NCBI GenBank assembly: GCA_965246995.1 | Contig: OZ252008.1 | Coordinates: 562,323 to 626,322 of the forward strand | DNA length: 64,000 nt | From: Vicinamibacterales bacterium | Lineage (GTDB): Bacteria > Acidobacteriota > Vicinamibacteria > Vicinamibacterales > UBA8438 | Reading direction: 5' to 3' | Shown here: positions 1 through 64,000 of the stretch, one piece after another | Layout of the letters: every line of letters starts with the position of its first letter | Position numbering within the stretch: the first letter of the stretch is position 1 | Made by a program: the position numbers and the translations under genes | Notes under the pieces: generated by a model | What the model was told of the DNA's origin: nothing | Database searches by the model: none | What the model saw: the letters and a program-made list of their open reading frames with translations, nothing else

Positions 1-882
1 GTGCTCCTTGAGGTCCTTCAGCCAGGCGAGCTTCTCGGCGCCGATGCCGTCCGGATCGTGGATGAAGCCGCCCGAGTCTGAGACGGTCACCACCTTGGCC
101 CCCAGTTCCACGAGCTTCTCGATCGCATAGAGGGCGACGTTGCCCGATCCCGAGATGACGGCGGTCTTCCCGCGGACCTCGTCCTTGCGGGTCGAGAGCA
201 TGTTCTGGAGGAAGTAGACGGCGCCGTAACCGGTCGCCTCGGTTCGGACCCGGCTACCCCCGAACGCGAGTCCCTTGCCGGTCAGCACCCCGGTGAAGCG
301 GTTCGACAGCCGCATGTACTGGCCAAACAGGTAGCCGATCTCGCGCGCGCCGACGCCGATATCACCCGCCGGGATATCGGTGTCCTCGCCGATATGGCGG
401 TGCAGCTCGCGCATCATCGCCTGGCAGAACCGCATCACGTCGGTGTCGCTCTTGCCGCGCGGATCGAAGTTCGCGCCGCCCTTGGCGCCGCCCATCGGCA
501 ACCCGGTCAGACTGTTCTTCAGGATCTGTTCGAAGCCGAGGAACTTCAGCACGCTGCGGGTCACCGTCGGATGGAAGCGAAGCCCTCCTTTATAGGGGCC
601 GATCGCGTTCGAGAACTGCACCCGCCACGCGCGGTCGGCATGGACGAGGCCGTCGTCGCCCTGCCAGGTGACACGGAACGTGATGATCCGGTCCGGTTCG
701 GTCAGCCGCTCGAGAATCTTCAGCCGTTCGAATTCCGGGTGGTGGTTCCGGATGAACGGGATGACCGACTCGGCCACCTCCCGCACCGCCTGGTGGAACT
801 CCGGCTCCGCCGGGTTGCGGCGGACCAGACCCGCCATGAAGTTATCGATCGTGAGCGGCTTCGGCCGCGTGTGAACAAGCAT
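1..882 (-). CDS. gdhA: Glutamate dehydrogenase, first 294 codons. The 3' end runs off the window edge.
   Basis: Absent from the ORF track because it is open at the edge. My reverse translation from the ATG at 882 reads MLVHTRPKPLTIDNFMAGLVRRNPAEPEFHQAVR...GPYKGGLRFHPTVT...PMGGAKGGANFDPRGK...EKLVELGAKVVTVSDSGGFIHDPDGIGAEKLAWLKDLKEH. This contains the Glu/Leu/Phe/Val dehydrogenase signature. Confidence 0.9.
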   Translation of the reverse strand, partial: MLVHTRPKPLTIDNFMAGLVRRNPAEPEFHQAVREVAESVIPFIRNHHPEFERLKILERLTEPDRIITFRVTWQGDDGLVHADRAWRVQFSNAIGPYKGGLRFHPTVTRSVLKFLGFEQILKNSLTGLPMGGAKGGANFDPRGKSDTDVMRFCQAMMRELHRHIGEDTDIPAGDIGVGAREIGYLFGQYMRLSNRFTGVLTGKGLAFGGSRVRTEATGYGAVYFLQNMLSTRKDEVRGKTAVISGSGNVALYAIEKLVELGAKVVTVSDSGGFIHDPDGIGAEKLAWLKDLKEH

Positions 883-887
883 GACTG

Positions 888-1931
888 TTAGGGCCTCTTC
901 TTGAGCATAGCTGCCATGTCGCGTTTCTGTCCCGGCTGACGGTCGTCGCCGAGGGCGAGCATCCACATCGGGTAGGGGAGCTGCCGCGCGCTCACCTCGT
1001 CGAGCGACGTCACTTCGTCGGCCGACAGCGCGACGTCGACCGCAGCGAGGTTGTCGTGCAACTGATCCATGCGCTTCGCGCCGATGATGACGCTGGTGAC
1101 CGCGGGCTTGGCCAGCAGCCATGCCAGCGCCACCTGTGCGACCGACACGCCGTGCGCTTCGGCGATCGCGGCCATCACGTCGAGGGTGTCGAAGGCCTGG
1201 TCGCGGTCGATCGGCGGAAAGTCGAACGCGGCGCGCCGCGCGTCACGGTCGCGCGCGCCCTCCCGCGTGAACTTGCCGGTCAGGAAGCCCCCCGCGAGCG
1301 GACTCCAGACCAGCAGCCCGAGCCCCTGATCCTCGATGAGCGGAATGGTGTCCTGCTCGAGGTCGCGTCCCGCGAGCGAGTAGTACGACTGCGTCGCGCA
1401 GAACCGTTCGAAGCCGCGGCGCTCGGAGATGCCGAGCGCCTGCATCAGCTCCCACGCCTGCAGGTTCGAGCAGCCGATGTAGCGCACCTTCCCGGCCCGC
1501 ACCAGGTCGGTGAGGGCGCTGAGCGTCTCCTCGATATCCGTGTCCGGATCGCTCCGGTGGATCTGGTAGAGGTCGATGTAATCGGTGCCGAGCCGTCGCA
1601 GGCTCGCGTCGCACGCCTGCATGATGTGGAGCCGCGAGAGCCCCACGTCGTTCGCGCCCGGCCCCATTCGCCCGCGCGCCTTGGTGGCGATGACGACCTC
1701 TTGGCGCCGCGAGGCGAGCGCCTTCCCCAGGATCTCCTCGGAGTCGCCGGTCGAGTAGACGTCGGCGGTGTCGAAGAAGTTGATCCCTGCGTCGATGGAC
1801 GCGCCCACCAGCGCGTCGGCCTCCGTCTGACCGAGCGCGCCGATGACTTCCCACTCCGTCCCGAACGTCATCGCTCCCAGGCAGAGCTCCGACACGTAGA
1901 CACCAGTCCGTCCCAATCGTCGATATTGCAT
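888..1931 (-). CDS. Aldo/keto reductase family oxidoreductase
   Basis: 347-aa ORF. It reads MQYRRLGRTGVYVSELCLGAMTFG...INFFDTADVYSTGDSEEILGKAL...YIDLYQIHRSD...VRYIGCSN, the typical AKR pattern. Confidence 0.9.
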   Translation of the reverse strand: MQYRRLGRTGVYVSELCLGAMTFGTEWEVIGALGQTEADALVGASIDAGINFFDTADVYSTGDSEEILGKALASRRQEVVIATKARGRMGPGANDVGLSRLHIMQACDASLRRLGTDYIDLYQIHRSDPDTDIEETLSALTDLVRAGKVRYIGCSNLQAWELMQALGISERRGFERFCATQSYYSLAGRDLEQDTIPLIEDQGLGLLVWSPLAGGFLTGKFTREGARDRDARRAAFDFPPIDRDQAFDTLDVMAAIAEAHGVSVAQVALAWLLAKPAVTSVIIGAKRMDQLHDNLAAVDVALSADEVTSLDEVSARQLPYPMWMLALGDDRQPGQKRDMAAMLKKRP

Positions 1932-1988
1932 GGCGGAGATTCTATGCCTTAGCGATTACAGTGTAGAAGGTTGGTACAGAGGTCACGG

Positions 1989-2180
1989 ATGGCGCGCAAT
2001 CTCGAGAATGCGGAGACCGTACGGCTGGCCGAGGAACTGGAACGGCTACGTCCCGAGCGCTCCGGCCTGTCACGGCATGATCGGTTGCGGGCGCTCGCCC
2101 GGCTGTGCGCTCGGTTGCCGGAACGGGATCCACGCCTGGCCGACGAGATCGTCGGGTACGACGAGAACGGCCTGCCCTAG
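1989..2180 (+). CDS. VapB-type (Rv0623/PSK-like) antitoxin-like small protein with no cognate toxin gene
   Basis: MARNLENAETVRLAEELERL...RLADEIVGYDENGLP. The N-terminal ribbon-like segment and the C-terminal GYDExGLP ending resemble mycobacterial VapB30-type antitoxins, from memory. The track ORF starts at 1971; the ATG at 1989 is more likely. The stop TAG (2178-2180) is the flank of the MITE. Confidence 0.55.
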   Translation: MARNLENAETVRLAEELERLRPERSGLSRHDRLRALARLCARLPERDPRLADEIVGYDENGLP

Positions 2181-2338
2181 GAGCCCGTGGTGAAACCCCT
2201 GCTACATTCGAGCGGCGATGCATCCCGCCTGAACGGCGTTGCTCCTCGGTCTCATACGGCCAATATGCTCCCTCGTCGCGCCTTGTCAGGCGAGCGCCTC
2301 ACCGCTCTCGGTGCTACGCGGGGTTTCACCACGGGCTC
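2181..2338 (+). mobile_element. MITE-like palindromic element, copy A (short form, 158 bp)
   Basis: Termini are GGAGCCCGTGGTGAAACCCC ... GGGGTTTCACCACGGGCTCC, perfect 20-bp inverted repeats. It is flanked by CTAG (2177-2180) and CTAG (2339-2342). It is near-identical to five other copies in the window. Confidence 0.85.
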
Positions 2339-3082
2339 CTAGCGCCCGTCCCACTGTTCGAGCATCCAGTTGCCCGCGTCCTGCAGGGACGGAACGTAGC
2401 TGCCCATGTTGAAGTGACCGATCCCTTCGAGGGTCGTGAAGGCGACCGGGTGGCCGGCTGCCTCGAGGCGCTGGAACGCCTCCTCGGCGGGTTCGAAGGG
2501 GACCACTTCATCGACGCGGCTATGGATGATGTGGATCGGCATGGTGCCGAAGGCGTCGGGCGCGTGGTCACCGGGGCGGCCCGCGATGGGGATGGCGCCG
2601 GTGAAGAAGTCGGAGTGCTGCCCCGCGAAGAACCATGTGCCGGCGCCGCCGAGGCTGAAGCCGGTCACGAGGATGCGCGACCGGTCGATCGTGTAGTCGT
2701 CGAGGATCTGCTCGAGCAGCGCCATCACCCCCCGATCGGCTACCTCGGAGGTCCAGCGGCGGGTCGGCACGTCGGGGGCGACCATGATGGCGCCGAGCTC
2801 GCGCAACCCCGGCGCGAAGATGCCTTGCATGTTCCGGCTGCCGTAGTACGCGCCGTTGATGCCGCCGGGGTGGAGCGCCAGGACGAGCGGGCGCGGCTCG
2901 CCCGCCGGGTCGTAGCCGGCCGGCACCGATACGGCGTAAGGCATCTCGCCGTGGCCGTCGATCGTGAAGACCAGATGCTCCATCGTGGGACGTCCTCCCT
3001 GGAATGGGAGAACTACTGCTGTACTGGCTGCCGTCAGTCCCGCCCCCACGATCAGAATGCCGACTGACCGAATGGTACGCAT
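2339..3082 (-). CDS. Secreted alpha/beta-hydrolase (esterase/depolymerase-like)
   Basis: 247 aa with an N-terminal hydrophobic signal, the nucleophile elbow GFSLGG and a C-terminal His region (GIGHF). The stop codon is the reverse TAG of the CTAG flank of MITE copy A. Confidence 0.75.
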   Translation of the reverse strand: MRTIRSVGILIVGAGLTAASTAVVLPFQGGRPTMEHLVFTIDGHGEMPYAVSVPAGYDPAGEPRPLVLALHPGGINGAYYGSRNMQGIFAPGLRELGAIMVAPDVPTRRWTSEVADRGVMALLEQILDDYTIDRSRILVTGFSLGGAGTWFFAGQHSDFFTGAIPIAGRPGDHAPDAFGTMPIHIIHSRVDEVVPFEPAEEAFQRLEAAGHPVAFTTLEGIGHFNMGSYVPSLQDAGNWMLEQWDGR

Positions 3083-3265
3083 TCCGTTGTCCTCCTCAGT
3101 GGCCGCGCGATGCCAAGCTGCACCCGCCGCATGGTAACGTATCGATTTCGGATCGACGTGATCCCGCTGCTCAACTGTAGACCTAAAATTTCGTCCAGGA
3201 CTCGACGTGACCTGCCACTGGCGCTATATTCTTCGTAGCGTTCCACCGCGTCACCTACCGGAGAG

Positions 3266-4486
3266 GTGCCGGGTGTTCGGTGCAGCAAAGCGCGCCTCCG
3301 CGACGATATCACTTGTCTGACGGTGCCGAAGCACAGTCACGAAATCAGGGATCCGATTCACGTCTTTGTGCGTTTGGACAGCACAGAGCGCGATGTCCTC
3401 AATTCTGCTCCGTTTCAGAGGCTCCGCCACATTCATCAGCTCGCTCTGACGTACCTCGTGTATCCGGGGGCCACCCACCGCCGATTCGAGCACTCACTTG
3501 GCGTGATGGAGCTCGCGAGTCGAATCTTTGATGTCGTGACTAACCCCGCCAACATCAGCGAGGAAATCTCCAACCGCTTGGACGAAATTAGCCAGCCGGC
3601 TAAGCTTCAATACTGGCGTCGCGTCCTGAGGATGGCCGCTCTGTGCCATGATATGGGCCATCTTCCGTTTTCTCATGCCGCCGAGAAGGAATTGCTGCCT
3701 AACGGGTGGGACCACGAACGCATCACACGTAGCATTATAGATAGTGAAGAGATGCGGTCCATTTGGAATGGTATGACTCCGCCTCTTCGATCCGCGGACG
3801 TTATTAAATTGGCCATAGGGCCCACGAAGACAGACGACCTTGAGTTCTCAGAATGGGAAGCGATTCTCGGCGAGATCATCGTAGGAGATGCTTTCGGCGC
3901 TGATCGGATGGACTATCTTCTTCGAGATTCCCATCACGCCGGTGTCGCGTATGGCCGGTTCGATCACTATCGCTTGATTGACACATTGCGTATTTTGCCG
4001 GCAAAGGATATCGCGGGGGAAGAGCAAGTCGGAACACCCGCTCTCGGATTACAAGAAGGAGGACAGCAGTCTGCCGAGGCATTGTTACTCGCACGCTATT
4101 TTATGTATTCACAGGTCTATTTTCATCCGGTCCGTCGAATCTACGACATTCACCTCATGGAATTTCTGAAGGAATCGCTGGACGGAGGAACGTTTGCGAC
4201 AGATCCTGTGGACCACTTGCGTTTAACTGACAACGAAGTTACCGCTGCGTTCGTCGAGGCCGCTGGAAACAAGAATGCACGAGGTCATATTCACGCCAGT
4301 CGAATTGTCCAGCGACGGCACTTCCGACGCGTCTATGGACGGAATCCGGTGGATCTTGAGCGGAATCTTGAACCGGGAAGAGCCATATACCAAAGCGTTG
4401 TGCGGCGTGTTGGGGGCGGAGAACGTGAGACACGATCGCCGGCGACCGGGAGGGGGGTCGCCGGATTTTCCGATATTGCTTCATAA
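3266..4486 (+). CDS. SAMHD1-like HD-domain phosphohydrolase (COG1078-type putative dNTP triphosphohydrolase)
   Basis: IRDPIHVFVRL...FQRLRHIHQLALTYLVYPGATHRRFEHSLGV...CHDMGHLPFSH...GADRMDYLLRDSHHAGVAYG match the SAMHD1/YwfO-type HD motifs. An alternative GTG start lies at 3323. The gene sits in a lower-GC stretch. The 3' end may be frameshifted (see findings). Confidence 0.8.
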   Translation: MPGVRCSKARLRDDITCLTVPKHSHEIRDPIHVFVRLDSTERDVLNSAPFQRLRHIHQLALTYLVYPGATHRRFEHSLGVMELASRIFDVVTNPANISEEISNRLDEISQPAKLQYWRRVLRMAALCHDMGHLPFSHAAEKELLPNGWDHERITRSIIDSEEMRSIWNGMTPPLRSADVIKLAIGPTKTDDLEFSEWEAILGEIIVGDAFGADRMDYLLRDSHHAGVAYGRFDHYRLIDTLRILPAKDIAGEEQVGTPALGLQEGGQQSAEALLLARYFMYSQVYFHPVRRIYDIHLMEFLKESLDGGTFATDPVDHLRLTDNEVTAAFVEAAGNKNARGHIHASRIVQRRHFRRVYGRNPVDLERNLEPGRAIYQSVVRRVGGGERETRSPATGRGVAGFSDIAS

Positions 4487-4591
4487 CGATGAGGTTGTTC
4501 CCGCTACTTTGGCGTCGGAAGCGTTGGGGCAGATTCCCGCGGTGTCGGTAGATAACGTGTTCGTCGAACCGTCGAAGCAAAGAGAGGCTGG

Positions 4592-4749
4592 GAGTCCGTG
4601 GTGAAACCCCGGGTAGCACCGAGAGCGGCGAGGCGCTCGCCTGACAAGGCGCGACGAGGAAGCATATTGGCCATATGAGACCGAGGAGCAACGCCGTTCA
4701 GGCGGGATGCATCGCCGCTCGAATGTAGCGGGGGTTTCACCACGGGCTC
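4592..4749 (-). mobile_element. MITE-like palindromic element, copy B (short form, 158 bp, inverted orientation)
   Basis: Same family as copy A. Termini are GAGTCCGTGGTGAAACCCC ... GGGGGTTTCACCACGGGCTC. It is flanked by the direct repeat CTGG (4588-4591) and CTGG (4750-4753). Confidence 0.85.
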
Positions 4750-4808
4750 CTGGAGACTGGGTGGGTGAACATCGCGAAGAGGCGTTGAGCGAAACGGAGG
4801 GATGAGCG

Positions 4809-5351
4809 ATGGAAAGGCTCTTGGTGGCGGCACTGTTGCTGCGCTTGATTCGGGCGCAGAAGGAAGAAGGAAGCCCGGGCGGCGAGACCCATATTCAGAA
4901 GGCTGTCTATTTTCTGCAGGAGTTGATGCAAGTCCCGTTGAATTTTCGGTTCATCTTGTACCGATACGGACCGTATTCCTTTGAGCTTAGAGATGCGCTC
5001 ATGAGCTTGAGGGCGGATGGGTTGGTTCGACTTGAACCACAACGTTCGGTGGGAGCCAAGATCGTTCCGACGGAGCGCGGTGTGCGGTTCTTGGACTCGC
5101 GGCAAGCGGCGCTTGGGAAGTGGATGGCTAGAATCGAGTTCGTAGCAAAGGCGTTGGGAAGGAATGGCGCGCTCGGCTTGGAACGGCTTGGGACAGCGTA
5201 TTTCGTCACGCACAGGGCGACGATCGAAGCGACGGTTCAGGATCGAGTGAAGGAAGTGAGACGGCGTAAACTGCATATCACGGCGAACGACGCGAAGGAA
5301 GCGGTGGAGTGGGCGGACCGCATTACAGAGCAAGCGGCGACGGTCCGATAA
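4809..5351 (+). CDS. YwgA-like / winged-helix-type small protein, putative partner of the HD phosphohydrolase
   Basis: 180 aa. HIQKAVYFLQELMQVPLNFRFILYRYGPYSFELRDALMSLRADGLVRLE resembles the YwgA pattern (LQK.vY...F.f..YGPYS.EL) as I remember it. A GGAGGG ribosome-binding site lies 8 nt upstream. The 3' end overlaps gltX by 43 nt. Confidence 0.5.
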   Translation: MERLLVAALLLRLIRAQKEEGSPGGETHIQKAVYFLQELMQVPLNFRFILYRYGPYSFELRDALMSLRADGLVRLEPQRSVGAKIVPTERGVRFLDSRQAALGKWMARIEFVAKALGRNGALGLERLGTAYFVTHRATIEATVQDRVKEVRRRKLHITANDAKEAVEWADRITEQAATVR

Positions 5352-6964
5352 GGGTCCGAACGCGGTTCGCGCCGAGCCCGACCGGCTACCTGCACATCGG
5401 CGGGGTCCGGACAGCGCTATTCAACTGGCTCTTCGCGCGACGGCACGGCGGAACGTTCATCCTCCGCATCGACGACACCGACCGCGAGCGGAACGTGGCC
5501 GAGGCGCTGCAGCCGATCCTCGACGGCTTCCGCTGGCTCGGGATCGACTGGGATGAGGGACCGGAGGTGGGCGGATCGTGCGGCCCGTATTTCCAGTCGG
5601 AACGGGGCGACCGCTACCGCGCGGCGGTTGACGCCCTGATCGCGAGCGGGAGCGCGTACCGGGACTACGCGACGGCGGCCGAGACGGTTGCGGAGCGCGA
5701 AGCGGCGCGGCGGGCGAAGGCGCGCTTCATCTATAGCCGTCGCTGGATGGCGGAGACCGAGGTCGTTGCGGCGCGCTTCGAAGCCGAAGGCCGCACCGCG
5801 GTGGTCCGCCTCAGGATGCCGCGCGAGGGCGCGTGCGCGTTCGACGATCTGGTGCGCGGCCCCGTCGCGTTCGACTGGGCCCTCGAGCAGGACCACGTGA
5901 TTCAGCGCGCCGACGGCACGCCGCTCTATCACCTGGCGAGCGCGGTGGACGACCACGACTTCGGGATCACGCACGTCATCCGCGCGGAGGAGCACCTCTC
6001 CAACACGCCGCGGCAGATCTTCATCATGCAGGCGCTCGGATACGACCTGCCGCACTACGCCCACCTGCCGTACGTCGCGGCGCCGGGCGGCAGCGAGAAG
6101 CTGAGCAAGCGCAAGTTGGGGAAGTACCTGAAGCAGGATGACTTCCGGAAGGCGTACGAGCACGCGGCGGGCATCATGGACCGGCTGGGCGAACCGGTGA
6201 CGGAGGCGTTCAACCCGGTCATGGTCGCCTTCTACCGCGCCGTCGGCTACCTCCCGGACGCGCTCCTCAACTACCTGCTGCTCCTCGGCTGGTCGCTCGA
6301 CGACAGGACGGAGGACTTCTCGCGCGACGCGATGATCGCGAACTTCTCCCTCGAGCGCGTCAACAAGTCGGCGGCCAGCTTCGACCCGCAGAAACTGATG
6401 GCCTTCCAGGAGCGCCGGATGACCGGGCTCCCGCTGGACGAGAAGGTCGAGCAGGTCCGTCCGTACCTAGACCGTTTCGGCGCGCGGCTAGAGATGGAGC
6501 TTGATACCAATCTGAAACGCCTACGCGCCGTCGTGGCTGCCGCCGGCGACAGGATCAGGGTTGCGGGCGACATTCTGGACTACGTTGCCTTCTTCCAGTG
6601 CGACGACGAAGTCGCGTACGACGAAAGAGCGTTGAAGAAGCGTCTAGGCTCTGACGAGGCGAAGGATCTACTCGTGCGGTTCTATCAGGAAGTGCTTGAG
6701 ACTCTGCAACCCTTCAACTCTCGAACCATCGAGGGCGCGTTGCATAGGTTCGTCGAGAAGTGGGGGAGCAAGAAGGGACAAGTCGTCAACGCCGTTCGAG
6801 TCGCCGTTACCGGTAAGGCTGTTGGCTTCGGTTTGTACGAAGCGATGGAGATTCTTGGTCGGGATGAGTGCCTCGCTAGAATTGATCAAGCGCTGCACAA
6901 AGCGGATGCCATGAATGCGTCAGACCCTGCGGCCACCCCAACCACACCAGGACCGACACCGTGA
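5309..6964 (+). CDS. gltX: Glutamate--tRNA ligase
   Basis: [46 protein letters not shown] carries the HIGH motif, and KLSKR is also present. 551 aa. Confidence 0.93.
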
Positions 6965-8655
6965 CCCCTGCTGACGCCGCAACGCCGAGCCTCGACTTCA
7001 TTCGCGAAATCGTCGCCGACGACAAGGCGAACAACCGGCGCAACGGCCGCGTCCACACCCGTTTCCCGCCGGAGCCGAACGGCTACCTCCATATCGGCCA
7101 CGCGAAAGCGATCTGCCTCAACTTCGGCATCGCGCACGAGTACGACGGCCTCTGCAACCTCCGGATGGACGACACCAACCCGGAGACCGAGAAGGTCGAG
7201 TTCGTCTGCGCCATCGAGGACGACGTGCGCTGGCTCGGTTTCGACTGGGAGGAGCGCGCGTTCTACGCGTCCGACTATTTCGAACGGCTCTACGCGTGCG
7301 CGGTGACGCTGATCCGCAAGGGGCTCGCCTATGTCGATGACCTGCCGGGCGACCAGGTGAGCGCCTACCGCGGCCGCTGGGACGAGCCGGGCCGCGACAG
7401 TCCGTACCGCGACCGTGCCGTCGACGAGAACCTCGACCTGTTCCAGCGCATGCGCGCCGGCGAGTTCGAGGATGGCGCCCGAACGCTGCGCGCGAAGATC
7501 GACATGGCGGCGCCGAACATGAACATGCGCGATCCGACCATCTACCGGATCCGCCGCCGCCCGCACTACCGCTCGGGCGACGACTGGATGATCTATCCGA
7601 CCTACGACTTCACGCATCCGCTGTCGGATGCATTCGAGAGGATCACGCACTCCCTCTGCACGCTGGAGTTCGAGGATCACCGCCCGCTGTACGACTGGTA
7701 CCTGCAGGCGCTCGACTTCGAGGAGCCGCCCCGGCAGATCGAATTCGCCCGGCTCAACCTGACCTACACCGTCCTGAGCAAGCGCAAGCTCCTCGAGCTG
7801 GTGGAAGGGGGCCACGTCGCCGGCTGGGACGACCCGCGCATGCCGACGCTCACCGCGATGCGGCGGCGCGGCTGCCCGCCCGCGGCGCTCCGCGACTTCT
7901 GTAACCGGATCGGGATCGCGAAGGCGAACTCGGTGGTGCAGGTGGCGCAGCTCGACGACGCCATCCGGCGGGAGTTGAACCGGACGGCGACACGCGTCAT
8001 GGCGGTCCTCCGTCCGCTGAAGGTGGTGATAGAGAACTATCCGGAGGATCAGACCGAGCAGCTCCAGGCGGTCAACAACCCGGAGGACGAGAGCGCCGGC
8101 ACCCGCCCGGTCCCGTTCACGCGCGAACTCTGGATCGAGCGCGGCGACTTCATGGAGGACCCGCCCCGCAAGTTCTTCCGCCTCGCGCCGGGCCGCGAAG
8201 TGCGGCTGCGCTACGCTTACTTCCTAACCTGCCGCGACGTCATCAAGGACGCCGCCGGCAACGTCGTCGAGCTCCGGTGCACCTACGACCCGGAGACGCG
8301 CGGCGGTTATGCTCCCGACGGCCGGAAAGTGCGCGGGACGATCCACTGGGTCTCCGCGCGGCACGCGGTCCAGGCGCAGGCGCGGCTCTACGATCACCTC
8401 TTCAGCGCGGAATACCCGGAAGAGCTGCCGGAAGGCGCGAACTGGCTCGACGGCATCAATCCGGCGTCGCTCGAGACGGTCGGCACCTGCTACGTCGAAC
8501 CGAGCATCGCCGCCGCGCCGGCGGGGACGCGGTGCCAGTTCGAGCGCCTCGGCTACTTCTGCGTCGATCCCGACTCGACGGACGGACGGCCGGTCTTCAA
8601 CCGCACCGTGACCCTCCGGGATACCTGGGCCAGGATCGCCAAGCGGCAGGCGTAG
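6961..8655 (+). CDS. glnS: Glutamine--tRNA ligase
   Basis: [28 protein letters not shown]...[12 protein letters not shown] and VLSKRKL are class I GlnRS motifs. The GTGA start overlaps the gltX stop. Confidence 0.92.
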
Positions 8656-8685
8656 TAGGCTAGCCCCCCCACAGGAGGCCCCCCC

Positions 8686-10035
8686 ATGCAGCCCGATCAG
8701 CGACGCTCGTTCCTGCCGTCCTTCATCGTCGTGGGCGTACTCGCCGCGACGCTCGGCATCGGCGCTATTTTCCTCGGCGAGTTGTACGAAGCGACCACGC
8801 CGAGCGCCATTGCGGCCCCTGGCGATGTCGCCGGCGCGGTCGGCGAGGCCGATCTCGCCACCGTGGACCCCGCCGCCGTCGGGCTTTCCGCCGAACGTCT
8901 CGAGCGCCTCGACGATGGCCTGCAGGGGCTGGTGGACGACGGCAAGATCGCGGGCGTCGTCGCGCTGCTCGCCCGCCACGGCAAGATCGTGTTCACCGAC
9001 GTGGCCGGCGTCCAGAACGTCGATACCGGCAGCCCGATGGGGCGCGACTCCATCTTCCGCATCTTCTCGATGACGAAGCCGATCACCGGCGTCGCGATGA
9101 TGATGCTCTATGAGGAAGGGAAGTGGCGCCTGAACGATCCGGTCGAGCGCTACATCCCCGAGTTCGCCGACCTGAAGGTGCACGTCGGTGAGAACTCCGA
9201 CGGCTCGATGCGACTCGAGGACCCCGACCATCCGATCACGATGCGCGAACTGATGACGCATACCGCCGGCCTCGGCTACGTCCTCAATCCGCGCCACCCG
9301 GTCAACCAACTGTTCCTCGAGCAGCGCGTCCTCAACCCGACGGAAGAACTCCAGGTGATGATCGACAAGCTCGCCGGGATCCCGCTGCTGGAGCAGCCGG
9401 GGCAGCGCTGGATCTACAGCGTGGCGGTCGACGTGCGCGGCTACCTGGTGGAGCAGCTTTCGGGCGTGCCGTTCGAGCAGTTCCTGCAGGACCGCATCTT
9501 CGACCCGCTCGGCATGGTCGACACGAAGTTCTACGTCCCGGAGTCGAACGTCGACCGCATCGCGCTCCGTCACCGGATCGATGAGGGCGGCGACCTCGCG
9601 CTCGATTCACGCGGCGACCCGTTCACGTCGAACCCGGCCGGTCCGTCGGGCGGCGGCGGCCTCTTCGGCACCGCCGACGACTACCTCCGCTTCGCGCAGA
9701 TGCTCCTGAACGGCGGCGAGTTCGATGGCCACCGCCTGCTCTCGCCCCGCACCGTCGAGATGATGCGCACCAACCACATGTCGGCGCAGGCGACCGAGAA
9801 CATGCGCGCCGGCATGGGCTTCGGCATGGACGTCATGATCTACATGGATCCGGCCGCGGCCGGCGAGCCGCATGGCGTCGGCAGCTACTACTGGCTCGGC
9901 ATCGACGGCACCTGGTTCTGGATCGATCCGGTCCACGACCTCGTCTTCGTCGGCATGCTCCAGCATCAGGGCCCGAATCAGGGGATGACGCACGGGCTCA
10001 GCCGCAACTGGGTCTACCAGTCCATCGTGCACTGA
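8686..10035 (+). CDS. Serine hydrolase of the beta-lactamase/esterase (class C-like) family
   Basis: 449 aa with an N-terminal TM/signal segment and the S-x-x-K motif in FRIFSMTKPITGVAMMML. The family is beta-lactamase-related. Confidence 0.8.
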   Translation: MQPDQRRSFLPSFIVVGVLAATLGIGAIFLGELYEATTPSAIAAPGDVAGAVGEADLATVDPAAVGLSAERLERLDDGLQGLVDDGKIAGVVALLARHGKIVFTDVAGVQNVDTGSPMGRDSIFRIFSMTKPITGVAMMMLYEEGKWRLNDPVERYIPEFADLKVHVGENSDGSMRLEDPDHPITMRELMTHTAGLGYVLNPRHPVNQLFLEQRVLNPTEELQVMIDKLAGIPLLEQPGQRWIYSVAVDVRGYLVEQLSGVPFEQFLQDRIFDPLGMVDTKFYVPESNVDRIALRHRIDEGGDLALDSRGDPFTSNPAGPSGGGGLFGTADDYLRFAQMLLNGGEFDGHRLLSPRTVEMMRTNHMSAQATENMRAGMGFGMDVMIYMDPAAAGEPHGVGSYYWLGIDGTWFWIDPVHDLVFVGMLQHQGPNQGMTHGLSRNWVYQSIVH

Positions 10036-10064
10036 CGCCGGGCGTCGGCGCGCGGCCTTGCGGG

Positions 10065-10565
10065 TCAGCGAATGCGTTCCACGCGACCGGACGAGCTGCG
10101 GATGTCCTGCTCCTCGACCGCGCCGTCATGAATCGTCACGTTGCCGGAACTGCTGATGTCGATCTGGAGTGCGCCGGCTTCGATGCCCTCCATCGACAGG
10201 TCGCCGGAGCTGCTGATGTCGACCTCGAAGCGGTCCGCCGACAGCCTGGAGGCGTGCGCGTTGCCGCTGCTGGAGAGCGCGATACGCTCGAGGGACCTGA
10301 CGGTGAGCGTAAAGCGAACCGGTTCGGACGGCTGCAGATTGGCACCCCGCCGGCCGCGGATTCTCAGGGTGTCGCCGACCTGTTCCGCCTCGAAATACGG
10401 AAGCAGGTTGTCGTCCGTTTCGATGCGCAGCTCTTCCCGATCCCCAAGATGGATGTCCAGCTCGCCAAGCGTCGACAGCCGGACGCCGGTGAGGTCGGTG
10501 AACGTGTAGGTATCCTCGGCGATCGTTCCCGATCCCTGGAGGGTCTCCTGGTTGGTGATGCTCAC
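10065..10565 (-). CDS. GIN-domain (DUF2807-like, putative adhesin-head) beta-helical repeat protein
   Basis: 166 aa with repeated SSSG(D/N)..(I/V) strands (ALSSSGNAHAS, DISSSGDLSMEG, DISSSGNVTIHDG). No signal peptide is present. The GTG start overlaps the stop of a 19-codon upstream ORF (10562-10621). Confidence 0.55.
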   Translation of the reverse strand: MSITNQETLQGSGTIAEDTYTFTDLTGVRLSTLGELDIHLGDREELRIETDDNLLPYFEAEQVGDTLRIRGRRGANLQPSEPVRFTLTVRSLERIALSSSGNAHASRLSADRFEVDISSSGDLSMEGIEAGALQIDISSSGNVTIHDGAVEEQDIRSSSGRVERIR

Positions 10566-10711
10566 GCAGCCGTGCAGGGCGACCGCTCGGTTTGCGGATC
10601 AGGCTCCCCGGGCTTCGGCATGGAACTTGCGTACCTCCTTCGCATGTCGTTTTCCACTCACGGGAGGCGGCTGTCGCTACGGCCCCCGTTGCGGTAGCCT
10701 TGGAGGAAACG

Positions 10712-11272
10712 ATGATGCCGGACTTCTTGCGGATTGGCGCGGAGGTGATGATCGCGGTCGCGGCGATGCTCACCGTTCTCTGGCGTTTCAACGATTCGCT
10801 CGGTAAGGAGTTGCGCGCGGACATCAGGGTGCTTGGTACCGAGTTGCGCGGTGACATCAGCACTCTCGGTACCGAATTGCGCGGTGAAATCGGAGCACTC
10901 GATACCGAGTTGCGCGGTGAAATCGGGGCGCTCGATGGCAAGTTGTCCGGTGACATCAGGACACTCGGCACCGAGTTGCGTGGTGAAATCAAAACGCTCG
11001 GCACGGAGTTGCGCGGTGAAATCGGGGCACTCGATACCAGGTTCTGCGGTGAAATCGGCACGCTTGGCACGGAGTTGCGTGGTGACATCAGTGCTTTGCG
11101 TGTGGACAACAGAGAGCTGCTCGCCCGAGTGTCAAGAATTGAGGGGCTTCTTGAACTTCGCGCAGAACCGCGCACGAAGGTGGGCGCCACTCAGTCGTCG
11201 TCCGGGTCCAGTCCGGCGGACGATCGCGATGACCCCAAGGAGGATGCGGACAACGCTGTCGCGGGCGGTTAA
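10712..11272 (+). CDS. N-terminally membrane-anchored protein made of 11-residue (hendecad) tandem repeats
   Basis: The ATG at 10712 follows a GGAGGA site. A TM helix (FLRIGAEVMIAVAAMLTVLW) is followed by nine repeats of the type LGTELRGEIGA and an acidic disordered tail. The track ORF start at 10592 is probably too far upstream. Confidence 0.65.
   Translation: MMPDFLRIGAEVMIAVAAMLTVLWRFNDSLGKELRADIRVLGTELRGDISTLGTELRGEIGALDTELRGEIGALDGKLSGDIRTLGTELRGEIKTLGTELRGEIGALDTRFCGEIGTLGTELRGDISALRVDNRELLARVSRIEGLLELRAEPRTKVGATQSSSGSSPADDRDDPKEDADNAVAGG
10808..11104 (+). repeat. Nine tandem 33-bp repeats (consensus GAGTTGCGCGGTGAAATCGGGGCACTCGATACC), in frame in the CDS
   Basis: Unit boundaries counted by hand are 10808, 10841, 10874, 10907, 10940, 10973, 11006, 11039 and 11072. 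Confidence 0.9.
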
Positions 11273-11299
11273 CCTCGCGGATTCAGACCTTCTTCCTGC

Positions 11300-11728
11300 T
11301 CAGGCCGTCACCGTCTCGGGCTTGGGCGCGCCGGCGATCTTGCCCACGACCGCGCCTACCGCGACACACCACACGATCTCGAGGAGCGTCCAGGCCCAGG
11401 CGAGCGTGTAGGCGAAGTCGACTATCACGACGTTCAGAAACAGGTGGGTCGGAAAACCGATGAGCACGCCGGCATAGAGGCCGAAGATCGCTCCGCCCCC
11501 AGCTCCGTCGCGGAAGCAGGAGCGAACCCGCTGGTAGACCCAGACGAACACCGCTACCGAGACGAAATCGCCCACGGTGAGCGCGAGTGGTGAACCCTCG
11601 GTCCCGAACAGGGCGGTCTGCTGGACGTAGAAGGCATTTCCCAGCAGGAAGCCGTGAACGAGGAAGTCCAGGACGTTTGCGACGAGACCGCCAATCACAA
11701 TCGAGAGAACGATCTGCTTCTTGGTCAT
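11300..11728 (-). CDS. Small polytopic membrane protein (DUF1761-like?)
   Basis: 142 aa with four hydrophobic segments and no recognisable catalytic motif. Confidence 0.5.
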   Translation of the reverse strand: MTKKQIVLSIVIGGLVANVLDFLVHGFLLGNAFYVQQTALFGTEGSPLALTVGDFVSVAVFVWVYQRVRSCFRDGAGGGAIFGLYAGVLIGFPTHLFLNVVIVDFAYTLAWAWTLLEIVWCVAVGAVVGKIAGAPKPETVTA

Positions 11729-11750
11729 GATTCCTCCAGTGATTGCGTCC

Positions 11751-13499
11751 TCAGAGTGATTCCCGCAGATACCGCTCGCCGGTCCATTCCGGCGCCTGCT
11801 GATTGTGCTTTAGTCGCACGCGCTGCAGGGCCAGACCGGCGTAGTAATCATCGAGCCGGTCGCTGGCGTGTGCCACACCGGGCAGGCTCGCGGCGGCTTC
11901 CAGGGCGAAGCGGTCGGCAAGGAGCGGGTTCGGCGCGGTGCGGTACGCGCCATTCCACCAGTCGTAGATTCGCTCCTCCGCCTGGCGCAGGATCTGGTCT
12001 CCCGGCAGGAGATTGCGCTTCTCGTGCTGATTGACCTGCCGGTGTGCCGGCATCAGGTTCCAGAGGTCACCGCAGGGCCAGATCGCCCACGGGAAGCAGT
12101 GATCAATGTCGAGGGTTTGGCCTGAGAGCCGGCGACCGGTCCAGACACATTGCAGCGATCCCGTGGCCAGGAGGCGGTCGGCCTGTTCGCGGGCCACACG
12201 AACATCGCGTTCCGGCTCCATCCAGCTCATGGCGTGCGCAAGCGTCCGCTCGTCAAGCGAACGTCCCTGCCGGCCCGCGTACTCGTGCATGAGCAGCTTC
12301 CATTCCGCGACGATCGCTGGCTCGATCCAGACGCTCAGGCGCCGGATCGCCATCCATAGATGCATGGGAACGCGCAGCGTGCCGAAGCTCGCCAGGTAGG
12401 CCGGGGTCAAGCCTCCATCAACCGGCCGGGAGGGCTTGCTCGTCGTGCCCTCGTGGCGGACCGGAAGAATGGGATCGCTACTGTTCGGATAGGTCATGTA
12501 GCGAACCGGCATCCTCACGATCGTCGAGGTGACATCGGACAGGGCCCGGTGCAGCGCCGAAACGGTGTCGCGCGTGAACCGCGCACCCACCCGCAGATCG
12601 TGGTGAGAGACGTCCAGCCCTTCGACGCCATCCTGTTTGACGAACCCCAGTTTGTGGCCGGCGTGATCGTTGACCGGACTCTGCGGAATGTCCGCGTCGA
12701 GGAGCGGTTTGTAGAGTCGAATCCACGTCAGGGCGACGAGTCCCATCGGGATCGTGACATGGTCCTGATCCTGTTCCTCGGCGAGACCGAACGCGCCGTC
12801 GGCGATGCGGCAGAGCACGCGGAGCAGGCCCAGCTTGTAGGTTGAACTCTTCGAGTCGTTCAGGATGACGTTGCGGAGTAGCGGGAGCGCATCTGTCCCG
12901 TCGTCCGGGAGGCGGATCGCAACCTGGCTCCAGCGGACATCGCCGCGGCCCATCTGATCGTCGCCCGTCGCCTCCCGTTCCACGTACGCGCCGTGGTCCC
13001 GCGCGAGGCGGCGGAGTTCGGCAACCGTGACGGGGTGGAAGCCGCGGTTGTCTTCATCGGGTCCGTCGCGGAGGGTGATCGCGAGGAGACCGCCGGGCTT
13101 GAGCAGGGTGATCAGTTTGCGGAAGGCGCGAGGTCGATCCGTCGGGGCGAGGTGCATCCAGACCGCGCTCACGAGGATGACGTCGAACGAAAGGCCGGTC
13201 GAGAAGGTCTGCTTGAGCGCGGGAAGGCGGTCGTCGAGCCAGGTTATGGAACAGTCGGCGTGTCGGGCCCGGCCGAACTCCCGCATGCCGTCGGACGGCT
13301 CGACGGCGACGACGTCATAACCCATCCGGGAGAGTTGCGCGGCGTCGCGCCCGCTGCCGGCGCCCACGTCGAGGATGGCGGCGGGCGATGTCGGGAGCAG
13401 GTCGGCGAGCCAGCCGTGGACACGCTCGAAGGAGGTCGACTCGTAGCGCGCCGTGGCGGTCTCGGCGTGGGCGTTGTACCAGGCTATCGCGTCAGTCAT
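11751..13499 (-). CDS. Fusion protein with an N-terminal class I SAM-dependent methyltransferase, a central uncharacterised domain and a C-terminal HNH nuclease
   Basis: ILDVGAGSGRDAAQLSRMGYDVVAVEPS...VILVSAVWMHL...LLKPGGLL is the Rossmann SAM motif I and post-I region. The centre reads SKSSTYKLGLLRVLCRIA. The C-terminus reads LDIDHCFPWAIWPCGDLWNLMPAHRQVNQHEKRNLLP (HNH). 582 aa. Confidence 0.7.
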   Translation of the reverse strand: MTDAIAWYNAHAETATARYESTSFERVHGWLADLLPTSPAAILDVGAGSGRDAAQLSRMGYDVVAVEPSDGMREFGRARHADCSITWLDDRLPALKQTFSTGLSFDVILVSAVWMHLAPTDRPRAFRKLITLLKPGGLLAITLRDGPDEDNRGFHPVTVAELRRLARDHGAYVEREATGDDQMGRGDVRWSQVAIRLPDDGTDALPLLRNVILNDSKSSTYKLGLLRVLCRIADGAFGLAEEQDQDHVTIPMGLVALTWIRLYKPLLDADIPQSPVNDHAGHKLGFVKQDGVEGLDVSHHDLRVGARFTRDTVSALHRALSDVTSTIVRMPVRYMTYPNSSDPILPVRHEGTTSKPSRPVDGGLTPAYLASFGTLRVPMHLWMAIRRLSVWIEPAIVAEWKLLMHEYAGRQGRSLDERTLAHAMSWMEPERDVRVAREQADRLLATGSLQCVWTGRRLSGQTLDIDHCFPWAIWPCGDLWNLMPAHRQVNQHEKRNLLPGDQILRQAEERIYDWWNGAYRTAPNPLLADRFALEAAASLPGVAHASDRLDDYYAGLALQRVRLKHNQQAPEWTGERYLRESL

Positions 13500-13523
13500 C
13501 GGACGCGCCCTACGCGGCGCCGC

Positions 13524-14057
13524 TCACTCGAACACGTTGATCAGGGCATACGTGATCGCGCCGCCATCGGGGACGACGACCTGGTGCCACGAGCGGGCGG
13601 GCACATGGAGGATATCCCCCACGGTGACCTGGAACGCCTGCGCGCCTTCAAGTTGCGGCGTCTGACCTTCAGGCGGCTGTCCGTCGGTGAAGTTCACCCG
13701 CTCGCCGCCGACCCGAACTGTCCCGGAGCCCTTCAGGACGACGTAGATGTCCCACTTCGTCTCGTGGATCTCCGGCTGCGTGTAGCCCGCGCGGTGAATG
13801 ATCTGGACGGTGTGCGGCCGGTGGTCGGCGCTCGGCAGGGCCGTTTCGACCGCGAACGGCGTGCCCCAGATGCCCTCGCCGTTGGAGAGGGTTTCTTCGA
13901 GCGCGTCCTGAAAGTTCTCAACCGCCGCGGCGTCCCAGAGGATGTACTCCTCGGGACGAGGCTCGTTCGTGACATCCGCGAAAGGGTCGTCCTGCGCCGC
14001 CGCGAACGCAGGCAGTGCGAGAAACGCCAGCACCGTGAGGAAGCCTGCCGTGCGCAT
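13524..14057 (-). CDS. Secreted cupin-domain protein
   Basis: It has the signal peptide MRTAGFLTVLAFLALPAFAAAQ and cupin strands (HETKWDIYVVLKGSG...GDILHVPARSWHQV). Confidence 0.65.
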   Translation of the reverse strand: MRTAGFLTVLAFLALPAFAAAQDDPFADVTNEPRPEEYILWDAAAVENFQDALEETLSNGEGIWGTPFAVETALPSADHRPHTVQIIHRAGYTQPEIHETKWDIYVVLKGSGTVRVGGERVNFTDGQPPEGQTPQLEGAQAFQVTVGDILHVPARSWHQVVVPDGGAITYALINVFE

Positions 14058-14130
14058 GTGTCACCTCCATGGCGAGCGGGTTGTTGCGACGGTTATCGTA
14101 ACCGGGAAGCGGGCGTGCGGGGAGGTGGAC

Positions 14131-14183
14131 GTGCCGGTCGGGAGACCGGCACACCGACCGGCGAACCGACCGGCGCAGCGGCC
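14131..14183. repeat. GC-rich hairpin plus ~12-nt repeat element, copy 1 (intergenic)
   Basis: GTGCCGGTCGGGAGACCGGCACACCGACCGGCGAACCGACCGGCGCAGCGGCC. The hairpin is GCCGGTC-GGGA-GACCGGC, followed by (N5)GACCGGC units. Confidence 0.75.
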
Positions 14184-15500
14184 TTAATCGATCCCGATTC
14201 TCAGGACGGTAAAGAGTAACCAGCAGGTGAAGCCGCCGACGACGGTCATCGAGAGGCCCCACGCCATCAGCTGGTTGAAGAGTTTGCGGCTGTCCTCGTG
14301 AGCGGGTGCGGCGGCCATGCAGAGGGCGCCGAGCGTGGAGAGGGCAGAGACGTCCACGAGGTGCGCGCCGACGTTCATGGCGGAGGCGATGGCGAGCGGG
14401 CTGACGCCGCCTACCTGTTCGGCCAGGCCAGGTACCGTCGGGAGGAACGCCGGGAGAACGACGCCCGACGTGCTGCTGTAGATGGAAATGAACCCGGTGG
14501 TGAACGCCATGATGCCGGTGACGGTATAGCCCGTGGAGACACCGGCGAGCACGCGGGTAAAGAGTTCGAGACCGCCGGTCTCGTCCAGGACGGAGATCAG
14601 GACGGTCACGCCGCAGACCATCATGATGACGCGCCATGGCATCAGCTTGACCGCTTCGTTCTCGTCACCCGCCTTGAACAGCGCGAGGAGGATCGCACCG
14701 GCGAATGCGCCGAGGCCGACGTTGAGGTTGAAGCCGATGACGCCGACGAGAAGCGCACTGATGACGCCTATCGTGATCCAGTGGCGCCGCTCGAGGGTGC
14801 CGCCCCCATTGGCGGCCTCGCTTCCATCTGCCGCCGAGGACTCCGCCGTGTCGGAACCCGCGCCGGCGACCATCAGGTCGCCATGGTAGTAGCGGCCAAG
14901 CAGGCGCCACCCGCCCAGCAGGAAATACGCGGCGAGGGCGATGACGATGTGCGCCATCATGTTGTTCAGATAGGTCTGCACTTCGTTGCCGCCGAGGCCG
15001 ATGTCGGCCATGACGCCGTTGACGATGACGCCGGTCGGCGCAATGGGAGACAGCGCTCCGGCATTGGCGCCGTTGCCGATCATGATCGCCATCAGGAACG
15101 CCGGAATGCCCACCTGCCCGGCGACCGCCATGCCCATGGGCGCCATGAGCGCGGTTGACGAGATGTTGCCCGGCCCCACCGACGCAAGAATGAACGAGAG
15201 CAGGAAGAACATGATCGGCATCATGCCGACGTTGCCGCGGCAGAGGCGGACCGCCTTCTGAGCGATCAGGTCAAGGGTGCCGTTCGCCTGCGCCTGGGAA
15301 AAGAGCAGCGTGACACCGGCGAGTGTCAGAAAGAGCCGGGTCGGGAAACCGGCCATCACGTCGTTGGCACTCATGCCGGCTATGAAGACGCCAACCACCC
15401 ACGCGAGCGCGATCGCGAGGAACCCCACGTGGAGGCGGATCGTGCAACTGACGATGATGGCGATGGCGAGTGCGCCGAGCGAGAGGGTGGCGACGTCCAT
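14184..15500 (-). CDS. Ion-transporter superfamily permease (SLC13/DASS or ArsB/NhaD-like anion or carboxylate transporter)
   Basis: 438 aa, polytopic, with two hairpin-like motifs (SFILASVGPGNISSTALMAP and NVGAHLVDVSALSTLGAL) typical of the IT superfamily. Confidence 0.65.
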   Translation of the reverse strand: MDVATLSLGALAIAIIVSCTIRLHVGFLAIALAWVVGVFIAGMSANDVMAGFPTRLFLTLAGVTLLFSQAQANGTLDLIAQKAVRLCRGNVGMMPIMFFLLSFILASVGPGNISSTALMAPMGMAVAGQVGIPAFLMAIMIGNGANAGALSPIAPTGVIVNGVMADIGLGGNEVQTYLNNMMAHIVIALAAYFLLGGWRLLGRYYHGDLMVAGAGSDTAESSAADGSEAANGGGTLERRHWITIGVISALLVGVIGFNLNVGLGAFAGAILLALFKAGDENEAVKLMPWRVIMMVCGVTVLISVLDETGGLELFTRVLAGVSTGYTVTGIMAFTTGFISIYSSTSGVVLPAFLPTVPGLAEQVGGVSPLAIASAMNVGAHLVDVSALSTLGALCMAAAPAHEDSRKLFNQLMAWGLSMTVVGGFTCWLLFTVLRIGID

Positions 15501-15536
15501 GGGGCGGGAGTATATGGGAAAGGGTGGGTTTTATTT

Positions 15537-15586
15537 CGCCGGTCGGAGACCGGCGCACAGACCGGCGCACAGACCGGCGCACCATG
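15537..15586. repeat. GC-rich hairpin plus 12-nt repeat element, copy 2 (intergenic)
   Basis: GCCGGTCGGAGACCGGC followed by GCACAGACCGGC GCACAGACCGGC GCACC. Confidence 0.75.
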
Positions 15587-15635
15587 TCGCGCACCCACCG
15601 AGCCGATACAATGATCTGATCGCGCGGCGGCTGTA

Positions 15636-16979
15636 GTGCACATCATCATCATTGGCGGCGGCGACATCGGCTATCCGCTGGCCAAGGCCCTCTCGGCGCA
15701 GCACGACGTTTTCCTGGTCGACCGCGATCCGCTGCGCGCCCACCGTTTTTCCCACCTCGACGTGGAGTTCGTCGGCGGCAGCGGCACGAGCCCCGACGTG
15801 TTGCGGAACGCCGGCGTCGAGAAGTGCGACCTGCTGATCGCGGCGACGCGCCTGGACGAGGTGAACATCGTCGCCTGCTCGCTCGGGAGTGGCCTGGGCG
15901 CGAAGCGGACGGTCTGCTTCGTGACGAAGGCCGACCTGCTGGAGCAGCGGAGCGGGAACGACAGCCTCCAACGCAACTTCGGCATCGACGAGATCATCTG
16001 GCCGGAAGCGCAGCTCGCGGCGGGGATCGAGCGGATCATCATGGCGCCCGGCGCGGTCGACGCGGAGCTGTTTGCCGGCGGGCGGATCGAGCTGCTCGAG
16101 TTTCGCCTCGACGCTGGCTCGCCGTTCGTCGGCCGCGAGGTGGCGTCGCTTGCGCTCCCGGCCGGCGTCGTCATCATCGCGCTCAAGCACGAGCACTCGA
16201 CGTCTATTCCGAGCGGCCAGACCGTGCTGGAGGCGGGCGACAAGGTGGTGCTGATGGGGACGCGCGACGGGATGACGGACCTGCGCCCCATCATCGCGCC
16301 GGCGAGCAGGGACTCCGACCGGCAGATGGTCACCATCATCGGCGGCGGCGATGTCGGCTTCCGGCTTGCGCAGAGCCTCGACCGGGTGGATGGCATCCGT
16401 CTGGTCGTCATCGAGCGCGAGCGCGAGCGGGGTGAACTGCTGGCCGCGGCGCTCCGCAACGCACTGATCCTGCGGGGCGACGGTACCGACCTCGAGCTGC
16501 TCGAGTCGGAAGAGATCGGCCGGAGCGATGTGCTCGTTTCGGTAATCGACAACGACGAGCGGAACCTGCTCGCCTCGCTCCTCGGCCACCAGTTGGGCGT
16601 GCGCAAGGTGATTACGCGCGTCAGCAAGCCGTCGAACCATCATCTCTTCGAACGGGTCGGAATAGACGTGGCGCTGTCGGCGCGTGGCGCGGCGGTCACG
16701 TCCGTCATCCACGGGATTGATGGCGGCCGCGCGAGTCTGCTCGCCGTCCTCGAGGAGGGACAGGCACGCGTGGTTGAACTGGCCGTGCCGGGCGGGTTCC
16801 AGTCGACCGCGGTACGCGATCTCGGCCTGCCGAAGGATTCGATCATCGGATCCGTTCTGCGCGACGGCGCGGTAATCGTGCCCCGCGGCGACGATCGCGT
16901 TCAGGGAGGCGATCGCCTGCTGGTCTGCTGCACCGAGCCGGCCGTCCGCGGCGTGCGCGACCTGTTCGCCCACGCGTAG
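15636..16979 (+). CDS. trkA: Trk potassium uptake system, NAD-binding subunit
   Basis: Two RCK/TrkA-N repeats are present (HIIIIGGGDIGYPLAKAL and MVTIIGGGDVGFRLAQSL). 447 aa with a GTG start. Confidence 0.9.
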   Translation: MHIIIIGGGDIGYPLAKALSAQHDVFLVDRDPLRAHRFSHLDVEFVGGSGTSPDVLRNAGVEKCDLLIAATRLDEVNIVACSLGSGLGAKRTVCFVTKADLLEQRSGNDSLQRNFGIDEIIWPEAQLAAGIERIIMAPGAVDAELFAGGRIELLEFRLDAGSPFVGREVASLALPAGVVIIALKHEHSTSIPSGQTVLEAGDKVVLMGTRDGMTDLRPIIAPASRDSDRQMVTIIGGGDVGFRLAQSLDRVDGIRLVVIERERERGELLAAALRNALILRGDGTDLELLESEEIGRSDVLVSVIDNDERNLLASLLGHQLGVRKVITRVSKPSNHHLFERVGIDVALSARGAAVTSVIHGIDGGRASLLAVLEEGQARVVELAVPGGFQSTAVRDLGLPKDSIIGSVLRDGAVIVPRGDDRVQGGDRLLVCCTEPAVRGVRDLFAHA

Positions 16980-16984
16980 CCCAG

Positions 16985-17178
16985 GAGCCCGTGGTGAAAC
17001 CCCTGCTACATTCGAGCGGCGATGCATCCCGCCTGAACGGCGTTGCTCCTCGGACTGCGTTCAGTCCGCGGACTGCGTCAGTCCGCGGTCGCAATATGGC
17101 CAATATGCTCCCTCGTCGCGCCTTGTCAGCCGGGCGCCTCACCGCTCTCGGTGCGACGCGGGGTTTCACCACGGGCTC
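16985..17178 (+). mobile_element. MITE-like palindromic element, copy C (long form, 194 bp, two central hairpin modules)
   Basis: It has the same termini as copy A. The centre carries GGACTGCGTTCAGTCC and GGACTGCGTCAGTCC. Flanks are CCAG (16981-16984) and CTAG (17179-17182). It lies between trkA and trkH. Confidence 0.85.
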
Positions 17179-17192
17179 CTAGCACCCAGTCG

Positions 17193-18659
17193 ATGCGGGT
17201 CATCATCGTCGCGTCGATCGCCGGCCGTATCCTGCGGGTCTTCGGCGCCGCCTTTCTCGCCCCCGCCATCGTCGCCGCTCTCTACCGCGAGTGGACGGAC
17301 CTGCCCGGCTTCGTCATCGGCGGGTTGCTCTGCGCCGCGATCGGCGAAGCGATGATTCGCGGATCGCGCGGCGCCGGGGAAGACCTTCGCCGCATCGAGG
17401 CGCTCGCGGTGGTCTCCGGTGTCTGGCTGATGCTCGCCCTGCTGTGCGCGGTGCCCTACGTCTGGGTCGGGCTGCATCCCATCGATGCGTTATTCGAGGC
17501 GATGTCGGGCATCACGGCGACCGGCGCCACCATCCTGGTCGACTTCGACACACCGGGCCGCGGTTTCTTCTTCTGGCGCGCGATGACGCAGTGGCTGGGC
17601 GGCATGGGCGTTATCGCACTGGTGCTGGCGGTACTGCCGCGCCTCGCGATCGGGGTGCGGCAGCTCTTCGTCGCCGAGGTGCCGGGTCCGACCGAGGAGA
17701 AACTGGCGCCGCAGATCCGGAAGACCGCCGCGACGCTCTGGCGCTTTTATGCCGGGCTGACCGTGGCGGAGGTGATCGCACTGATGGTGGCGGGGATGCC
17801 GCTCTTCGATGCGGTCTGCCACGCGTTCACCAATGTCGCGGCGGGCGGGTTCTCGCCGGACCCGCAGTCTATTGCGGGCTACAACAGCGTCGCGATCGAG
17901 TGGATCGTCATCGTCTTCATGTTCTTGTCCGGCGCCAACTTCGCGCTCCAGTACCGCGCGGTGCTCGGTTACCCCGGCGGTCTGGTGCGCGACGACGAAT
18001 TCCGCGCTTACGTCGGCATCGCCACCGGTGCGGCGGCAATCCTGGCCGTGCTGTTGTGGCAGTTGGAATCAGCCGGCGCGCCCATCCGGACGGCGCTGTT
18101 CCAGGTGCTCTCCATCCTGACCACCACCGGCTACGCCAGCGTCGACTTCGAGATGTGGACGGATCAGACGAAGGTGGTGCTGCTCGCCATGATGTTCATC
18201 GGCGGCTGCGCCGGCTCGGCGGCGGGCGGCCCGAAGGTGCTGCGCCACATGCTGATCGGCCGTTTCACGCTGACCGAGCTGCGGCGCACGCTCCATCTGC
18301 GGGGTGTCATGCCCGTCAAGTTGGGCGGGAAGGCGGTGCCGGAGGAAGTAATCCGTTCCGTCCTGGTGTTCTTTCTCTTCTACATCCTGATGTTCGCGAT
18401 TAGCACCGCTGCCCTCATCGCCTTCGGCGCCGACATGGAGACGGCGGTGACCGCGACGGCCGGCACCCTCGGCAACGTCGGGCCGGGTTTCGGCGAGGTG
18501 GGACCGATGACGCACTATGGCAGTCTGCACCCGGTGAGCAAGTTGATGTTGACCGCCGCCATGTGGATTGGCCGCCTCGAGGTGGTCACGGTCCTGGCCC
18601 TCCTTCGCCCGGAGGTGTGGCTGCGGGCCCACTGGCAGGGCATCACCCCGCGCGGTTAG
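17193..18659 (+). CDS. trkH: Trk potassium uptake system, membrane subunit
   Basis: From the ATG at 17193 it reads MRVIIVASIAGRILRVFG... and is polytopic, with TrkH-type selectivity-filter-like segments (SGITATGAT, NVAAGGFS, LTTTGYAS). The track ORF start at 17043 lies inside the MITE. Confidence 0.88.
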   Translation: MRVIIVASIAGRILRVFGAAFLAPAIVAALYREWTDLPGFVIGGLLCAAIGEAMIRGSRGAGEDLRRIEALAVVSGVWLMLALLCAVPYVWVGLHPIDALFEAMSGITATGATILVDFDTPGRGFFFWRAMTQWLGGMGVIALVLAVLPRLAIGVRQLFVAEVPGPTEEKLAPQIRKTAATLWRFYAGLTVAEVIALMVAGMPLFDAVCHAFTNVAAGGFSPDPQSIAGYNSVAIEWIVIVFMFLSGANFALQYRAVLGYPGGLVRDDEFRAYVGIATGAAAILAVLLWQLESAGAPIRTALFQVLSILTTTGYASVDFEMWTDQTKVVLLAMMFIGGCAGSAAGGPKVLRHMLIGRFTLTELRRTLHLRGVMPVKLGGKAVPEEVIRSVLVFFLFYILMFAISTAALIAFGADMETAVTATAGTLGNVGPGFGEVGPMTHYGSLHPVSKLMLTAAMWIGRLEVVTVLALLRPEVWLRAHWQGITPRG

Positions 18660-18695
18660 GCGCGCCGTGGTTCGCCGGCGCTGGTTCGCCGGCAC

Positions 18696-20138
18696 TCACC
18701 CCATTCCCGCGAGCTGCGCGTTCAGGATGTCCCACGCGCGGCGGACATGCCGCTCTTCCGTCCGGATGTGACCAATGGCGAGGCGCAGGGCATACGCGCC
18801 GTGGAGCTTCGTGTGCGAGAGGAAGACCTCGCCGGTGGCGTTGACGGCGTCGAGCAGACGCTGGTTGAGCGCGTCTGGATCGTCACCACCGGTCGTGGCG
18901 CGGAAGCAGACGACGCTGAACGGCACCGGCGAAAGGCGCTCGAAGTCTGGGCTTGCGTCGACCCAGTCCGCGAACTGTTGTGCGAGGCGGATGTGTTCGG
19001 CGAGGCGCTCGCCGATCCCGTCGGATCCGAAGTAACGCAGCACCGCCCAGAGTTTCAGGGCGCGGAACCGGCGGCCGAGCTGCACGCCGGTATCCATCAG
19101 GTTGCGCACGCCGGCGTCGCCTTCGCGGGTCTGCAGATAGTCCGGCGTCAGCGAGAACGCCGCGCGCACATCGTCCATCCGCCGGCAATAGAACGCGCTG
19201 AGATCGAACGGCGTAAACAGCCACTTGTGCGGGTTGACGACTACCGAATCGGCCCGCGCGCAGCCGTCCATCACCCCGCCCATGCCGGGGACCAGCGCGG
19301 CCGCGCCGGCATACGCGGCATCGACGTGCAGCCAGATGCCGCCATCCCCGGCGACCAGATCGGCGATCGCTTCCACCGGATCGACGCTGGTGGTCGACGT
19401 TGTGCCGACCGTCGCGACGACCGCCATCGGGACGATGCCGGCGGCCCGGTCCGCCGCGATTGCTTCCCGCAGCGCATCCGCCCGCATCCGGAAACGGTCA
19501 TCGGCCGGGATCTTCCGGATCGCGTCCAACCCCAACCCGAGTGTCATCACCGCCTTGTCGACCGATGAATGCGCCTGCTCGGAGGCGTACACGGCCAGCG
19601 GTGGCAGGTCCGCGCGCCCTGCCATCCCCCGTGTCCGTGTCTCCGGCGCGGCCCGATGGCGCGCCGCCGCCAGCGCGTGCAGCGTCGAGATCGACGCCGT
19701 GTCGTAAATCACGCCTTCGAACGGCTCAGGCAGCCCGAGGAGTTGCCGGAGCCAGCCGAGGGTTACCTCTTCCAGCTCTGTCGCGGCGGGCGAGGTCCGC
19801 CACAGCATCGCCTGCACGTTGAGCGCGGCGGAAAGAAACTCCGCCAGCACGCCGGGGGCGCTGCCCGAGATGGCGAAGTATCCGAAGAAGCCGGGGTGGT
19901 TCCAGTGGGTGAGGCCGGGGACGACTACGCGCTCGAAGTCGCGGAAGATCGCCTCGAACTCCACCCCTTCGCGGGGCGGGTAGTCGGGCAGCGCGCCGCG
20001 GATGTCGCCCGGATTGGCGCGCGACAGTACCGGATAGCGTTCCGTGTCATCGAGGTACGTCGCGATCCAGTCGACGAGCGCATGCCCCTCGCGCCGAAAT
20101 GCCTCCGCATCCATGTCGCCGAGGCGTCTGCTGGACAC
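18696..20138 (-). CDS. PLP-dependent group II decarboxylase (aromatic-L-amino-acid/tyrosine decarboxylase-like)
   Basis: MDAEAFRREGHALVDWIATYL...THWNHPGFFGYFAISGS...NPHKWLF carries the PLP-lysine motif. The likely start is the ATG at 20114. Confidence 0.85.
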   Translation of the reverse strand: MSSRRLGDMDAEAFRREGHALVDWIATYLDDTERYPVLSRANPGDIRGALPDYPPREGVEFEAIFRDFERVVVPGLTHWNHPGFFGYFAISGSAPGVLAEFLSAALNVQAMLWRTSPAATELEEVTLGWLRQLLGLPEPFEGVIYDTASISTLHALAAARHRAAPETRTRGMAGRADLPPLAVYASEQAHSSVDKAVMTLGLGLDAIRKIPADDRFRMRADALREAIAADRAAGIVPMAVVATVGTTSTTSVDPVEAIADLVAGDGGIWLHVDAAYAGAAALVPGMGGVMDGCARADSVVVNPHKWLFTPFDLSAFYCRRMDDVRAAFSLTPDYLQTREGDAGVRNLMDTGVQLGRRFRALKLWAVLRYFGSDGIGERLAEHIRLAQQFADWVDASPDFERLSPVPFSVVCFRATTGGDDPDALNQRLLDAVNATGEVFLSHTKLHGAYALRLAIGHIRTEERHVRRAWDILNAQLAGMG

Positions 20139-20215
20139 GCGTTCAACTGCGTCGTGGGTGCGCCGCGCCGCCGCGGGCGGTCAGGAAGCGGCGCGGCGGC
20201 GCGAGCAGGGTGACG

Positions 20216-20767
20216 TCAGTTGCCGCCCAGGTAGTCGAGCGCGAACGTCTTCAGCGCGTCGCTCCGCAGGCCGATCGCCTCTGCCTCGACCGTCGCATCC
20301 TCGATCGAGTAGCCATCCTGCTTCACCCGCTTGATGAGCCACATGAAGCCCACCCGATTGGCGGATCCGCAGTGGATGTACACCGGCTGGTTCGCCGGCT
20401 CGGCCACCGTGTCCAGGAACTGATCGACGAGCTCGTCCGTCGGCTCCCGGAACGGGATATGGACGTAGTTCAGACCCACATCCTCGGCCGCTTCGCGCGA
20501 CGCCTCGACCCGTGCGTTCCGTTCACCCGCGGTCCGGAAGTTGATGACCGTGTTGAACCCGCGCTCGCGGATCTCCGGCATCGCTTCGGGACCGGTCGCC
20601 CCGGCGCACGCCACCGAGGCGTCTACCCGCGTGTAGTTCGGCACCCCTTCGGGGCCCTCTTCCTGCTGGAAGTTCTGCGCCTGCACGGCCACGACCGTTC
20701 CGGCCGCGACGAGCAGGATCGCAGCGAAAGCCGACACCAACGCCCCCGAGTTTCTTGACTGTTGCAT
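20216..20767 (-). CDS. Secreted or periplasmic Cys-based phosphatase-like protein (DSP-PTPase/DUF442-like)
   Basis: From the ATG at 20767 there is a signal-like segment SAFAAILLVAAGTVVAVQA. The CX5R P-loop is HCGSANRVG. The track ORF start at 20926 is probably too long. Confidence 0.65.
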   Translation of the reverse strand: MQQSRNSGALVSAFAAILLVAAGTVVAVQAQNFQQEEGPEGVPNYTRVDASVACAGATGPEAMPEIRERGFNTVINFRTAGERNARVEASREAAEDVGLNYVHIPFREPTDELVDQFLDTVAEPANQPVYIHCGSANRVGFMWLIKRVKQDGYSIEDATVEAEAIGLRSDALKTFALDYLGGN

Positions 20768-20807
20768 GACGGGTGATTGTACCATCGCTCCAGGGAGGGA
20801 GCCACAC

Positions 20808-21272
20808 ATGCCTGACGTCGTCCATACCAGCCGGATGCGGATCGAACGGGTGAAGGGCCCGGTCCGCCAAGCGTTTCTCGAGGGCTTCGACACGCCGATC
20901 CGCTTCGGCGTCCACGGGGGCATCAAGAAGTTCTACGGCGTCGAGCCTGAAGAGGAAGTCCCCGCGACGCTGGACTACATCGTCGGCGCAGTCGGCGGTT
21001 GACTGCTCGGGACACTTGCACGCGCACTGGAAGTGCGCAAAATTCCGGCGCCGCCCGACAAGATCAAGGCCCAGGTGGAGGGCGACATCGAGGCGATCGA
21101 CAATGTGCTGCGCATTACGCGCATCCGGGTCCGGTACGACCTGACGGTTCCGAGCGGGATGCGGGAGGCCGCCGAGCGCGCCGTCGCGAAGCACCCGAAG
21201 GGCTGCCCCGCTGCGAACAGCGTTGCCGGCTGCATAGACCTCGACATCACCGCCGACATCACCGAGGAGTAG
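20808..21272 (+). CDS. OsmC/YhfA-family peroxiredoxin-like protein with an in-frame TGA (21000-21002) at the conserved active-site Cys position; candidate selenoprotein
   Basis: Track ORFs 20766-21002 and 21033-21272 are in the same frame (both starts are divisible by 3) and are separated only by the TGA. The joined sequence is ...PATLDYIVGAVGG-[TGA]-LLGTLARALEVRKI...KHPKGCPAANSVAG. It parallels E. coli YhfA ...PSPMEMVLMAAGG-C-SAIDVVSIL...EKYCSVA (from memory). A GGGAGGGA site precedes the ATG at 20808. Confidence 0.6.
21022..21038 (+). promoter_or_regulatory. Candidate bacterial SECIS hairpin for the OsmC-like gene
   Basis: GCGCACU-GGA-AGUGCGC forms a perfect 7-bp stem. The G-rich apical loop starts 26 nt after the UGA. 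Confidence 0.4.
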
Positions 21273-21312
21273 GTCCACCGGCCCGCGGGCCGGCTTCGCC
21301 AAGACTCTCGCC

Positions 21313-22881
21313 GTGCCGCGCCTCATGCCGGACGTTCCAACCGCGGCGACCGTCCGGTGGCGCCCCTGGTGCGCGTCCACGTTCACGGATGCCCGCAGTG
21401 CCGGCGTCCCGGTGTTGCTGTCGCTCGGGCCGTCCTGGTGCCGCGCCACCGCCGCGATGGCGTCGGCCACGTACGGGGATCCCACCGTTGCCGCGCACGT
21501 TGCGGATCGGTTCATCCCGGTCCACGTCGATCCCGACGCACGTCCCGACATCGCCGACCGCTACAGCCTGGGCGGCTGGCCCACCACCGCCTTCCTGACA
21601 CCGGACGGCGACCTGCTGGGCGGCGAGACGTACATCCCGCCCGAACGGATGCGCGGCCTGTTGCCGCAGGTTGCCGACGCCTTCGCCGCACAGCGCGACG
21701 CGATTGCCGGGCGCGGCGGATCGGCAAGGGAAACACCCGTGCCGCCGTCCGCGCCCGACCGGACGATCGACGGTTGGCTCGCTGCCCACCTGCTCGATCA
21801 ATTCGACGCCACGCACGGCGGTTTCGGATCGGCGCCGAAGCGTGTGCATGCGGCGGCGCTCGAATATGCGGCGCGCCGCGCTGGGGCGGGGGACGACCGA
21901 TTTGGCGAGGTGGTCGATCGGACGCTGCGGGCGATCGGATGGGGTGGGCTGTACGACGACGTCAACGGCGGCGTGTTCCGCTATTGCGCGCGATCGGACT
22001 GGACGGAGCCGGCGACCGAGAAGCTGCTCGGTACGAATGCCGCGGCCTTGCGGCTCTTCCTGGAACGCGACGATGACCGTTGTCGGGAACGCGCCGTCCA
22101 TCTGATCAGCTACGTCCGGCGCACGCTGCTCGGGCGGCCGCATGGGCGCGCGGTGTTCTTTGCGAGTCAGCGGGCGGATCCGGCTTTCTATAGCTGCCGG
22201 TCGGGAGACCGGCGCGCCGACCGGCGCACAGACCACGACTACAGCCGGTCTGGAGACCGGCGAACGAATGAGCGCACCCACGAGACGCCGCCGGTGGTGG
22301 ATCGCGCGCTGTACGCGGACGGTACCGCGCTGATGGTCCGGGCCTGGACACGCGCCGCAACGGTGCTGGGTGACGAGAAGCTGCTGGCGGATGCGGTCGA
22401 CGCGCTGGAGCATGTGGTTGGCGGCACCTACGAGCGCGGCGGCGGCATCGCGCATCAGGTCGGCGAACGCGCGGACGCCGCCAGCCAGGTGCGAGGGTTG
22501 CTCGTCGATCAGGTGACGAACAGCGGAGCGCTCCTCGATCTGTATGCGGTGACGGACCGTGACGTCTATCTCGACATGGCGCAGGAACTGATGCACTTCT
22601 GCATCCGCCATCTCTGGAACGACGCGGCCGGAGGCTTCCGTGACCGGGTCCACGCGAACGACGACATCGGCCTCCTGCGGGAAGCGGTGTACCCCTTCGG
22701 CCTCAACTGCGACGCCGCTCGGGTCCTCGTCCGCCTCAGCCACCTGACGGGGCAGCCACAGTTTCGCGACCGTGCCCTCTCGACGCTCGCCGCGCAGTCC
22801 GCCGCCGCCCGCCCCCAGGGCGTCGACGCGGCGCCGTACGCCCTCGCGCTGCAGGATCTCGCCGCTACCCGCGATCCGTAG
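21313..22881 (+). CDS. Thioredoxin-fold DUF255/YyaL-like protein with a C-terminal (alpha/alpha)6-barrel-like domain
   Basis: WRPWCASTFTDARSAGVPVLLSLGPSWCRATAAMA...FIPVHVDPDARPDIADRY is DUF255-like, but the usual CHWCH motif is degenerate. It contains an in-frame GC-hairpin repeat insertion at 22193-22270. Confidence 0.65.
   Translation: MPRLMPDVPTAATVRWRPWCASTFTDARSAGVPVLLSLGPSWCRATAAMASATYGDPTVAAHVADRFIPVHVDPDARPDIADRYSLGGWPTTAFLTPDGDLLGGETYIPPERMRGLLPQVADAFAAQRDAIAGRGGSARETPVPPSAPDRTIDGWLAAHLLDQFDATHGGFGSAPKRVHAAALEYAARRAGAGDDRFGEVVDRTLRAIGWGGLYDDVNGGVFRYCARSDWTEPATEKLLGTNAAALRLFLERDDDRCRERAVHLISYVRRTLLGRPHGRAVFFASQRADPAFYSCRSGDRRADRRTDHDYSRSGDRRTNERTHETPPVVDRALYADGTALMVRAWTRAATVLGDEKLLADAVDALEHVVGGTYERGGGIAHQVGERADAASQVRGLLVDQVTNSGALLDLYAVTDRDVYLDMAQELMHFCIRHLWNDAAGGFRDRVHANDDIGLLREAVYPFGLNCDAARVLVRLSHLTGQPQFRDRALSTLAAQSAAARPQGVDAAPYALALQDLAATRDP
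22193..22270. repeat. GC-rich hairpin plus repeat element, copy 3 (in frame inside a CDS)
   Basis: CTGCCGGTCGGGAGACCGGCGCGCCGACCGGCGCACAGACC...GCCGGTCTGGAGACCGGCGAACG. It encodes the low-complexity peptide CRSGDRRADRRTDHDYSRSGDRRTNE. Confidence 0.7.
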
Positions 22882-23005
22882 CGCGCGGGCGGTTGGGCCT
22901 GCCCGGGAAGCCCGAGAAATCGACGCATCCCTATGCAGCCGTGCGAAACACGGAGTGCGCGCCGACGACGCCGATCCCCCGTGCTAGACTTCGCGCCGAA
23001 GAGTC

Positions 23006-24895
23006 GTGCCTTCCGACGCGCTTACCCTCACCGCTCTAGAACAGGTCGCCCTCCGCCTCCGCATCGCGTCCGTCCGCGCGACGAGCGAGGCGGGCAGCGG
23101 CCATCCATCGAGCTGCTGCTCCGCCGCCGACGTCGTGGCGGCGCTCTTCTTCGCGCAGATGCGCTTCGACCCGCGCGACCCGCAGCGTGAGGACAACGAT
23201 CGCTTCGTCCTGTCGAAGGGGCACGCCGCGCCGCTTCTCTACGCCGCCTGGGCCGAAGCGGGCTACGTTCCGAAAGACGAGCTGCTCAATCTCCGCAAGA
23301 TCGATTCCGACCTCGAGGGCCACCCGACGCGGCGGCTGCCGTTCGTCGACGTCGCGACCGGCTCGCTCGGCCAGGGGATCTGCGCCGCGATAGGTATCGC
23401 GCTGAATGCGCGCCGGATCGGTTCCACGTACCGGACGTACGTCCTGATCGGCGACGGCGAATCGGCCGAGGGCTCAGTCTGGGAAGCCGCGCAGGTGGCG
23501 CACCGGCAGGGGCTCGACAATCTCTGCGCCATCACCGACGTCAACGGCTACGGTCAGAGCCGCCCGACGCAGTGGGGCCACGACATGGAGGCCTACCGCG
23601 CGCGGTGGGAAGCTTTCGGCTGGCACGCGATCGTCATCGACGGCCACGACATGCGGCAGATCGTCGACGCGCTCGACCAAGCCGCGCGCACGGCTGGACG
23701 CCCGACGATGATTCTCGCGCGCACGCTGAAGGGGCGGGGCGTCGAGCTCATCGAAGGGAAGGACGGTTGGCACGGCAAGCCGATCCCGCCCGGCGACCCG
23801 CTCGGCACCGCCCTCGCCGAGCTGAACGCGAAGCGGGTGCCAGGGACCGCGACGCCGGATATCCCGCTGCCGCCGGAGCGCGCGCCCTCCGTTCAGGCCG
23901 CGCCGGCACCGAGCGGACCCCCCCGCTTGCCGGCGCCCCCGGCCTATGCGCTGGGTGAGAAGGTAGCGACGCGTGCCGCCTATGGCACGGCGCTTGCCGC
24001 GCTCGGCAGCGCCGACCCGCGCATCGTCGCGCTCGACGCCGACGTCAGCAATTCCACGTTCAGCCAGGACTTCGAGCAGCAACACGCCGATCGCTTCTAC
24101 CAGACCTACATCGCCGAACAGGTGATGGCGGGCATGGCGATGGGCTTCGCGAGCCGCGGCGCTATCCCGTTTCCGTCGACGTTCGCCGCGTTTCTGATAC
24201 GCGCCGCCGACTTCGTCCGGATGGCGGGCATCGGTCAGATGAACATCACGTTCGCGGGGTCGCACGCCGGCGTTTCGATCGGCCAGGACGGGCCGTCCCA
24301 GATGGCGCTGGAAGACCTCGCCATGATGCGCGCGGTCCCCGGCTGCGCCGTGCTGTACCCGAGCGACGGCGTGAGTGCGGCGCGCCTCGTCGAAGCGGCG
24401 GCGGGCTACGCGGGCATGGCCTACATCCGGACGACGCGCCCGGCGACGCCGGTCATCTACGGCCCGGACGAAGTCTTCCCGATCGGCGGCGCGAAAGTGG
24501 TGCGGGAGTCCGCGGACGACGCCGCGACGGTGGTCGCGGCCGGCATCACGCTGTTCGAGGCGCTCGCCGCGCACGACGAGCTTGCCGGTGACGGCATCGC
24601 CGTGCGCGTCATCGATGCCTACTCGGTTCAGCCGGTCGATCGCGACACGCTGCTTGCCGCCGCCCGGCAGACCGGCGGCCGCGTGATCACCGTCGAAGAC
24701 CACTACGCCGCGGGCGGTCTTGGCGACGCCGTCAGCGAGGCCCTCGCGCCCGACGGCATCGTTGTCGAGCGCCTCGCCGTCCGCGGGATTCCCCGCAGCG
24801 GCCCTCCCGCCGACCTGCTGGACCGCCACGGCATCTCCGCGGCCCGCATCGTCGCCGCCGTCCGCCGCCAGGTCGCCGCCGCAAGCTTGCCGTAG
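23006..24895 (+). CDS. tkt: Transketolase
   Basis: SGHPSSCCSAADVVAALFF...DRFVLSKGHAAPLLYA...GSLGQGI...LIGDGESAEGSVWEA carries the ThDP-binding motif, followed by the pyrimidine-binding and C-terminal domains. 629 aa. Confidence 0.9.
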   Translation: MPSDALTLTALEQVALRLRIASVRATSEAGSGHPSSCCSAADVVAALFFAQMRFDPRDPQREDNDRFVLSKGHAAPLLYAAWAEAGYVPKDELLNLRKIDSDLEGHPTRRLPFVDVATGSLGQGICAAIGIALNARRIGSTYRTYVLIGDGESAEGSVWEAAQVAHRQGLDNLCAITDVNGYGQSRPTQWGHDMEAYRARWEAFGWHAIVIDGHDMRQIVDALDQAARTAGRPTMILARTLKGRGVELIEGKDGWHGKPIPPGDPLGTALAELNAKRVPGTATPDIPLPPERAPSVQAAPAPSGPPRLPAPPAYALGEKVATRAAYGTALAALGSADPRIVALDADVSNSTFSQDFEQQHADRFYQTYIAEQVMAGMAMGFASRGAIPFPSTFAAFLIRAADFVRMAGIGQMNITFAGSHAGVSIGQDGPSQMALEDLAMMRAVPGCAVLYPSDGVSAARLVEAAAGYAGMAYIRTTRPATPVIYGPDEVFPIGGAKVVRESADDAATVVAAGITLFEALAAHDELAGDGIAVRVIDAYSVQPVDRDTLLAAARQTGGRVITVEDHYAAGGLGDAVSEALAPDGIVVERLAVRGIPRSGPPADLLDRHGISAARIVAAVRRQVAAASLP

Positions 24896-25048
24896 GCTGG
24901 TGCGGCGTCCAAGTCCGCCGGACTCTCGGTCCGGCAACCTCTGACCGCTCGATGCACGGGTCCGAGGCCGCACATTCGACGTGCAGTTTCAGGGCGAGTT
25001 GGCCGGGGTTGCGGTAGCATAGCGTCCAGGCTTCGCGAAGACGCAGGA

Positions 25049-26776
25049 ATGGTGATCATGTCCAGAAAGACACTGGCGGTGGCGGCGATGCTGGGAATCA
25101 CGCTGATCGGCTCCGACTTCCAAACGCAGGCGCAAACGCAGGATGCCCTCGGCCACGGCTACAGCCGCCCGGCCCGCAGCGTCCATGGCAGCCGTTCCGA
25201 GGTGATCGCCCCGAACGGTATGGTCGCGGCGAGCCAGCCGCTTGCCGCGCAGGTGGGCCTCGAGGTCCTCAAGTCGGGCGGCAACGCGATCGATGCCGCC
25301 GTCGCGGTCAACGCGATGCTCGGCCTGGTCGAGCCGCACATGAACGGGGTTGGCGGCGACCTCTTCGCCATCCTCTGGCACGCCGAGACCGAGCAGCTCT
25401 ATGCGCTGAACGGCACCGGGCGCGCGCCGTACGAGATCAGCCGCGAGACGCTGGTCAGCCAGGGCTACGAACGGATGCCGGGCGCCGGTCCGCTCACCTG
25501 GACGGTTCCGGGCGCGGTCGATGCCTGGTCGCAACTGCTCGAACGCTTCGGCACGATGGAGCTGGCCGACCTGCTCCAGCCCGCCATCGACTACGCGCGC
25601 AACGGCTTCCCGGTCAGCGAGATCATTCAGGGGCAGTGGTCCGGGTCGATGCCGTCCCTCCGCGAGTGGCCGACATCAGCCGCGACGTACCTGCCGAACG
25701 GCAGGCCGCCGGCTGTGGGCGAGCTGTTCAAGAACCCGCAGCTCGCGGACACCTACGAACAGGTCGCGCGCGGCGGCCGCGATGCGTTCTACCGCGGCGA
25801 GATCGCGCGGAAGATAGTCGCGTTCAGTGAAGCGAACGGCGGCTACTTCACGATGGCCGACTTCGAGGATCACACGTCCGAGTGGGTCGAGCCGGTCGGC
25901 ACCAACTACCGCGGCTACGACATCTGGGAGGTACCGCCCAACAGCTCCGGGATCCTCGCACTGATGATCCTGAACATCCTGGAGGGCTATGACATCGCGT
26001 CGCTCGGCCACAACAGCGCGGATGCGCTGCACCTCTTCGCGGAGGCGAAGAAGCTGGTCTGGGCGGATCGCAACACCTACGTCGCCGACGCGAACGCCAA
26101 CACGCTGCCGACGCAGCCGCTCATCTCGAAGCCGTATGCGGAATCGCGCCGCAAGATGATCGACAAGGGACGCGCCGCGACCGAGGTGACCCCCGGCAAC
26201 CCGTTCGAGCACAGCGACACCGTCTATCTGACCGTGGTCGACAAGGACCGGAACGCCATCTCGTTCATCGAGAGCATCTTCGGCGGTTTCGGCTCGAAGA
26301 TCGTGCCGGGCGACCTCGGCTTCGCGCTCCAGAACCGGGGTTCAGGCTTCTCCCTCGAGGAGGGGCACCTCAATTCGCTCGAGCCGCACAAGCGCTCGCT
26401 CCACACCAACATGCCGGGCTTCGTCACCAAGGACGGCAAGCCGTTCATGCCGTTCGGCGTGATGGGCGGTCCGATGCAGCCGCAGGGTCACTGGCAGATC
26501 CTGTCGAACATCATCGACCACGGCATGAACATCCAGGAAGCGGGCGACGCCGCGCGCGTGCGCCACAGCCCGAGCAGCTATCCGGGGGGCACGCTGGCCG
26601 TCGAGCCGGGCATCTCGGACGAAGTCATCGCGGAGCTCCGCCGCCGCGGCCACCATGTCGAACGGCAGGGTGGGGGCGGCATGGGGGGCTACCAGGCGAT
26701 CATGATCCACCCCGAAACCGGCATGCTCCACGGCGGGACCGATCCTCGCAAGGACGGTCTGGTGGCGGGGTACTAG
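25049..26776 (+). CDS. ggt: Gamma-glutamyltranspeptidase
   Basis: It has a signal peptide and GMVAASQPLAAQVGLEVLKSGGNAIDAAVA. The autoprocessing region reads HSDTVYLTVVDKDRNAISFIESIFGGFGS. The stop TAG (26774-26776) lies in the CTAG flank of MITE copy D. Confidence 0.9.
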   Translation: MVIMSRKTLAVAAMLGITLIGSDFQTQAQTQDALGHGYSRPARSVHGSRSEVIAPNGMVAASQPLAAQVGLEVLKSGGNAIDAAVAVNAMLGLVEPHMNGVGGDLFAILWHAETEQLYALNGTGRAPYEISRETLVSQGYERMPGAGPLTWTVPGAVDAWSQLLERFGTMELADLLQPAIDYARNGFPVSEIIQGQWSGSMPSLREWPTSAATYLPNGRPPAVGELFKNPQLADTYEQVARGGRDAFYRGEIARKIVAFSEANGGYFTMADFEDHTSEWVEPVGTNYRGYDIWEVPPNSSGILALMILNILEGYDIASLGHNSADALHLFAEAKKLVWADRNTYVADANANTLPTQPLISKPYAESRRKMIDKGRAATEVTPGNPFEHSDTVYLTVVDKDRNAISFIESIFGGFGSKIVPGDLGFALQNRGSGFSLEEGHLNSLEPHKRSLHTNMPGFVTKDGKPFMPFGVMGGPMQPQGHWQILSNIIDHGMNIQEAGDAARVRHSPSSYPGGTLAVEPGISDEVIAELRRRGHHVERQGGGGMGGYQAIMIHPETGMLHGGTDPRKDGLVAGY

Positions 26777-26952
26777 GAGCCCGTGGTGAAACCCCCGCTA
26801 CATTCGAGCGGCGATGCATCCCGCCTGAACGGCGTTGCTCCTCGGACTGTGGCAGTCCGCGGTCGTCATATGGCCAATATGCTCCCTCGTCGCGCCTTGT
26901 CAGGCGAGCGCCTCGCCGCTCTCGGTGCTACGCGGGGTTTCACCACGGACTC
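26777..26952 (+). mobile_element. MITE-like palindromic element, copy D (medium form, 176 bp, one central hairpin module)
   Basis: It has the same termini as the other copies and a central GGACTGTGGCAGTCC. It is flanked by CTAG (26773-26776) and CTAG (26953-26956). Confidence 0.85.
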
Positions 26953-28158
26953 CTAGTTCCACGGAGGGGTCCTCCCCAATTCCGCTGGCGCGAGGGACAA
27001 GTTGGGAAGAGCCGCGAGACGGGCCACGTCCGTGACCGCCAGGACTGTGATGTTGCGGTCCGCCGGGTAGGTGCTGTTCGTTGGACAGACGACGAACAGG
27101 TGATCGAGCCCGAGTGTGGCGGTAACGTTGCGCAACTGGGCGGTCACCCTGGGCGCCTCGCTGAACTTCACCTCGAATCCGATACGGCGGCCGCGGTGTA
27201 ACACGAGCAGGTCCAGCTCGCCGCCCCCGTGGGCCGCCCAGAACCACGCCTGAACGGGATCCAGGGCCGACAGGATCTGTTCGATCACGAAGCCTTCCCA
27301 GGATGGCCCGACACGCGGGTGGCTGAAGAGCTCGGCGTCGTTCCGGATCCCGAGCAACGCGTGCAGCAGACCGGTGTCGCGGAGGTAGACCTTCGGCGCC
27401 TTGACCTGGCGCTTGGCGACGTTCTCGTACCAGGGCTGGAGCTGGCGGACCATGAAGGCTCCGGTCAGCAGGTCCAGATAACCGCGGACCGTCTTGTCAG
27501 AGGCGCTGATCGAGCGGCCCAGGCTGGAGGCGTTCCAGGTCTGGCCGTGCCAGTGCGCGAGCATCGTCCAGAACCGCTCGAGGGCGGCGGCCCGGATGGT
27601 GATGCCCAATTGCGGGATGTCGCGTTCCAGGAACGTGCGTATGAACGCGCGGCGCCACGAGTGGCCGTCGTCATCCGTCGGCGCGAGATACGACCTCGGA
27701 AGTCCGCCGCGCAGCCAGAGCGTCCGCCAGGCGTCGGCGCCGGTCTCCGAGAGATCGAAGCCGGTCATATCGATGAACTCGACCCGGCCGGCGAGGGACT
27801 CGGATACAACCCGCACGATCCCGGGTGACGCGCTGCCCAGGATCAGGAAGCGCGTTCTCGCGCCGGGGCGGTCTGCCAGCACCCGCAGGACGTTGAAGAG
27901 GTGCGGCATCCGCTGGATTTCGTCCACCACAACCAAGCCGTCGAGCGCCCCGAGGACCAGCTCGGGATTGGCGATTCGGCGAACGTCCTGATTGGATTCC
28001 AGGTCAAGAAAGGTGGCGTTGCGCGTTGCCGCGAACTGCCGGGCGAGCGTCGTCTTGCCGCACTGCCGGGGTCCCAGCAGCGAGGTGACAGGCGCGCGGC
28101 GGGTTGCGGCGGCGAGTCGATCCAGGTAGTCGGAGCGGGCAACCAGGGTGTCTGACAC
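26953..28158 (-). CDS. AAA+ ATPase with a DUF4143-type C-terminal domain (COG1373-like)
   Basis: The Walker A motif is LLGPRQCGKTTLARQF and the Walker B region is LVVVDEIQ. 401 aa with a GTG start. The stop is the reverse TAG of the MITE flank. Confidence 0.75.
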   Translation of the reverse strand: MSDTLVARSDYLDRLAAATRRAPVTSLLGPRQCGKTTLARQFAATRNATFLDLESNQDVRRIANPELVLGALDGLVVVDEIQRMPHLFNVLRVLADRPGARTRFLILGSASPGIVRVVSESLAGRVEFIDMTGFDLSETGADAWRTLWLRGGLPRSYLAPTDDDGHSWRRAFIRTFLERDIPQLGITIRAAALERFWTMLAHWHGQTWNASSLGRSISASDKTVRGYLDLLTGAFMVRQLQPWYENVAKRQVKAPKVYLRDTGLLHALLGIRNDAELFSHPRVGPSWEGFVIEQILSALDPVQAWFWAAHGGGELDLLVLHRGRRIGFEVKFSEAPRVTAQLRNVTATLGLDHLFVVCPTNSTYPADRNITVLAVTDVARLAALPNLSLAPAELGRTPPWN

Positions 28159-28244
28159 GCTGATATTTCACTTGAACACTCGGATACTAGATCCGAATAT
28201 TCAATATATTGACACGCTGGCGCGGCGTTTGCCGCGATCTGTCG

Positions 28245-29009
28245 CTATCGTTCCTGCGGCACGAAGACGTCCCGCGCGGGCATCTGCACCTGCGCGAGCG
28301 TGCTGGCGTTCATCACCGCGTCGGTCTCGATGATGCCGTTCTCCGCGAGCAGCCAGGCGGAGAGGGCGTAGACCTCGTCGTTGGCGAGGGTGCCGGGTGC
28401 GTTCGAGGGCATCGCTCTCCGGATGTAGTCGAAGAGCGTGGTGGCGTAGGGCCAGTAGTTCCCCACCGTGAACGGGACGTCGTCACCGTCGCCACGCCAT
28501 TCCTCGTAACGGGGGCCGAACGGCGGCGCGGTCCCCGGTTCGTAGCCGACGAGCGGTTCTGCGCTCATTCCTTCGCCGGCGCGGCCGTGGCAACTGGCGC
28601 AGTGGCGGAGGTAGATCGGCGCGCCGTCGGCGTGGGAGCCTTCGCCTTCCGGGAGGCCGGTGCCGTCCGGCATCACATCGATGTCCCACGCGGTGATCTC
28701 TTCGTGGGTGGCCTCGCGGCCGAAGCCGAAGCGGTCGGGATAGCCGGCCGGCGCTGTGGTGCCGACCGGCGCTGTGGTGCCGACCGGCACTGTGGTGCCG
28801 ACCGCCGCCGTCGTGTCGGCGGGCGCCGCATCGGTCATTGTTGCCGGCTCGGCGGCGGGCGGTGCGCTGTCCGCGCCCGTGCAACCGGCCGCGAGCACTG
28901 CGACAGCGAACAGCGTGGAGGCGAGACGCGTGAGCGCGAGATGCGTGAGGGATCCCGGCGTGGACGCCGGCGGACCATACGCCGGCGCACCGCGCGTTAT
29001 GCGTCCCAC
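28245..29009 (-). CDS. sorB: Cytochrome c subunit of sulfite dehydrogenase (lipoprotein-type signal)
   Basis: CASCHGRAGEG is the heme c site, and the lipobox-like segment is LFAVAVLAAGC. The proposed GTG start at 29009 overlaps the sorA stop. The longer track ORF (to 29504) overlaps sorA out of frame and is unlikely to be real. Confidence 0.65.
   Translation of the reverse strand: MGRITRGAPAYGPPASTPGSLTHLALTRLASTLFAVAVLAAGCTGADSAPPAAEPATMTDAAPADTTAAVGTTVPVGTTAPVGTTAPAGYPDRFGFGREATHEEITAWDIDVMPDGTGLPEGEGSHADGAPIYLRHCASCHGRAGEGMSAEPLVGYEPGTAPPFGPRYEEWRGDGDDVPFTVGNYWPYATTLFDYIRRAMPSNAPGTLANDEVYALSAWLLAENGIIETDAVMNASTLAQVQMPARDVFVPQER
28748..28801. repeat. Three tandem 18-bp repeats (CCGGCGCTGTGGTGCCGA) inside sorB
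   Basis: Units start at 28748, 28766 and 28784. On the minus strand they encode (V/A)GTT(V/A)P x3 in the linker after the lipobox. Confidence 0.8.
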
Positions 29010-30220
29010 GGTTCCTCCTCGCGGTAGAAGACGTGGCCGTCGGACTGAACACGCCAGGCGGTGATCGGGTTGAGGTGGTAGCGCCGGGCGCGGCGGCCTC
29101 TCTGGGCAAGGAGTTCCGCGCGCGTCGGCTGGACGTAGCCGGTATCGTCGGTCGCGCGGCTCATGATCTCGGTCTCGTTGCCATCCCACTGCCACAGGTG
29201 GCGGAACCGGGTGTGCGCCTGGCGGAGCACCGGCTCCTGCAGACGCGCCGGCTGCCAGGTGGCGCCGCCATCGGTGCTGGTGTCGACCTGGGCGATGGTT
29301 CCGCGGCCGGACCAGGCGATGCCCCGGAGCTCTATCCAGCCCGGCTCGATCACCTCGGGATACGCCGGCGACGTAATCACCGAGCGGGCGTCGAAGACAA
29401 AGCTGAAGCTCCGCGCTTTGCCGTCGGCCATCGGGTCGGTGTACTTCGACGTCTCCTCGCGGGTCATGAACGGCTGATCGGCCAGCTCGATCCGGCGCAG
29501 CCACTTGACGTTCGAGTTTCCCTCCCAGCCGGGGAGCAGCAGGCGCGCCGGGTAGCCCTGCGACGGGCGCAGCGATTCACCGTTCTGGGCGTAGGCGATC
29601 ATCGCGTCGTCCCACGCCTTCTCCATCGGGACGCTCCGCGTCATCACGGCGGCGTCCTGTCCTTCGGCCAGCAACCAGGAGGCGTCGGGACTCGCCCCCA
29701 CCTCGCGGAAGAGCGTAGCCAGGGTGACGCCGGTCCATTCGGTGGTCGCCGTCATGCCGCAGACATTCTGCGGCATGGTCTCGGGGCCAGCCGCCTGCGG
29801 GTAGTTGCCGGAGCACTCCAGGAAGCAGATGCGCGACGTCGCGGGAAAGCGTTTCAGTTCGTCGAGCGTGAGGATCATGGGCCGCTCGACCATGCCGTGG
29901 ATCAGGAGCTGGTAGTTGTCCGGGTCGATCGACGGCACGCCGGCGTGGTGACGCTCGAAGTGGACATCGGATGGCGTGATCATGCCGTGGAGGTCCTGGA
30001 GCGGCGTGCGGGAGGAACCGCGGGTGACGGAGCCGCGCGAGAGCGTCGCGTGCGGCGAGCGGTCGCCGAGCACGCTGGGAGGACCGCCGGGGGCCTTCGT
30101 TGTGTCGCCGGATTGGGCGAGGGCGTCGCGCGACGTGGGGAGTGTCGTGGCGGCGATGGCGGTGGCGGCGGTCGCGAGGAGACGGCGCCGGGTAATTGTC
30201 TTCGTGCTGCTGCGGGGCAT
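28997..30220 (-). CDS. sorA: Molybdopterin sulfite dehydrogenase/oxidase catalytic subunit with a Tat signal
   Basis: The twin-arginine signal is [25 protein letters not shown]...ICFLECSGN...[25 protein letters not shown] are SorA/SUOX-family motifs. Confidence 0.85.
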
Positions 30221-30285
30221 TGCGTCCTCCTGTCGTGCGACGCAGCCGGACGAAGTTCTCCGGCGGCGCCGCTTCCACTCCGCCG

Positions 30286-30516
30286 TTACGCGGTGGTCAA
30301 CGCCTTCAGGGCGTCAAGGACTTCCTGGGGTTCCGGGAAGCGTTCCTCCTTGTGCTTGGAGAAAATCATCTCGCCATCGGCGATGACGTCGAAGATGCCG
30401 TTGGTTCCCTCGATCAACTCGGCGTCGATATCGAACGCCTGCCTGATGTCGGCCGCCAGACTGGTGGCCCGGGGTCCGTACTTTCAACGGGTGCAGTAGG
30501 TAATCGAAATCTTCAT
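30286..30516 (-). CDS. SelW/Rdx-family (SelW-SelT-SelH-like) small redox protein with a CxxU motif; the in-frame TGA at 30484-30486 is read as selenocysteine
   Basis: Not in the ORF track. My translation is [10 protein letters not shown]-[TGA][65 protein letters not shown], 77 codons in total. A GGGAGGAG ribosome-binding site lies 10 nt upstream of the ATG at 30516. The Rdx family hallmarks are present (YCxxC/U near the N-terminus, G.FeV..dG..ifsk...gRFPe). Confidence 0.75.
30451..30469 (-). promoter_or_regulatory. Candidate bacterial SECIS hairpin for the SelW-like gene
   Basis: The mRNA reads GGCCACCA-GUC-UGGCGGCC, giving 7 base pairs and one A.C mismatch. The apical loop starts with GU, about 22 nt after the UGA. 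Confidence 0.45.
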
Positions 30517-30570
30517 GGGTGGCGCACTCCTCCCGTGAATCCTACTCGGAAGCGGGGCTCGCGTCGACAG

Positions 30571-32115
30571 CTAGCGCCGCCAGGCGAACAGGCGGGTGAG
30601 GAGCGCTTTCTGGCGCGCGCTGAAGCGGGATCGGCGGAGCTGGTTTGCGGTCCGGCGCCAGGCCTCGGCCTGTGTGGGGTAGGGGTGAATCGCGGCGCCG
30701 ATGGTCCCCAGTCCGGCCCTGGCCTGCATAGCGACGGTCACCTCGCTGATCAGGTTGCCGGCGTCGGCGGCGACTATTGTCGCGCCCAGGATCCGGTCGG
30801 TCCCCTGCTGGACGAGGACCCGCGCGAAACCGGCCTCCTCGCCATCGAGCAGCGCGCGGTCGACCTCCTCGAGCGGCTGCGTGAACGTCTCGACGGCAAG
30901 GCCTTTCTCGCGGGCATCCGCTTCGTACATCCCGACGTGCGCGATCTCGGGTTCGGTGTACGTGCACCAGGGGATGATCAGGCTGTCGGTCGTCCGGCGC
31001 CCGAGACCCAACGGGTGGGGGAAGAGGGCGTTCTGGATGACGATCTGCGCCATCGCATCGGCGGTATGCGTGAACTTGAAGGGGAAGCAGATATCGCCGG
31101 CAGCGTAGATGCGGGGGTTGCTCGTCCGGAGGTAGCTGTCGACGGTGACCCCCGCCCGGTCGAACGCCACGCCCGCCGCCTCCAGGCCGAGGTTCTCGAC
31201 GTTGGGAGCGCGCCCGACGCCGACGAGGATGGCATCCACGGTGACGTCGCTGGCGGCGCCGTCCAAGGTGTAGCGAATGTTCTTCTGGCCGCCGTTCGCC
31301 CCATCCGACTCGACGGACTCGACCTTGGCGTTGAATATGAAGCGGACCCCATCGTGTGCCATGCGGTCCTGCACGACCTCCGCCGCGTCCGGATCTTCGC
31401 GTGGGAGGATGTGATCGAACATTTCGATCAGCGTCACCTCGCTGCCGAAGCGGGCGAACGCCTGCGCCATCTCGCAACCGATCGGACCGGCCCCGATTAC
31501 GGCCAGGCGCGGCGGCAGCTCGGTCAGGGAGAAGACGGTTTCGTTCGTCAGGTAGCCGGCTTCGGCGAGGCCCGGGATCGGCGGCGCCGCGGCGCGCGCG
31601 CCGGTGCAGATCGCGCCGCGCGCAAACTGCAGGGTCGTATCGCCTACCTGCAGCGTGTCCGGTCCGGCGAAGCGTCCTTCGCCAAGGAAGATATCGACGC
31701 CGAGGCCGCGGTAGCGCTCGGCCGAATCGACATGGCTGATGGTTGCGCGGAGGCGGCGCATCCGTTCCATCGCGATACCGAAGTCGCGCTGGACGCCACC
31801 GGGAAAGGTGAGGCCGAAGCCCGCGCCGTCCTGGGCGCTCGCCCAGACGCGCGCCGCGCGGATCATTCCCTTCGAGGGGACGCAGCCGACGTTCAGGCAG
31901 TCGCCCCCCATCAGGTGGCGTTCGACCAGTGCGACTTTCGCGCCGAGGCCTGCCGCTACCGACGCGCTGATCAGGCCGGCGGTCCCGGCGCCAACCACCA
32001 CCAGGTTGTAGCGGCCGTCCGGCGTGGGGTTCTGCCAATCGGGCGGATGGACATTCGCCGTCAACTGGCGGTTGAAAAGGTCGTCAGGGGGCAGCAGGGA
32101 TTCGATTTCAGTCAC
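30571..32115 (-). CDS. FAD-dependent pyridine nucleotide-disulfide oxidoreductase (mercuric reductase/dihydrolipoamide dehydrogenase-like, no NmerA domain)
   Basis: [47 protein letters not shown] carries the redox-active CxxxxC. It also has an NAD site ([12 protein letters not shown]) and a dimerisation domain. 514 aa. Confidence 0.85.
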
Positions 32116-32178
32116 GGCGGATCACTATATGCTGTAGCGCTGCGGTGCCCCCTTCGAATCGGGGCGGAAGGAGAAACC

Positions 32179-32844
32179 ATGCTGTTCGCCAACCCGGCCA
32201 GCCTTCGCGTCCCGGATGCCGACACGGCACTGCCCGGCCGCGACGAGCCGATACCGGTTTCGCCGGAGCACTTCGTGCACGGCCGGCGTATCGTCCCGCC
32301 GTTCCCGGACGGCGCCGGGCAGGTGCTCTTCGGGATGGGTTGCTTCTGGGGCGCGGAGAAGGCGTTCTGGGATGTGGAAGGCGTCTACGCGACGGCCGTC
32401 GGCTACGCGGGCGGGCTGACGAAGAACGCCACCTACCGGGAGGTGTGCGGCGGACAGACCGGCCACGCCGAAGTGGTGCTCGTGGTGTACGAACCGGACG
32501 TCCTGCCGTTCGAGCGGCTGCTGACCCTCTTCTGGGAGCATCATGACCCGACGCAGGGGATGCGCCAGGGGAACGATGTCGGGACGCAGTACCGGTCGAC
32601 CATCTATGTCGCGGGCGCCGAGCGGCTCCGCGCCGCCGAGGCGTCGTGGGAGCGCTACGCGCCGCTCCTGGCCGAGGCCGGTTACGGGCCGGTCACGACC
32701 GAGATCCGCGACCTGCCCCCCTTCTACTACGCCGAGGAGTATCACCAGCAGTATCTCGCCAAGAACCCGTTCGGGTACTGCGGGCACGGCGGAACCGGCG
32801 TCACGTGTCCCGTCGGCGTCGTGAGGGAGACGACGGCGCGTTGA
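32179..32844 (+). CDS. msrA: Peptide methionine (S)-S-oxide reductase
   Basis: From the ATG at 32179 (GGAAGGAG site upstream) it reads ...[16 protein letters not shown]...GYAGG...[15 protein letters not shown]...FWEHHDPTQ. It is embedded in a long spurious track ORF (30196-32844). Confidence 0.9.
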
Positions 32845-32878
32845 TTGGCCGATACGACGATCCGACAGATACGCGCCC

Positions 32879-33679
32879 GTGGGGCCGAGCGTTCCGATGA
32901 TCACCTGGACTGCGTACGAAGCGGTGCTGTTCGACCTCGATGGGGTGCTGACAGCGACGGCGCGGCTGCATGCGACGTCTTGGAAGCGGATGTTTGATGC
33001 GTTTTTGGGGGAACGGGGGACTGTTGGTAGTGCCGGTCGGGAAGGCAAAGGGAATGCCGGTCGGGAGACCGGCGGACCGACCGGCGGACCTTTTAAGAAA
33101 AGGGATTACGCGCGGTACGTGGATGGGCGCCCACGGTATGACGGGGTGCGCGCGTTTCTGGCGTCGCGCGGGATGACCTTGTCCGATGGCGAGCCGTCCG
33201 ATGCTCCGGGGCATGGGACGGTCTGCGCGCTGGGGAACCGCAAGAACGCCCTCTTTCACGAACTGCTGGCGACCGAGGGGGTCGAGACCTACGACGGGTC
33301 GCTGGCGGTGGTGCGGCATCTGCAGGCGAATGGGGTTCGGAGAGCGGTCGTCTCGTCGAGCCGCGGCTGCCGGGAGATTCTGGACGCGGCGGGGATCGCG
33401 GATCTGTTCGAGTTGCGTGTCGACGGACTGACGGCGGAGGCCGAGGGGCTGGCGGGGAAACCGGCCCCCGACATGTTCGTCCACGCGGCGCAGACCTTGG
33501 GCATCGAGCCGGCGCGCGCGGCGGTCGTGGAAGACGCCATCGCCGGGGTGCAGGCGGCACGCGCGGGAGGTTTCGGGCTCGTCGTCGCGATCGACCGGAC
33601 CGGGGCGCCGCAGGAGTTGGCGGCGGCAGGGGCGGATGTGGTCGTGACCGACCTGGGGGCGACGCTGGACGAACGGTAG
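32879..33679 (+). CDS. pgmB: Beta-phosphoglucomutase (HAD superfamily)
   Basis: VLFDLDGVLT is HAD motif I, and it continues ...YVDGRPRYDG...SSS...VVEDAIAGVQAARAGGF. An alternative ATG lies at 32897. It contains an in-frame GC-hairpin repeat insertion at 33033-33090. Confidence 0.8.
   Translation: MGPSVPMITWTAYEAVLFDLDGVLTATARLHATSWKRMFDAFLGERGTVGSAGREGKGNAGRETGGPTGGPFKKRDYARYVDGRPRYDGVRAFLASRGMTLSDGEPSDAPGHGTVCALGNRKNALFHELLATEGVETYDGSLAVVRHLQANGVRRAVVSSSRGCREILDAAGIADLFELRVDGLTAEAEGLAGKPAPDMFVHAAQTLGIEPARAAVVEDAIAGVQAARAGGFGLVVAIDRTGAPQELAAAGADVVVTDLGATLDER
33033..33090. repeat. GC-rich hairpin plus repeat element, copy 4 (in frame inside a CDS)
   Basis: GTGCCGGTCGGGAAGGCAAAGGGAATGCCGGTCGGGAGACCGGCGGACCGACCGGCGGACC. 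It encodes SAGREGKGNAGRETGGPTGGP. Confidence 0.7.
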
Positions 33680-33729
33680 GACCCCGCGGTGCGTGGGCGC
33701 ACGCGCGCTGGCGCACGCGGCAAGGAGTC

Positions 33730-36171
33730 ATGGCGAACCATCGACGGCATTCGGTCGACGACATCTACACGCACGATGAGTGGCGACTCATCGAGACCGA
33801 ATTCGATGAACGGCGCCTCGCCGCGTCGGAGTCGATCTTTGCCCTCGCCAACGGCTACGTCGGCATGCGCGGCACCTGCGACGAGGGGCAGCCGGTCGAG
33901 TACAGCGGCACCTACATCAACGGGTTTCATGAGACCTGGCCGATCGTCTACGGCGAGGAGGCGTTCGGCTTCGCGAAGGTGGGGCAGACGATCGTCGACG
34001 TTCCTGACGCGAAGATCCTGCGGCTCTACGTCGGCGACGAACCCTTCTTTCTGCCGACCGCCACGCTCGACGAGTTCCAGCGGGTGCTCGACATGCGAGC
34101 CGGCACGCTCGACCGCCGGCTGGTCTGGCGCCATGACTCGGGCCAGCGCGTCACGATCGAGTCCCGCCGTCTCGTCTCCCTCGAGCACCGGCATCTGGCG
34201 GCGATCGTCTACGACGTGACGCTGGCGCACGATGCGCCGGTCGTGATCGAATCCGAAATCACCGACTCGCGCCGCGCGCAGCACCAGAACGGCGATCCGC
34301 GCAGCAAGCAGGTGGGCTGCGAAGTGCTGAAGTCGCGCGTCAGTGAAACGCGCGGTCTTCGCATCGTGCGGGGCTATGCGGTGAAGTCGAGCGGGATGAC
34401 GCTGTCGTGTTCGGTCGATCACACCGTCGAGACCGAATGCGGAGTCACCACCGAGACCCAGGCGGACGCGGCGGGCGGCCGCGTGGTCTTCTCGATCGAC
34501 GGGAAAGCGAACACGCGGATCCGGATAGTCAAGTACATCGCTTACCACTCGTCGTCTAGCCGCCGAGGCCCCGACGAGCTCTGCCGCGAGGCGCGGCGCG
34601 TACTCGACCGGGCCGTCAAGCGCGGTGTCCAGGATCTGCTCGACAGCCAGCGGCGGTTCCTCGACCGGTTCTGGGATCGCTCCGACATCGTCGTCGATCA
34701 CAAGGAGTGGCAGCGGACCATCCGCTTCAACCTGTTCCACATCTGCCAGGCGACGGCGCGCGCCGAGGGCGTGGGCGTGCCGGCAAAGGGACTGACCGGT
34801 CCCGGGTACGAGGGCCACTACTTCTGGGACACCGAGATCTACCTGCTGCCGTTCCTCATCTACACGACGCCGCGTATCGCGCAGAACCTGCTGCGCGAGC
34901 GGCATCGTTATCTCGACAACGCGCGACAGCGCGCGCGCGAGGTGAACCAGAGGGGGGCGCTCTTCCCCTGGCGGACGATCAACGGCGCTGAGGCATCCGC
35001 CTACTACGCCGCCGGCACGGCCCAGTACCACATCAATGCCGACATCGCGTACGCGTTGCGCAAGTACGTCGACGTCACCGGCGACCAGGAATTCCTCGCG
35101 AAGGTGGGAGCCGAAATCCTGGTGGAGACGGCGCGGCTCTGGGCCGACCTGGGCTTCTACGCGCAGCGGCCCGGCCGTCCGGACGACGTCAGCTTCAAGA
35201 TCAACGGCGTGACGGGGCCGGACGAATACAACACCGTCGTCAACAACAACCTCTACACGAACCTGATGGCGCGCGAGAACCTCGGGTATGCGGCCAGCAC
35301 GATCCGCCAGCTGCACGATACCGATGCGTCGCAGTTCGCGGCGCTGGTCCGCAACACCGGGCTCGAGCTGAGCGAGGTGGACGAATGGCAGCGCGCCGCG
35401 AGCCTCATGTACGTGCCGTACGACGCGTCACAGCGCGTCCATCTGCAGGACGACATGTTCAAGGACAAGCAGGACTGGGACTTCGCGAACACGCCGCCCG
35501 AGAAGTACCCCCTGCTGCTGCACTACCACCCGCTCGTCATCTACCGCCATCGCGTGGTGAAGCAGGCCGATGTCGTCCTGGCGATGTTCCTGCTGGGCGA
35601 CGAGTTCTCGTTCGATCAGAAACGGAACAACTTCAACTTGTACGACCCGCTGACGACCCGCGACTCCTCGCTCTCGTCTTCGATCGAGAGCATCGTCGCG
35701 TCCGAGGTGGGGGAGTCGGAGAAGGCATTCCGGTATTCGACCGACGCGGGGCTGATGGACCTGGCGGACGTGGCGGGCAATGTCCACGACGGCTGCCATA
35801 TCGCGTCGATGGGTGGCTTCTGGATGACGCTGATCTATGGCTTCGCCGGGATGCGTGACTTCCGGGGAGCGATCAAGTTCTCTCCGCGCGTGCCGGAGGC
35901 GCTCGGCCGGCTGCGGTTTCCGCTCGAGATCCGGGGGCAGCGGCTGGACGTCGAGATGACACCGGCCGAGGCGACCTACACGCTGACAGGGAACGCGCCG
36001 CTGGTGATCGTGCACGAGGGGCAGGCGATCGAGCTGGCGCCGGGCGTGCCGGTCACCCGGCCTACGGTATCTGGAGCTGGTTCTCGACCCGCATCACCCC
36101 TTGGGTCTGCCCCACGATCCGCTGCAGTTCAATCACTTCGATCTGGCTCTGCACGTAGCCGACCAGAGTGA
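33730..36171 (+). CDS. Glycoside hydrolase family 65 disaccharide phosphorylase (trehalose/kojibiose/maltose phosphorylase-like)
   Basis: ESIFALANGYVGMRGTCDEG...GLTGPGYEGHYFWDTEIYLLPF...KQADVVLAMFLL are GH65 motifs. It is adjacent to pgmB. The last ~35 codons overlap the convergent BON gene and look low-complexity. Confidence 0.85.
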   Translation: MANHRRHSVDDIYTHDEWRLIETEFDERRLAASESIFALANGYVGMRGTCDEGQPVEYSGTYINGFHETWPIVYGEEAFGFAKVGQTIVDVPDAKILRLYVGDEPFFLPTATLDEFQRVLDMRAGTLDRRLVWRHDSGQRVTIESRRLVSLEHRHLAAIVYDVTLAHDAPVVIESEITDSRRAQHQNGDPRSKQVGCEVLKSRVSETRGLRIVRGYAVKSSGMTLSCSVDHTVETECGVTTETQADAAGGRVVFSIDGKANTRIRIVKYIAYHSSSSRRGPDELCREARRVLDRAVKRGVQDLLDSQRRFLDRFWDRSDIVVDHKEWQRTIRFNLFHICQATARAEGVGVPAKGLTGPGYEGHYFWDTEIYLLPFLIYTTPRIAQNLLRERHRYLDNARQRAREVNQRGALFPWRTINGAEASAYYAAGTAQYHINADIAYALRKYVDVTGDQEFLAKVGAEILVETARLWADLGFYAQRPGRPDDVSFKINGVTGPDEYNTVVNNNLYTNLMARENLGYAASTIRQLHDTDASQFAALVRNTGLELSEVDEWQRAASLMYVPYDASQRVHLQDDMFKDKQDWDFANTPPEKYPLLLHYHPLVIYRHRVVKQADVVLAMFLLGDEFSFDQKRNNFNLYDPLTTRDSSLSSSIESIVASEVGESEKAFRYSTDAGLMDLADVAGNVHDGCHIASMGGFWMTLIYGFAGMRDFRGAIKFSPRVPEALGRLRFPLEIRGQRLDVEMTPAEATYTLTGNAPLVIVHEGQAIELAPGVPVTRPTVSGAGSRPASPLGSAPRSAAVQSLRSGSARSRPE

Positions 36172-36802
36172 CGACGCCGTTGTCGACGATGATGTGGAAC
36201 GGTGGGTTCGACATCGTCCCGAAACGCTGAAAGTGGACGTTGGCAAAGACCTGCCGGGCGATGGAGTAGCGCAGCCGGTCGTCTGACCGCGTGGCGGGGA
36301 GCACATCGAAGTTCACCTGCACGTCCTGCACGCCCCGAATCTTCGCGATCCGCTCGAACAACTCGCGCGCCTTGTCCCGCTCCGGGGTCACCTTGCCGAA
36401 CAGCGTGACGGCGCCCTCGTTGACGCGGCCATCGATCAGATCCCATATCTGGTAGTGGGGATATCGCTGCACCGCGCGGCCCACCTCCTCGGCCAGGCGC
36501 TCCTCGTCCTCTTCCGCCGGGACGATGATTTCGCTGGCGACAGTGCTGATGCCGTTGACGCCGAGCGCCCGCTGAATGGCCCGGTGCTTGTCCCAGAAGG
36601 TGTTGACGGGCCCGGAGAGCGTCGCTTCGTCGCCGGCCACGGTCACCTCGAGTCGCCGCATGGAGCGCTCATCGTGCAATTCCCTCTCGACACGCTGCTG
36701 AAGCTGATCGGGGGTCTGCGCCGCGGGAGCGGCCGTGGCCACTACGGCAACGGCGGTCACGGCGAGGAAGACACGAACAAGGCGGTGTGATATCGAAGAC
36801 AT
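36062..36802 (-). CDS. Secreted protein with three BON domains (OsmY-like)
   Basis: A signal peptide is followed by three repeats ending in ...V.V..G.VTL.G.V (VTVAGDEATLSGPV, GRVNEGAVTLFGKV, IVDNGVVTLVGYV). Confidence 0.75.
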   Translation of the reverse strand: MSSISHRLVRVFLAVTAVAVVATAAPAAQTPDQLQQRVERELHDERSMRRLEVTVAGDEATLSGPVNTFWDKHRAIQRALGVNGISTVASEIIVPAEEDEERLAEEVGRAVQRYPHYQIWDLIDGRVNEGAVTLFGKVTPERDKARELFERIAKIRGVQDVQVNFDVLPATRSDDRLRYSIARQVFANVHFQRFGTMSNPPFHIIVDNGVVTLVGYVQSQIEVIELQRIVGQTQGVMRVENQLQIP

Positions 36803-36929
36803 TGTTTTCTCCAGCGCTGGGCTCCCTTCCGTTGTATCACACCCACGGACCGCGCGCCCGCGGCAGCCGCCCGCCGGCAGTCTCCAGCCGGCCAGCGGGA
36901 GTGGTTCCGGGTGCTACAGTTGTCGCCCG

Positions 36930-38375
<1,446 letters not shown>

Positions 38376-39973
38376 GAGTTTGCGCCGCAGAAAAGGGATG
38401 CGACAATCGCAGACCATCCGACGACGAAAGGACCTGATGTCGACGACGTTCCGCCGCTACGCACCGGACCAGACCCTGTTGCTGCCAGCCGACATGCGGG
38501 AGTGGCTGCCGGAAGGCCACTTGGCGCATCACGTGAGCGACCTGGTGGACGGTTTGGATCTGACGGCGTTCTACGCGCCGTATGAGGGAGACGGACGGCG
38601 CAACGCGCCGTATGCGCCGCGGATGCTGGTGAAGGTGCTGATCTACGCGTATGCGACGGGGGTGTTTTCGTCGCGGGGGATCGCGAAGAAGCTGGAAGAG
38701 GACGTGGCGTTCCGGGTGCTGGCGGCGGGCAACTTTCCGCAACACCGGACGGTGTGCGAGTTCCGTCGGCGGCACCTTGGGGACTTCAAGAAACTGTTTG
38801 TGGAGGTGGTGCGTCTGGCGCAAGAGCTGGGGCTGGCGAGCTTCGGGAAGTTGTCGATAGACGGGACGAAGGTGCGGGCGAACGCGAGCAAGCGCAAGGC
38901 GATGAGCTACGGTCGGATGCAGGAGGAGGAGCGTCGCTTGGTCGGCGAGATTGACGCGCTGCTGGCGTCGGCGGACGACGCTGACGCGGCCGAGGATGCG
39001 CGGTTGGGGGCGGAGGTGCGCGGCGACGAGCTGCCGACGGAGTTGCGGCGGCGGGAGGATCGTCTGGCGGCGATCCGGGCGGCGAAGGCGCGTCTGGAGG
39101 CGGCGCAGCGGGCGGCGGACGACGCGCGCGGGCGGCAGCCGGGCGAGGGTCGGAACCCGCAGGGCGGTCGGCCGTACAAGCGGGGGTATGGCGAGCCGGA
39201 CGAGAAGGCGCAGAGCAACTTCACGGATCCGGACAGCGGGATCATGAAGACGAGCAACGAAGGGTTCCAGCAGTGCTACAACGCGCAGGTGGCGGTGGAT
39301 GGTGACCACCAGTTGGTGGTGGCGACCGACGTGACGGCGAACGCGAGTGACCAGGGCGGGTTGCCGGCGCTGCTCGACGCGGTGTCGGAGACGTTCGACG
39401 CGCAGCCGGAGACGGTGCTGGCCGACGCCGGGTATTGCAACGAGCGGGACTTGGTGGACCTGGAGACGCGGGGCGTCAACGGGTATGTGGCGCCGGGACG
39501 AGAGGGTAAGACGGCGGCGACCAGCGACCCCAAGAAGCATCCGGCGACGAGTCGCATGTCGGAGAAACTGGCGACGCGGGCGGGCCGGGCGGCGTATGCG
39601 GAACGCAAGTGGCTGTCGGAGGCCCCGCACGGCTGGATCAAGCACGTGCTGGGATTCCGGCGCTTCAGCCTGCGGGGACTCGCCACGGCGGGCGGCGAGT
39701 GGGACTTGGTGTGCCTGGCGTTGAACGTCAAACGCCTTCAGCCCCTGATGGGGATGTGAAACGCGAGGTATGAAGCCGGCAACGGCCGCGCAGCGGTGCG
39801 AATCGTGGCCGCTGGCGAGCCCCGGGGCGCGTCGGAGCCGATTTTGCCGACCGTTTCGCCGGCCGCCGAGAATCGACCTCGCCCGCTGACCGGCGAAGTC
39901 GCCCCGACGCGGTGCGTCAGGTTGTGGGCCGACGGCCAACTATCGTCCGGCGAATCTCCTGCGGCGCAGACTC
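38376..39973 (+). mobile_element. IS1182-family insertion sequence, copy 1 (1598 bp)
   Basis: The inverted termini are GAGTTTGCGCCGCAG and CTGCGGCGCAGACTC. It is flanked by CTAG (38372-38375) and CTAG (39974-39977) and contains a single transposase ORF. Confidence 0.85.
38437..39759 (+). CDS. IS1182-family DDE transposase
   Basis: MSTTFRRYAPDQTLLLPADMREWLPEGHLAHHV...RNAPYAPRMLVKVLIYAYATGVFSSRGIAKKLEEDVAFRVLAAGNFPQHRTVCEFRRRH...LSIDGTKVRANAS is the typical IS1182 N-terminal region and DDE region. Confidence 0.88.
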   Translation: MSTTFRRYAPDQTLLLPADMREWLPEGHLAHHVSDLVDGLDLTAFYAPYEGDGRRNAPYAPRMLVKVLIYAYATGVFSSRGIAKKLEEDVAFRVLAAGNFPQHRTVCEFRRRHLGDFKKLFVEVVRLAQELGLASFGKLSIDGTKVRANASKRKAMSYGRMQEEERRLVGEIDALLASADDADAAEDARLGAEVRGDELPTELRRREDRLAAIRAAKARLEAAQRAADDARGRQPGEGRNPQGGRPYKRGYGEPDEKAQSNFTDPDSGIMKTSNEGFQQCYNAQVAVDGDHQLVVATDVTANASDQGGLPALLDAVSETFDAQPETVLADAGYCNERDLVDLETRGVNGYVAPGREGKTAATSDPKKHPATSRMSEKLATRAGRAAYAERKWLSEAPHGWIKHVLGFRRFSLRGLATAGGEWDLVCLALNVKRLQPLMGM

Positions 39974-39977
39974 CTAG

Positions 39978-41681
39978 CCCGGATAATTCAGGAAGGGTCC
40001 GATTACGGTAGAAAAACAAGAGCCTCCGCGTGGTATAAATGGCTTATTCACAGACATTTACCCACCACGGAGGCCCTTGCGTGACGATCAATACGATACC
40101 ACAGACTGTCCTCTTTCCGGATCTCTTCGACAAGCCCCTCGTCGCGACGTTCGACCGCCGGCACGCGAGTTCCGATGGCGGCGCCGTCCTGCTCAAGGCG
40201 GCGGAGCGCGTGTATGGGTTGGTGGCGGGTTTCGCCCGGTGTCTGGTGGACCGGCGGGAGCCCGGGAAGATCCGGCACACGCTGGCGGAGTTGCTCGGCC
40301 AGCGGATCTTCGGCATTGCCTGCGGCCATCCCGATGGCAACGACGCCGACCACCTCGCCGACGACCCGATCCACAAGCTGTTGCTCGGGCGGGACCCGGT
40401 GGCGGGGGAGGCGTTGGCCTCGCAGCCGACGATCTCGCGGTTCGAGAACGGCGTTGGCCGGTCCGCCCTCTACGAGCTGGCGCGCGAGCTGGCGATGCGG
40501 GTCATCGAGCGGCATCAGCGCCGGCTGGACGGGCGGGCGCGGCGCATCACGATCGACCTGGATCCGACCGACGACGCGACGCACGGCGCCCAGCAGCTCA
40601 CCTTCTTCAACGGGCACTACGATCGCTGGTGCTACCTGCCGTTGCTGGCGTTTCTGACCTTCGACAAGGAACGCGAACAGTATCTGTGCGCGGCGGTGCT
40701 GCGGCCCGGCAATGTGCCGGCCCCCCGCGGGACCGTGGGCGTGTTGTGCCGGCTGCTGCCCCTGCTGCGGCAGGCCTTTCCCCAGGCGCGGTTTCTCGTC
40801 CGGCTCGACGGGGGCTTTGCGACACCGGAGATCTTCGACTTCCTGGATGCCGAGCCGCGGCTCGACTACGTGGTGGCCATGGCCAAGAACGCCGTGTTGC
40901 AGCGCCACGCCGAGCCCGCCCTGCTCGTGGCGCAGGCCCAGAGCGCGGCCAGCGGCCAGACCGCGCAGGTCTACGCCGACACCCGCTATCGGGCCCGCAC
41001 GTGGGACCGCGACCGCCGCGTCGTGATCAAGGCCGAGGTCGTCCGGCTCGGCGACCGCGCCCCGCGCGACAACCCGCGCTTCGTCGTGACCAATCTGCGC
41101 CAGACGCCGCGCTTCCTCTATGAACGGATCTACTGCGCCCGCGGCGACATCGAGAACCGCATCAAGGAACTGCTCGATGGCCTGCAGATCGACCGCACGA
41201 GCTGCTGTCGCTTCTGGGCCAATCAACTGCGCGTGCTGCTCACCGCCGCCGCCTACGTGCTGATGCAAGAACTCCGGCTGCGCGCGGCGCGCACCGCCTG
41301 TGCCCGCGCCCAGGTGACGTGGCTGCGCGACCGGCTCCTCAAATTGGGGGCGCACGTCGTCGGCTCGGTCCGCCGCGTGGTCCTGCACCTGCCGACCGCC
41401 ACGCCGGACCTCCACGCCTGGCGGCACATCGCGCTGGCACTCGGCGCCCGCCCCGGATAGACCCCAGACAGCGCCCGTCAGCCGCGCATACACGCATCCC
41501 AACGGCGAACCGAGCCCGCCCATGGCGAAGCCGTCCCTGGACGGCCCCATACCCAGGCCTTCCGCACCGGCAATCAGTGTCTATCCCGCCGGCGCTCGAC
41601 GAAAACGACGCCCGGCGGGCCGTGTGCGCGACGATCACACCGTCCGAGGGGCCATCTTGGAGCCTTCAGGAATAGTCCGGG
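39978..41681 (+). mobile_element. IS1380-family insertion sequence, copy 1 (1704 bp)
   Basis: The termini are imperfectly inverted (CCCGGATAATTCAGGAAGG and CCTTCAGGAATAGTCCGGG). It is flanked by CTAG (39974-39977) and CTAG (41682-41685). Confidence 0.8.
40039..41460 (+). CDS. IS1380-family DDE transposase
   Basis: ATFDRRHASSDGGAVLLKAAERVYGLVAGFARCL...IFGIACGHPDGNDADHLADDP...LASQPTISRFENGV...ITIDLDPTDD is the IS1380 pattern. Confidence 0.88.
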   Translation: MAYSQTFTHHGGPCVTINTIPQTVLFPDLFDKPLVATFDRRHASSDGGAVLLKAAERVYGLVAGFARCLVDRREPGKIRHTLAELLGQRIFGIACGHPDGNDADHLADDPIHKLLLGRDPVAGEALASQPTISRFENGVGRSALYELARELAMRVIERHQRRLDGRARRITIDLDPTDDATHGAQQLTFFNGHYDRWCYLPLLAFLTFDKEREQYLCAAVLRPGNVPAPRGTVGVLCRLLPLLRQAFPQARFLVRLDGGFATPEIFDFLDAEPRLDYVVAMAKNAVLQRHAEPALLVAQAQSAASGQTAQVYADTRYRARTWDRDRRVVIKAEVVRLGDRAPRDNPRFVVTNLRQTPRFLYERIYCARGDIENRIKELLDGLQIDRTSCCRFWANQLRVLLTAAAYVLMQELRLRAARTACARAQVTWLRDRLLKLGAHVVGSVRRVVLHLPTATPDLHAWRHIALALGARPG

Positions 41682-41685
41682 CTAG

Positions 41686-41861
41686 GAGTCCGTGGTGAAA
41701 CCCCGCGTAGCACCGAGAGCGGCGAGGCGCTCGCCTGACAAGGCGCGACGAGGGAGCATATTGGCCATATGACGACCGCGGACTGCCACAGTCCGAGGAG
41801 CAACGCCGTTCAGGCGGGATGCATCGCCGCTCGAATGTAGCAGGGGCTTCGCCACGGGCTC
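41686..41861 (-). mobile_element. MITE-like palindromic element, copy E (medium form, 176 bp, inverted orientation)
   Basis: It belongs to the same family, with a central GGACTGCCACAGTCC. Flanks are CTAG (41682-41685) and CTAA (41862-41865). Confidence 0.85.
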
Positions 41862-41887
41862 CTAAGCCGCTGGCCGCGCGAGGCCGG

Positions 41888-42892
41888 TCACGCGCCTGGG
41901 GGGGCGATCGCTTCTGCGGCCGGGGAATCGGGCCAGCGCGGCTCCGGTTTGGCCACGTAGGTGGCGTGGGCGAGCTGGGACTGGAAGTAGGAGATCTGCG
42001 CCGCGTAGGCGGCCAGCCTGGCGAAGACGCGCGCGACGATATAGAGCTGGCCGATGACGAAAGCTCCCCAGACGGCATTGCCGCTCGCGCCGGCGCCCGG
42101 GGCCACGACCGCGTAGGCGGTGAAGATCAGCCCGAGGAGCGCGCCGTTCAATAGCCACAATCCCGCCACACCGACGACATGGCGTCGCATGAACCGCAGT
42201 GTAGCGAGGAGCGCACCGATCATGCTGTGGCGATCTTCCACGACGGCGCGGACGCGCGTGTAGTCGAATACCAGGTCGACGGCGGCGAGCAGCTCGGCGA
42301 AGATCAGGTAGAACGCAAACAGAGTCCATGCCGACGTGCGCTCCACCGTCACGTCGCGGACAAGCGTTTCGTAGACGTCTCCGAACAACCAGGGGTGCAG
42401 CCAGAGGAAGAGCGCCCCGTACACGGCCGCAGCGATGATGCCGAGTCGCGCGAAACGCCCGGCAAACCCGCCGCACGCCGAGAAGAACGCGGCGCTCCGG
42501 ATCGGCCGCTGCCGCGCCAGGCGATCGATCACGCCGCCGGCGAGAAAGATCCAGGCGAGGAACCAGACGATAGCGGGCAGCGTCGCCGGCCCTGGCGCGC
42601 TGCCGTTGAGCAGCCCGGAGAGGTTGAAGAGGACTCCCGCAAAGCCGATCACCCAGGGGCCGAACAAACCCTCGATGGCGTTCGCGTCGGCGCGGAACTC
42701 GATCCACCACATCTCGTCCCATCCCTCCGCCACGGCAGCGGCGGTGGTGCTCGGTCCGAGATCGGAGGCAATGCCGAGGAACAGCAGCAGCGCCAACGGC
42801 AGCACCGTGACGAGCGTCAGCGCCCACACCCCCAGCACCAGCGTCGGCGCCGCGGCGGTCCGGCGGAGCCCGTCGAGGAAGGCGGCGATCAT
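41888..42892 (-). CDS. Polytopic membrane protein of unknown function, translationally coupled to the M1 peptidase
   Basis: From the ATG at 42892 it reads MIAAFLDGLRR..., with about 8 hydrophobic segments. The ATGA overlaps the stop of the upstream peptidase gene. The track ORF start at 43108 is too long. Confidence 0.55.
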   Translation of the reverse strand: MIAAFLDGLRRTAAAPTLVLGVWALTLVTVLPLALLLFLGIASDLGPSTTAAAVAEGWDEMWWIEFRADANAIEGLFGPWVIGFAGVLFNLSGLLNGSAPGPATLPAIVWFLAWIFLAGGVIDRLARQRPIRSAAFFSACGGFAGRFARLGIIAAAVYGALFLWLHPWLFGDVYETLVRDVTVERTSAWTLFAFYLIFAELLAAVDLVFDYTRVRAVVEDRHSMIGALLATLRFMRRHVVGVAGLWLLNGALLGLIFTAYAVVAPGAGASGNAVWGAFVIGQLYIVARVFARLAAYAAQISYFQSQLAHATYVAKPEPRWPDSPAAEAIAPPGA

Positions 42893-44913
42893 GCGAGGAA
42901 ACCAACCGTCAGGAGGAGGTCCTGCAGCCAGATGATCGAGGCGAGCGTCCACTTGGTCGCCGCTTCGGCGGCGCGGGACCGCGTGGTCCGGCTGTTGTTC
43001 GTGAAGTCGGTGTCCAGCAACAGGACACGCTCCGGATCGACGGTTGCGGTCACCGCGCGCGACGGGCCGACGAAGCGGTAGTACGTCCACTGCGCGCGGC
43101 CGTCCCACCGCCGGCGTTCGGTCGTCCCGTCCGCGAACTCGACGAGGACGTCGACGGGGAAGATCCCGTCACCGTAGCGGCGGACCGCGACGAGCGATTC
43201 GAACCGGTTCGAGGTTCCTCCGGCGGCGGGGGAAACGCCGTCCGCCGCGCTGCCCGCTTCGTCCCGGTACTGGCCATCGTCGAACCATCCGCGTCCCGAT
43301 GCGTTGCGGCTGCCGAGTTGTGCGATGCCGTAGTCGAAGACGGCGGAGCTGCCGTGCACCTGATCGAAGAACCAGCCCAGGTCTTCGCCGGCCGCCGTGT
43401 TCATCGCGGTGAAGAAGTCGTCCGGCTTGGGATGACCGAACTTCCACTGCCGATAGAACGCCGACATGCCGCGCTGCATCACGTCCCAGCCGAGATGCCG
43501 TTCGAGCGTGTGAAGGTAGAGGGATGACTTGTTGTAGGTAATCGCGCCGCCCGAGCCCGGCCAGTAGCGGTAGGTCGGCGTGGCCTGCACGTCCGAGCGC
43601 GCGACCGCCCGGTACCCCGCGATCCGATCGCCATGAATGACGCGATCCCACGGAATGTCCGGTTGCGGCCACGGCACGAAGCCACCGAAGAAGCGGAGCT
43701 CGCGGACGAAGGGGAACGCCTCTTCCATCGCCCGCGCGGTGGCGTAGGTATTCAGCCCCTCGTCGAGCCACGAGTGCTCCATCTCGTTGTTGCCGACGCC
43801 GCTCTGGAAGAACATGTGTCCCGCTTCGTGGACCGTCACCTCCTCCGGGCCGTCGGTCGAGGCGGGGGACAGCCAGCGCGTGCCGGCGGTGATGAACATC
43901 GGGTATTCCATCCCGCCCGAGCGGCTCTGCCACGCCGGGTCCACGATGGTGATGTGGTCCCATGGGTACGCGCCGAACCACTCGCCGTAGAGGCGGAGCG
44001 TCTCGCGCGTCGCGCGGAGGTGCCGCTCTTCCTGGCCGGCATGCTCCGGCTGCAGCAACAGGCGCATGTCGACCGGCGGCAATGACGGGTGCTCGAACCG
44101 GTCTTCCACGACCAGGAAGTCCGGGCTCGTGGTCCAGGCGAACTCGTGAACATCCTCGGCGTGGAAGTGCCGTGTGGCGGTCCCGTCGCCGTTGTCGGTC
44201 ACTTCCTGCTCGCGTCCGGTGGCGCCCACGACCCAGTCGGCGGGCGCCGTGATCCGGACGTCATAGACGCCGTAGTCGGAAAAGAACTCGGTCCCGGTGT
44301 GGAACTGGTGGCAGTTCCAGCCCGCCGCCTCGAGGACACCGATCTTCGGGAACCAGTGGGAGAGGAAGAAGTAGTCGCCGATTGTCCCGGTCCGCGCGAA
44401 GGGGCGCGGGATGCGGCTGATCCACTCGATCTCGACCTCGATCGTCTCCCCGGGCGCGACCGGTCTCGGGAGCGGCACGCGCAGGACGGTCCGGTCGTCG
44501 GGGTTGCCGTCGTCAGGCGCGATGAACGCGGCGTCGCGGGTCAGGTCAACGGCGGCGCTGCCGCTGGCGCCATCCCCCGGCAGGCGAATGCTGCTGACAT
44601 CGATCCGGCCCCAGTCCTCCTCCGGGCGGCCGTGCAGCGCCGCACCCCGGCCGAGGAGGCGCTCGCGCATCCAGGTGGAGCGGGTGTTGCGCCAGGCGTT
44701 GTAGTAGAGATGGAACTGGAGTTCCGACGTCGGGTTCGGCGAGATATTCCGCCAGGTCAGCGTCTCGCGTCCGGTCAGCGTCCGCGCCGACGGGTCAAGC
44801 GTGACGTCGATGTCGTAGTTGGCGTTTCGCGGGGACGTCGGCGCCTGCGCCCCGCCCGGCGCGATGGCCAGGCCCAGGAGGAGGGCGATGGCCACGGCAT
44901 GTTTCGTACGCAT
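42889..44913 (-). CDS. Secreted M1-family (gluzincin) metallopeptidase
   Basis: From the ATG at 44913 it reads MRTKHAVAIALLLGLAIAPGGAQA (signal). HEAGHMFFQSGVGNNEMEHSWLDEGLNTY carries the HExxH-(18)-E motif. Confidence 0.8.
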   Translation of the reverse strand: MRTKHAVAIALLLGLAIAPGGAQAPTSPRNANYDIDVTLDPSARTLTGRETLTWRNISPNPTSELQFHLYYNAWRNTRSTWMRERLLGRGAALHGRPEEDWGRIDVSSIRLPGDGASGSAAVDLTRDAAFIAPDDGNPDDRTVLRVPLPRPVAPGETIEVEIEWISRIPRPFARTGTIGDYFFLSHWFPKIGVLEAAGWNCHQFHTGTEFFSDYGVYDVRITAPADWVVGATGREQEVTDNGDGTATRHFHAEDVHEFAWTTSPDFLVVEDRFEHPSLPPVDMRLLLQPEHAGQEERHLRATRETLRLYGEWFGAYPWDHITIVDPAWQSRSGGMEYPMFITAGTRWLSPASTDGPEEVTVHEAGHMFFQSGVGNNEMEHSWLDEGLNTYATARAMEEAFPFVRELRFFGGFVPWPQPDIPWDRVIHGDRIAGYRAVARSDVQATPTYRYWPGSGGAITYNKSSLYLHTLERHLGWDVMQRGMSAFYRQWKFGHPKPDDFFTAMNTAAGEDLGWFFDQVHGSSAVFDYGIAQLGSRNASGRGWFDDGQYRDEAGSAADGVSPAAGGTSNRFESLVAVRRYGDGIFPVDVLVEFADGTTERRRWDGRAQWTYYRFVGPSRAVTATVDPERVLLLDTDFTNNSRTTRSRAAEAATKWTLASIIWLQDLLLTVGFLA

Positions 44914-45020
44914 GCGGGGGATAGTAATGGCAGGTCGGGGTGAGCGTCGACGTCGTGCAATGCCGGCGTGGACGCCGGCGCACCATGGAGATCCCCGCCC
45001 CCATGGGCGCCGGCCCACCG

Positions 45021-46676
45021 CTAATCGCTCAGGCCGAAGGTGAAGACGACGTTGCCCGCGGCGATGCTGACGTACTGCTCGCCGTCCACGGAGTAGGTGA
45101 TCGGCGCGGCGTGCACCCTCGAGCCGACCGCCATGTGCCACAGCTCCTCGCCGCTCACCGCGTCGACGGCGAAGACGTAGCCGTCGACGGTCCCGCCGAA
45201 GACCAGATCGCCAGCCGTCGTCATCAGGCCCGAAGTCGAACGGGGCTGAATCGGATACTCCCACCGCACGTCGCCCGTCGCGGGGTCAATGGCGCGCACT
45301 GCGCTGTGGTAGGTGTCGGTCGGGGCCGCGTTCTCGCCGCCGCCTCCGGTGAACTGTTCGCCCTCGACGTAATCCTCGTCGCGGATGAAGTAGATCTGTT
45401 CTCCGTCGTACGCGTTGACGTAGAACAGCCCGGTGCGCGGGCTGAACGCCGGCGACCACCAGTTCGTGCCCCCGCCAATCGACGGCGCGACGAGTGTGCC
45501 TTCCAGCGACGGCTCCATGTTCGGCACGCGGATCGGCCGCCCGTTCTCGTCGAGCCCCTCGGCCCAGGTCTGCTTGGCGTACGGCTTGCCGACCAGGAAC
45601 TCGCCGGTCTCGCGGTCGAGTGTGTAGTAGAAGGCGTTGCGGTTGGCCCACATCATCACCTTCCGCATCTCACCCTCGTACATGATGTCGCCGAGGATCG
45701 GCACCTGGATGGCGTCCCAGTCGTGGATGTCGTGCGGCGTGAACTGGAAGTACCAGTCCATCTCGCCCGTCTCGCCGCTCAGCGCGAGCGCGGAGTCGCT
45801 GTACAGGTTGTCGCCCATGCGGACGTCGCCGTTCCAGTCGGGCCCGGGGTTGCCGGTACCCCAGTAGACGAGATCGAGGTCCGGGTCGTACGAGCCGGTG
45901 ATCCAGGTGGGTGATCCACCCGTCCGCCACGATTCGCCCGCCCAACTGTCGTTCCCCGGATCGTCCGGCCCCGGGATCGTGTGGGTGCGCCAGTTGCGCG
46001 TGCCGCTCTGCGCGTCATACGAATCGAGGAAGCCGCGGATGCCGAACTCGCCGCCGGCGATCCCGGTCACGACTTGATCCTTCACGATGAGCGGTGCGGC
46101 GGTCTTGGAGTAGCCCGCGCGATAGTCGGCTGCCGCGGTGCTCCAGAGCAGGTTGCCGCTGCGCGCGTCGATCGCCACCAGGCGCGCATCGAGCGTGCTC
46201 ATGTAGAGGGTCTCATCGAGGATGGCGACGCCCCGGTTGTTCCGGCCGCAGCAGATCCGCAGGTCGTCCGGCAGTTCGTGGTCGTAGCGCCAGTACTGCC
46301 GTCCCGTCGCGGCGTCGAGCGCGACGACGTTGCTCGGCGCCTCGGTGACGAACATGATGCCGTCGACGACCAGCGGCGTAGTTTCGGCGCGGTCGATCTC
46401 CGGTATCTGGTAGGCCCACTTCAGTTCGAGGTTCTGCACGTTGCGGCTGTGGATCTGCTCCAGCCCGCTGTAGCGCTGGCTGTCGAGGGTGCCGTTGTAC
46501 ATCAGCCAGTTCTCCGGCTCGTCGGCAGCGTTCAACAACCTTTCCCAAGTGACCGGCCGGAATGTCGACGCCCCGTCCGACTGGGCATTGAGGCCCACGA
46601 CCGCGACGCGATCCGCAACGGCGAACGCGACGGCCGCGACGGCGAGGCAGGCGATAAGCAGGGTAGTCCGCTTCAT
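45021..46676 (-). CDS. PQQ-dependent dehydrogenase (methanol/ethanol family quinoprotein)
   Basis: It has a signal peptide, NWLMYNGTLDSQRYSGL, the vicinal Cys pair in DDLRICCGRNNRGVA, and W-rich propeller repeats. 551 aa. Confidence 0.85.
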   Translation of the reverse strand: MKRTTLLIACLAVAAVAFAVADRVAVVGLNAQSDGASTFRPVTWERLLNAADEPENWLMYNGTLDSQRYSGLEQIHSRNVQNLELKWAYQIPEIDRAETTPLVVDGIMFVTEAPSNVVALDAATGRQYWRYDHELPDDLRICCGRNNRGVAILDETLYMSTLDARLVAIDARSGNLLWSTAAADYRAGYSKTAAPLIVKDQVVTGIAGGEFGIRGFLDSYDAQSGTRNWRTHTIPGPDDPGNDSWAGESWRTGGSPTWITGSYDPDLDLVYWGTGNPGPDWNGDVRMGDNLYSDSALALSGETGEMDWYFQFTPHDIHDWDAIQVPILGDIMYEGEMRKVMMWANRNAFYYTLDRETGEFLVGKPYAKQTWAEGLDENGRPIRVPNMEPSLEGTLVAPSIGGGTNWWSPAFSPRTGLFYVNAYDGEQIYFIRDEDYVEGEQFTGGGGENAAPTDTYHSAVRAIDPATGDVRWEYPIQPRSTSGLMTTAGDLVFGGTVDGYVFAVDAVSGEELWHMAVGSRVHAAPITYSVDGEQYVSIAAGNVVFTFGLSD

Positions 46677-46678
46677 GA

Positions 46679-47482
46679 CTAGTTATCCTCCTTGCGCAGC
46701 GAGAAGACGTAGGCGACCAGGTCATCCAGTTCCGCACCCGACCCCGAAACGGCGGGCATTGTCGAGTCGGTCACCCGCTCGACGGAGCGAACCTGGCTCT
46801 TGAGGAAATGCCACAGCCGCTCGTCCTCATCCATGATCCGGACCGAGAACGTGTCCTCGTTCATGCGGAGTCCCTCGACGCGTGAGCCATCCTCGCGAAC
46901 GATCCGCATCGTCCACCAGCGCGGGGTGACGTCGGCGTTCGGGTCGGTCAGCGCAGTCCGGATCTCGTCCGGTGTCAATCGTCCGCCGACATCCGACAGG
47001 TCCGGGCCGAGGCGGCCCCCGTCGCCGTTGACCATGTGGCATTGGCTGCAGTTCTGAGCCTCGTACGCCTGCGCTCCGCCGGACGCGTCGCCCGGCAGGT
47101 TGTAGTCGCTCGGGTCGAAGTTGAGCGAGTTGATGTAGGAGACGATCTGCCAGACGGCCTGATCCGACGCGCGGCTGCTAATGCCGATCATCGCGGTGTT
47201 GTCGATGCCGTCCTGGATCACCTCGAACATGCCCTGATCGGTGCTCGCATAGGTGAATTGCCCAATCGTCAGGTCGGGCGCGCCGGTCTCGTCGTTCCCC
47301 TTGGCGTCACGGCCATGACAGCGGCCGCACTGCGCACGGAAGAGCCGCTGACCTATTCGGGCGTCGACCGTGGTGTCATAGGGGTTTTCCTGCGCGGCGG
47401 CGGGAGTCGCGGCGATGCCGCTACCGCCGAAGGCAATCAGCCCGGCCGCGAGGATGTTGAAAGCCGTCAAGGGAGTCCGCAT
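46679..47482 (-). CDS. Dihaem c-type cytochrome, probable electron acceptor of the PQQ dehydrogenase
   Basis: Two CxxCH sites are present (CGRCH, CSQCH), with a signal peptide. Its stop lies 2 nt upstream of the dehydrogenase start. Confidence 0.8.
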   Translation of the reverse strand: MRTPLTAFNILAAGLIAFGGSGIAATPAAAQENPYDTTVDARIGQRLFRAQCGRCHGRDAKGNDETGAPDLTIGQFTYASTDQGMFEVIQDGIDNTAMIGISSRASDQAVWQIVSYINSLNFDPSDYNLPGDASGGAQAYEAQNCSQCHMVNGDGGRLGPDLSDVGGRLTPDEIRTALTDPNADVTPRWWTMRIVREDGSRVEGLRMNEDTFSVRIMDEDERLWHFLKSQVRSVERVTDSTMPAVSGSGAELDDLVAYVFSLRKEDN

Positions 47483-47602
47483 GGTGCCACCTCTCTACGG
47501 ATAGTCGTGTGGGCCGCATCATACCACCCACGCTGCCGTCCTTGAGCCGGTCCGGGGCGCGGGGATGCCGGTTCACCCGGTTATGATGGGAGCGGCAGCG
47601 CC

Positions 47603-48106
47603 ATGAAGACCCTCCTGATTCTGCGGCACGCCAAGTCCAGGTGGAAGGATCGGGAGCAATCGGACCACGACCGCTCTCTCAACAAGCGGGGCAAGCGCGA
47701 TGCTCCCCGAATGGGACGCCTCGCGGCGGAGCACGGTCTCCGCCCGGACCTGGTCCTCAGTTCTACCGCCAAACGGGCCCGGGTCACGGCCGAGGCGGTG
47801 GCGAGTGAGGCTGCCTACCCCGGCACGGTCCAACTGGAACGGCGGCTCTACCTCGCCAACCCGTCCGAGATCATCGAGGTCATCCGCGAATCGGCCGGCG
47901 ATGCGGCCACCGTCATGGTGGTGGGCCACAATCCCGGTCTCGAGGAGTTGGTCGCCCGCTTCGGCGGCGCCGGCGAGCCGTTGCCCACCGCGGCACTCGC
48001 CGAGATCCATCTGGAGATCCCCGCCTGGTCCAGGCTGACGCTCCAGAGCCCGGCGACGCTCGCGAATCTCTGGCGCCCGAGAGACCTGGCCCCCGACGAA
48101 GACTGA
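47603..48106 (+). CDS. Histidine phosphatase superfamily protein (SixA-like)
   Basis: LLILRHAKS carries the catalytic RHA motif, and it continues ...LSSTAKRARVTAE...VVGHNPGLEELV. 167 aa. Confidence 0.8.
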   Translation: MKTLLILRHAKSRWKDREQSDHDRSLNKRGKRDAPRMGRLAAEHGLRPDLVLSSTAKRARVTAEAVASEAAYPGTVQLERRLYLANPSEIIEVIRESAGDAATVMVVGHNPGLEELVARFGGAGEPLPTAALAEIHLEIPAWSRLTLQSPATLANLWRPRDLAPDED

Positions 48107-48220
48107 ACCGCCCACGGCCGCGGATTGCCGACAGTCGCCGAGTGTGCACTGTCCGTTTGGGTGTAGAATTGATGTTAATAGAAGGGTGGCTTATATACCG
48201 CGTTGAGGAGGATCTGGACG

Positions 48221-51158
48221 ATGAGAAAGACTCTGACAATCGCGCTCAGCCTTGCATTCGCGCTAACGGTCACGGCGAGCGCTTTTGCGCAGGGCCGCCA
48301 GACCGGAACCATCGGTGGCACCGCGGTGGACGCCCAGGGGCTTTCGCTCCCCGGTGTGACGATTACGGTCAGTTCGCCTTCCATGCAGGGGATGCGCACG
48401 GCTGTCAGTGATATCAACGGCAACTACTCGCTGCCGCAGCTCCCGCCGGGTGTGTACGCGGTGGTTTTCACGCTTTCCGGCTTCGGCGATGTCGAGGAGA
48501 TAGCCACGGTGCCGCTTGGCGGCGAGGTCGGCGTGAACGCGGTCATGGCGCCCGGCGGCGTCACCGAGACGGTGCAGGTAGTAGGCGTCGTCCCGGCGGA
48601 AATCCAGACGACGGAGACCGCCTCGAACATGGTGGTCGATGAAGTGAACGCGTTGCCGATGGGTCGGTCGCCGTTCGCTATCGCCGCGATTCAGCCCGGT
48701 CTGAATACGAACACGCCGAATGGCGGGCAGCTCGCGATCAACGGCGCGTTCGCGTACGACAACGTCTACCTGGTGGACGGTGTCGATACGAACGACAACC
48801 TGTTCGGGACGTCGAACGGGCTCTATGTCGCCGACGCGATCGAGGAGACGCAGGTACTCACCTCCGGGATCTCCGCCGAGTACGGTCGGTTCTCCGGCGG
48901 CGTCGTCAACGTCATCACGAAGAGCGGCGGCAACACGTTCTCGGGCAGTTGGCGCACGAATCTCGACAACCCGACGTGGGAAGGGCTCAACCCCTACGAG
49001 GTGGAGAACGAGGTGGAGCGGGAGGACATCCTGAACCAGACGCATGAGGCGACGCTCGGCGGACCGATCGCACGTGACCGCCTCTGGTTCTTCTCCTCGT
49101 ACCGCCGCGCGCGGACCACCACCAGCGACAGTTTCGCGCAGACCGCCATCTCGTACAACCATAGGACCAACAACGACCGGAACCAGATCAAGCTGACCGC
49201 CACGCTCGCGCCGGGACACACGCTGTCCGGCCAGTACATGCGGAACCAGACGTCCCGGTTCGACCGCCCCACCTTCGGCTTCAGCATCACGCCGGACACG
49301 CAGAACGACGCGGGGCGGCCGAACGACCTGTATGTCACGACCTACCGCGGCAGCCTGAGCCAGAACGTCTTTGCGGAGGCCCAGGTGTCGCAGAAGCGGC
49401 AGGGCTTCCGGGGCGGCGGCGGCACCGAGACCGCCATCGGGTACTCACCCTTCATCACCCTGACGCAGCAGTTGGGCCACTTCAACGGGCCCTACTTTGA
49501 CGCAACGGACCCGGAAGATCGGAACAACCTGCAGGTGACGGGCAACGTCACCTGGTACAAGGCGACGGAGTCATTCGGTTCGCACAACATCAAGGTGGGC
49601 TTCGAGAGCTACCGCTCGACCCGGACCGGCGGCAACTCGCAGTCGTCGACCGGCTTCGTCTTCGACGCCGACTACAAGGTGGATGCGAACGGCGACCCGG
49701 TCCTGGTCGACAACCGGCTGATCCCGGTGTTCTCTCAGTTCGACTCATTGATCGAGGACTGGAGGCCGGCGCGCGGGGCAAGGATCAACATCAGCACCAG
49801 GTCGTTCTTCATCAACGACAACTGGGCGTTCAACGATTACCTCTCGTTCAACCTCGGCGTGCGGGGTGAGATGGTCACGGGCGAGTCGACGCCGGGGGAC
49901 ATAACAACCGTCGACACGCGCTCGATTGTCCCGCGCGTCGCCGCGTCACTGGACCCGCTGGGTGACGGCCGCTTCTCGATTCAGGCGACCTACAGCCACT
50001 ACTCCGGGAAGTACAGCGAGGCGCAGTTCGCGGAGAACACGAACGTCGGGAAGCCGAGCCTGCTGTACCGTGTCTACACGGGTCCGACGCACGAGTGCCC
50101 GGGCCTGCCGAACGCGACGGCAGCGGACTGCCCCGGACTCGACCCCAACAACTACTTCACGGTCTTCGGCTCCTTTCCGACGCAGAATGTCTTCGCCGAC
50201 GACCGGCTCAATTCGCCCGTCACCAAGGAGTTCACGCTGTCGAGCGGCGCGACGCTCGGGACACGCGGGTACTTCCAGGCGACCTACGTCCGCCGCCGCT
50301 CGGGTAGCTTCGTGGAGGATTACCAGGACCTGACGACCGGGACGACGACGCTCATGGATCCGGACACCGGGGAGGAGTTCGGCACGTTCACGAACCAGGT
50401 CTTCGCGAACCCCGGCGACCTGGGGGACGACGCGGACGTCCTGCAGCGGAACTACGACGGGCTGCAGTTCGAGGCCCGGTACCAGCTCTTCGATAGGCTG
50501 TTGCTGAACGGTTCCACGACGATCCAGCTCAACAGCGAGGGGAACTTCGACGGCGAAGGAACCAACCAGCCTGGCGTCTCGTCGGTCTACGGCGATTGGC
50601 CGGAAGTGACGCCGGCGGATCGGTTCTATCCGTGGGGCCGCCTCGACGACTACCAGAAGCACCGGGTCCGCGTCTGGGGGGATCTACACCCTCGGCATGG
50701 GCTTCATGGGAGACCTGGATGTCGGCGGTTTCTGGCGTTACGACTCGGCCGAGAACTACAGCCTCGCGTCGAGCGCCTTCCGAGTGAGTTCCGAACAGCA
50801 GGCGATCCTCGACGAGCTCGGCTACATCGATGGTCCCACGTCTCGGACGCTCTACTACGACTCGGGTCGCGGGTCGGAGCCCTACAACGGCGTGGGTCGG
50901 TTCGACCTGTCGCTCCACTACGACATCCCGGTCTGGCGGGACCTGCGGCCGTGGCTGAAGTTCGATTGGTACAACGTGACCAATAACGACAAGCTGGTCC
51001 TCTTCAACACGACCATTCGGCATGACTCGAGCGGCCCGACGGACGCGTTGGGGATCCCGACCATGTACACCGAAGGGATCAACTTTGGCGAAGCGACCTC
51101 AGCCGGCCACTACCCGTCGGCACGGTCGTTCCTGATTTCCTTGGGCCTCCGTTTCTAG
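48221..51158 (+). CDS. TonB-dependent receptor-like outer-membrane protein with an N-terminal carboxypeptidase-regulatory-like domain, interrupted by a 1-nt frameshift in a G6 tract (50676-50681)
   Basis: It has a signal peptide, GTIGGTAVDAQGLSLPGVTITV...INGNYSLPQLPPGVY (the CarboxypepD_reg pattern) and a plug region. The frame-2 ORF decays into low-complexity text after ...HRVRVWG. The frame-0 ORF (50697-51158) continues IYTLGMGFMGDLDVGGFWRYDS... and ends in the barrel-type ...LISLGLRF. Confidence 0.75.
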
Positions 51159-51182
51159 CCCAGCGTTCCGGTAGTTCGACGA

Positions 51183-51226
51183 CCCCCGGGGGGCGCCACG
51201 CGGGTGGCCTCCCGGGGTTTCGTCTG
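51183..51226 (+). terminator. Putative intrinsic terminator after the receptor gene
   Basis: CCCCCGGGGGGCGCCACGCGGGTGGCCTCCCGGGG forms a long GC hairpin (CCCCGGG/CCCGGGG plus GCCAC/GTGGC), followed by TTTCGTCTGT, a short U tract. Confidence 0.45.
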
Positions 51227-51369
51227 TACGGCGCGCGTAGGTTTGTTGACGCCGACCGCGAGGATGTAGTGTCGGCTACTGGTCCCGATCCGCCTTTTCG
51301 AATCGGAGGCGGGCCGGCGCGGTCTCGTCGGACCGACCCACAGTTGGGTCCAGCGAGAGGAGCATTGCC

Positions 51370-53574
51370 ATGAAAGGGCTGATCGCCCTTGTCGTCGTCG
51401 TCTTCACCGGCGCGTCGGCGTCTGCTGCTCCCCTGACCTGCGACCTGGGCCAATACACGGCGAAGGACGGGCTCGCGGTAACCGTCGAATCGGATGTGCT
51501 GAGCGTCGCGTGGGCCGGCGACGACGGCAGCGACCTGCGGATGCGTTTTGTCATCCAGGACGGGCAGCCGATCGTGCGGGAGCTGGCGATTCGCCGGCAG
51601 GGCGGCGCCTGGGCCACGCTCGGTCAGGATCTCACACCCGAATTCCATGTCACGAGCGGCGTCCGCCGGCTGTCGTACCAGCAGTCACGGCCGCTCGAGG
51701 GGACGGGCGTCGAAATCGACCAGGAGGTGATCGACAGAGAGAAGTGGTACGTCTTCTGGGACGCGCCGCTTCTCGTTCCCGGCGTGACCGAGGGCAGAAA
51801 TCCCCGGAACTGGGGTCTCCCGCGCTCGCCGGAGGAAATCCGTCACATGGATGCGTCGTTCGCCACCTCGTCGTGCAGCGTGAAGACGGATGGCGCGCGC
51901 CTGGAGGTGACCTTTCCGGGCCTGTCGATGGGCATCTTCGCCGGCAATCTGCGCTTCACGGTCTATCGCGGCACGAACCTCGTGCGGATGGAGGCCATCG
52001 CGATGACCGAGGAGGACTCGGTCGCCTACATCTACGAAGGGGGCTTGCGCGGCTTTTCGACCGACACGCTGTCGCGTGTGGTGTGGAACGACCTCGGCGG
52101 CAACGCGCAACAGTACGGGTTCGGCGGCGTGACGAACGACACGAGGGTCGCGGTGAGGGCCGCCAACCGCGTGCTGGTCGCAGAAGGCCAGGGCGGGTCG
52201 GTCGCGGCGTTTCCGCCGCCCCACGCCTTCTTCTGGACACGGGAAGTGGACATCAATCTCGGTTACGTGTGGTACCGGCACGACGAGGGTGACCAGTTCG
52301 GCATCGGCGTGCGGCAGCACGATCGTGAAGAAGACCCGCGCTACGTCGAGAACTTCGCGTTGTACAACGCGCCGCCGGGCACCATGCAGCGGATGGCGAT
52401 GTACTTCTACGCCGGGACCGGCCCCGCGGAGGCCACACGCCAGGATGTGCTCGCCTTCACCTACGGTGACAAGTTCAAGGCGGTCCCGGGCTACCAGACG
52501 TTCGTTAACCACTTCCACCTCCGGTTCACCGAGCGGCAGCGCGCGCTCGGGTCGCTGGACTACAAGTTCCCGGACCTGGAGGCGATGAAGGCGGTGGGCC
52601 TCAACATCGTCGGGTTGAGCGATTTCCACGGCGACATGAATCCGAACGACCCTGGCCCGCTGCGGTTCGATGACTGGCGCGACTACGGCCTGGCGTCGCA
52701 GAAGGCCTCCGACGCCGACTTCCTCGTGACGCCCTGGGAAGAGCCGAGCGCGTACTTCGGCGGACACTTCAACACGATGTTCCCCAAGGTCGTGTACTGG
52801 TCGAAGGTGCGCGAGCCGGGGCAGCCGTACACCGAGCACGACCCCACCTACGGGACGGTGTACCACGTCGGCAACACGGATGACATGCAGCAGCTCCTGG
52901 ACGACGAGGACGGCTACTGGTTCCATGCGCACCCGCGCACCAAAGGCACGACGGGGTACCCGGATCACCTCTTCGACACGTCGTATCTGCGCAACGACCG
53001 CTACCTGGGCGTCGCCTTCAAGCCGGGCATGGGCCAGGATCTGTCGGAAAAGCGGATGTGCGAGTATCGCTGCTTCGACGCGGTGGACACGATGAACAAC
53101 CTCCTGGCCGGCTCCGGTCTGCGGCCGAAGTACATCATCGCGGACGTCGATACGTATCAGAAGGGCCCGAACGACGACATCTATGCGAACTTCCCGGTCA
53201 ACTACGTCAAGCTGGAGCGGTTGCCGAGGGCGGACGAGGACTGGAGCCCGATCCTGACCGCGCTCCGGAACGGCGACTTCTTCGTGACGACGGGCGAGGT
53301 TCTGATTACGAACCATGCTGTCGAAGGCACTGGGAACACGCGGACGTTCGGGGCCGACGTGCAGTGGACGTACCCGCTTGAATTCGTCGAAGTGGTCTGG
53401 GGCGATGGCACGAACATCGACCGGCGCATTGTCTCCGCCACCGATCTGCCTCCGTTCGGATCCCGGCGGTTCGAGATCCCGTTCGACGCCACCGGGAAGG
53501 CGTGGGTCCGCTTTGCCGTTTGGGACTCGGCCGGTAACGGCGCCTTCGTGCAGCCGATGTGGGTGAAGCCATGA
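51370..53574 (+). CDS. Secreted protein of unknown function, paralogue A (734 aa), with His-rich metal-hydrolase-like motifs in the C-terminal half
   Basis: It has a signal peptide. The motifs FVNHFHLRF, GLSDFHGD, GGHFNTMFP and WFHAHPRTKGTTGYPD suggest a metal-dependent (PHP-like?) fold. No confident family assignment is possible. Confidence 0.6.
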   Translation: MKGLIALVVVVFTGASASAAPLTCDLGQYTAKDGLAVTVESDVLSVAWAGDDGSDLRMRFVIQDGQPIVRELAIRRQGGAWATLGQDLTPEFHVTSGVRRLSYQQSRPLEGTGVEIDQEVIDREKWYVFWDAPLLVPGVTEGRNPRNWGLPRSPEEIRHMDASFATSSCSVKTDGARLEVTFPGLSMGIFAGNLRFTVYRGTNLVRMEAIAMTEEDSVAYIYEGGLRGFSTDTLSRVVWNDLGGNAQQYGFGGVTNDTRVAVRAANRVLVAEGQGGSVAAFPPPHAFFWTREVDINLGYVWYRHDEGDQFGIGVRQHDREEDPRYVENFALYNAPPGTMQRMAMYFYAGTGPAEATRQDVLAFTYGDKFKAVPGYQTFVNHFHLRFTERQRALGSLDYKFPDLEAMKAVGLNIVGLSDFHGDMNPNDPGPLRFDDWRDYGLASQKASDADFLVTPWEEPSAYFGGHFNTMFPKVVYWSKVREPGQPYTEHDPTYGTVYHVGNTDDMQQLLDDEDGYWFHAHPRTKGTTGYPDHLFDTSYLRNDRYLGVAFKPGMGQDLSEKRMCEYRCFDAVDTMNNLLAGSGLRPKYIIADVDTYQKGPNDDIYANFPVNYVKLERLPRADEDWSPILTALRNGDFFVTTGEVLITNHAVEGTGNTRTFGADVQWTYPLEFVEVVWGDGTNIDRRIVSATDLPPFGSRRFEIPFDATGKAWVRFAVWDSAGNGAFVQPMWVKP

Positions 53575-55838
53575 TGAAGACCACGATCACATCTGTCGCG
53601 TCCGTACTCTCCGTGACCGCGCTGGCCGCAGCTACCGTTGGGTTCGGCGCGTCGCCGGCGTATGCCGAGGCGCTGAACTGCAGTCTGACCGGATACCAGG
53701 CATCGCCAGGGCTGACCGCCGCCGTGGCCGATGACACACTGGCCCTCACCTGGGACGGGGACCCTGGCCAGGAAGTACGGCTCAGGCTGATGATCTCGGG
53801 CGGCGCGCCCACGATTCTGGACCTCGCGGTGCGGCGCAAGGGCGCGCGGTGGGCCACGCTGGTCAGCAACGCGAGGCCTGAATTCCGGGTAGCCTCCGGT
53901 CTGCGCCGGATCACCAATCAGCAACTGCGGCCGCTCCAGGCGCTCGGCGTCGACATCACGGCGGAGATCATCGACGAGGAAAAGTGGGACGCGTTCTGGG
54001 ACGCGCCCTTGAACCTCCCGGGCGGCGACGCGGCCCACGGAAACTCGACACCCCCGCTCGAGGGCCTCGATCATCAGCCGGGGCTGCCGCGCCTGCCGGA
54101 AGAGGTCACGCGCGCCACCGCGACGTATCAGGCGCAGGGATGCGAAGTGACGACCAACGGGGCGCGCCTTGAAGTGACCTTCCCCGGCGTCGAGTTGGGC
54201 GTCTTTGCCGGCCGGCTGCAATACACGGTGTTCCGGGGCACGAACCTGATCCGGCAGGAGGTCATTGCCAAGACAGACGAACCGTCGGTGGCCTACAAGT
54301 ACGAGGCCGGTCTCAGCGGGTTGGCGATTCAGCCGACGTCCCGGATGGTATGGCGCGACATCTCGAATCTCTGGCAGGACTATCAGTTCGGCGGCGCTCT
54401 GAACGAGAGCCCGGTGTCTCTGAAATCGAGCAACCGGCTGGTCGTTGCCGAAGTTCCAGGGGGGGCTATTGCGGCGTTCCCGCCGCCGCACAATTTCTTT
54501 TGGGCCCGCGAACTCGAGTTCAACCTCGGGTACACCTGGTATCGCAAGGATAGCGAGACGTCGTTCTCGTTCGGCGTCCGACAGCCCGACGGCGAGGAAG
54601 AGCCGACAGGCGTGGGCCGCGGAGCCGAGGATATCCGGCAGAACTCCGCGCTCCGCAGCGCGAGGCCGGGCACCTGGCAGCGGATGCCGGTCTTTTTCTA
54701 TGTCAGCGCCGGATCCGGCGAGGCCACGCTGGAGTCGGCGCTGGCCTTCACCCGCCAGGACACCTTCAAGCCGCTCGAAGGCCACAAGGTCATGGCGACC
54801 CACTTTCATACCCGATTCGTGCGGCGGCTGCAGGCATCCGGCATGGACACGAGGATTCGCGAGCTCGATGCGATGAAGGCGATCGGGATCAACATCCTGG
54901 GGCTGGGCGAGAGTTCGCGCGGCCCCGATCGCCTGAAGAACCAGGCTGATTACTTCGAAGGCGCCCGGCGACATTCCGACAAGGACTTCCTGATCATGCC
55001 GAGCGAGGAGGATTTTTCCGGCAATCTCGGCGGGCACAACGACGTCCTGCCGTCGAAGCCGGTCTTCTGGACGCAAGGCCGCGCCGATGGCCAAGCGTTT
55101 GTCGAGGAGCATCCCACGTACGGCACGGTCTATCACGTCGGCAACCCGGCGGACATGATGGAGATGGCCAAGCGGGAGAACATGCTCATCTACATGGCCC
55201 ATCCGCGCTCGAAGGGCTCGACCGGATTTCCGGACGCGATCAAGGACACGGCCCACTTTCGGCACGAGCACTATCGGGGGATCGGCTGGCGCTGGGGGAT
55301 GGGCATCGACGGGTCGGAGCGGCGCCTGTGCGAGCTTCGCTGCCTGGACCTGTTGGACGACATGAACAACTGGGTCGCCGACCAACCCACCCCGGCCAAG
55401 TATCTGCATGCCATTTCAGAGACCTATCAGAAGGGACCGGGGGACGACATCTACGCGAACAATCCGGTCAGCTACGTGAAGATCGATCAGCTCCCCGGGT
55501 CCGACGACTGGAGCCCGATCATCGACGCCATGAAGCGCGGCGACTACTTCGTGACCTCGGGAGAGGTGTTGATCCCCTCCTACGGCATCGAGGGAACTGG
55601 CGCCGACAGCACGATCATCGCCGAAGTGGAGTGGACCTTTCCGCTGGAATTCGTCGAGGTCGTCTGGGGAGACGGGCAGACGACTGACCGGCAGATCGTC
55701 TCGGCGACCGACCTGTTGCCGTTCGGCCGCCAACGGTTCGAAATCCCGTTCGACGCCACCGGGAAGAAATGGGTGCGTTTCGCCGCGTGGGACTCGGCAG
55801 GTAACGGCGCACTCGTGCAGCCGATCAAGCTCCAGTGA
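53571..55838 (+). CDS. Secreted protein of unknown function, paralogue B (755 aa)
   Basis: Its ATGA overlaps the stop of paralogue A. It is colinear with A (for example FPGVELGVFAGRLQYTVFRGTNLIRQE against FPGLSMGIFAGNLRFTVYRGTNLVRME, and the same C-terminal ...WVRFAAWDSAGNGALVQP). Confidence 0.6.
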   Translation: MMKTTITSVASVLSVTALAAATVGFGASPAYAEALNCSLTGYQASPGLTAAVADDTLALTWDGDPGQEVRLRLMISGGAPTILDLAVRRKGARWATLVSNARPEFRVASGLRRITNQQLRPLQALGVDITAEIIDEEKWDAFWDAPLNLPGGDAAHGNSTPPLEGLDHQPGLPRLPEEVTRATATYQAQGCEVTTNGARLEVTFPGVELGVFAGRLQYTVFRGTNLIRQEVIAKTDEPSVAYKYEAGLSGLAIQPTSRMVWRDISNLWQDYQFGGALNESPVSLKSSNRLVVAEVPGGAIAAFPPPHNFFWARELEFNLGYTWYRKDSETSFSFGVRQPDGEEEPTGVGRGAEDIRQNSALRSARPGTWQRMPVFFYVSAGSGEATLESALAFTRQDTFKPLEGHKVMATHFHTRFVRRLQASGMDTRIRELDAMKAIGINILGLGESSRGPDRLKNQADYFEGARRHSDKDFLIMPSEEDFSGNLGGHNDVLPSKPVFWTQGRADGQAFVEEHPTYGTVYHVGNPADMMEMAKRENMLIYMAHPRSKGSTGFPDAIKDTAHFRHEHYRGIGWRWGMGIDGSERRLCELRCLDLLDDMNNWVADQPTPAKYLHAISETYQKGPGDDIYANNPVSYVKIDQLPGSDDWSPIIDAMKRGDYFVTSGEVLIPSYGIEGTGADSTIIAEVEWTFPLEFVEVVWGDGQTTDRQIVSATDLLPFGRQRFEIPFDATGKKWVRFAAWDSAGNGALVQPIKLQ

Positions 55839-55875
55839 GGTTCCCGCCGCGAACGGGGGTCCGCGCGGCGAACCG

Positions 55876-57363
55876 TCAGCCCGCCGTCTTCACGTCCTCG
55901 TACAGCAGGACGCCCTGTTCGTCGTAGAAACGGAACGCCGCGGTCGGCGTCTCGCCGGGCGTGACGACGACATTCAGGAAACCGCCGGTCGGCTCGTCGT
56001 ACGTGTAGTACTGCATCACGAGCGCGTCGGGGTCGTTGGAGTCCGGGTCGCCCGGCGGCCGCCCGACACGGGAGTTGGCGTCGACGAGGGCGCCGGTCGA
56101 GAACTCTTCGAAGCCGGATGGGTCGAGCGAGTGGTACTGCCAGTGCCGGTCGCCGGTGACGATGTAGAGGTGCTTCTCAAGGAAGCCGTTCTCCGTCAGC
56201 CAGTCAACCAGGGCGTCGCGCTCCGCCCGGAAGCCGAGCGGGTTCGAGTGGTTGTCCCGCTTGGCCGGGTCGTGTCCCTCCGCCGCCCGTCCCGCCTGGT
56301 TGGCGTCGTCCGGGCCGATCATCGGGGTCGGTGAGATCAGGATCTTGAACGTCGCGTCGCTCGCGAGCAGCGTCTCCTTGAACCAGGCGAGCTGCTCGGC
56401 GCCCCAGAGCGTCTTGTCGGGCCCCGGCTCCATCATGTTCGCGCTCCGGTAGTCGCGTCCCTCGACCAGCCAGATCTGGAGATCCCGGCTGACGCGGTGC
56501 GTTCGGTAGGTCACCGGGTCGGGGTCGTTCGGGTCGGCCACCGGCACCTGCTCGAGGAAGATGCGACGTCCGAGTTCGGGGAGCGGCGCGACGTCGGTCG
56601 TGTTGTCGCAGTCGTTGAAGCGGTAGTCGTGATCGTCCTTCTGCCAGTACGTCGGCGTGTCCGCGAAGAAGTCGATGAAACGCTGCCGGCCGAGCTGTTC
56701 ATGCCACTTCCTGCGCATCGTGGGCGCGGTGTCGGCCCGCCCGTCGTACGGCGCGTCGTAGTAGACGTTGTCGCCGGTCGCGATGAAGAAGTCGGGCTCG
56801 AGGGCCAGCATCGACACGAGGCCCGGGAACCCGAGTTCCTTGTCGGGCCCGGTGTACATCCGGTTCGGGTTGTTGTAGAACTGGTGATAGTTCATCCCGG
56901 TGACGACGGTGAAGCTGGTTTGCGCCTCCGCGTCCGGACCCGGGTGGGTAGCGAACGAGCGGGTCGGTCCGCTCTCGGCGTTGTCGGGGTTAGGGCCGTA
57001 CAGGACACGGTAGAGGTACTCGGTCCCGGGCGTCAGGCCCGCGATCTGCGCCTTGACGATGTGGTCGTTCTCCGCCGTCGCCTCCAGCCAGGGGGTGACC
57101 CGCGGCGCCGCAAACTCCGGGTTGGTCGTAATCTCGAACCGCACGACGCCTGCCATGCCCGGCAGGTCGCCATCGACCCATCCCGACTTCGCGGTGAGGC
57201 GTGTCTGAAGGACGATGGAGGTATCGGTGGCCTCGCCGGCGATCTCCCCCTGCCCGTTCGTCATCAGGATCTCCACCGGCTCCGGCGCGCTCGTGCATGC
57301 CGCGGCCGCCACTGCAACCGCCGCAATCAGGTGTCTCTTCGTAGTCGCCATCGGAACCTCCAT
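55876..57363 (-). CDS. PhoD-like alkaline phosphatase/phosphodiesterase (metallophosphatase)
   Basis: It has a lipoprotein-like signal (AAVAVAAAAC). FIATGDNVYYD...WQKDDHDYRFNDC...HSNP... are PhoD-family motifs. The likely start is the ATG at 57351. Confidence 0.8.
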   Translation of the reverse strand: MEVPMATTKRHLIAAVAVAAAACTSAPEPVEILMTNGQGEIAGEATDTSIVLQTRLTAKSGWVDGDLPGMAGVVRFEITTNPEFAAPRVTPWLEATAENDHIVKAQIAGLTPGTEYLYRVLYGPNPDNAESGPTRSFATHPGPDAEAQTSFTVVTGMNYHQFYNNPNRMYTGPDKELGFPGLVSMLALEPDFFIATGDNVYYDAPYDGRADTAPTMRRKWHEQLGRQRFIDFFADTPTYWQKDDHDYRFNDCDNTTDVAPLPELGRRIFLEQVPVADPNDPDPVTYRTHRVSRDLQIWLVEGRDYRSANMMEPGPDKTLWGAEQLAWFKETLLASDATFKILISPTPMIGPDDANQAGRAAEGHDPAKRDNHSNPLGFRAERDALVDWLTENGFLEKHLYIVTGDRHWQYHSLDPSGFEEFSTGALVDANSRVGRPPGDPDSNDPDALVMQYYTYDEPTGGFLNVVVTPGETPTAAFRFYDEQGVLLYEDVKTAG

Positions 57364-57526
57364 GAATGCCCAAGCCTAGCCTAACCGCGGGCAGTGCTAC
57401 GCACCCGCCCGTGAGCGCCGGCGCAATGAAACCGCCCACTTATAATGGGCCGATGGCCAGCGAGTTCCGCCGCTTCGTCATCGACAATGACGGCTCGGTC
57501 ATCGACCTCACCACCCACCGCCACTA

Positions 57527-58399
57527 ATGCTGGCAGCAGAGCGGCATCGTAAGCGGGGGCTCTTCAAGAGCGAAGACCGACCGGCGGAGCTGGGGTGGCG
57601 GTTCCGCCTGCACGAGATCATCTTCGAAGCGGACACGCCCGCCGGCAAGCTCTTCGACGTCGCACTGCTGCTTGCCATCATCGCCAGCGTGGCGGTGGTG
57701 ATGCTCGAGAGCCTGCCGAACGTGCGGCCGCAGTTCGCCTCCCTGCTCCTCCAGATCGAGTGGGTGTTCACGCTCCTGTTCACCGTCGAGTACGCCGCGC
57801 GCATCGCGGCGGTGCGGTATCCGTCGCGCTACATCTTCAGTTTCTTCGGGTTGATTGACCTGATGGCGATCATCCCCACCTGGATCAGCCTGGTACTGCC
57901 CGGGGGCCAGGCGCTGATCGCGATCCGCGTGGTCCGGCTGATCCGCGTATTCCGTGTCCTGAAGCTCGGGCACTACCTGATGGGCGCGGAAGAGCTGACG
58001 GATGCGTTGCGCGAGAGCCGGCCGAGGATAGTCGTCTTTATGGCCGCAGTCGCGTCGATCGCGGTGGTGATGGGCGCGTTGATCTACCTGGTCGAAGGGG
58101 AGGAAAACGGCTTCACGTCGATCCCGCGGGGGGTCTACTGGGCCATCGTGACGATAACGACGGTCGGTTACGGCGACATCTCGCCGCAGACCACCGTCGG
58201 GCAGTTCGCCGCCGTGATCCTGATGCTGATTGGCTACGGGATCATCGCGGTGCCTACCGGCATCTTTTCGGCCGCCATCGCGCGGCGGGGGACGGACCCG
58301 ATATCGACGCAGGCGTGCCTGGAATGCAGCCGGGAGGGTCACGACCCGGACGCCGAGTTCTGCAAGCACTGCGGCGCCGACCTGCACCCGGGGGACTAG
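57527..58399 (+). CDS. Voltage-gated K+ channel (6-TM Kv-type) with a C-terminal zinc-ribbon tail
   Basis: The S4 segment is IRVVRLIRVFRVLKLGH and the selectivity filter is TTVGYGD. The tail is CLECSREGHDPDAEFCKHCGADL (CxxC...CxxC). The stop TAG (58397-58399) lies in the CTAG flank of the IS. Confidence 0.85.
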   Translation: MLAAERHRKRGLFKSEDRPAELGWRFRLHEIIFEADTPAGKLFDVALLLAIIASVAVVMLESLPNVRPQFASLLLQIEWVFTLLFTVEYAARIAAVRYPSRYIFSFFGLIDLMAIIPTWISLVLPGGQALIAIRVVRLIRVFRVLKLGHYLMGAEELTDALRESRPRIVVFMAAVASIAVVMGALIYLVEGEENGFTSIPRGVYWAIVTITTVGYGDISPQTTVGQFAAVILMLIGYGIIAVPTGIFSAAIARRGTDPISTQACLECSREGHDPDAEFCKHCGADLHPGD

Positions 58400-60018
58400 C
58401 AGCCTGTCGGACTTAGGCGCGGCAAACGCGCGTGGAAGCGACTTGGCACCTGTTTGAACGACGCCCTGTGTCTCTGTGCCGGGAGGGCCGCTTCGACCGA
58501 AACGGGGACTGTATCCTGGCCATCGGTCGCTGACGGCGCCTGGAGGTCTTTCTGACGCCTCTGGTGGGTCGCGAACACGCCGAGTTCCGCCCCGTATAGC
58601 CCCGTCATGCCAGCCTGAGGTTGTGCACGCGTCGGCAGTTATACGCCAGCGTTACCAAGGCCCATTCGCCCTCCACCTTCTCAAGACCCCGCAGCAGAAA
58701 CTGCCGGAAGCCCATCGCCTGCTTCACGATCCCGAACACCGGCTCCACCGTCTGCTGGCGCAAACGGTAATGCGCCCGGTGCTCCGGCAGTGCCATCTTC
58801 TCCTGCATCGACTTGATCCAGTCCGCCTGCGGCTCCTTCGCCAGCTGCTCCGGCGGCTCCGGTCGGAAGTCGTGCCGGCGCCGTTGGCCTTCCGCCCCCG
58901 TCGCCACCAACACCTCCACACCGCGACCTGCCAGTTGCGACACCTCGCTGCCCGTCGCGTAGCCACTGTCCGCCAGTACCCGATCCGCCGCGCCCACCGC
59001 CGTCGGTATCGCGTCCACGTCCGCCACCAACTCGTTGCGGTCGCTCGCGCACACGCTCACCCGCGACCCCAACACCAACTGACTGCCGTCGGCATCCACC
59101 ACCGCCTGCGCGTTGTATGCCTGGCGGTACTCATGGCGCCGGCTCTTGCGCATCAGCGCACTGTCCGCATCCGTCAGGTTGATCTGCGCCTTCGCCTCCG
59201 GCGCGTCCCTCGGCGGCGTGATGTGCCGACCCTTGCGCGATCCCGCACGCCGCTCCCGCGCCGCCACCGTGCGCTCGTACTCCGCCCGCTCCGCGTCCGC
59301 ACGCGCCTGCGCACGCCGTTCCAACTCCGCGCACGCACGGTCCAGCTTCGCCCGTAGCGTCTCGCGCCGCGACAACTCCTCCGGCAGACCCTGTGGGTCC
59401 GGCACGTCGTCCGTGTCGGCGTGCTCCGCCTGATCCAACAACCCCTCGATCTCGCCTCGCAACTGCTCGCGCAACGCCCCCGCACGGTCGTAGCGGATGC
59501 TGTTGCGCTTGTTCGCGTTCGCGTCCACCTTCGTCCCGTCCACGCTCACCGTCCCAACACGCAGCAACTGCAGCTCCTTCGCCAGCAGCAGTACCTGCAG
59601 GAACGCCTCCGCTACCGCTTCGAAGTTGCTGCGCCGGAACGTGCAGATCGTGTCGTGGTCCGGATGACAGTTCGCCGCCACGTACCGAACGCCAATGTCC
59701 CGATACGTCGCCCGCTCGATCCGACGCGAGCCGAAGATCCCGTTCGCGTAGCAGTACACCAGCAACGCCAGCATCATCCGCGGGTGATACTGCGCCGATC
59801 CGGTGCCCCGTTCGTTCACCTGGAACCGCTCCAGCGGCACCCGTTCCACCGCCTCCACCACGAAGTGCGCCAGATCGTCCTCAGGCAGCCAATCGCGCAG
59901 GTCCGGCGGCAGCAGATACAACTGCGACTGGTGCCGCTGTACAAAATTCGGCATCTACTTCTACCCCCTCAACTCGACAAGCCCCATTATAAAACCCGGG
60001 CCTAAGTCCGACAGGCTG
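58400..60018 (-). mobile_element. IS1182-family insertion sequence, copy 2 (1619 bp, a different element from copy 1)
   Basis: It has perfect 19-bp inverted termini, CAGCCTGTCGGACTTAGGC ... GCCTAAGTCCGACAGGCTG. It is flanked by CTAG (58396-58399) and CTAG (60019-60022). Confidence 0.88.
58605..59954 (-). CDS. IS1182-family DDE transposase
   Basis: MPNFVQRHQSQLYLLPPDLRDWLPEDDLAHFV...YHPRMMLALLVYCYANGIFGSRRIERATYRDIGVRYVAANCHPDHDTICTFRR...VSVDGTKVDANAN. Confidence 0.88.
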   Translation of the reverse strand: MPNFVQRHQSQLYLLPPDLRDWLPEDDLAHFVVEAVERVPLERFQVNERGTGSAQYHPRMMLALLVYCYANGIFGSRRIERATYRDIGVRYVAANCHPDHDTICTFRRSNFEAVAEAFLQVLLLAKELQLLRVGTVSVDGTKVDANANKRNSIRYDRAGALREQLRGEIEGLLDQAEHADTDDVPDPQGLPEELSRRETLRAKLDRACAELERRAQARADAERAEYERTVAARERRAGSRKGRHITPPRDAPEAKAQINLTDADSALMRKSRRHEYRQAYNAQAVVDADGSQLVLGSRVSVCASDRNELVADVDAIPTAVGAADRVLADSGYATGSEVSQLAGRGVEVLVATGAEGQRRRHDFRPEPPEQLAKEPQADWIKSMQEKMALPEHRAHYRLRQQTVEPVFGIVKQAMGFRQFLLRGLEKVEGEWALVTLAYNCRRVHNLRLA

Positions 60019-60022
60019 CTAG

Positions 60023-61733
60023 CCCGGATTTCTCACCGTTGTAGATACAAGAGACTGCCTGTGATGGCGTAAAGTGTTGTGGCCGCAATACTTTCACACC
60101 AGACACGGAGGCAGCCTCTTGTCCACACAGTGTACGCCAATCCAACTTGAATTTCCGCGTGTCGGCCGCCGCCGACTGGTGGCGCGTTTCGGTGGCGGGC
60201 GGATTACCTCCAACGCGGGCGCGCTATTACTGCAGGCCGTGGAAGCGTGCACGCAGGTGTGCCGGCGTGCGGCGCGGTGCTTCCAGGATCACCGGGACGG
60301 GCGGTGGGTGGAGCACACGGTCGAGGAGTTAGTGACGCAGCGGGTGTTTGGCCTGGCGCTGGGCTACGAAGACCTGAACGACCACGACACGCTGCGGCGC
60401 GACGCGCTATTGGCGGCGGTGGTGGGCAAGGCGGACCCGACCGGGGCATCCCGGGTGCGGGCGGCGGACCGCGGGTCGGCCCTGGCGGGCAAGAGCACGT
60501 TGAACCGGCTGGAGTTGGCGGGGCCTGACGCGGAGACGGACCGCTACAAGAAGGTGAGCTATGACCAGGCGGCGCTCGATGCGCTGCTGGTCGACCTGTT
60601 CATCGAGGCCCACCCGCAGCCGCCCGTGCGCATCGTGCTCGATGTCGATGCCACCGACGACCCGCTGCACGGCCAACAGGAAGGGCGCTTTTTCCACGGC
60701 TACTACCGGCACTACTGCTATCTGCCGCTGTATGTCTTCTGCGGCGCGCACGTGCTGTGTGCACGGCTCCGGCCGGCGAACATCGATGCGGCGGCCGGCG
60801 TGGTCGATGAACTGGCGTGGATCGTGGACCGCGTGCGGCAGGCGTGGCCGACGGTGGCCATTCTGGTGCGCGGCGACTCGGGCTTCTGCCGGGACGCGTT
60901 GCTGAACTGGTGCGAGGCGCACCAGGTGGACTATCTCATCGGGGTCGCCAAGAACGACCGCCTCAAGGCGCAACTGGCGCCGGCGATGGTGCAGGCCCAG
61001 GCCCAGTGCCAGGCGAGCGGTCAGCCGGCCCGGGTGTTCGCCGACTTCGGCTATCGCACGCGCAAGAGCTGGAGCCGGGAGCGGCGGGTCGTCGGCAAGG
61101 CCGAGCACCTGCCGGCCGGGCCGAATCCGCGCTTCGTGGTGACCTCGCTGCCGGCAGACCGCGTCCCGGCCCAGCCGCTGTATGAGGACCTGTATTGCGC
61201 CCGCGGCGATATGGAGAACCGCATCAAGGAGCAGCAACTGGCCTTGTTTGCCGACCGCACCAGCAGTGCCACCCTGCGGGCCAACCAGTTGCGCCTCTAC
61301 TGGTCGACCTTGGCCTACGTCCTGTTGCACGCGCTCCGCAGCCGGGCTTTGGCAGGCACCCGGCTCGCCCGCGCCCAATGCGACACCTTACGCCTCCGGC
61401 TGCTCAAGGTCGGCGCCCATATCCGTGTCACCGCACGCTGCGTCTGGGTCGCGTTGACCGACTATCTGCCTGACGCCGACCTGTTCATCCTCGCCGCCAA
61501 CCGCTTGCACCAAGCGCGCGCACCCGCCTGACGCCCCAGTCCAACGCCAGACCACGTCCGCAGCTACCCGGTGGACTACCCCGGGGCCGGCCCGCTGCGC
61601 CCGACACGCCGCCGTCGGTGTCGCAACCGCCCCGTCCGCCGCCTTCCAACCTCTCCCGCGCGTCCGTGCTGGACCTCCTGCGCCGTAAACTCACCGCTTC
61701 AGCCTCGCGCCGGGTGGCTGTGAGAAATCCGGG
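60023..61733 (+). mobile_element. IS1380-family insertion sequence, copy 2 (1711 bp)
   Basis: The inverted termini are CCCGGATTTCTCAC ... GTGAGAAATCCGGG. It is flanked by CTAG (60019-60022) and CTAG (61734-61737). Confidence 0.85.
60074..61531 (+). CDS. IS1380-family DDE transposase
   Basis: ARFGGGRITSNAGALLLQAVE...VFGLALGYEDLNDHDTLRRD...LAGKSTLNRLE...IVLDVDATDDPLHG. Confidence 0.88.
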   Translation: MLWPQYFHTRHGGSLLSTQCTPIQLEFPRVGRRRLVARFGGGRITSNAGALLLQAVEACTQVCRRAARCFQDHRDGRWVEHTVEELVTQRVFGLALGYEDLNDHDTLRRDALLAAVVGKADPTGASRVRAADRGSALAGKSTLNRLELAGPDAETDRYKKVSYDQAALDALLVDLFIEAHPQPPVRIVLDVDATDDPLHGQQEGRFFHGYYRHYCYLPLYVFCGAHVLCARLRPANIDAAAGVVDELAWIVDRVRQAWPTVAILVRGDSGFCRDALLNWCEAHQVDYLIGVAKNDRLKAQLAPAMVQAQAQCQASGQPARVFADFGYRTRKSWSRERRVVGKAEHLPAGPNPRFVVTSLPADRVPAQPLYEDLYCARGDMENRIKEQQLALFADRTSSATLRANQLRLYWSTLAYVLLHALRSRALAGTRLARAQCDTLRLRLLKVGAHIRVTARCVWVALTDYLPDADLFILAANRLHQARAPA

Positions 61734-61737
61734 CTAG

Positions 61738-61896
61738 GAGCCCGTGGTGAAACCCCCGCTACATTCGAGCGGCGATGCATCCCGCCTGAACGGCGTTGCT
61801 CCTCGGTCTCATACGGGCCAATATGCTCCCTCGTCGCGCCTTGTCAGTCGGGCGCCTCACCGCTCTCGGTGCGACGCGGGGTTTCACCACGGGCTC
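61738..61896 (+). mobile_element. MITE-like palindromic element, copy F (short form, 159 bp)
   Basis: It belongs to the same family. Flanks are CTAG (61734-61737) and CTAA (61897-61900). Confidence 0.85.
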
Positions 61897-61915
61897 CTAA
61901 GGAGGATAGCCGCGA

Positions 61916-63037
61916 CTACTGCTTCACCCGGAGGTCGCGGTCCAGTTCGACGACGGAAGCCCCCAGAGGCGAGAGACGACGGGCATACCGCGCATCGGTG
62001 ATGATGACGCGGTAGCCGTCTGGAGTTTCTTCCACCGCGTAGGCCGGGTAGCGGATCCAGGCGACGAGGCCCTGCACGTGCGGCGCGGTGCGTGCGGCGG
62101 CGATGATGGCGTCGGCGCGCGGACCGCGCGGCTGCCGATCGATGGCCCGCGCCGCCACACGGGGTTCGGCGCCCCGCAGCCAATCGAGATCGAGGAAGTG
62201 GTAATGCTCCGCGTCGGCGACGACGATGTCACGGCGGAACGGATTGCCCGGCGTAGGGGACGCCATCACTTCGATCGGCGTGTCGTCCCCCTGCGCGGCC
62301 AGCCACGCGGCTACCTGTTGCTCGGCGAGGCGCGAGGCAGCGACCATCACGACGATGTAGACCGCGATGGCGGAGAGGCAGATTGTGGCCAGGCGCGGCA
62401 AGGCCAGACGCCATTGTCCGCTCGCGCGCAGCCAGACGATCGCGGCGACGCCGACGCACCAGAGCAGCCGCGTTGCGGCCGGCGCTCCCTCGAAGCCGGT
62501 GACGAGTGACGTCGCGGCGACCCCCAGCACGACCCACGCCGCGAGACTGGCGCGTGACGTGCTGCGCGCGAGGACGACGGAGGTTCCCGCGAGCAGCCAG
62601 ACCCACGGGTCGACCACGAACAGCGCATCGCCGTGGTACCACGTTCCCGAGAACGGCATCAGGAAGCGCACGCCGTACGTGTTGAGCCAGTCCAGAGCCG
62701 GGTGCGTCCAGACGGCGATGGCGCAGACCGCGACGAGCGGAAGGGTTCGAACGGGCGGGCTGTTCTGCCGGACCGGTCCGGAGAACCACCGGCGCGCGCG
62801 ATCCGCGAGAATCAGCAGTCCGGCCAGTGCGAGGGGGAGAACGACCATCGCCAGCAGGCCGTGCGTCCAGCCGCGGCGAAAGCCGAGCGAGACGTCGCGC
62901 GTCATGAAGAGGGTGATGGCGTCGAGGTCCGGGGCGTTCGCGCCCAGCAGCAACGCTGGCGTGGCGAGTGCGGTGGCGCGGCGGAGCCGCGTCTCCGCCA
63001 GTGTCACGCCGATGAGGGTATGGGCGATTGGGTCCAT
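61916..63037 (-). CDS. Membrane-bound metal-dependent hydrolase (YdjM/DUF457-like) with a C-terminal extra-membrane domain
   Basis: MDPIAHTLIGVTLAE...GANAPDLD...RGWTHGLL are YdjM-type His/Asp motifs, followed by several TM helices. 373 aa. Confidence 0.7.
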   Translation of the reverse strand: MDPIAHTLIGVTLAETRLRRATALATPALLLGANAPDLDAITLFMTRDVSLGFRRGWTHGLLAMVVLPLALAGLLILADRARRWFSGPVRQNSPPVRTLPLVAVCAIAVWTHPALDWLNTYGVRFLMPFSGTWYHGDALFVVDPWVWLLAGTSVVLARSTSRASLAAWVVLGVAATSLVTGFEGAPAATRLLWCVGVAAIVWLRASGQWRLALPRLATICLSAIAVYIVVMVAASRLAEQQVAAWLAAQGDDTPIEVMASPTPGNPFRRDIVVADAEHYHFLDLDWLRGAEPRVAARAIDRQPRGPRADAIIAAARTAPHVQGLVAWIRYPAYAVEETPDGYRVIITDARYARRLSPLGASVVELDRDLRVKQ

Positions 63038-63093
63038 CGCGCGCCATAGAATAAACGCCTCGGTCGATGACCGTAGCGAGACGGGAGTAAAGC

Positions 63094-63930
63094 GTGACAG
63101 ACAACGTGCTGAAGGATGTGAACATCGCTTTTATCGGCGCGGGCGCCATGGGCTCCGCGATGATCGGCGGCCTGGTATCCCGCCATGGCGTCGAGCCGGC
63201 CCGTGTGACGGCCAGCGACAAGCATGCCGAACGGCTTGAGGAGATGCGGGACCAGTTCGGTATCGCGACGACGCACGACAACCGCGAGGCGGCGGCCGGC
63301 GGGCAGGTGGTCGTGCTGTCGGTGAAGCCGCAGGTATTGCCGGGTGTGTTGCACGAACTGCAGGGGGGTATCGATGCGGACGCGCTGGTGCTTTCCATCG
63401 TCGCCGGGGCGACGATCGCGACGATGGCGGGCGGGCTCGGTCACCGCGCCATCGTCCGGACGATGCCCAACACCCCGGCGCAGGTGGGTGAAGGCATGAC
63501 GGTCTGGTGCGCGACGCCGGAGGTGTCCGAGGCGCAGCGGGCGCAAGCGGGCGCGATCGTCGGCGCGCTCGGAAGGCAACTGTTCGTCGAGGACGAGGCG
63601 TTCCTCGACATGGCGACGGCGATCAGCGGGTCGGGGCCCGCGTATGTCTTCCTGATGATGGAGGCCCTGATTGACGCGGCGGTGCACCTCGGCTTCTCGC
63701 GCGCAGCGGCGCGCGAGCTGGTGCTGCAGACCATCCGGGGCTCGGCGATCTACGCGCAGCAGCAGCCGGTGCACCCGGCGGAGCTGCGGAACCGCGTGAC
63801 GTCGCCCGGAGGCACGAGCGCCGAAGCGCTCTACCAGCTCGAGAAGGGCAACTTCCGCACCGTCATCTCAAAGGCGGTGGTGGCGGCGTACAACCGGAGC
63901 GTCGAACTGGGACGGGGTGGTGGGCGCTGA
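63094..63930 (+). CDS. proC: Pyrroline-5-carboxylate reductase
   Basis: NIAFIGAGAMGSAMIGGL...VLSVKPQ...RTMPNTPAQVGEGMT...SGSGPAYVFLMMEAL...VTSPGGTSAEAL. GTG start. Confidence 0.9.
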   Translation: MTDNVLKDVNIAFIGAGAMGSAMIGGLVSRHGVEPARVTASDKHAERLEEMRDQFGIATTHDNREAAAGGQVVVLSVKPQVLPGVLHELQGGIDADALVLSIVAGATIATMAGGLGHRAIVRTMPNTPAQVGEGMTVWCATPEVSEAQRAQAGAIVGALGRQLFVEDEAFLDMATAISGSGPAYVFLMMEALIDAAVHLGFSRAAARELVLQTIRGSAIYAQQQPVHPAELRNRVTSPGGTSAEALYQLEKGNFRTVISKAVVAAYNRSVELGRGGGR

Positions 63931-64000
63931 ATCGGATGACGTGCGGCCAGGATCGCCCGCGGCGGCCTATTCACCGCGCGGGATAAGGCGCGACGGGAAC

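Follow-up and report, generated by a model that had tools for sequence, protein, structure and literature searches.

A gene at positions 20808-21272 of the plus strand very probably encodes a selenoprotein with the OsmC fold, in which selenocysteine (Sec) is predicted to stand in place of the peroxidatic cysteine at the UGA at 21000-21002. The gene lies within a stretch of 64,000 nucleotides of Vicinamibacterales DNA that was analysed as a whole (hereafter the window), and it is almost certainly one OsmC-type antioxidant enzyme gene and not a pair of small genes with a stop codon between them. The ATG at 20808 opens a frame of 154 codons in which the TGA is codon 65 and which ends in the terminal stop TAG at 21270-21272. 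A Shine-Dalgarno-like stretch (GGGAGGGAG, 20793-20801), read from the sequence, lies 6 nt upstream of the ATG. Mechanical ORF calling cuts this locus into 20766-21002 and 21033-21272. As a preliminary description of this DNA had noted, the two ORFs are visibly in one frame and are parted by the TGA alone, in the context ...DYIVGAVGG-(TGA)-LLGTLARAL.... The same description expected that the joined ORFs would give an OsmC-fold protein of normal length, and the 154-aa read-through product indeed matched the Pfam OsmC family (PF02566) over residues 54-147 with E = 2e-11 and 44.6 bits, against a gathering cutoff of 27.5 bits. The N-terminal 50 residues (HTSRxRIERVKGPxR...GVHGGIKKFYG) fall outside this match.

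The TGA occupies the column of the catalytic cysteine of the OsmC families. When the family profile was aligned to solved structures, the TGA column fell on the cysteine of AHAGCFS in Thermus thermophilus OsmC (1ukk), and Cys133 of the window protein (KGCPAA) fell on the resolving cysteine, which is found in EGCPVS of 1ukk and in AGCPVS of E. coli OsmC. Both catalytic cysteine positions of OsmC and Ohr are matched, with the predicted Sec replacing the first of them, the peroxidatic residue of the central helix. The predicted resolving cysteine, the second family cysteine that had been described as retained, is encoded at 21204-21206 (Cys133, KGCPAANS) and is invariant in alignment A2. A published selenoprotein gave the same correspondence. 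The Sargasso Sea reference AACY01145085 (...AGIGFuLLTQL...KQGCFAENL...), taken from the supplement of PMC1088965, was aligned by BLASTP with 31% identity over 116 residues (E = 4e-9), and this put position 65 over its Sec (u40) and Cys133 over its second cysteine (QGCFAEN). Full-length homologues with a cysteine at the TGA column were also recovered, six in the first protein search (P0003-6, P0015 and P0061) and about 19 more among the 50%-identity cluster representatives of an exhaustive search. The proposal that the TGA sits at the catalytic cysteine position agrees with three references, namely the cysteine of 1ukk, the cysteines of about 20 full-length homologues and the Sargasso Sea Sec residue.

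The TGA is also conserved at the DNA level in relatives of the gene. A scan of genomes, limited to one for each species, gave 162 relatives, of which the best 80 were fetched. These bear the labels Vicinamibacterales, Vicinamibacteria or Acidobacteria and have identities of 74-93%. All 80 carried the TGA at this column, in frame and with co-linear halves. A metagenome scan was seeded with a second clade, in which the motif after the column reads U-M-M-G-T-L-A-T and for which some public records are labelled Thermoleophilia. It found at least 576 relatives, and the TGA was kept in frame at the column in each of the best 80, which were fetched, giving 160 of 160 fetched loci for both clades together. 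Five other loci (L081-L084 and L089) likewise carry the TGA there. The Cys forms (about 20 full-length) and the TGA forms (160/160) share the column. Within the Vicinamibacterales orthologues, dN/dS was 0.13 upstream of the TGA and 0.24 downstream, so that, as judged from these substitution rates, purifying selection acts on both halves and the orthologues do not behave as separate half-genes. A third cysteine (Cys142, AGCIDL, 21231-21233) is kept in the Sec-containing clades and is invariant in 80 orthologues; it is also present in the second clade, and several Cys-type homologues have A, G or S at that position.

Protein databases present this gene in pieces. More than 100 of the database proteins are half-length, with N-halves that end in ...AVGG or ...AVGA right before the column and C-halves that begin at the first usable L or M past it. 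Four full-length entries have a W at the column. For the one of these with retrieved DNA (P0007, locus L089), the codon at the column is TGA, and its W is therefore an artefact of gene calling with TGA read as Trp (code 4).

A hairpin that may act as a bacterial SECIS element follows the UGA. The preliminary description had pointed to a perfect 7-bp stem, GCGCACU/AGUGCGC, closed by a GGA loop at 21022-21038, and the sequence does contain it, with the loop starting 26 nt after the UGA. In the window sequence alone this hairpin is weak evidence, because 2.2% of the window's 1413 TGA triplets have, by chance, a hairpin with a perfect stem of 7 bp or more at this spacing and because the 74-nt segment after the UGA folds no better than shuffled sequences (MFE z = 0.20), where folding energy by itself is uninformative at 67% GC. 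Rfam gave no match at gathering thresholds across the whole window, and a permissive scan of 20950-21120 gave a chance match alone (E = 7). Presence of a hairpin in Sec forms and its absence in Cys forms was considered as a test and dropped, since one of the four Cys loci compared (L088) forms by chance a hairpin that is even stronger (-14.9 kcal/mol), and presence versus absence does not discriminate.

The hairpin being unremarkable in a single sequence, the case for it rests on comparative evidence. Across 67 distinct Vicinamibacterales orthologue sequences, 469 of 469 stem pair cells were paired. All stem changes within this group were wobbles (G-C to G-U, A-U to G-U and U-A to U-G), and the stem is therefore an example of conservation and not of covariation; no double, compensatory changes were found within either clade (67 and 51 distinct sequences). 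True covariation comes from a single sequence, the distant TGA-containing relative L089, which has GCGUGCU-GGA-AGCACGC at the same codons and differs by two compensatory pairs (C-G to U-A and A-U to G-C) that are achieved with swapped Ala and Val codons. Furthermore, synonymous variation is suppressed over codons 64-78 (20997-21041), a zone that spans both the UGA context and the hairpin. When conserved four- and six-fold codons were compared in 80 orthologue sequences, mean codon entropy was 0.40 bits inside this trough (codons 64-77) and 1.33 bits elsewhere in the gene (Mann-Whitney p = 1.9e-6). GGT64, CTG66, CTG74 and GTG76 are invariant in the 80 sequences, and fixation extends to rare codons, GGT64 and GCA73 among them. 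Checked in this way as a SECIS candidate, the structure combines a stem kept in 67 sequences with a freeze of synonymous sites.

The second clade has a hairpin of its own, CUGGCCA-(CGGYGC)-UGGCCRG, which differs in sequence, is also 7 bp long and is centred two codons earlier. Of 51 distinct sequences, 49 keep every pair of this stem. The hairpin lies in a separate synonymous trough (p = 1.5e-4), and its loop starts 19 nt after the UGA; the loops of both clades contain G. The consensus for bacterial SECIS elements places the loop 16-37 nt after the UGA, a range that includes both 26 and 19 nt. Like bacterial SECIS elements of the E. coli fdhF type and the bSECIS consensus of Zhang and Gladyshev, the structure at 21022-21038 is a stem-loop within the coding region that closely follows the UGA on its 3' side and has G in a small apical loop. 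It differs from them in having a short perfect stem, read either as 7 bp closed by a 3-nt GGA loop or as 6 bp closed by UGGAA, with neither a bulged U nor an evident lower stem, and it is best described as a putative SelB site. Bacterial SECIS elements have been described as a small G-containing loop downstream of the UGA, with which the 19-26 nt seen here are consistent (PMC1088965).

The fold was modelled on a Cys orthologue that is 66% identical to the window protein (P0003, AlphaFold, pLDDT 94.6). All top Foldseek matches to this model were OsmC, Ohr or YhfA-like proteins over the whole length, with TM scores of 0.67-0.74, and the window protein accordingly has, as modelled, the OsmC/Ohr alpha/beta fold. 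The long central helix comprises residues 54-76 of the model, and the TGA column sits in the middle of it. The best structural neighbours were uncharacterised OsmC-like proteins of the YhfA/COG1765 type, namely 2onf (Ta0195, TM 0.74), 1lql from M. pneumoniae (TM 0.73) and 1ml8 (TM 0.67), which we take to be E. coli YhfA from a structural genomics effort. Identity to these three is 16-17%, and unlike the predicted window protein they are not selenoproteins. The OsmC peroxiredoxins (E. coli 1qwi and 1nye, T. thermophilus 1ukk; TIGR03562) share the fold and have aligned peroxidatic and resolving cysteine positions, with 10-16% identity in structural alignments to the E. coli and T. thermophilus chains; they differ in having a cysteine where Sec is predicted here, and the window protein scored 19.3 bits on TIGR03562 against a cutoff of 85.8. 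Ohr (TIGR03561; 1n2f and 6eb4) likewise has the same fold and serves as a template for a two-cysteine mechanism, whereas the window protein scored 13.2 bits on that model (cutoff 88.9), and no Sec form of Ohr was known among the matches. On the SACOL1771 subfamily model (TIGR03563) the score was 15.9 bits against a cutoff of 166.

Since both catalytic positions are in place, a hydroperoxide reductase is the most likely function, with the peroxidase chemistry proposed by analogy to OsmC and Ohr. Characterised members of the OsmC/Ohr fold that have the cysteine pair are hydroperoxide reductases. In the mechanism that we propose, the hairpin at 21022-21038 would act as a bacterial SECIS element. 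While the ribosome pauses at UGA65, the hairpin would recruit SelB-GTP with its Sec-tRNA(Sec) to it, and Sec would be inserted instead of termination. The product would most likely be a homodimeric hydroperoxide reductase, an activity suggested by its family membership, in which the selenolate of Sec65 would attack ROOH and be converted to a selenenic acid. Cys133 of the GCP motif would then resolve the selenenic acid to a selenenylsulfide, which a dithiol partner would reduce again. Candidates for this partner are a lipoyl protein, as for Ohr and OsmC, or a thioredoxin-like protein such as the DUF255 protein encoded nearby.

Several of these observations could also fit a selenoprotein that is not a peroxidase and whose Sec/Cys pair serves another redox role or sulfur/selenium transfer, as has been proposed for some OsmC relatives of the YhfA/COG1765 type. 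On each of the four NCBIfam OsmC/Ohr-type models that it matched, the protein scored under the curated cutoff, and its best structural matches include the uncharacterised 2onf, 1lql and 1ml8. The conserved N-terminal 50 residues beyond the Pfam match and the extra conserved Cys142 would also be compatible with a different role, as would the conserved neighbours. An aromatic amino-acid decarboxylase-like gene is found in the neighbourhood in 77 of 80 loci, a gene for the thioredoxin-like DUF255 protein in 75 of 80 and one for a DSP-phosphatase-like protein in 44 of 80, and the latter two bear on this reading. Against it stand the presence and alignment of both catalytic positions of OsmC/Ohr peroxidases and the activity of the characterised members of the fold with this pair, and we regard a non-peroxidase function as rather unlikely, while giving it more weight than any other alternative. 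A hydroperoxide reductase with Sec as its peroxidatic residue remains the preferred reading.

Use of Sec by this organism is suggested by another gene in the window. The preliminary description had named a SelW-like gene about 9 kb away as a companion selenoprotein, and this gene is real. It lies 9.5 kb away on the minus strand (30286-30516), matches Pfam Rdx with E = 2e-19, and has a CxxU motif in which the selenocysteine codon is the TGA at 30484-30486, followed by a stem-loop. Acidobacteria have been listed among the phyla with selenoproteins (PMC1794560), and nothing relevant on selenocysteine in Vicinamibacter or Luteitalea was found in a literature search. No selA, selB, selD or tRNA-Sec gene was found in the 64-kb window, and no SelA, SelB or SelD was recognised among 35 selected high-GC3 ORF translations from it; we infer that selA, selB, selC and selD are present in the genome. 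ARAGORN called an 88-nt tRNA-Gly(ccc) at 54450-54537, which is a false positive and not a tRNA-Sec, lying inside the ORF at 53538-55838 and giving no Rfam tRNA match even at E values up to 10. Another TGA at 13524-13526 on the minus strand, which joins two high-GC3 ORFs, was considered as a further selenoprotein and rejected. In this case, each ORF belongs to a gene of its own; the two are neighbours but unrelated, and an ATG occurs eight codons past the stop.

Many ordinary genes of the window end in TGA, which shows that there is no general reassignment of this codon. As an alternative, a system other than Sec decoding could read UGA65, either a suppressor or allo-tRNA or a SelC*-type tRNA-Cys working through SelB, with insertion of Cys, Ser or Trp. 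Allo-tRNAs of Acidobacteria may act as nonsense suppressors, and the selC* tRNA-Cys mimics tRNA-Sec (Mukai et al., PMC5389517), while the failure to find tRNA-Sec and the sel genes in the 64-kb window leaves some room for such a system. However, the groups in which selC* was reported are anaerobic Firmicutes, Thermodesulfobacteria, Nitrospirae and Proteobacteria and do not include Acidobacteria (PMC5389517), and TGA serves as a normal stop for many genes here. The conserved hairpin and frozen synonymous sites suggest recoding of the SelB type that is specific to this site, the TGA and a hairpin recur in the second clade with its Thermoleophilia-labelled records, C-halves labelled as Ilumatobacter are present among the database matches, and the SelW-like CxxU gene of the same window uses TGA as well. 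Taken with these points, read-through by a system other than Sec is improbable, and Sec remains the predicted residue at codon 65.

The view that the TGA is a true stop, in a pseudogene or between two separate small genes, is scarcely credible: gene callers do annotate the halves apart (e.g., an 85-aa 'OsmC family protein [Vicinamibacterales bacterium]') and an ATG adjoins the TGA in the second clade (TGAATG), superficially like stop-start coupling, but the TGA is identical in 160/160 loci with both sides in one frame and under purifying selection, whereas decay is expected of a pseudogene. For the C-half, neither a conserved start codon nor a ribosome-binding site is present in the first clade (callers choose L, V or M). 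The codons right after the TGA show conservation at the protein level (LLGTLARALEVR) and line up with those of the Cys forms. A break at the TGA would also sever the central helix (residues 54-76) precisely where the catalytic residue lies, and this residue would be lost. The conserved TGA, co-linear halves and selection together rule out both a pseudogene and a sequencing artefact, and they make the two-gene reading untenable, as does the position of the break in mid-helix.

Proteins of the kind that this locus is predicted to encode are already known. The preliminary description stated that marine metagenome surveys had reported OsmC-like selenoproteins, and this is right (PMC1088965, PMC2398784). 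Three sequences assigned to COG1765 with the motif UxxT were described from the Sargasso Sea (PMC1088965), and five from GOS (PMC2398784). Such proteins have been known since 2005, appear in reviews of 2022 and 2026, and have an NCBIfam model (NF041052, 'OsmC-related (seleno)protein'). The family known from the Sargasso Sea and GOS likewise belongs to the OsmC fold and has Sec at the column of the peroxidatic cysteine, and the Sargasso Sea protein resembles the one described here in that its second cysteine is part of a GC motif and a hairpin closely follows the UGA.

Differences between the two are also evident. The window protein scored 27.1 bits on NF041052, where the Sargasso Sea protein scored 157.4 and the cutoff is 95, and it is therefore outside the curated family; the second-clade protein had no match to this model. 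At 154 aa it is about 17 residues longer than the Sargasso Sea protein (137 aa), and its motif is U-L-L-G-T, with the Thr at +4 instead of at +3 as in the published UxxT. Unlike the Sargasso Sea protein, it has the conserved N-terminal region HTSR...GPxR...GVHGGIKKFYG and the extra Cys142. Habitat differs as well, since the Sargasso Sea family is found in marine surface plankton and the window lineage in genomes of Vicinamibacterales and in metagenome samples from soil, sediment and other environments, with Thermoleophilia or Ilumatobacter as the label of some public records. The protein would work like the known OsmC-like selenoprotein, with the predicted Sec at the same site, and no new mechanism is revealed. 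By sequence comparison, it belongs to a separate, largely terrestrial OsmC lineage, distinct from NF041052, of which most members are predicted to contain Sec.

Literature searches found no paper describing this lineage, and automated selenoproteome surveys may have lumped it under 'OsmC-like'. Every public copy examined was annotated as one or two truncated ORFs, either as an 'OsmC family protein' of 85 aa or as a 'hypothetical protein'. We tentatively suggest that a large OsmC lineage has escaped curation, one that is mostly Sec-containing and near-universal in the Vicinamibacterales recovered (162 matches), with a sister clade that is abundant in environmental metagenomes (at least 576 matches), a clade-specific SECIS and a third cysteine; the chance that this is so is a little short of even. 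If truly undescribed, the lineage would rank among the commonest selenoproteins that lack annotation in terrestrial bacteria, with a chemistry that may not be that of the classic OsmC and Ohr proteins. A curated model for it would mend hundreds of gene calls in genomes of Acidobacteriota and Actinomycetota, and would also mark the organisms that carry it as Sec users. The lineage adds a terrestrial branch, mostly with Sec, to the OsmC-like selenoproteins known from marine surveys, and suggests that selenium supply may influence peroxide defence in abundant soil Acidobacteria.

A third cysteine of the OsmC-like selenoprotein, Cys142 (codon 21231-21233), lies in the motif R/A-G-C-I-D and is unvarying across the orthologues of both Sec-containing clades among the fetched related loci (L001-L169), while its position is taken by other residues in several Cys-type homologues. 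Cys142 could be a second resolving residue that is peculiar to the Sec forms. Two neighbours of the selenoprotein gene are conserved. The gene for a DUF255 thioredoxin-like protein (21313-22881, + strand), a candidate redox partner of the selenoprotein, is found beside it in 75 of 80 loci, and a divergently transcribed gene for a secreted DSP/BLH-phosphatase-like protein (20216-20758, - strand) in 44 of 80. Separately, a single 2087-aa database protein (P0139) matches the OsmC-like protein's C-terminal half in eight separate stretches. This points either to a very large protein in which OsmC-like modules are repeated, or to an anomaly of assembly or gene calling.

One full-length Cys-type homologue (P0061, encoded at L088:1123-1614), which has TGC at the column of the Sec codon, also carries a hairpin. 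This hairpin has 11 bp and a predicted energy of -14.9 kcal/mol, and begins 7 nt past the Cys codon. It may have arisen by chance, or may be a relic or precursor of a SECIS.

The window also contains a SelW-like gene (30286-30516, - strand; Pfam Rdx, E = 2e-19), in which the Sec of the CxxU motif is encoded by a TGA at 30484-30486 (- strand). The stem-loop CGGACCCCGGGCCACCAGUCUGGCGGCCG (-14.2 kcal/mol) begins 5 nt past this UGA. The gene is flanked on one side by that for a sulfite-oxidase-like molybdoenzyme (28997-30223) and on the other by that for a pyridine nucleotide-disulfide oxidoreductase (30571-32121). Another single TGA (13524-13526) divides two same-frame ORFs with high GC3 at 11751-14060 (- strand), encoding a secreted cupin-like protein followed by a methyltransferase/HNH-like protein. 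Read-through was rejected here, as the translations read as those of unrelated neighbours; the second ORF has its own ATG eight codons after the TGA.

Two adjoining genes of about 770 aa (51250-53574 and 53538-55838, + strand) are clear paralogues, with long stretches common to both translations, and represent a tandem duplication of a secreted protein without assigned function. An 88-nt 'tRNA-Gly(ccc)' called by ARAGORN at 54450-54537 (+ strand) is almost certainly a false positive, since it falls within the second of these genes, a 766-codon ORF, and Rfam gave no tRNA match there even with E up to 10. Finally, a similar pair of transposase-like genes (ORFs of about 450 and 475 aa) occurs in two copies about 20 kb apart, at 38365-41460 and 58605-61531; their likeness, judged by eye, suggests repeated IS elements.

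Follow-up and report, generated by a model that had tools for sequence, protein, structure and literature searches.

Palindromic repeats that are translated as part of a protein are already known from several bacteria. In-frame intragenic REPs have been described in Opitutus terrae, in Rickettsia conorii (RPE-4 and RPE-6), in Thauera, and in others (Di Nocera et al., 2013; PMC3733652). REPs carry a conserved GTAG or CGTC tetranucleotide as a tag at one end, whereby the degenerate forms GYAG, GYRG, GTRG, GTMG, and GTGG also occur (PMC3733652). RPEs are likewise found in frame inside genes, according to the summary of Ogata et al. (2000) given in PMC10969869. Here, we analyzed a 64-kb window, i.e., the whole stretch of DNA of which a part is shown above, together with the sequences L120–L127 from relatives, and found a short palindromic element that occurs between genes as well as in frame within at least three enzyme genes. 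Most probably, this element forms a family of REP-like palindromic repeats that are dispersed in the genome of an uncultured member of the Acidobacteriota, with the in-frame copies being those that passed selection. A preliminary description had treated intragenic REP-like copies as unusual, given that such elements are extragenic by definition. The premise of a new or definition-breaking phenomenon is not supported, since in-frame REPs and RPEs have already been described (PMC3733652, PMC10969869), and the element is a further REP-like case.

The unit of the family has a length of about 24–30 nt and the consensus T-GCCGGNN-(T/G)GGA-N'N'CCGGC-GCACC(A). It thus consists of a T, a 7-bp G+C-rich stem with GCCGG and two variable closing pairs, a 4-nt (T/G)GGA loop, and the 3' tag GCACC(A); as a pattern it can be written as TGCCGGNN[TG]GGANNCCGGCGCACC. 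A unit is often trailed by half-units, which are composed of the 3' arm and the tag, follow a period of 12 nt in this genome, and are each able to pair with the single 5' arm. The intergenic copies show the 12-nt period too, and it is therefore intrinsic to the element and not shaped by coding. Translation of the unit by hand yielded no stop codon in any of the six frames. Intrinsic terminators were considered as well and rejected, since no T-run follows the hairpins. A covariance model of the repeat (R1), which was built from 30 units, detected nine units at eight loci of the window with E ≤ 0.0024 and no other match below E 0.06, whereby positions 1–14000 and 45000–64000 contained no unit at all. 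Across 29 distinct units, which had been pre-selected for pairing, 98.5% of the stem cells were paired. The closing pairs covary between sub-families (TC/GA, CC/GG, and CG/CG, as well as GCCGACG/CGTCGGC in L125), with the covariation counts being inflated because the regular expression that chose the units demanded pairing. The 18-mer GCCGGTCGGGAGACCGGC occurs four times in the window at up to two mismatches (14133, 22196, 22244, and 33056), compared to a mean of 0.02 in dinucleotide-preserving shuffles, where none of 100 shuffles reached four occurrences. The copies at 14133, 22196, and 33056 have in common the variant with the GGGA loop, which is lineage-specific. The shared 18-mer and the R1 matches confirm the earlier suggestion that the same DNA element is present around a transporter gene in intergenic position and in frame in a DUF255 gene and a HAD hydrolase gene. 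Further copies, which had escaped that first inspection, are located at 18666 (minus strand), 28950, 37601 (in frame in a PPK2 gene), and 44958.

Four of the eight loci in the window are clearly intergenic, another one is located at a gene junction, and three are intragenic. Of the intergenic loci, one is part of a divergent spacer, and two are placed either between convergent genes or immediately behind a stop codon. The copy at 14129–14183 (plus strand, 38.7 bits) is placed between the start of a cupin gene and the stop of a CitMHS/MatC transporter gene and comprises a full unit (GCCGGTC-GGGA-GACCGGC) with two 12-nt half-units. This site (14133) is empty in the relative L121, and in the strain L120 (99% identity) the hairpin is broken. 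In the divergent spacer between the transporter gene and trkA, the region 15534–15582 (plus strand, 21.4 bits) harbors a hairpin copy with a 3-nt loop (15538) and three perfect 12-nt half-units GACCGGCGCACA, for which orthologous copies are present in L120, L121, L122, and L123. The sole minus-strand copy of the window, 18666–18697 (22 bits, E 0.0016), is a degenerate unit or half-unit pair (GCCGGCGAACCA twice) and occupies the 36-nt convergent spacer between trkH and a PLP decarboxylase gene; L122 and L123 have full units at the orthologous site. A degenerate unit with a half-unit (CCCGGCG-TGGA-CGCCGGC-GGACCA; family D19) was identified at 28950–28992 (plus strand, 25.9 bits) at the junction of a Mo-cofactor oxidoreductase gene and a cytochrome c gene. 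Its coding status is uncertain, and an orthologous unit is located at position 6052 of L125. The linker of the cytochrome c gene contains an 18-nt tandem repeat (28743–28826), which has only GCGCCGGTC in common with the unit, and a separate true MITE family is also present in the window. The intergenic unit at 44958–44987 (plus strand, 43.2 bits; GCCGGCG-TGGA-CGCCGGC-GCACCA) lies between the stop of a PQQ dehydrogenase gene and the start of a peptidase M1 gene, at a site where L125 has no unit and L127 a degenerate one. In L122, which is a contig of 2x coverage with probable frameshifts, 21.6 kb contain more than 20 units in both orientations. A CRISPR-like array at 16397–16699 of this contig was rejected as such, since it is a 30/51-nt higher-order repeat with no unique spacers. 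A high copy number of the family is an extrapolation from about 230 kb, comprising the window and L120–L127.

The first host gene (21325–22881, plus strand) encodes a DUF255/Thioredox_DsbH thioredoxin-like protein (YyaL-like) with 518 aa from the ATG of the database entries. The corresponding ORF 21313–22881 is open over its full length and gives a Pfam match to Thioredox_DsbH/DUF255. Two in-frame units are present in direct succession on the plus strand, whereby unit 1 (22192–22239, 38.9 bits) has a GGGA loop and a half-unit, and unit 2 (22240–22287, 37.3 bits) has a TGGA loop and a decayed tail. The peptide CRSGDRRADRRTDHDYSRSGDRRTNE is encoded by positions 22195–22272 in the frame of this ORF. 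Unit 2 is common to the window and L121, whereas unit 1 is missing in L121 as a 51-nt gap; as read from the alignment, unit 1 was gained after the split from the L121 lineage. The number of units differs among the relatives: the window and L120 have two, L121 has one, L122 has two that are diverged, L123 has a lone half-unit, and P0124, P0125, P0128, and P0129 have none. In a strain variant (L248/P0249), a clean 36-nt (3 x 12) deletion is seen at the DNA level between GACCGGCG direct repeats at 22219 and 22255, by which the 5' arm and the loop of the second hairpin are gone and its 3' arm is retained. A HMMER search with the 36-aa insert against 1.84 billion representatives yielded no match.

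The second host gene (32897–33679, plus strand) encodes a HAD hydrolase of the beta-phosphoglucomutase family and is located immediately upstream of a GH65 phosphorylase gene. Its ORF (32879–33679) is open and of full length as well, with a Pfam match to HAD. The name pgmB, which had been assigned to the gene, is too strong, because the protein reaches 153.0 bits against TIGR02009 (beta-PGM family hydrolase) at a cut-off of 153.35, and 97 against the bPGM equivalog at a cut-off of 189. It might be that the insert is responsible for this shortfall at the NCBIfam cut-off. The nearest solved structure is that of Rv3400 (8h5s). The in-frame insert at 33029–33094 (plus strand, 41.3 bits) contains an extra 5' arm (33033–33044), a full unit (33052–33081), and half-units, and it folds as a nested double hairpin via the duplicated 5' arm; positions 33029–33091 encode the peptide SAGREGKGNAGRETGGPTGGP within the ORF. 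The preliminary description had placed the elements of the two genes at 22193–22270 and 33033–33090. They are present there, but these limits are off by 2–4 nt, the correct ones being 22195–22272 and 33029–33091. The HAD insert is confined to the closest clade, where it comprises 9–35 aa, and is absent from P0010, from P0011/L127, and from all remoter homologues. The orthologous site has a TGGA loop in the relatives, the L122 copy is the CC/GG variant that is this genome's own, and the inserts of L124 and L126 differ by 36 nt in the length of the tail. In NJ trees, which are single-gene trees without support values, the insert-less P0010 and P0011 are nested in the insert-bearing clade, which can be explained by a precise loss of the insert or by its repeated gain.

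The third intragenic copy is found in a gene for a polyphosphate:AMP phosphotransferase (two-domain PPK2; 36735–38375, plus strand; TIGR03708, 606 bits), whose true start is probably downstream of 36735. The unit at 37601–37630 (plus strand, 40.6 bits; GCGGGCG-TGGA-CGCCGGC-GCACCA) encodes AGVDAGAP in frame and sits in the inter-domain linker. In L125 the PPK2 protein is 88% identical, and the linker has a unit in the opposite orientation. All three intragenic loci are in frame with intact ORFs, and all three are located at domain or sub-domain boundaries. The DUF255 and HAD genes read the element in different frames (SGDRR vs. AGRETG), and the likeness is therefore one of the DNA and not of the peptide. 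AlphaFold2 modeling yielded a pLDDT below 50 at residues 51–65 of the HAD protein and at residues 299–323 of the DUF255 protein; the inserts are the sole internal segments of such low confidence in the two otherwise confident models (mean pLDDT 90 and 84). Several expectations that had been formulated from the sequence were borne out by these data: the reading frame is preserved, the inserts differ in length, are specific to the lineage in the orthologue alignments and have no counterpart in remoter homologues, they are predicted as low-confidence loops, and their length varies in multiples of 12 nt, as is evident from the 36-nt steps in the strain variant and between L124 and L126.

The element resembles REPs in several respects. 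It is a short imperfect palindrome (20–40 nt) that is rich in G+C and has a conserved short tag on one side, and its copies, apparently many and dispersed, lie mostly between genes, often past stop codons or between convergent genes. It forms clustered arrays, and each genome has several sub-families, between which the stems vary in a compensatory manner. In-frame copies in genes, which add 8–30 residues, are an occasional feature of both. Among the genome matches listed, Acidobacteriaceae, Opitutaceae, and Planctomycetes have the 18-mer hairpin as well, in REP-like contexts and together with other tags, whereby the contexts in Acidobacteriaceae are of the GTAG type. In contrast to REPs, the tag of the element is GCACCA (reverse complement TGGTGC), which has GGTG in the place of GTAG and is outside the listed degenerate forms. 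Moreover, its units are trailed by half-units, whereas REPs form inverted dimers (REPINs or BIMEs), no RAYT gene was found in the window and L120–L127, and the fraction of intragenic loci (3 of 8 in the window) is high. The units are organized in direct arrays or with direct half-units and not as two inverted REPs, as would be expected for a REPIN, and the element has neither terminal inverted repeats beyond the hairpin nor a consistent duplication, as would be expected for a MITE. As far as RPEs are covered by the summary cited above, they are similar in being selfish palindromes that are in frame in unrelated housekeeping or metabolic genes, in fold-compatible surface segments and in a lineage-specific manner. 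RPEs have a length of about 100–150 nt (RPE-4 and RPE-6 are shorter), encode a conserved peptide, and occur in the reduced A+T-rich genomes of obligate intracellular bacteria. The element described here, by contrast, is a G+C-rich sequence of 24–30 nt that is translated in two or more frames, and its Acidobacteriota lineage is free-living or host-associated. RPE and element are not homologous in sequence. A likeness to minisatellites (VNTRs) is given by the 12-nt half-unit tail, the 36-nt in-frame deletion in the strain variant, and the 36-nt tail difference between relatives. However, the tandem part is the tail of a dispersed hairpin element that is also found in non-coding DNA, and it is not derived from the host gene.

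The GGGA variant across loci, the CC/GG copy in the HAD gene of L122, and the opposite PPK2 orientations support recent activity or homogenisation of the family. For the REP-like family favored here, copies would appear at new sites, mostly between genes, and those in coding DNA would persist only if the added length is a multiple of three, if no stop codon is brought in, and if the loop or linker tolerates a further 8–35 residues without order. Once inserted, the copies would be altered by slippage between the repeated arms or by their recombination, in this genome in steps of 12 nt that would leave the reading frame undisturbed, and the encoded peptides would be neutral passengers. The mobilising activity would most plausibly be a HUH/RAYT-type enzyme that acts on single-stranded hairpins; it could also be template switching together with gene conversion. 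No transposase linked to the element was found, and a tblastn search with an approximate E. coli RayT query, which is a weak test, gave no match in the window and L120–L127 (about 230 kb). Neither a consistent target-site duplication nor a consistent conserved target was detected in the comparison of filled and empty sites; the 51-nt insertion in the DUF255 gene may have a duplicated TA, but the case is ambiguous. A search of the window against Rfam at the gathering threshold was without a match, a literature search with the core motifs as strings led to irrelevant primer matches only, and a search of the six-frame translation of the consensus element against proteins produced 18 word candidates without scores.

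It could also be that the family was seeded in ancient times and has not transposed since, and that the copies are inherited vertically and altered only by gene conversion, slippage, and deletion between arms. The sole event that was directly observed, the strain-level deletion between direct repeats, is of this kind, and many loci are orthologous (the transporter/trkA and trkH/decarboxylase spacers as well as the HAD and DUF255 sites); yet at other sites the window has a unit and close relatives clearly have none. The failure of the transposase search is in line with ancient seeding, whereas two observations speak against it, namely the 51-nt unit that the DUF255 gene has gained upstream of an older one and the linkers of the closely similar PPK2 proteins with their units in opposite orientations. 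The empty sites, the 51-nt unit, and the PPK2 orientations are easier to explain by new insertions, although loss at the empty sites is possible as well. Overall, we consider ancient seeding without later transposition a possible but not the probable history of the family. A more far-reaching proposal goes in the other direction, namely that the hairpin/half-unit element with its tag other than GTAG or CGTC is a distinct REP-like class, which is mobilised by something other than a classical RAYT, is currently active, and recurrently targets the same permissive linkers. This is suggested by the opposite PPK2 orientations, the new DUF255 unit, and the genome-specific loop variant across loci, and it is put forward here tentatively, as a rather unlikely extension.

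A function in cis, such as the pausing of ribosomes or RNA polymerase at domain boundaries, mRNA protection, or protein binding, might be a reason why the intragenic hairpins are kept. The position of all three sites at such boundaries would agree with this, and the folds are significantly more stable than those of shuffled sequence, with z-scores of -2.7 (DUF255 insert) and -4.4 (HAD insert); however, the insert is lacking in close relatives, both in the HAD gene (P0010/P0011) and in the DUF255 gene (P0124, P0125, P0128, and P0129), L248 lacks half of the second hairpin, L123 has a half-unit alone, and the orientation in the PPK2 linker differs between genomes. The HAD hairpin core is intact across genomes whose proteins are only 75–85% identical, and those changes that it has either affect the loop or preserve pairing, as does the compensatory exchange of T-A for C-G in L122. 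This compensatory change is the family-wide variant of L122, and selection is no better an explanation for it than conversion or re-insertion. Retention for a function in cis appears improbable to us. Convergence, by which Gly/Pro/Thr/Arg-rich low-complexity linkers in a 67% G+C genome would come to similar DNA without a common element, deserves next to no credence: in all homologues the linkers at the host sites vary and are of low complexity, and unrelated coding DNA of high G+C content often contains GGAGACCGGC-N5-GACCGGCG (at least 120 metagenome loci, the listed ones all being chance coding matches without a hairpin to a too generic pattern), but genes and spacers share identical 18–20-mers against 0.02 expected, the DUF255 and HAD genes use different frames of the same DNA, and the architecture of palindrome, tag, and half-units is common to many intergenic copies.

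The REP-like family provides a clean and well-polarised case outside Rickettsia in which selfish palindromic DNA has turned into protein, with three enzymes affected within one 64-kb window. It includes orthologous sites with filled as well as empty alleles, an in-frame indel at the strain level, and a linker that was struck in both orientations. Short repeats that are free of stop codons, as judged by hand translation, can seed disordered loops when they come in multiples of three. For annotators this means that low-complexity inserts in proteins from Acidobacteriota MAGs may be repeat DNA and not assembly error. The known range of REP tags would be widened by the family once its mobilising enzyme had been identified. 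If a distinct active class is indeed at work, it would be an ongoing source of lineage-specific disordered loops in housekeeping enzymes.

In the window, which has a G+C content of 67%, the 18-mer GCCGGTCGGGAGACCGGC occurs at 14133, 22196, 22244 (with one mismatch), and 33056, a frequency for which shuffled sequences gave 0.02 such matches, and a hairpin copy with a 3-nt loop is present at 15538. A covariance model of the hairpin plus its 3' tag (R1) was built from 30 units and run on the window without filters. It located units at 14129+, 15534+, 18666-, 22192+, 22240+, 28950+, 33052+, 37601+, and 44958+; beyond these nine, no score in the window fell under E ~0.06. Three of the loci are intragenic and in frame. 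Of the four intergenic ones, the first follows the transporter stop, two occupy the divergent transporter/trkA and the convergent trkH/decarboxylase spacers, and the last separates the genes for the PQQ dehydrogenase and peptidase M1. The remaining locus is situated at the Mo-enzyme/cytochrome c gene junction, where its coding status is uncertain. The preliminary description had reported in-frame copies in the DUF255/YyaL-like gene and in pgmB; this observation is confirmed and its interpretation partly supported, and it is extended here by a third gene (PPK2) and four more copies. The peptides which it had placed at 22193-22270 and 33033-33090 were right in content, with coordinates 2-4 nt off: 22195-22272 encodes CRSGDRRADRRTDHDYSRSGDRRTNE in frame of the ORF 21313-22881, and 33029-33091 encodes SAGREGKGNAGRETGGPTGGP in frame of the ORF 32879-33679, whereby both ORFs read through the inserts and the reading frame is preserved, as had been claimed. 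Since this DNA is read in a different frame in each of the two genes, the resemblance is at the nucleotide level. A perfect 16-nt palindrome, CCGGCCCGCGGGCCGG, is found at 21278-21293, immediately upstream of the DUF255 gene start; it is kept in the related locus L120, has a variant form in L123, and falls outside the hairpin family because the tag is absent.

The units were compared among all window copies and eight syntenic loci from related metagenome-assembled genomes (L120-L127), which were found via exact-protein look-ups. The consensus reads T-GCCGG-NN-(T/G)GGA-N'N'-CCGGC-GCACC(A), with a stem of 7 bp, whose two closing pairs differ between copies in a compensatory fashion: TC/GA predominates in the window and CC/GG in L122, L123, L124, and L126, and CG/CG occurs at window positions 37605 and 44962, while L125 has the stem GCCGACG/CGTCGGC. 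Downstream of a unit there are typically half-units, made up of the 3' arm and the tag, which abut in the window to give a 12-nt period of GACCGGCGCACA (TRF) and are spaced 18-19 nt apart in L122. Because the single 5' arm is complementary to every half-unit, a copy can fold into more than one hairpin; a duplication of the 5' arm in the HAD gene yields a nested double hairpin. The lengths of the half-unit (12 nt), of the hairpin (18 nt), and of the hairpin with its tag (24 nt) are each divisible by three, and hand translation revealed no stop codons in any of the six frames of the unit. In L122, whose contig has 2x coverage and carries several genes that look frameshifted, the genes for the Mo-enzyme and cytochrome c are separated by an array (16397-16699) of eight or more hairpin units. 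The units are spaced 30/51 nt apart, which produces a higher-order repeat of 111 nt; every spacing is divisible by three, and there is an open ORF on the strand opposite the flanking genes.

Judged from the alignments, the element is an insertion in both the HAD and the DUF255 gene, as the preliminary description had proposed, with empty sites in relatives. The host proteins match Thioredox_DsbH/DUF255 and HAD hydrolase in Pfam. The HAD protein belongs to the beta-phosphoglucomutase-family hydrolases (TIGR02009, 153.0 vs a cut-off of 153.35) and does not attain the bPGM equivalog; its gene is located immediately upstream of a GH65 phosphorylase gene, and its nearest solved structure is M. tuberculosis Rv3400. 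In ~30 homologues, down to 57% identity, the HAD site reads ...RAAA-xGxPFRPF..., and an extra 9-35 residues, with signatures such as AGLETGAPTGAP, occur only in the closest clade (proteins P0001-P0009 and P0012). The orthologous HAD copies are unmistakable in the DNA, and the site is empty in L127. The DUF255 linker has ~12 residues in remoter homologues; among close relatives, the window and L120 have two units, L121 one, L122 two diverged units, L123 only a half-unit (GACCGGCGCACCA), and P0124, P0125, P0128, and P0129 none. AlphaFold2 models from these alignments were confident overall (pLDDT 90 for HAD, 84 for DUF255), and the only internal segments with pLDDT <50 were the inserts, in a cap-domain loop of HAD (residues 51-65) and in the helical domain of DUF255 (299-323), which supports the suggested loop placement. 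In PPK2, a polyphosphate:AMP phosphotransferase, the copy contributes the residues AGVDAGAP to the inter-domain linker.

The copies also differ between strains and relatives. A ~100-nt block holding the intergenic 14133 copy is absent in L121, the same hairpin is already broken in strain L120 (99% identical), and L125 has no unit at the 44962 site. P0249, a member of the 90%-identity cluster to which the window DUF255 protein belongs, is 12 residues shorter, and its DNA (L248, an 18x contig) carries a clean 36-nt deletion between GACCGGCG repeats (window positions 22219 and 22255); together with a 36-nt difference between L124 and L126 in the tail of the element in the HAD gene, this bears out the predicted polymorphism in 12-nt steps. 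DUF255 unit 1 (51 nt, GGGA loop) is probably younger than unit 2, since it is missing in L121. The GGGA loop is lineage-specific and common to 14133, 22196, and 33056; the orthologous HAD site of the relatives has TGGA, and the L122 HAD copy has that genome's own CC/GG variant. In the PPK2 linker, the unit is sense in the window and antisense in L125 (PPK2 protein 88% identical). Insert-less genes are nested in insert-bearing clades in single-gene NJ trees without support values, which would mean either precise losses or repeated gains. Taken together, empty sites, indels, loop variants, PPK2 orientations, and tree placement indicate that the family is active or homogenising now or was so recently, rather than reflecting a single ancient accident. 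A cis-regulatory role of the intragenic hairpins is disfavoured, as the inserts are missing or truncated in close relatives and strains.

Other repeats occur nearby. A separate MITE-like family of ~165-210 nt has six window copies in both orientations (2177-2342, 4586-4751(-), 16981-17182, 26773-26956, 41680-41863(-), and 61734-61900), with near-perfect ~22-nt terminal inverted repeats (TAGGAGCCCGTGGTGAAACCCC ... GGGGTTTCACCACGGGCTCCTA) and, in some copies, an internal duplication of 18 nt; one copy fills the 213-nt trkA-trkH spacer, which is just 15 nt in L121. Near one MITE-like copy each, 41116-41173 and 61178-61235 (79% identical) encode a ...YCARGD(I/M)ENRIKE... motif, which we take to resemble a DDE transposase signature. 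A minus-strand cytochrome c gene (~28245-29009) contains an in-frame 18-nt tandem repeat, GCCGACCGGCGCTGTGGT (28743-28826, 4.7 copies), whose product is a (TTAPVG)n linker segment following a lipoprotein-type signal peptide; with the hairpin family, the repeat has only GCGCCGGTC in common. Coordinate offsets suggest that L120 differs by 18 nt around this repeat, possibly one repeat unit. The ORF 10592-11272 (+), of 226 aa, repeats the 33-nt (11-residue) unit LGTELRGEIxA ~nine times at 10799-11091, with higher-order periods of 66 and 99 nt, a pattern that resembles a coiled-coil or an apolipoprotein/LEA-like protein. The adjacent paralogous gene segments 52556-53534 and 54844-55801 (DNA 72-75% identical, ~2.27 kb apart) constitute a tandem gene duplication.

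The hairpin family is best read as a REP-like selfish or dispersed element. The coding copies would be the remainder after selection, surviving in loops or linkers, where slippage between repeated arms may later alter their length in frame-neutral steps. The textbook candidate for copying such elements is an HUH/RAYT-type enzyme acting on single-stranded hairpins; none was found by tblastn, with an E. coli RayT sequence as query, in the ~230 kb of the window and L120-L127. The tag of the window family is neither GTAG nor CGTC. Among the matches listed in an 18-mer genome scan, the hairpin GCCGGTC-GGGA-GACCGGC recurs exactly in REP-like repeats of three other groups, with the 3' tags [G/A]CTACA (GTAG type) in Acidobacteriaceae, CCTCCA in Opitutaceae, and CCACAA in Planctomycetes; the listed Acidobacteriaceae hairpins often stand in tandem arrays with other hairpins having a GGTCNGGAGACC core. 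Because the tags of the same hairpin are group-specific, the window family looks like a lineage-specific relative of these repeats with the tag GCACCA. Going by the source names of the P0125 cluster, the lineage is that of an uncultured Acidobacteriota bacterium. The window had no match in Rfam at gathering threshold, and no mention of the core motif was found in the searched literature. In calling in-frame intragenic copies unusual, the preliminary description overstated their novelty, since in-frame REPs and RPEs are already documented (PMC3733652; PMC10969869). Di Nocera et al. (2013) described in-frame intragenic REPs in Opitutus terrae, Rickettsia conorii (RPE-4, RPE-6), Thauera, and other species, encoding 20-30 residues that are probably in flexible loops (PMC3733652), and RPEs are the classic case of in-frame intragenic repeats (PMC10969869). 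In-frame palindromic inserts are thus a known phenomenon, to which the family with the GCACCA tag adds a member.

Follow-up and report, generated by a model that had tools for sequence, protein, structure and literature searches.

The redox genes described here belong to a variable islet that, in the reading we hold with moderate confidence, consists of two separate units, msrA with a flavoprotein gene and rdx-soxC-soxD, the selenoprotein Rdx being reduced by general thiol systems. In this explanation, the gene identities, the Sec recoding signals, the synteny statistics and a conserved promoter-like box were observed; from there, we infer the transcription units and the substrate and reductant of Rdx.

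Gene content of the locus

The genes lie in a 64-kb window, the whole stretch of DNA that was analysed, from a Vicinamibacterales (Acidobacteriota) genome, and about 180 related loci were used in total for comparison. An ORF check of the window verified all five genes at the following coordinates, in agreement with the earlier note for positions, strands and spacing.

28245..29009, minus strand: soxD-type monohaem cytochrome c (Cytochrome c domain; 2XTS_B match)
28997..30220, minus strand: soxC-type molybdenum sulfite dehydrogenase catalytic subunit (Oxidored_molyb and Mo-co_dimer; TIGR04555)
30286..30516, minus strand: rdx, SelW-like/Rdx selenoprotein of 76 residues with a CTRU redox motif (Pfam Rdx)
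30452..30468, minus strand: SECIS-like hairpin GCCACC-AGUCU-GGCGGC (alignment A2)
30484..30486, minus strand: UGA read as selenocysteine, codon 11 of rdx, in CTRU (translation and homologue comparison)
30539..30567, minus strand: predicted promoter-like element for rdx in the flavoprotein-rdx spacer (conserved motif), with -35 TCGACG (30567-30562), a 17-nt spacer and -10 TAGGAT (30544-30539)
30571..32115, minus strand: class I FAD/NAD(P)H pyridine-nucleotide disulfide oxidoreductase (Pyr_redox_2 and Pyr_redox_dim; NF004991)
32179..32844, plus strand: msrA, peptide methionine (S)-sulfoxide reductase (PMSR 195.9 bits; TIGR00401 208 bits)

The spacers measure 54 nt between the flavoprotein gene and rdx, 65 nt between rdx and the molybdoenzyme gene and 63 nt between the msrA and flavoprotein starts, and the soxC and soxD genes overlap by 13 nt. 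MITE-like repeats and transposases are found on the islet flanks in the window.

The molybdoenzyme and its cytochrome

The earlier note had named this pair SorA and SorB, a Tat-exported molybdoenzyme and a cytochrome c. The Tat motif TRRRLL and the haem motif CASCH bear out the export and the cytochrome, whereas the names have to be replaced by SoxC and SoxD (TIGR04555, 2XTS). The molybdoenzyme scored 492.9 bits against TIGR04555 (cutoff 420) and matched the 2XTS_A structure with 321 bits versus 118 bits for SorA 2BLF. An identity as SorA was rejected on this 2BLF score and on NF052245 (151, cutoff 600). Homologues are named "sulfite dehydrogenase" or "sulfane dehydrogenase subunit SoxC" in the sources. 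The soxD ORF begins with GTG, and residues 92-254 of its product match the SoxD N-terminal haem domain (2XTS_B, E 4.7e-33). An LAAGC lipobox suggests that SoxD is probably a lipoprotein; the lipobox Cys comes after 41 residues, which leaves the exact start of the protein in doubt. Its linker is made of VGTT(A/V)P repeats, and the gene contains an 18-nt tandem repeat at 28743-28826. Such a cytochrome gene adjoins soxC in 64 of 80 metagenome loci, and soxC and soxD are probably translationally coupled in the window.

The pair resembles Paracoccus pantotrophus SoxCD (2XTS; TIGR04555) in its molybdenum subunit and SoxD N-terminal haem domain, in the Tat signal of the former and in the adjacency of the genes. 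Unlike the Paracoccus system, it stands alone, with no SoxYZ, SoxAX or SoxB genes in the 64-kb window, and its lipoprotein-like cytochrome has a single haem and a repeat linker. These features make a free-sulfite dehydrogenase role likelier than SoxY-bound sulfane oxidation. Starkeya novella SorAB (2BLF; NF052245) shares with it the enzyme superfamily, the logic of a periplasmic heterodimer and, probably, the reaction, although the NF052245 and 2BLF scores exclude the window enzyme from the SorAB family.

The selenoprotein Rdx

The small ORF described in the earlier note as a SelW-like CxxU protein is a genuine SelW-like/Rdx selenoprotein. In profile searches it matched PF10262 with 69.8 bits and TIGR02174 with 55 bits, and its PDB relatives are 2FA8, 3DEX and 2OKA. 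TGA occupies the same codon in about 75 homologue loci from at least 8 phylum-level groups and is replaced by TGC (Cys) in 5. The SECIS-like hairpin begins 16 nt past this UGA, and its loop G and U are invariant. In alignment A2 (29 loci, 500 shuffles), 85.6% of the cells were paired and 11 double-sided changes were counted versus 2.2 in the shuffles, none of the 500 attaining the observed value; slid controls scored below the hairpin. In one relative (L022), the Sec codon of rdx has been lost by an in-frame 9-nt deletion and soxCD is retained behind the gene.

Bacterial SelW-like/Rdx selenoproteins were predicted from Sargasso Sea and genome surveys (PMC1088965, PMC1794560). The window protein shares with them the fold family, the N-terminal CxxU, a UGA and, downstream of it, a small bacterial SECIS hairpin whose apical loop contains a G, and the predominance of Sec over Cys forms among homologues. 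It falls marginally below the Campylobacter equivalog NF041051 (82.4, cutoff 88). As the earlier note had stated, bacterial SelW-like proteins still have no established partner (PMC1088965, PMC13188914). A difference is that in the window and in Vicinamibacterales relatives rdx stands directly upstream of soxCD, a context found in no paper.

The flavoprotein and msrA

The flavoprotein and its CLNVGC redox disulfide were verified, together with an HPYPTQAE dyad; the invariant residues are visible in alignment A4. In profile searches it scored 769.5 bits (cutoff 620) against NF004991 (PRK06370.1-3), an uncharacterised family. The closest solved structures are MerA (259 bits) and lipoamide dehydrogenase (216 bits); MerA identity was rejected, the TIGR02053 score of 379 being under the cutoff of 454. 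With MerA, dihydrolipoamide dehydrogenase, glutathione and mycothione reductases and high-Mr thioredoxin reductase it has in common the FAD and NAD(P)H domains, the CxxxxC redox disulfide, the His-Glu dyad and the dimerisation domain. It nevertheless lies under every equivalog cutoff of these class I reductases, MerA included, and differs from them by family-specific N- and C-terminal extensions. It is devoid of an NmerA domain and of the flexible C-terminal Cys-Cys or Cys-Sec centre present in high-Mr thioredoxin reductase or MerA. Class I flavoprotein reductases reach protein substrates via an N- or C-terminal auxiliary Cys/Sec centre. No such centre, and no second redox centre, was seen in the flavoprotein (alignment A4), the conserved N-terminal extension and the basic C-terminal tail being Cys-free.

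MsrA belongs to the Cys forms (GCFWG), and a recycling Cys pair is present at its C-terminus. Its start at 32179, divergent from the flavoprotein gene across the 63-nt spacer, was confirmed, and msrA adjoins the flavoprotein gene in most relatives possessing both.

Gene order in related genomes

The islet is set in a conserved backbone, in the order transketolase - [GGT] - [soxD soxC rdx] - [orf150/Macro] - [flavoprotein] - msrA - HAD - GH65, in which each bracketed item comes and goes independently among relatives. Three separable units are thus present in related genomes: msrA with the flavoprotein gene, the selenoprotein with SoxCD, and variable fillers. This separability points to a lineage-specific juxtaposition and not to a new reductase-selenoprotein module.

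The earlier note had considered the four minus-strand genes as one operon, in which the flavoprotein was the obvious candidate for the NAD(P)H-dependent reductant of the Rdx CxxU centre, in a stress module with msrA. The tight, co-oriented spacing in the window is compatible with this model, as are 15 Vicinamibacterales loci with the flavoprotein gene and rdx on the same strand and their direct adjacency in two separate sub-lineages (window/L007-L009 and L020/L027). The pairing also survives the absence of soxCD: among the 7 Vicinamibacterales loci that retain rdx without soxCD, 4 (L009, L020, L021 and L027) have a same-strand flavoprotein gene upstream, directly so in L009, L020 and L027, which leaves some room for the dedicated-reductant idea. 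Direct upstream position on the same strand was, however, found in only 6 of 23 loci, and in most relatives the adjacency is interrupted, convergent or lost. Opposite-strand orf150, with or without the Macro gene, intervenes in six loci (L018, L019, L023, L024, L170, L172), the distance reaches 3.5-4 kb in L011 and L015, and in the marine relatives L002, L003 and L017 the two genes are still neighbours but convergent. In L010, L012-L014, L016 and L022, no flavoprotein gene occurs within 10 kb of rdx; in the L014 genome, the orthologue (80% identical) and rdx are 1.85 Mb apart, and no further rdx copy adjoins the orthologue. Near rdx, flavoprotein and soxCD genes are uncorrelated (both in 9 loci, flavoprotein only in 7, soxCD only in 6). 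The adjacency is confined to Vicinamibacterales: among about 60 rdx loci of other phyla, none has a class I flavoprotein gene at a distance of 10 kb or less. Furthermore, msrA, not rdx, is the most constant neighbour of the flavoprotein gene, and the flavoprotein lacks the flexible Cys/Sec centre discussed above. The four-gene module and its dedicated reductant are thereby weakly supported, and we regard the single-operon model as unlikely.

The rdx-soxCD link received a passing mention only in the earlier note, yet it is tight and repeated in relatives. The order rdx-soxC-soxD on one strand occurs in 21 of 28 Vicinamibacterales loci, with spacing that ranges from an overlap of 4 nt to a gap of 166 nt. 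Of the 23 loci from an Rdx-anchored genome scan, 16 have soxC after rdx in the same orientation. The rdx-soxC gap is 53-166 nt by tblastn and 41-92 nt when counted from start codons; in L006, the stop and start codons overlap by 4 nt (ATGA). The arrangement was further found in L090, L091, L170, L172 and L174, the last having the unit intact with both the flavoprotein gene and msrA missing within 10 kb.

Intergenic signals

On co-transcription of the four genes, the intergenic signals speak both ways: a predicted, conserved -35/-10-like element in the 54-nt spacer separates the flavoprotein gene from rdx, and no terminator consensus was found between the minus-strand genes. Thirteen of 19 Vicinamibacterales loci carry GTAG[GT]AT at -27 to -30 of the rdx start, and 2 more carry a near variant; in 856 kb, both strands counted, the motif occurs just 26 times. 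The box is retained with either the flavoprotein gene or an opposite-strand ORF upstream. It agrees only weakly with the consensus (4/6 + 4/6) and stays under the threshold of the consensus scanner. No comparable conserved box precedes soxC. Transcriptional read-through from the flavoprotein gene into rdx may occur. The rdx-soxC spacer of the window contains a GC-rich hairpin, stronger in L007 (z = -3.2) and not conserved; such hairpins could attenuate co-transcription.

Discussion

Could rdx and soxCD be neighbours with no functional coupling at all? The genes would then be independent housekeeping or stress genes in a rearrangement-prone islet, as the flanking repeats and transposases suggest, and the positive cases, all from one order, could represent a single ancestral juxtaposition retained by descent. 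In about 60 loci outside Vicinamibacterales, same-subfamily Rdx stands alone, with no flavoprotein, SoxC/D or MsrA nearby; rdx is present at just 2 of 62 SoxC loci with informative upstream sequence, the other 60 having soxCD without it; and the flavoprotein gene occurs without rdx or soxCD in L087, L171 and L173. What weighs against mere descent is that rdx and soxC stay contiguous, co-oriented and closely spaced despite shuffled surroundings, that every examined SoxC of at least 69% identity has rdx upstream, that the stop and start codons overlap in L006, and that a conserved promoter-like box precedes rdx but not soxC. We hold an absence of coupling to be possible but improbable.

A dedicated role of Rdx in SoxC maturation, as a cytoplasmic redox chaperone for the Mo-coordinating Cys of apo-SoxC before Tat export, would follow the logic of the chaperones encoded in the operons of other Tat-exported molybdoenzymes. 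Lacking a signal peptide, Rdx should be cytoplasmic; its gene is the first of the unit, immediately 5' of the Tat-dependent enzyme gene, and the unit holds no other conserved accessory gene. Most soxCD pairs are nonetheless without rdx and most Rdx genes without a nearby molybdoenzyme, L022 keeps soxCD behind an rdx devoid of its Sec codon, and no precedent was found in the literature consulted. Such a dedicated factor seems very unlikely.

We thus return to the reading with two units. The first, msrA and the NF004991 flavoprotein gene, would be transcribed divergently from the 63-nt control region, and the second, rdx-soxC-soxD, would probably have a promoter of its own within the 54 nt past the flavoprotein gene. 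SoxCD would act as a stand-alone periplasmic sulfite:cytochrome c dehydrogenase, with a Tat-exported molybdenum subunit and a lipid-anchored haem subunit. Of the sulfur or oxidative-stress module suggested earlier, there remain redox genes gathered in one variable islet within one order, with rdx and soxCD tightly linked; the reductase-selenoprotein part is poorly borne out. As a lead, the rdx-soxCD unit is modest; it seems not to have been described before and is restricted to this order. As Rdx is cytoplasmic and SoxCD periplasmic, any biochemical link should be indirect. In Vicinamibacterales, Rdx would be a cytoplasmic CxxU thiol/selenol oxidoreductase co-expressed with SoxCD, drawing its reducing power most likely from general thiol systems and not from a dedicated flavoprotein. 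Most likely, it would deal in the cytoplasm with the stress that SoxCD meets in the periplasm, perhaps by reducing sulfite-modified or oxidised thiols or by maintaining apo-SoxC with its Mo-ligand Cys in the reduced state prior to export.

Gene identities in the redox cluster

The ORF list and direct translation of the window confirmed every gene of the earlier note at its position:

32115-30571, minus strand: flavoprotein gene, with Pyr_redox_2, Pyr_redox and Pyr_redox_dim domains
30516-30286, minus strand: rdx, 76 codons, matched by Pfam Rdx and TIGR02174
30220-28997, minus strand: soxC, with a Tat motif, matched by TIGR04555
29009-28245, minus strand: soxD, with a lipobox; residues 92-254 align with the SoxD haem domain (2XTS_B, E 4.7e-33)

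msrA is divergent, its start being separated by 63 nt from that of the flavoprotein gene. The flavoprotein was assigned to NF004991 (PRK06370.1-3, 'FAD-containing oxidoreductase') with 769.5 bits for a cutoff of 620, residues 7-514 being aligned with positions 7-508 of the 509 of the profile, and it remained under all equivalog cutoffs. An identification as MerA was rejected: TIGR02053 gave 378.9 bits, below its cutoff of 454.45, the conserved C-terminal tail is devoid of Cys and the metal-binding NmerA N-terminal domain is missing.

The molybdoenzyme and the adjoining cytochrome c had been named SorA and SorB. The pair itself was recovered and the naming has to be changed to SoxC and SoxD. 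The molybdoenzyme, in which PF00174 and PF03404 are both present, passed the SoxC equivalog TIGR04555 (492.9 bits, cutoff 420) and matched the structure 2XTS_A with 321 bits versus 118 bits for SorA (2BLF), whereas the SorA profile NF052245 gave 151.5 bits for a cutoff of 600 and the SorT profile was equally low (134 versus 570). A SoxD-type cytochrome c adjoins soxC in the window as it does in 64 of 80 related loci, collected from metagenomes with SoxC as anchor. No SoxYZ, SoxAX or SoxB was found among the Pfam-annotated genes of the 64-kb window, so a complete thiosulfate-oxidising Sox system is not encoded there and, because other sox genes are missing from the window, SoxCD is most likely a free-sulfite dehydrogenase, as judged from gene content. 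The soxD gene also contains an 18-nt tandem repeat (28743-28826, 4.7 copies) encoding a VGTT(A/V)P linker that joins the lipobox to the haem domain; in relatives this N-terminal part is not conserved.

rdx encodes a selenoprotein

The Rdx protein scored above the curated cutoffs of PF10262 (69.8 versus 22.6) and TIGR02174 (55 versus 34.2) and did not reach the NF041051 equivalog SelTWH_Campy (82.4 bits, cutoff 88). Its redox motif is CTRU (residues 8-11), and the UGA column is occupied by Cys in some homologues. In a protein search, the six closest database homologues were all truncated ORFs, UGA being taken as a stop by gene callers; when extended upstream, all six displayed SITYCxxU with an in-frame TGA. 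Full-length Rdx proteins were therefore rebuilt from DNA, and six-frame translations with TGA read as Cys were searched with an HMM. Among 185,579 species-representative genomes, 80 loci were recovered, belonging to Vicinamibacterales, Planctomycetota, Myxococcota, Gammaproteobacteria, Gemmatimonadota and others. The codon at the Sec position was TGA in 74 of the 80 and TGC in five (L082-L086, from Rhizobium, Devosiaceae and Patulibacter), and it was lost in one. In this last locus (L022, rdx at 10001-10237, Vicinamibacterales OZ219745.1), an in-frame 9-nt deletion takes out R-U-K-Y and leaves ...ITYCTHLPR..., hence a protein that has lost both Sec and the second redox residue; soxCD is kept downstream, as is the SECIS-like sequence, and the deletion may reflect gene decay or an error of assembly.

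A bacterial SECIS hairpin with a 6-bp stem and a 5-nt AGUCU loop begins 16 nt past the UGA. Over 29 loci, 11 double-sided compensatory changes were counted versus 2.2 in shuffled alignments, none of 500 shuffles reached the observed value, and slid controls were much lower. The hairpin is visible only in the comparative alignment: folding of the post-UGA region as a single sequence did not reveal significant structure (z = 0.31), and Rfam had no match on the window. These results establish rdx as a real selenoprotein gene, in agreement with earlier knowledge of bacterial SelW-like proteins, which are common among predicted selenoproteins and unclear in function (PMC1088965, PMC1794560, PMC13188914).

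The Sec-insertion genes selA, selB, selC and selD and a tRNA-Sec were not found within the 64-kb window. Use of Sec by the genome is indirectly indicated by a second candidate in the window:

20850-21275, plus strand: OsmC-like candidate selenoprotein gene, TGA at 21000-21002

The in-frame TGA of this ORF occupies the first catalytic Cys position of OsmC (...IVGAVGG*LLGTL...). With Cys read at this codon, the Pfam OsmC match rose from 29.8 to 45 bits and was extended to profile positions 8-99. Past the UGA there is a hairpin (GCGCAC-UGGAA-GUGCGC), and the orthologue in the related locus L174 is split into two called ORFs of 66 and 79 residues. By these features the gene probably encodes a second selenoprotein.

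Conservation of the rdx neighbourhood

All Rdx-anchored loci were searched with the proteins of the window. The flavoprotein, SoxC, SoxD or MsrA was encountered near rdx only in Vicinamibacterales-type loci (n = 23, window included) and in none of about 60 Rdx loci from other phyla, even at E < 0.01. In 16 of the 23, rdx is followed by a co-oriented soxC, at 53-166 nt between tblastn matches (spacers of 41-92 nt from start codons); in one locus (L006), the rdx stop and the soxC start overlap as ATGA. Taken together, rdx, soxC and soxD are co-oriented with short spacers in 21 of 28 Vicinamibacterales-type loci, a conserved arrangement restricted to that order.

The position of the flavoprotein gene was found to be variable. 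It lies directly upstream of rdx on the same strand in 6/23 loci, 600-1160 nt upstream in 5/23 (with orf150, an ORF of some 150 residues on the other strand, in between in L018, L019, L023 and L024), 3.5-4 kb away in 2/23 and in convergent orientation in 3/23; in 6/23 it is not found within 10 kb. Its presence beside rdx is uncorrelated with that of soxCD (both in nine loci, flavoprotein only in seven, soxCD only in six). In the genome of L014, an 80%-identical flavoprotein orthologue is located at 0.40 Mb, with no rdx adjoining it, and rdx at 2.25 Mb. The earlier note had proposed a four-gene operon; all four genes are contiguous and co-oriented only in the window, L007 and L008, and this order is not a conserved one. 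In other phyla, de novo clustering of Rdx neighbours did not disclose a general partner, the recurrent neighbours being Ser/Thr kinases at variable distance and strand and genes common to six closely related Gammaproteobacteria.

The reverse views were obtained from five flavoprotein homologue loci and 80 SoxC-anchored metagenome loci (38-82% identity). Around the flavoprotein, rdx-soxCD was located 1.2 kb off, behind two opposite-strand genes, in two of the five loci (rdx being uncalled in one), and rdx and soxCD were both missing in two others. The fifth, L173, has no rdx-soxCD; there, a co-oriented MsrP/YedY-like molybdoenzyme gene (8927-9955; 342 residues, Tat signal, PF00174 only) precedes the flavoprotein gene at a distance of 45 nt and msrA is close by, a hint that the context of the flavoprotein is methionine-sulfoxide repair and not Rdx. 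With SoxC as anchor, 62 loci were informative, having 350 nt or more of sequence before soxC; rdx was detected in just the two most similar to the window (86% and 73% identity), and the flavoprotein in none of the metagenome loci. In another Vicinamibacterales genome (SoxC at 69% identity), an uncalled Sec-rdx lies 125 nt upstream of soxC, and neither the flavoprotein nor msrA was found within 10 kb.

The flavoprotein as candidate reductant of Rdx

The neighbouring flavoprotein had been put forward as the reductant of the CxxU centre. In an alignment of 11 homologues (73-100% identity), the CLNVGC disulfide and the HPYPTQAE dyad are invariant, and an N-terminal extension and a basic C-terminal tail (ANQLRRARFxxRQKAxLxRLFAWRR) are conserved. 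Neither extension contains Cys or Sec anywhere in the alignment. Thioredoxin reductase and MerA use an auxiliary centre to reach bulky or metal substrates; in the high-Mr type of thioredoxin reductase, an auxiliary C-terminal redox centre passes electrons to the protein substrate. Since its extensions are free of Cys and Sec, the flavoprotein, unlike these enzymes, is devoid of such a centre. The closest solved structures are only distant relatives, and a small-molecule disulfide would be the more natural substrate to expect. The neighbouring flavoprotein is not a conserved partner of Rdx.

Transcription signals

Upstream regions of 19 Vicinamibacterales loci were aligned at the rdx start codon. 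A heptamer GTAG(G/T)AT at -27 to -30 was observed in 13 of the 19, with two near variants, a count whose apparent significance is inflated by the kinship of the genomes; a second box (TTCAC/TCGAC) lies 17-18 nt farther upstream. This heptamer is rare (26 occurrences in 856 kb, both strands counted), and the motif persists both behind the co-oriented flavoprotein gene and behind ORFs of the other strand. The two elements in the window are:

30567-30562, minus strand: TCGACG, followed after 17 nt by the second element
30544-30539, minus strand: TAGGAT; both elements lie inside the 54-nt flavoprotein-rdx spacer

This conserved box is predicted to be a promoter. The consensus promoter and terminator scan gave nothing intergenic, including no terminator consensus between the genes. 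Two terminator-like hits, as many as expected by chance, fell inside the rdx coding sequence and were discarded. The rdx-soxC spacers of the window and L007 contain hairpins that have no conserved counterparts in L008, L010 and L011. As to co-transcription of the four genes, the lack of a terminator consensus is compatible with a single unit, whereas the predicted box before rdx speaks against it; a separate promoter of this kind had been listed in the earlier note as a refuting observation.

Organization of the islet and other features of the window

The loci have a common backbone, PLP decarboxylase - phosphatase - OsmC - DsbH - transketolase - [GGT] - [soxD soxC rdx] - [orf150/Macro] - [flavoprotein] - msrA - HAD - GH65, whose bracketed elements are gained or lost independently of each other. 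The orf150 gene recurs between the flavoprotein gene and rdx (L002 413-871, L003 924-1373, L172 11597-12052 and others), antiparallel to rdx in most relatives and co-oriented with it in marine ones, often with a Macro-domain gene alongside; it has no Pfam match and is missing from the window.

Other features of the window are:

2177-2343, 4587-4751, 16981-17183, 26773-26956, 41681-41864, 61734-61900: palindromic repeat, six copies of about 165-183 nt
38380-41460, 58605-61531: two DDE transposase gene pairs (DUF772/DDE_Tnp_1 + DDE_Tnp_1_4), of different relative orientation
10764-11126: tandem array of a 33-nt unit, about 11 copies, 64-79% identity, no gene called
51370-53574, 53559-55838: two adjoining paralogous genes of about 740 residues, signal-peptide-like N-termini, no Pfam match

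The palindromic repeat has terminal inverted repeats CTAGGAGCCCGTGGTGAAACCCC...GGGGTTTCACCACGG, folds at -106 kcal/mol (z = -9) and resembles a MITE or REP element; its 19-nt core has no exact match in 173 related loci. Either transposase pair is near a repeat copy. One copy fills the GGT/DUF4143 gap and, with an inverted copy at 41.7 kb (98% complementary), flanks the 14.7-kb block of the cluster. A recent inversion of this block by the 183-nt inverted repeats (26.8 and 41.7 kb) was rejected, as the gene orientation relative to GGT is the same in most relatives. The paralogues are 72% identical over a 300-nt stretch near their 3' ends. A tRNA-Gly(ccc) called by ARAGORN (88 nt, 54450-54537) lies inside the ORF 53559-55838, has an odd anticodon position and is almost certainly a false positive.

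Significance of the rdx-soxCD association

All parts of the locus are members of known families. While the genes were observed correctly, their interpretation as a four-gene module with the flavoprotein as partner of Rdx holds in part only. The locus is best read as separate units in a lineage-specific, rearrangement-prone islet, in which rdx-soxC-soxD is the unit that holds together and the flavoprotein goes more with msrA than with rdx. The flavoprotein candidate is replaced by a narrower lead, namely that rdx is repeatedly the first gene before a stand-alone SoxCD in one soil and marine order. No description of this pairing was found in a literature search, and its restriction to one order makes its interest modest.

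For a cytoplasmic selenoprotein encoded ahead of a periplasmic sulfite dehydrogenase, the two most plausible mechanisms would be that Rdx repairs sulfite-modified thiols or that it chaperones apo-SoxC in redox terms. We regard as unlikely the full proposal, in which Vicinamibacterales carry a Sec SelW-like gene in promoter-proximal position in a sulfite dehydrogenase operon, its product acting with SoxCD either on sulfite-damaged thiols, as a cytoplasmic selenol reductase, or on apo-SoxC, as a redox chaperone. If the link is not functional, the locus would be a plain variable islet of ordinary redox genes; if it is, a selenoprotein would be tied to sulfite detoxification. SelW-like proteins, so far without known function or partner, rank among the most abundant selenoproteins predicted in bacteria; the proposal, if true, would give them their first functional context, for a role that has been open since 2004-2005.

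Follow-up and report, generated by a model that had tools for sequence, protein, structure and literature searches.

The locus raised the question of whether the short stretch between a flavoprotein gene and a molybdoenzyme gene on the minus strand, which looks like a coding gap, holds a gene that is read through an in-frame TGA and, if it does, which residue this codon specifies. (The window, here and below, is the whole 64-kb stretch of DNA that was analyzed.) Minus-strand translation from the ATG at 30516-30514 gave ten sense codons, the TGA, another 65 sense codons and a TAA at 30288-30286, a total of 77 codons counting the stop, with the TGA placed in the redox motif I-T-Y-C-T-R-U-K-Y (residues 5-13). 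The ribosome-binding site, the ATG, the TGA at 30484-30486 and the 77-codon minus-strand reading matched a preliminary description of this DNA exactly, both in sequence and in coordinates. The ORF lies between the stop of the flavoprotein gene at 30571 and the ATG of the molybdoenzyme gene at 30220. The claim that the gap contained no ORF was only partly right: the ORF list includes two spurious plus-strand ORFs overlapping the stretch (30196-32844 and 29033-30499) and an in-frame TTG ORF of 43 aa within the gene (30286-30417), but no real uninterrupted gene is present there. Long antisense ORFs are a usual artefact in high-GC DNA, and the GC content of the DNA carrying them was 67%. We conclude that the apparent coding gap is a real gene for a 76-residue SelW-like redox protein. 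Judged from the sequence, it is highly probable that the locus is a true gene, that its product is a small cytoplasmic protein of the SelW-like/Rdx family with a presumed thioredoxin fold, and that the UGA at codon 11 is decoded as selenocysteine (Sec). The features of the locus, its neighbors and a second candidate gene are collected in Table 1.

Table 1. Positions of the features described in the text
Feature	Position	Strand	Basis and remarks
Predicted SelW-like (Rdx family) selenoprotein gene	30286..30516	minus	translation and HMMs; 76 residues and TAA stop
Shine-Dalgarno GGGAGGAG	30527..30534	minus	read in the sequence; 10-nt spacer before the SelW-like ATG
In-frame UGA, codon 11, predicted Sec, second redox position of C-x-x-U	30484..30486	minus	
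Bacterial SECIS-like hairpin	30450..30471	minus	core 5'-GGCC-A-CCA [GUC] UGG-C-GGCC-3' at 30469-30451, one extra C-G pair here
Class I flavoprotein disulfide oxidoreductase, active site GGDCLNVGC	30571..32115	minus	Pfam Pyr_redox_2, Pyr_redox, Pyr_redox_dim
SoxC-type sulfite dehydrogenase (Mo cofactor), twin-arginine signal TRRRLL	28997..30220	minus	Pfam Oxidored_molyb, Mo-co_dimer
Cytochrome c (SoxD-like partner), last of the co-oriented string	~28245..28990, start approximate	minus	Cytochrom_C, Cytochrome_CBB3 in the C-terminal part
msrA, divergent	32299..32844 (matched ORF segment)	plus	PMSR 196.8 bits; TIGR00401 209 bits
OsmC-like gene (candidate)	20808..21272	plus	RBS GGGAGGGAG; TGA 21000-21002, codon 65

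Scored with U replaced by C, the protein reached 69.8 bits with Pfam Rdx (PF10262), well over the threshold of 22.6 (E = 2.3e-19, residues 2-71 of 76); with TIGR02174 (CXXU_selWTH) it reached 55 bits, where 34.2 are required, and both results bore out its earlier assignment to the SelW/SelT/SelH (Rdx) family. The top-scoring NCBIfam model was NF041051 (SelTWH_Campy; 82.4 bits, E = 2.1e-23); as the curated threshold for that equivalog is 88 bits, the protein falls outside it and only within the broader TIGR02174 subfamily. A profile of seven full-length homologues matched eight solved Rdx chains (2fa8, 2ljk, 3dex, 2oka, 2ojl, 2obk, 2p0g and 2npb) over nearly the full length (residues 2-71), and the printed alignments with 2fa8 and 2ljk placed the CxxU column on the CxxC of these proteins. 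Both C8 and the U column were invariant in the alignment of SelW-like homologues. The fold of the Rdx family, to which SelW and MIEN1 belong, is thioredoxin-like.

Conservation of the TGA was followed in genomes and in protein databases. The first protein search returned six metagenomic matches of 45-61 aa at 64-74 bits, each aligned to no more than a C-terminal part of the query (54-75% of its length). Inspection of their DNA revealed that the gene calls were cut short and that all six loci carried the in-frame SITYC-x-x-TGA-[KN]Y together with a start codon upstream. Scanning of one genome per species (GTDB representatives) yielded 80 SelW-like loci, 79 of which have TGA at the codon-11 column; a three-codon deletion covers this column in the remaining one (L029). 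The nearest relatives of the gene (89, 88, 80 and 75% identity) were found in Vicinamibacteraceae/Vicinamibacterales MAGs and the more distant ones in Planctomycetota, Myxococcota, Desulfobacterota, Spirochaetota, Verrucomicrobiota, Nitrospinota and Thermoanaerobaculaceae, the TGA-bearing loci spanning at least seven phyla. A start codon (ATG, GTG or TTG) was kept ten codons upstream of the UGA in the 80 homologous loci, the residues around the UGA (I-x-Y-C-x-x-U-[KN]-Y-x-P) ranked among the most conserved of the protein, and purifying selection acted on the start codon, on the first 10 codons and on the 65 codons after the UGA.

A wider profile search collected 392 database proteins, and most were truncated (51-67 aa) among the matches listed; many source-named entries already bore the labels 'Rdx family protein', 'SelT/SelW/SelH family protein' or 'selenoprotein W-related'. 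Full-length entries, 25 in number, showed W at the codon-11 column in 14 cases, Cys in six (P0127, P0132, P0133, P0144, P0146 and P0174), R in two, G in one and small deletions in two; R, G or small deletions were recorded for P0128, P0141, P0137, P0139 and L029. The 14 Trp residues probably represent TGA as rendered by gene callers. The orthologue alignment that the preliminary description had called for thus put Sec (TGA) at the column in 79 of the 80 genomes, with Cys there in a minority of the database proteins (P0127, for example), and a Sec/Cys pair is present among the homologues, with Sec dominant. SelW-like proteins have been described as having few Cys homologues, and Sec may be their ancestral state (PMC1794560).

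Downstream of the UGA, the strands GGCCACCA-GUC-UGGCGGCC (30469-30451) pair into a hairpin with the loop G-U at 30461-30460, the loop G being located 22 nt past the UGA. An alignment of 74 distinct sequences, gap-free from the UGA on, placed the hairpin in columns 18-36 with the consensus 5'-GGCC-N-CCA [GUY] UGG-C-GGCC-3' and with invariant G26 and U27 in the loop. Pair 21-33 was CG in 55 sequences, GC in 8, UA in 6, GU in 2, AU in 1 and UG in 1, and was broken in 1; pair 24-30 was CG in 71, GC in 2 and UA in 1, and was never broken. Pair 25-29 occurred as AU (58) or GU (16), and pair 18-36 as GC (54), AU (5), GU (3) or CG (1), with 11 sequences unpaired. The covariation score was 0.180 compared to a shuffle mean of 0.082 (0 of 500 shuffles as high) and did not exceed 0.057 in slid registers of the hairpin, and the core pairs were also recovered independently by RNAalifold. 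Pair 21-33 links the third positions of two Ala codons (GCC/GCG, GCU/GCA, GCA/GCU, GCG/GCC), so that its compensatory changes are synonymous; protein selection cannot account for this covariation. Wobble entropy at codons 18-20 was 0.27, 0.00 and 0.27 bits, compared to ~0.9-1.9 bits at other invariant four-fold sites, and the wobble base of codon 18 was nearly frozen although the residue itself varies (S/T/A).

The bSECIS model calls for a 3-9-nt loop on a 4-16-bp stem, a G in loop positions 1-2, a spacing of 16-37 nt and an MFE of -7.5 kcal/mol or lower, with N1-G-[G|U]-N-N2 as the typical loop pattern (PMC13188914). The hairpin agreed with this model on 4 of 4 counts, having an A-[GUC]-U loop, a stem of 7-8 bp with one mismatch, a distance of 22 nt and a folding energy of -10.1 to -11.5 kcal/mol. 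The single-sequence MFE fold adopted a shifted pairing with a CACCA loop and no G in the loop, and its z-score of -1.05 relative to shuffles (47 nt) was not significant; this register was dropped, as the comparative data back the hairpin with the GUC loop. The SECIS assignment therefore rests on the comparative data, the single-sequence MFE being not significantly better than that of shuffles and favoring the other register. Rfam returned no match to a SECIS family, either for the whole window at the gathering threshold or for 30380-30540 under permissive settings, and gave only chance miRNA and pseudoknot matches. The hairpin with a GU loop about 22 nt past the UGA that had been proposed at 30451-30469 was thereby substantiated by in-register conservation, covariation and agreement with the bSECIS model, and so was the view that a TGA at this very residue is unlikely to arise by chance, given that 79 of 80 genomes share the column and that the hairpin covaries. 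Taken on sequence evidence, the in-frame UGA of the SelW-like gene almost certainly encodes selenocysteine.

We also asked what the window and the homologous loci reveal about Sec decoding in this organism. Neither Pfam searches of the ~45 ORFs of the window nor tblastn with the E. coli proteins detected selA, selB or selD, the window being 64 kb of several Mb, and ARAGORN found no tRNA-Sec in the window or in any homologous locus; its sole tRNA call in the window was a doubtful tRNA-Gly. Searches of the loci by tblastn with SelD, SelA and SelB identified a single Sec-machinery gene, a selD directly beside the SelW-like gene in a Desulforhabdus MAG (L086). A genetic code with TGA as a sense codon (table 4/25) was rejected, TGA being the stop of 18 of the 40 coding-like ORFs in the window. 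Acidobacteria have been recorded with selenoproteins and include Sec-decoding organisms (PMC1794560); a literature search on selenocysteine in Vicinamibacter returned nothing relevant.

When the window was scanned for in-frame TGAs flanked on both sides by coding signal, a second candidate emerged, the OsmC-like gene, in which the TGA occupies the position of the catalytic Cys. Around the TGA the protein reads ...VGAVGG-U-LLGTL, and GCPAANS contains a second Cys. With U replaced by C, the protein scored 44.6 bits against Pfam OsmC (cut-off 27.5) in a match spanning U; its score of 27 bits against the NCBI OsmC-related selenoprotein model was far short of the cut-off of 95. A hairpin of 7 bp, capped by a U-[GGA]-A loop, is located 26 nt past the UGA (-11.2 kcal/mol), the TGA column was kept in five of five orthologues (Vicinamibacterales loci), and the database homologues were either split at the point of the TGA or had C or W there. 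OsmC-like proteins are a published selenoprotein family (PMC1088965, PMC2398784, PMC13188914). Since two independent genes with the full Sec signature are found within 64 kb, this organism very likely decodes Sec.

Sec insertion would proceed by the standard bacterial mechanism, from which the SelB step is taken. With the ribosome at the codon-11 UGA, the hairpin located 15-33 nt downstream would offer SelB-GTP-Sec-tRNA(Sec) its apical loop, A-[GUC]-U, and SelB would deliver Sec in competition with release factor 2. The C-x-x-U motif of the product would then cycle between the selenol/thiol and selenenylsulfide forms, as in other Rdx proteins. Gene callers miss or truncate the SelW-like gene because their calls stop at the UGA.

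Other fates of the UGA were weighed against Sec insertion. It might be recoded as Cys or another residue by a suppressor or a tRNA(Sec)-like tRNA, of the kind of the selC*-type tRNA-Cys or the allo-tRNAs, to give a CxxC product. Such tRNAs have been described in Deltaproteobacteria and Acidobacteria, including a tRNA(Sec)-like opal-suppressor tRNA-Cys, and the acidobacterial allo-tRNAs are possibly nonsense suppressors (PMC5389517); the lack of any detected Sec-machinery gene in the 64-kb window also fits this proposal. However, a SelB-type hairpin with an invariant G-U loop across seven phyla is what SelB-dependent insertion predicts, SelW-like proteins are an established selenoprotein family, and the one tRNA call of the window is the doubtful tRNA-Gly. 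Insertion of Cys through TGA and a SECIS element in 79 of 80 genomes would moreover be unparsimonious, as TGY would suffice and does occur in a minority. We consider non-Sec recoding very improbable.

Termination at the UGA would instead produce a 10-residue leader peptide and, from an internal start, a separate protein of 43-65 residues. Products of this kind would lack strand beta-1 and the CxxC/U motif, whereas the HMM and PDB alignments span residues 2-71, and the residues flanking the UGA on both sides are those noted above as among the most conserved. The public homologues called as 45-67-aa proteins starting after the UGA, and the in-frame TTG ORF at 30417-30286 of the window, are compatible with such an arrangement, but the internal starts chosen by the gene callers lie at differing, non-conserved positions, making it highly unlikely that the UGA ends translation. 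A pseudogene or a sequencing error, under which the TGA would be a real early stop or a wrongly called base and the full-length protein would not be produced, appeared extremely unlikely. All six metagenomic homologues and 79 of 80 independent assemblies share this TGA, purifying selection holds on the start codon, the 10 N-terminal codons and the 65 downstream codons, and the RNA hairpin is co-conserved and covarying; these observations outweigh the possibility of a base-call error in a single window and the occasional changes at the site (the R, G and small-deletion cases listed above). Sec insertion at codon 11 remains the preferred reading.

The gene neighborhood was examined for possible partners of the SelW-like protein. 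The upstream flavoprotein scored 769.5 bits against NF004991 ('FAD-containing oxidoreductase', cut-off 620); its identification as MerA was rejected (378.9 bits against a cut-off of 454). The downstream gene had been named sorA, which did not hold: it reached 151 bits with the SorA model (cut-off 600) and passed the SoxC-type model TIGR04555 instead (492.9 bits, cut-off 420). Gaps of 54 nt, from the flavoprotein stop to the SelW-like ATG, and of 65 nt, from the SelW-like stop to the SoxC ATG, separate the genes. Terminator-like sites were absent from both gaps, and the only two matches (30371-30388) lie within the coding sequence at chance frequency. The flavoprotein gene adjoins Rdx in 19 Acidobacteriota loci, SoxC follows Rdx in 16 Vicinamibacterales-type genome loci and in one metagenome contig (L003), the cytochrome c gene lies downstream of SoxC in 16 loci, and msrA is syntenic in 19 loci; 16-19 Acidobacteriota loci share the gene succession flavoprotein, Rdx, SoxC, cytochrome c. 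Based on spacing, strand and synteny, the SelW-like gene is probably co-transcribed with the flavoprotein, SoxC and cytochrome c genes. No mention of this gene string was found in the available portions of the literature on SelW-like selenoproteins.

When the neighbor genes of 86 loci were clustered, none emerged as a partner kept from phylum to phylum. A universal operon partner was rejected, there being no neighbor common to the Planctomycetota, Myxococcota or other loci. The largest neighbor cluster was an artefact made of antisense ORFs over Rdx itself. Outside Acidobacteriota the neighbors, as judged by eye, were permease-like, GGDEF/EAL sensor-like, CCA-adding-like enzyme and dienelactone-hydrolase-like proteins. 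Because no neighbor is shared with other phyla, shared ancestry, and not functional coupling, may explain the arrangement.

The SelW-like protein has no signal peptide, and SoxC, with its twin-arginine signal, is of the Tat-exported type, which would leave the flavoprotein as the one plausible candidate for a direct partner. It is conceivable, though unlikely, that in Vicinamibacterales the SelW-like protein serves as a dedicated redox partner of the co-transcribed NF004991-type flavoprotein reductase and might feed MsrA or another thiol-dependent repair enzyme, a suggestion drawn from conserved adjacency within one order (19 Acidobacteriota loci). Electrons would then pass from NAD(P)H to FAD, to the Cys-Cys pair of the reductase and on to the Cys-Sec pair of the SelW-like protein. 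Such a relay, if true, would offer the first clue to what bacterial SelW-like proteins do, their role having been described as unclear (PMC1088965).

What the locus contributes can be stated narrowly: the SelW-like gene corrects an annotation and adds no new selenoprotein biology. Descriptions of the SelW-like family, of its motif and of the recoding mechanism date back about twenty years. New here are the host lineage, the conserved local gene string, the covariation-supported SECIS alignment and the accompanying OsmC-like selenoprotein candidate. The database error is systematic, as most entries of the subfamily, among the matches listed, lack their N-terminus and are entered as 'Rdx family' or 'hypothetical' proteins of 51-67 aa, or else carry Trp at the Sec position, and the truncated entries miss the catalytic CxxU motif. 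A covariance model of this bacterial SECIS class could be built starting from the 74-sequence alignment. Vicinamibacterales-type Acidobacteriota are an abundant group in soil and sediment, and the presence of at least two predicted selenoprotein genes (SelW-like and OsmC-like) implies a Sec-decoding trait for the lineage.

Finally, the gene was compared with known systems. It is well established that bacterial SelW-like proteins with CxxU are selenoproteins and that their Cys homologues are few (PMC1088965, PMC2398784, PMC1794560), and they were reported to outnumber every other known prokaryotic selenoprotein family in the marine metagenomes of the Sargasso Sea and GOS, with 48 Sec forms versus 7 Cys forms in the former and 427 versus 56 in the latter (PMC1088965, PMC2398784). 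The present protein shares with these marine SelW-like proteins (PF10262, formerly PF05169; TIGR02174) a length of ~75 aa, the N-terminal C-x-x-U, the in-frame UGA and the bacterial SECIS hairpin with a G in a small apical loop. There is no essential difference between them; the host here is a high-GC Vicinamibacterales-type acidobacterium, and the gene string is lineage-specific. Compared to the bSECISearch model and the E. coli fdhF type, the hairpin occupies the same place just 3' of the UGA within the coding sequence and has the same small N1-G-U-N-N2 loop. It differs from the consensus bSECIS in a family-specific stem that doubles as A-[S/T/A]-S-L-A-A codons and in a conserved 1x1 internal mismatch, replaced by a G-C pair in about one-third of the sequences. 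The solved Cys-type Rdx proteins (Atu0228 2fa8, SAV_2001 3dex, 2oka, 2ojl, 2obk and 2p0g) belong to the same family (E = 8.5e-12 to 1.6e-6), but they are ~103-108 aa long compared to 76 residues here, have Cys instead of Sec, require no SECIS and score well below the close Sec-containing homologues (64-74 bits). Mammalian SelW (mouse, 2npb; CxxU) and MIEN1/C17orf37 (2ljk; CxxC) are also Rdx proteins with the motif at the same position, mammalian SelW being distant in sequence from the SelW-like protein (20.8 bits), and the SECIS of eukaryotic SelW, located in the 3'-UTR, is of a type entirely unlike the bacterial one (PMC1088965).

A second selenoprotein gene of the window is probably represented by the OsmC-like gene, in which the in-frame UGA is codon 65 within the motif VGAVGG-U-LLGTL, at the position of the conserved catalytic Cys of OsmC/Ohr. 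The TGA was kept in all five Vicinamibacterales orthologues (5/5), and database homologues carried C or W at this position or were split there. A 7-bp hairpin with the loop U-[GGA]-A was located 26 nt 3′ of the UGA. Because the protein scored above the Pfam OsmC threshold but reached only 27 bits against the NCBIfam model NF041052, "OsmC-related (seleno)protein", with its cut-off of 95, it may belong to a distinct Sec-containing OsmC subfamily.

Features of the window and of loci carrying SelW-like homologues
Feature	Location	Strand or orientation	Details
OsmC-like protein gene	20808-21272	+	154 residues; in-frame TGA 21000-21002
Hairpin of OsmC-like gene	21022-21038	+	
MITE-like copy 1	2177-2343		
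MITE-like copy 2	4587-4751	reverse complement	
MITE-like copy 3	16983-17183		
MITE-like copy 4	26773-26956		
MITE-like copy 5	41681-41868	reverse complement	
MITE-like copy 6	61732-61899		
HD-domain ORF	3239-4483		415 codons; HD + HD_assoc_2
AAA_14/DUF4143 ATPase gene	26953-28158	-	between gamma-glutamyltranspeptidase and cytochrome c genes
DDE transposase gene pair	38365-41460		DUF772/DDE_Tnp_1 + DDE_Tnp_1_4
DDE transposase gene pair	58605-61531		DUF772/DDE_Tnp_1 + DDE_Tnp_1_4
"tRNA-Gly (ccc)" call	54450-54537	+	ARAGORN; 88 nt; anticodon at position 30
ORF	51250-53574	+	~770 codons
ORF	53538-55838	+	~770 codons
Tandem repeat	10799-11090		period ~99 bp; offset copies 79% identical
L029 SelW-like homologue	OZ219745.1, 6001-6219		Sec codon lost
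selD	L086, 151-1062	-	Desulforhabdus MAG
SelW-like selenoprotein gene	L086, 1336-1548	+	Desulforhabdus MAG

An intergenic MITE-like repeat of 165–200 bp was present in at least six copies of 85–98% identity, bounded by terminal inverted repeats of ~24 bp (TAGGAGCCCGTGGTGAAACCCC ... GGGGTTTCACCACGGGCTCCTA) and differing in length owing to an internal insertion; an Rfam search of the window returned no match to it. In the closest relatives (loci L010, L011 and L013) the gamma-glutamyltranspeptidase and cytochrome c genes adjoin each other, and copy 4 abuts the AAA_14/DUF4143 ATPase gene that separates them here; the ATPase gene is therefore probably an insertion specific to this genome. Segment 3223-5270, with 56% GC compared to 67% for the window, contains the HD-domain ORF, and its bracketing by two inverted MITE-like copies points to a cassette that was mobilised or recently acquired. 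Copies 5 and 6 each lie just past one of the two DDE transposase pairs, which share the same two Pfam types and are separated by ~20 kb; the DNA sequences of the pairs are not near-identical.

A CarboxypepD_reg/OMP beta-barrel gene (48182-50986) lies upstream of the two neighbouring ~770-codon ORFs. Neither of these ORFs had a Pfam match, and their C-terminal regions are paralogous (53149-53558 versus 55419-55825, 75% DNA identity). The tRNA-Gly call is most likely a false positive, as it sits within a 767-codon ORF of coding-like composition and had no Rfam tRNA match. The ~99-bp tandem repeat falls in a stretch (10598-11300) containing no coding-like ORF.

Among homologues of the SelW-like protein, rare members (locus L029 and database proteins P0137, P0139, P0128, P0141 and P0142) no longer have the Sec codon, and Cys has not taken its place. 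In some of the Sec-less homologues a three-codon deletion removed x-U-x (CTH-LPRA, CG-YLPRA), and others carried R or G at the Sec column, the alignment position of the UGA; these Sec-less, Cys-less homologues may represent inactivated genes or errors of assembly. At locus L086, from a Desulforhabdus MAG, the SelW-like selenoprotein gene directly adjoins, in divergent transcription, a selD whose product is 45% identical to E. coli SelD.
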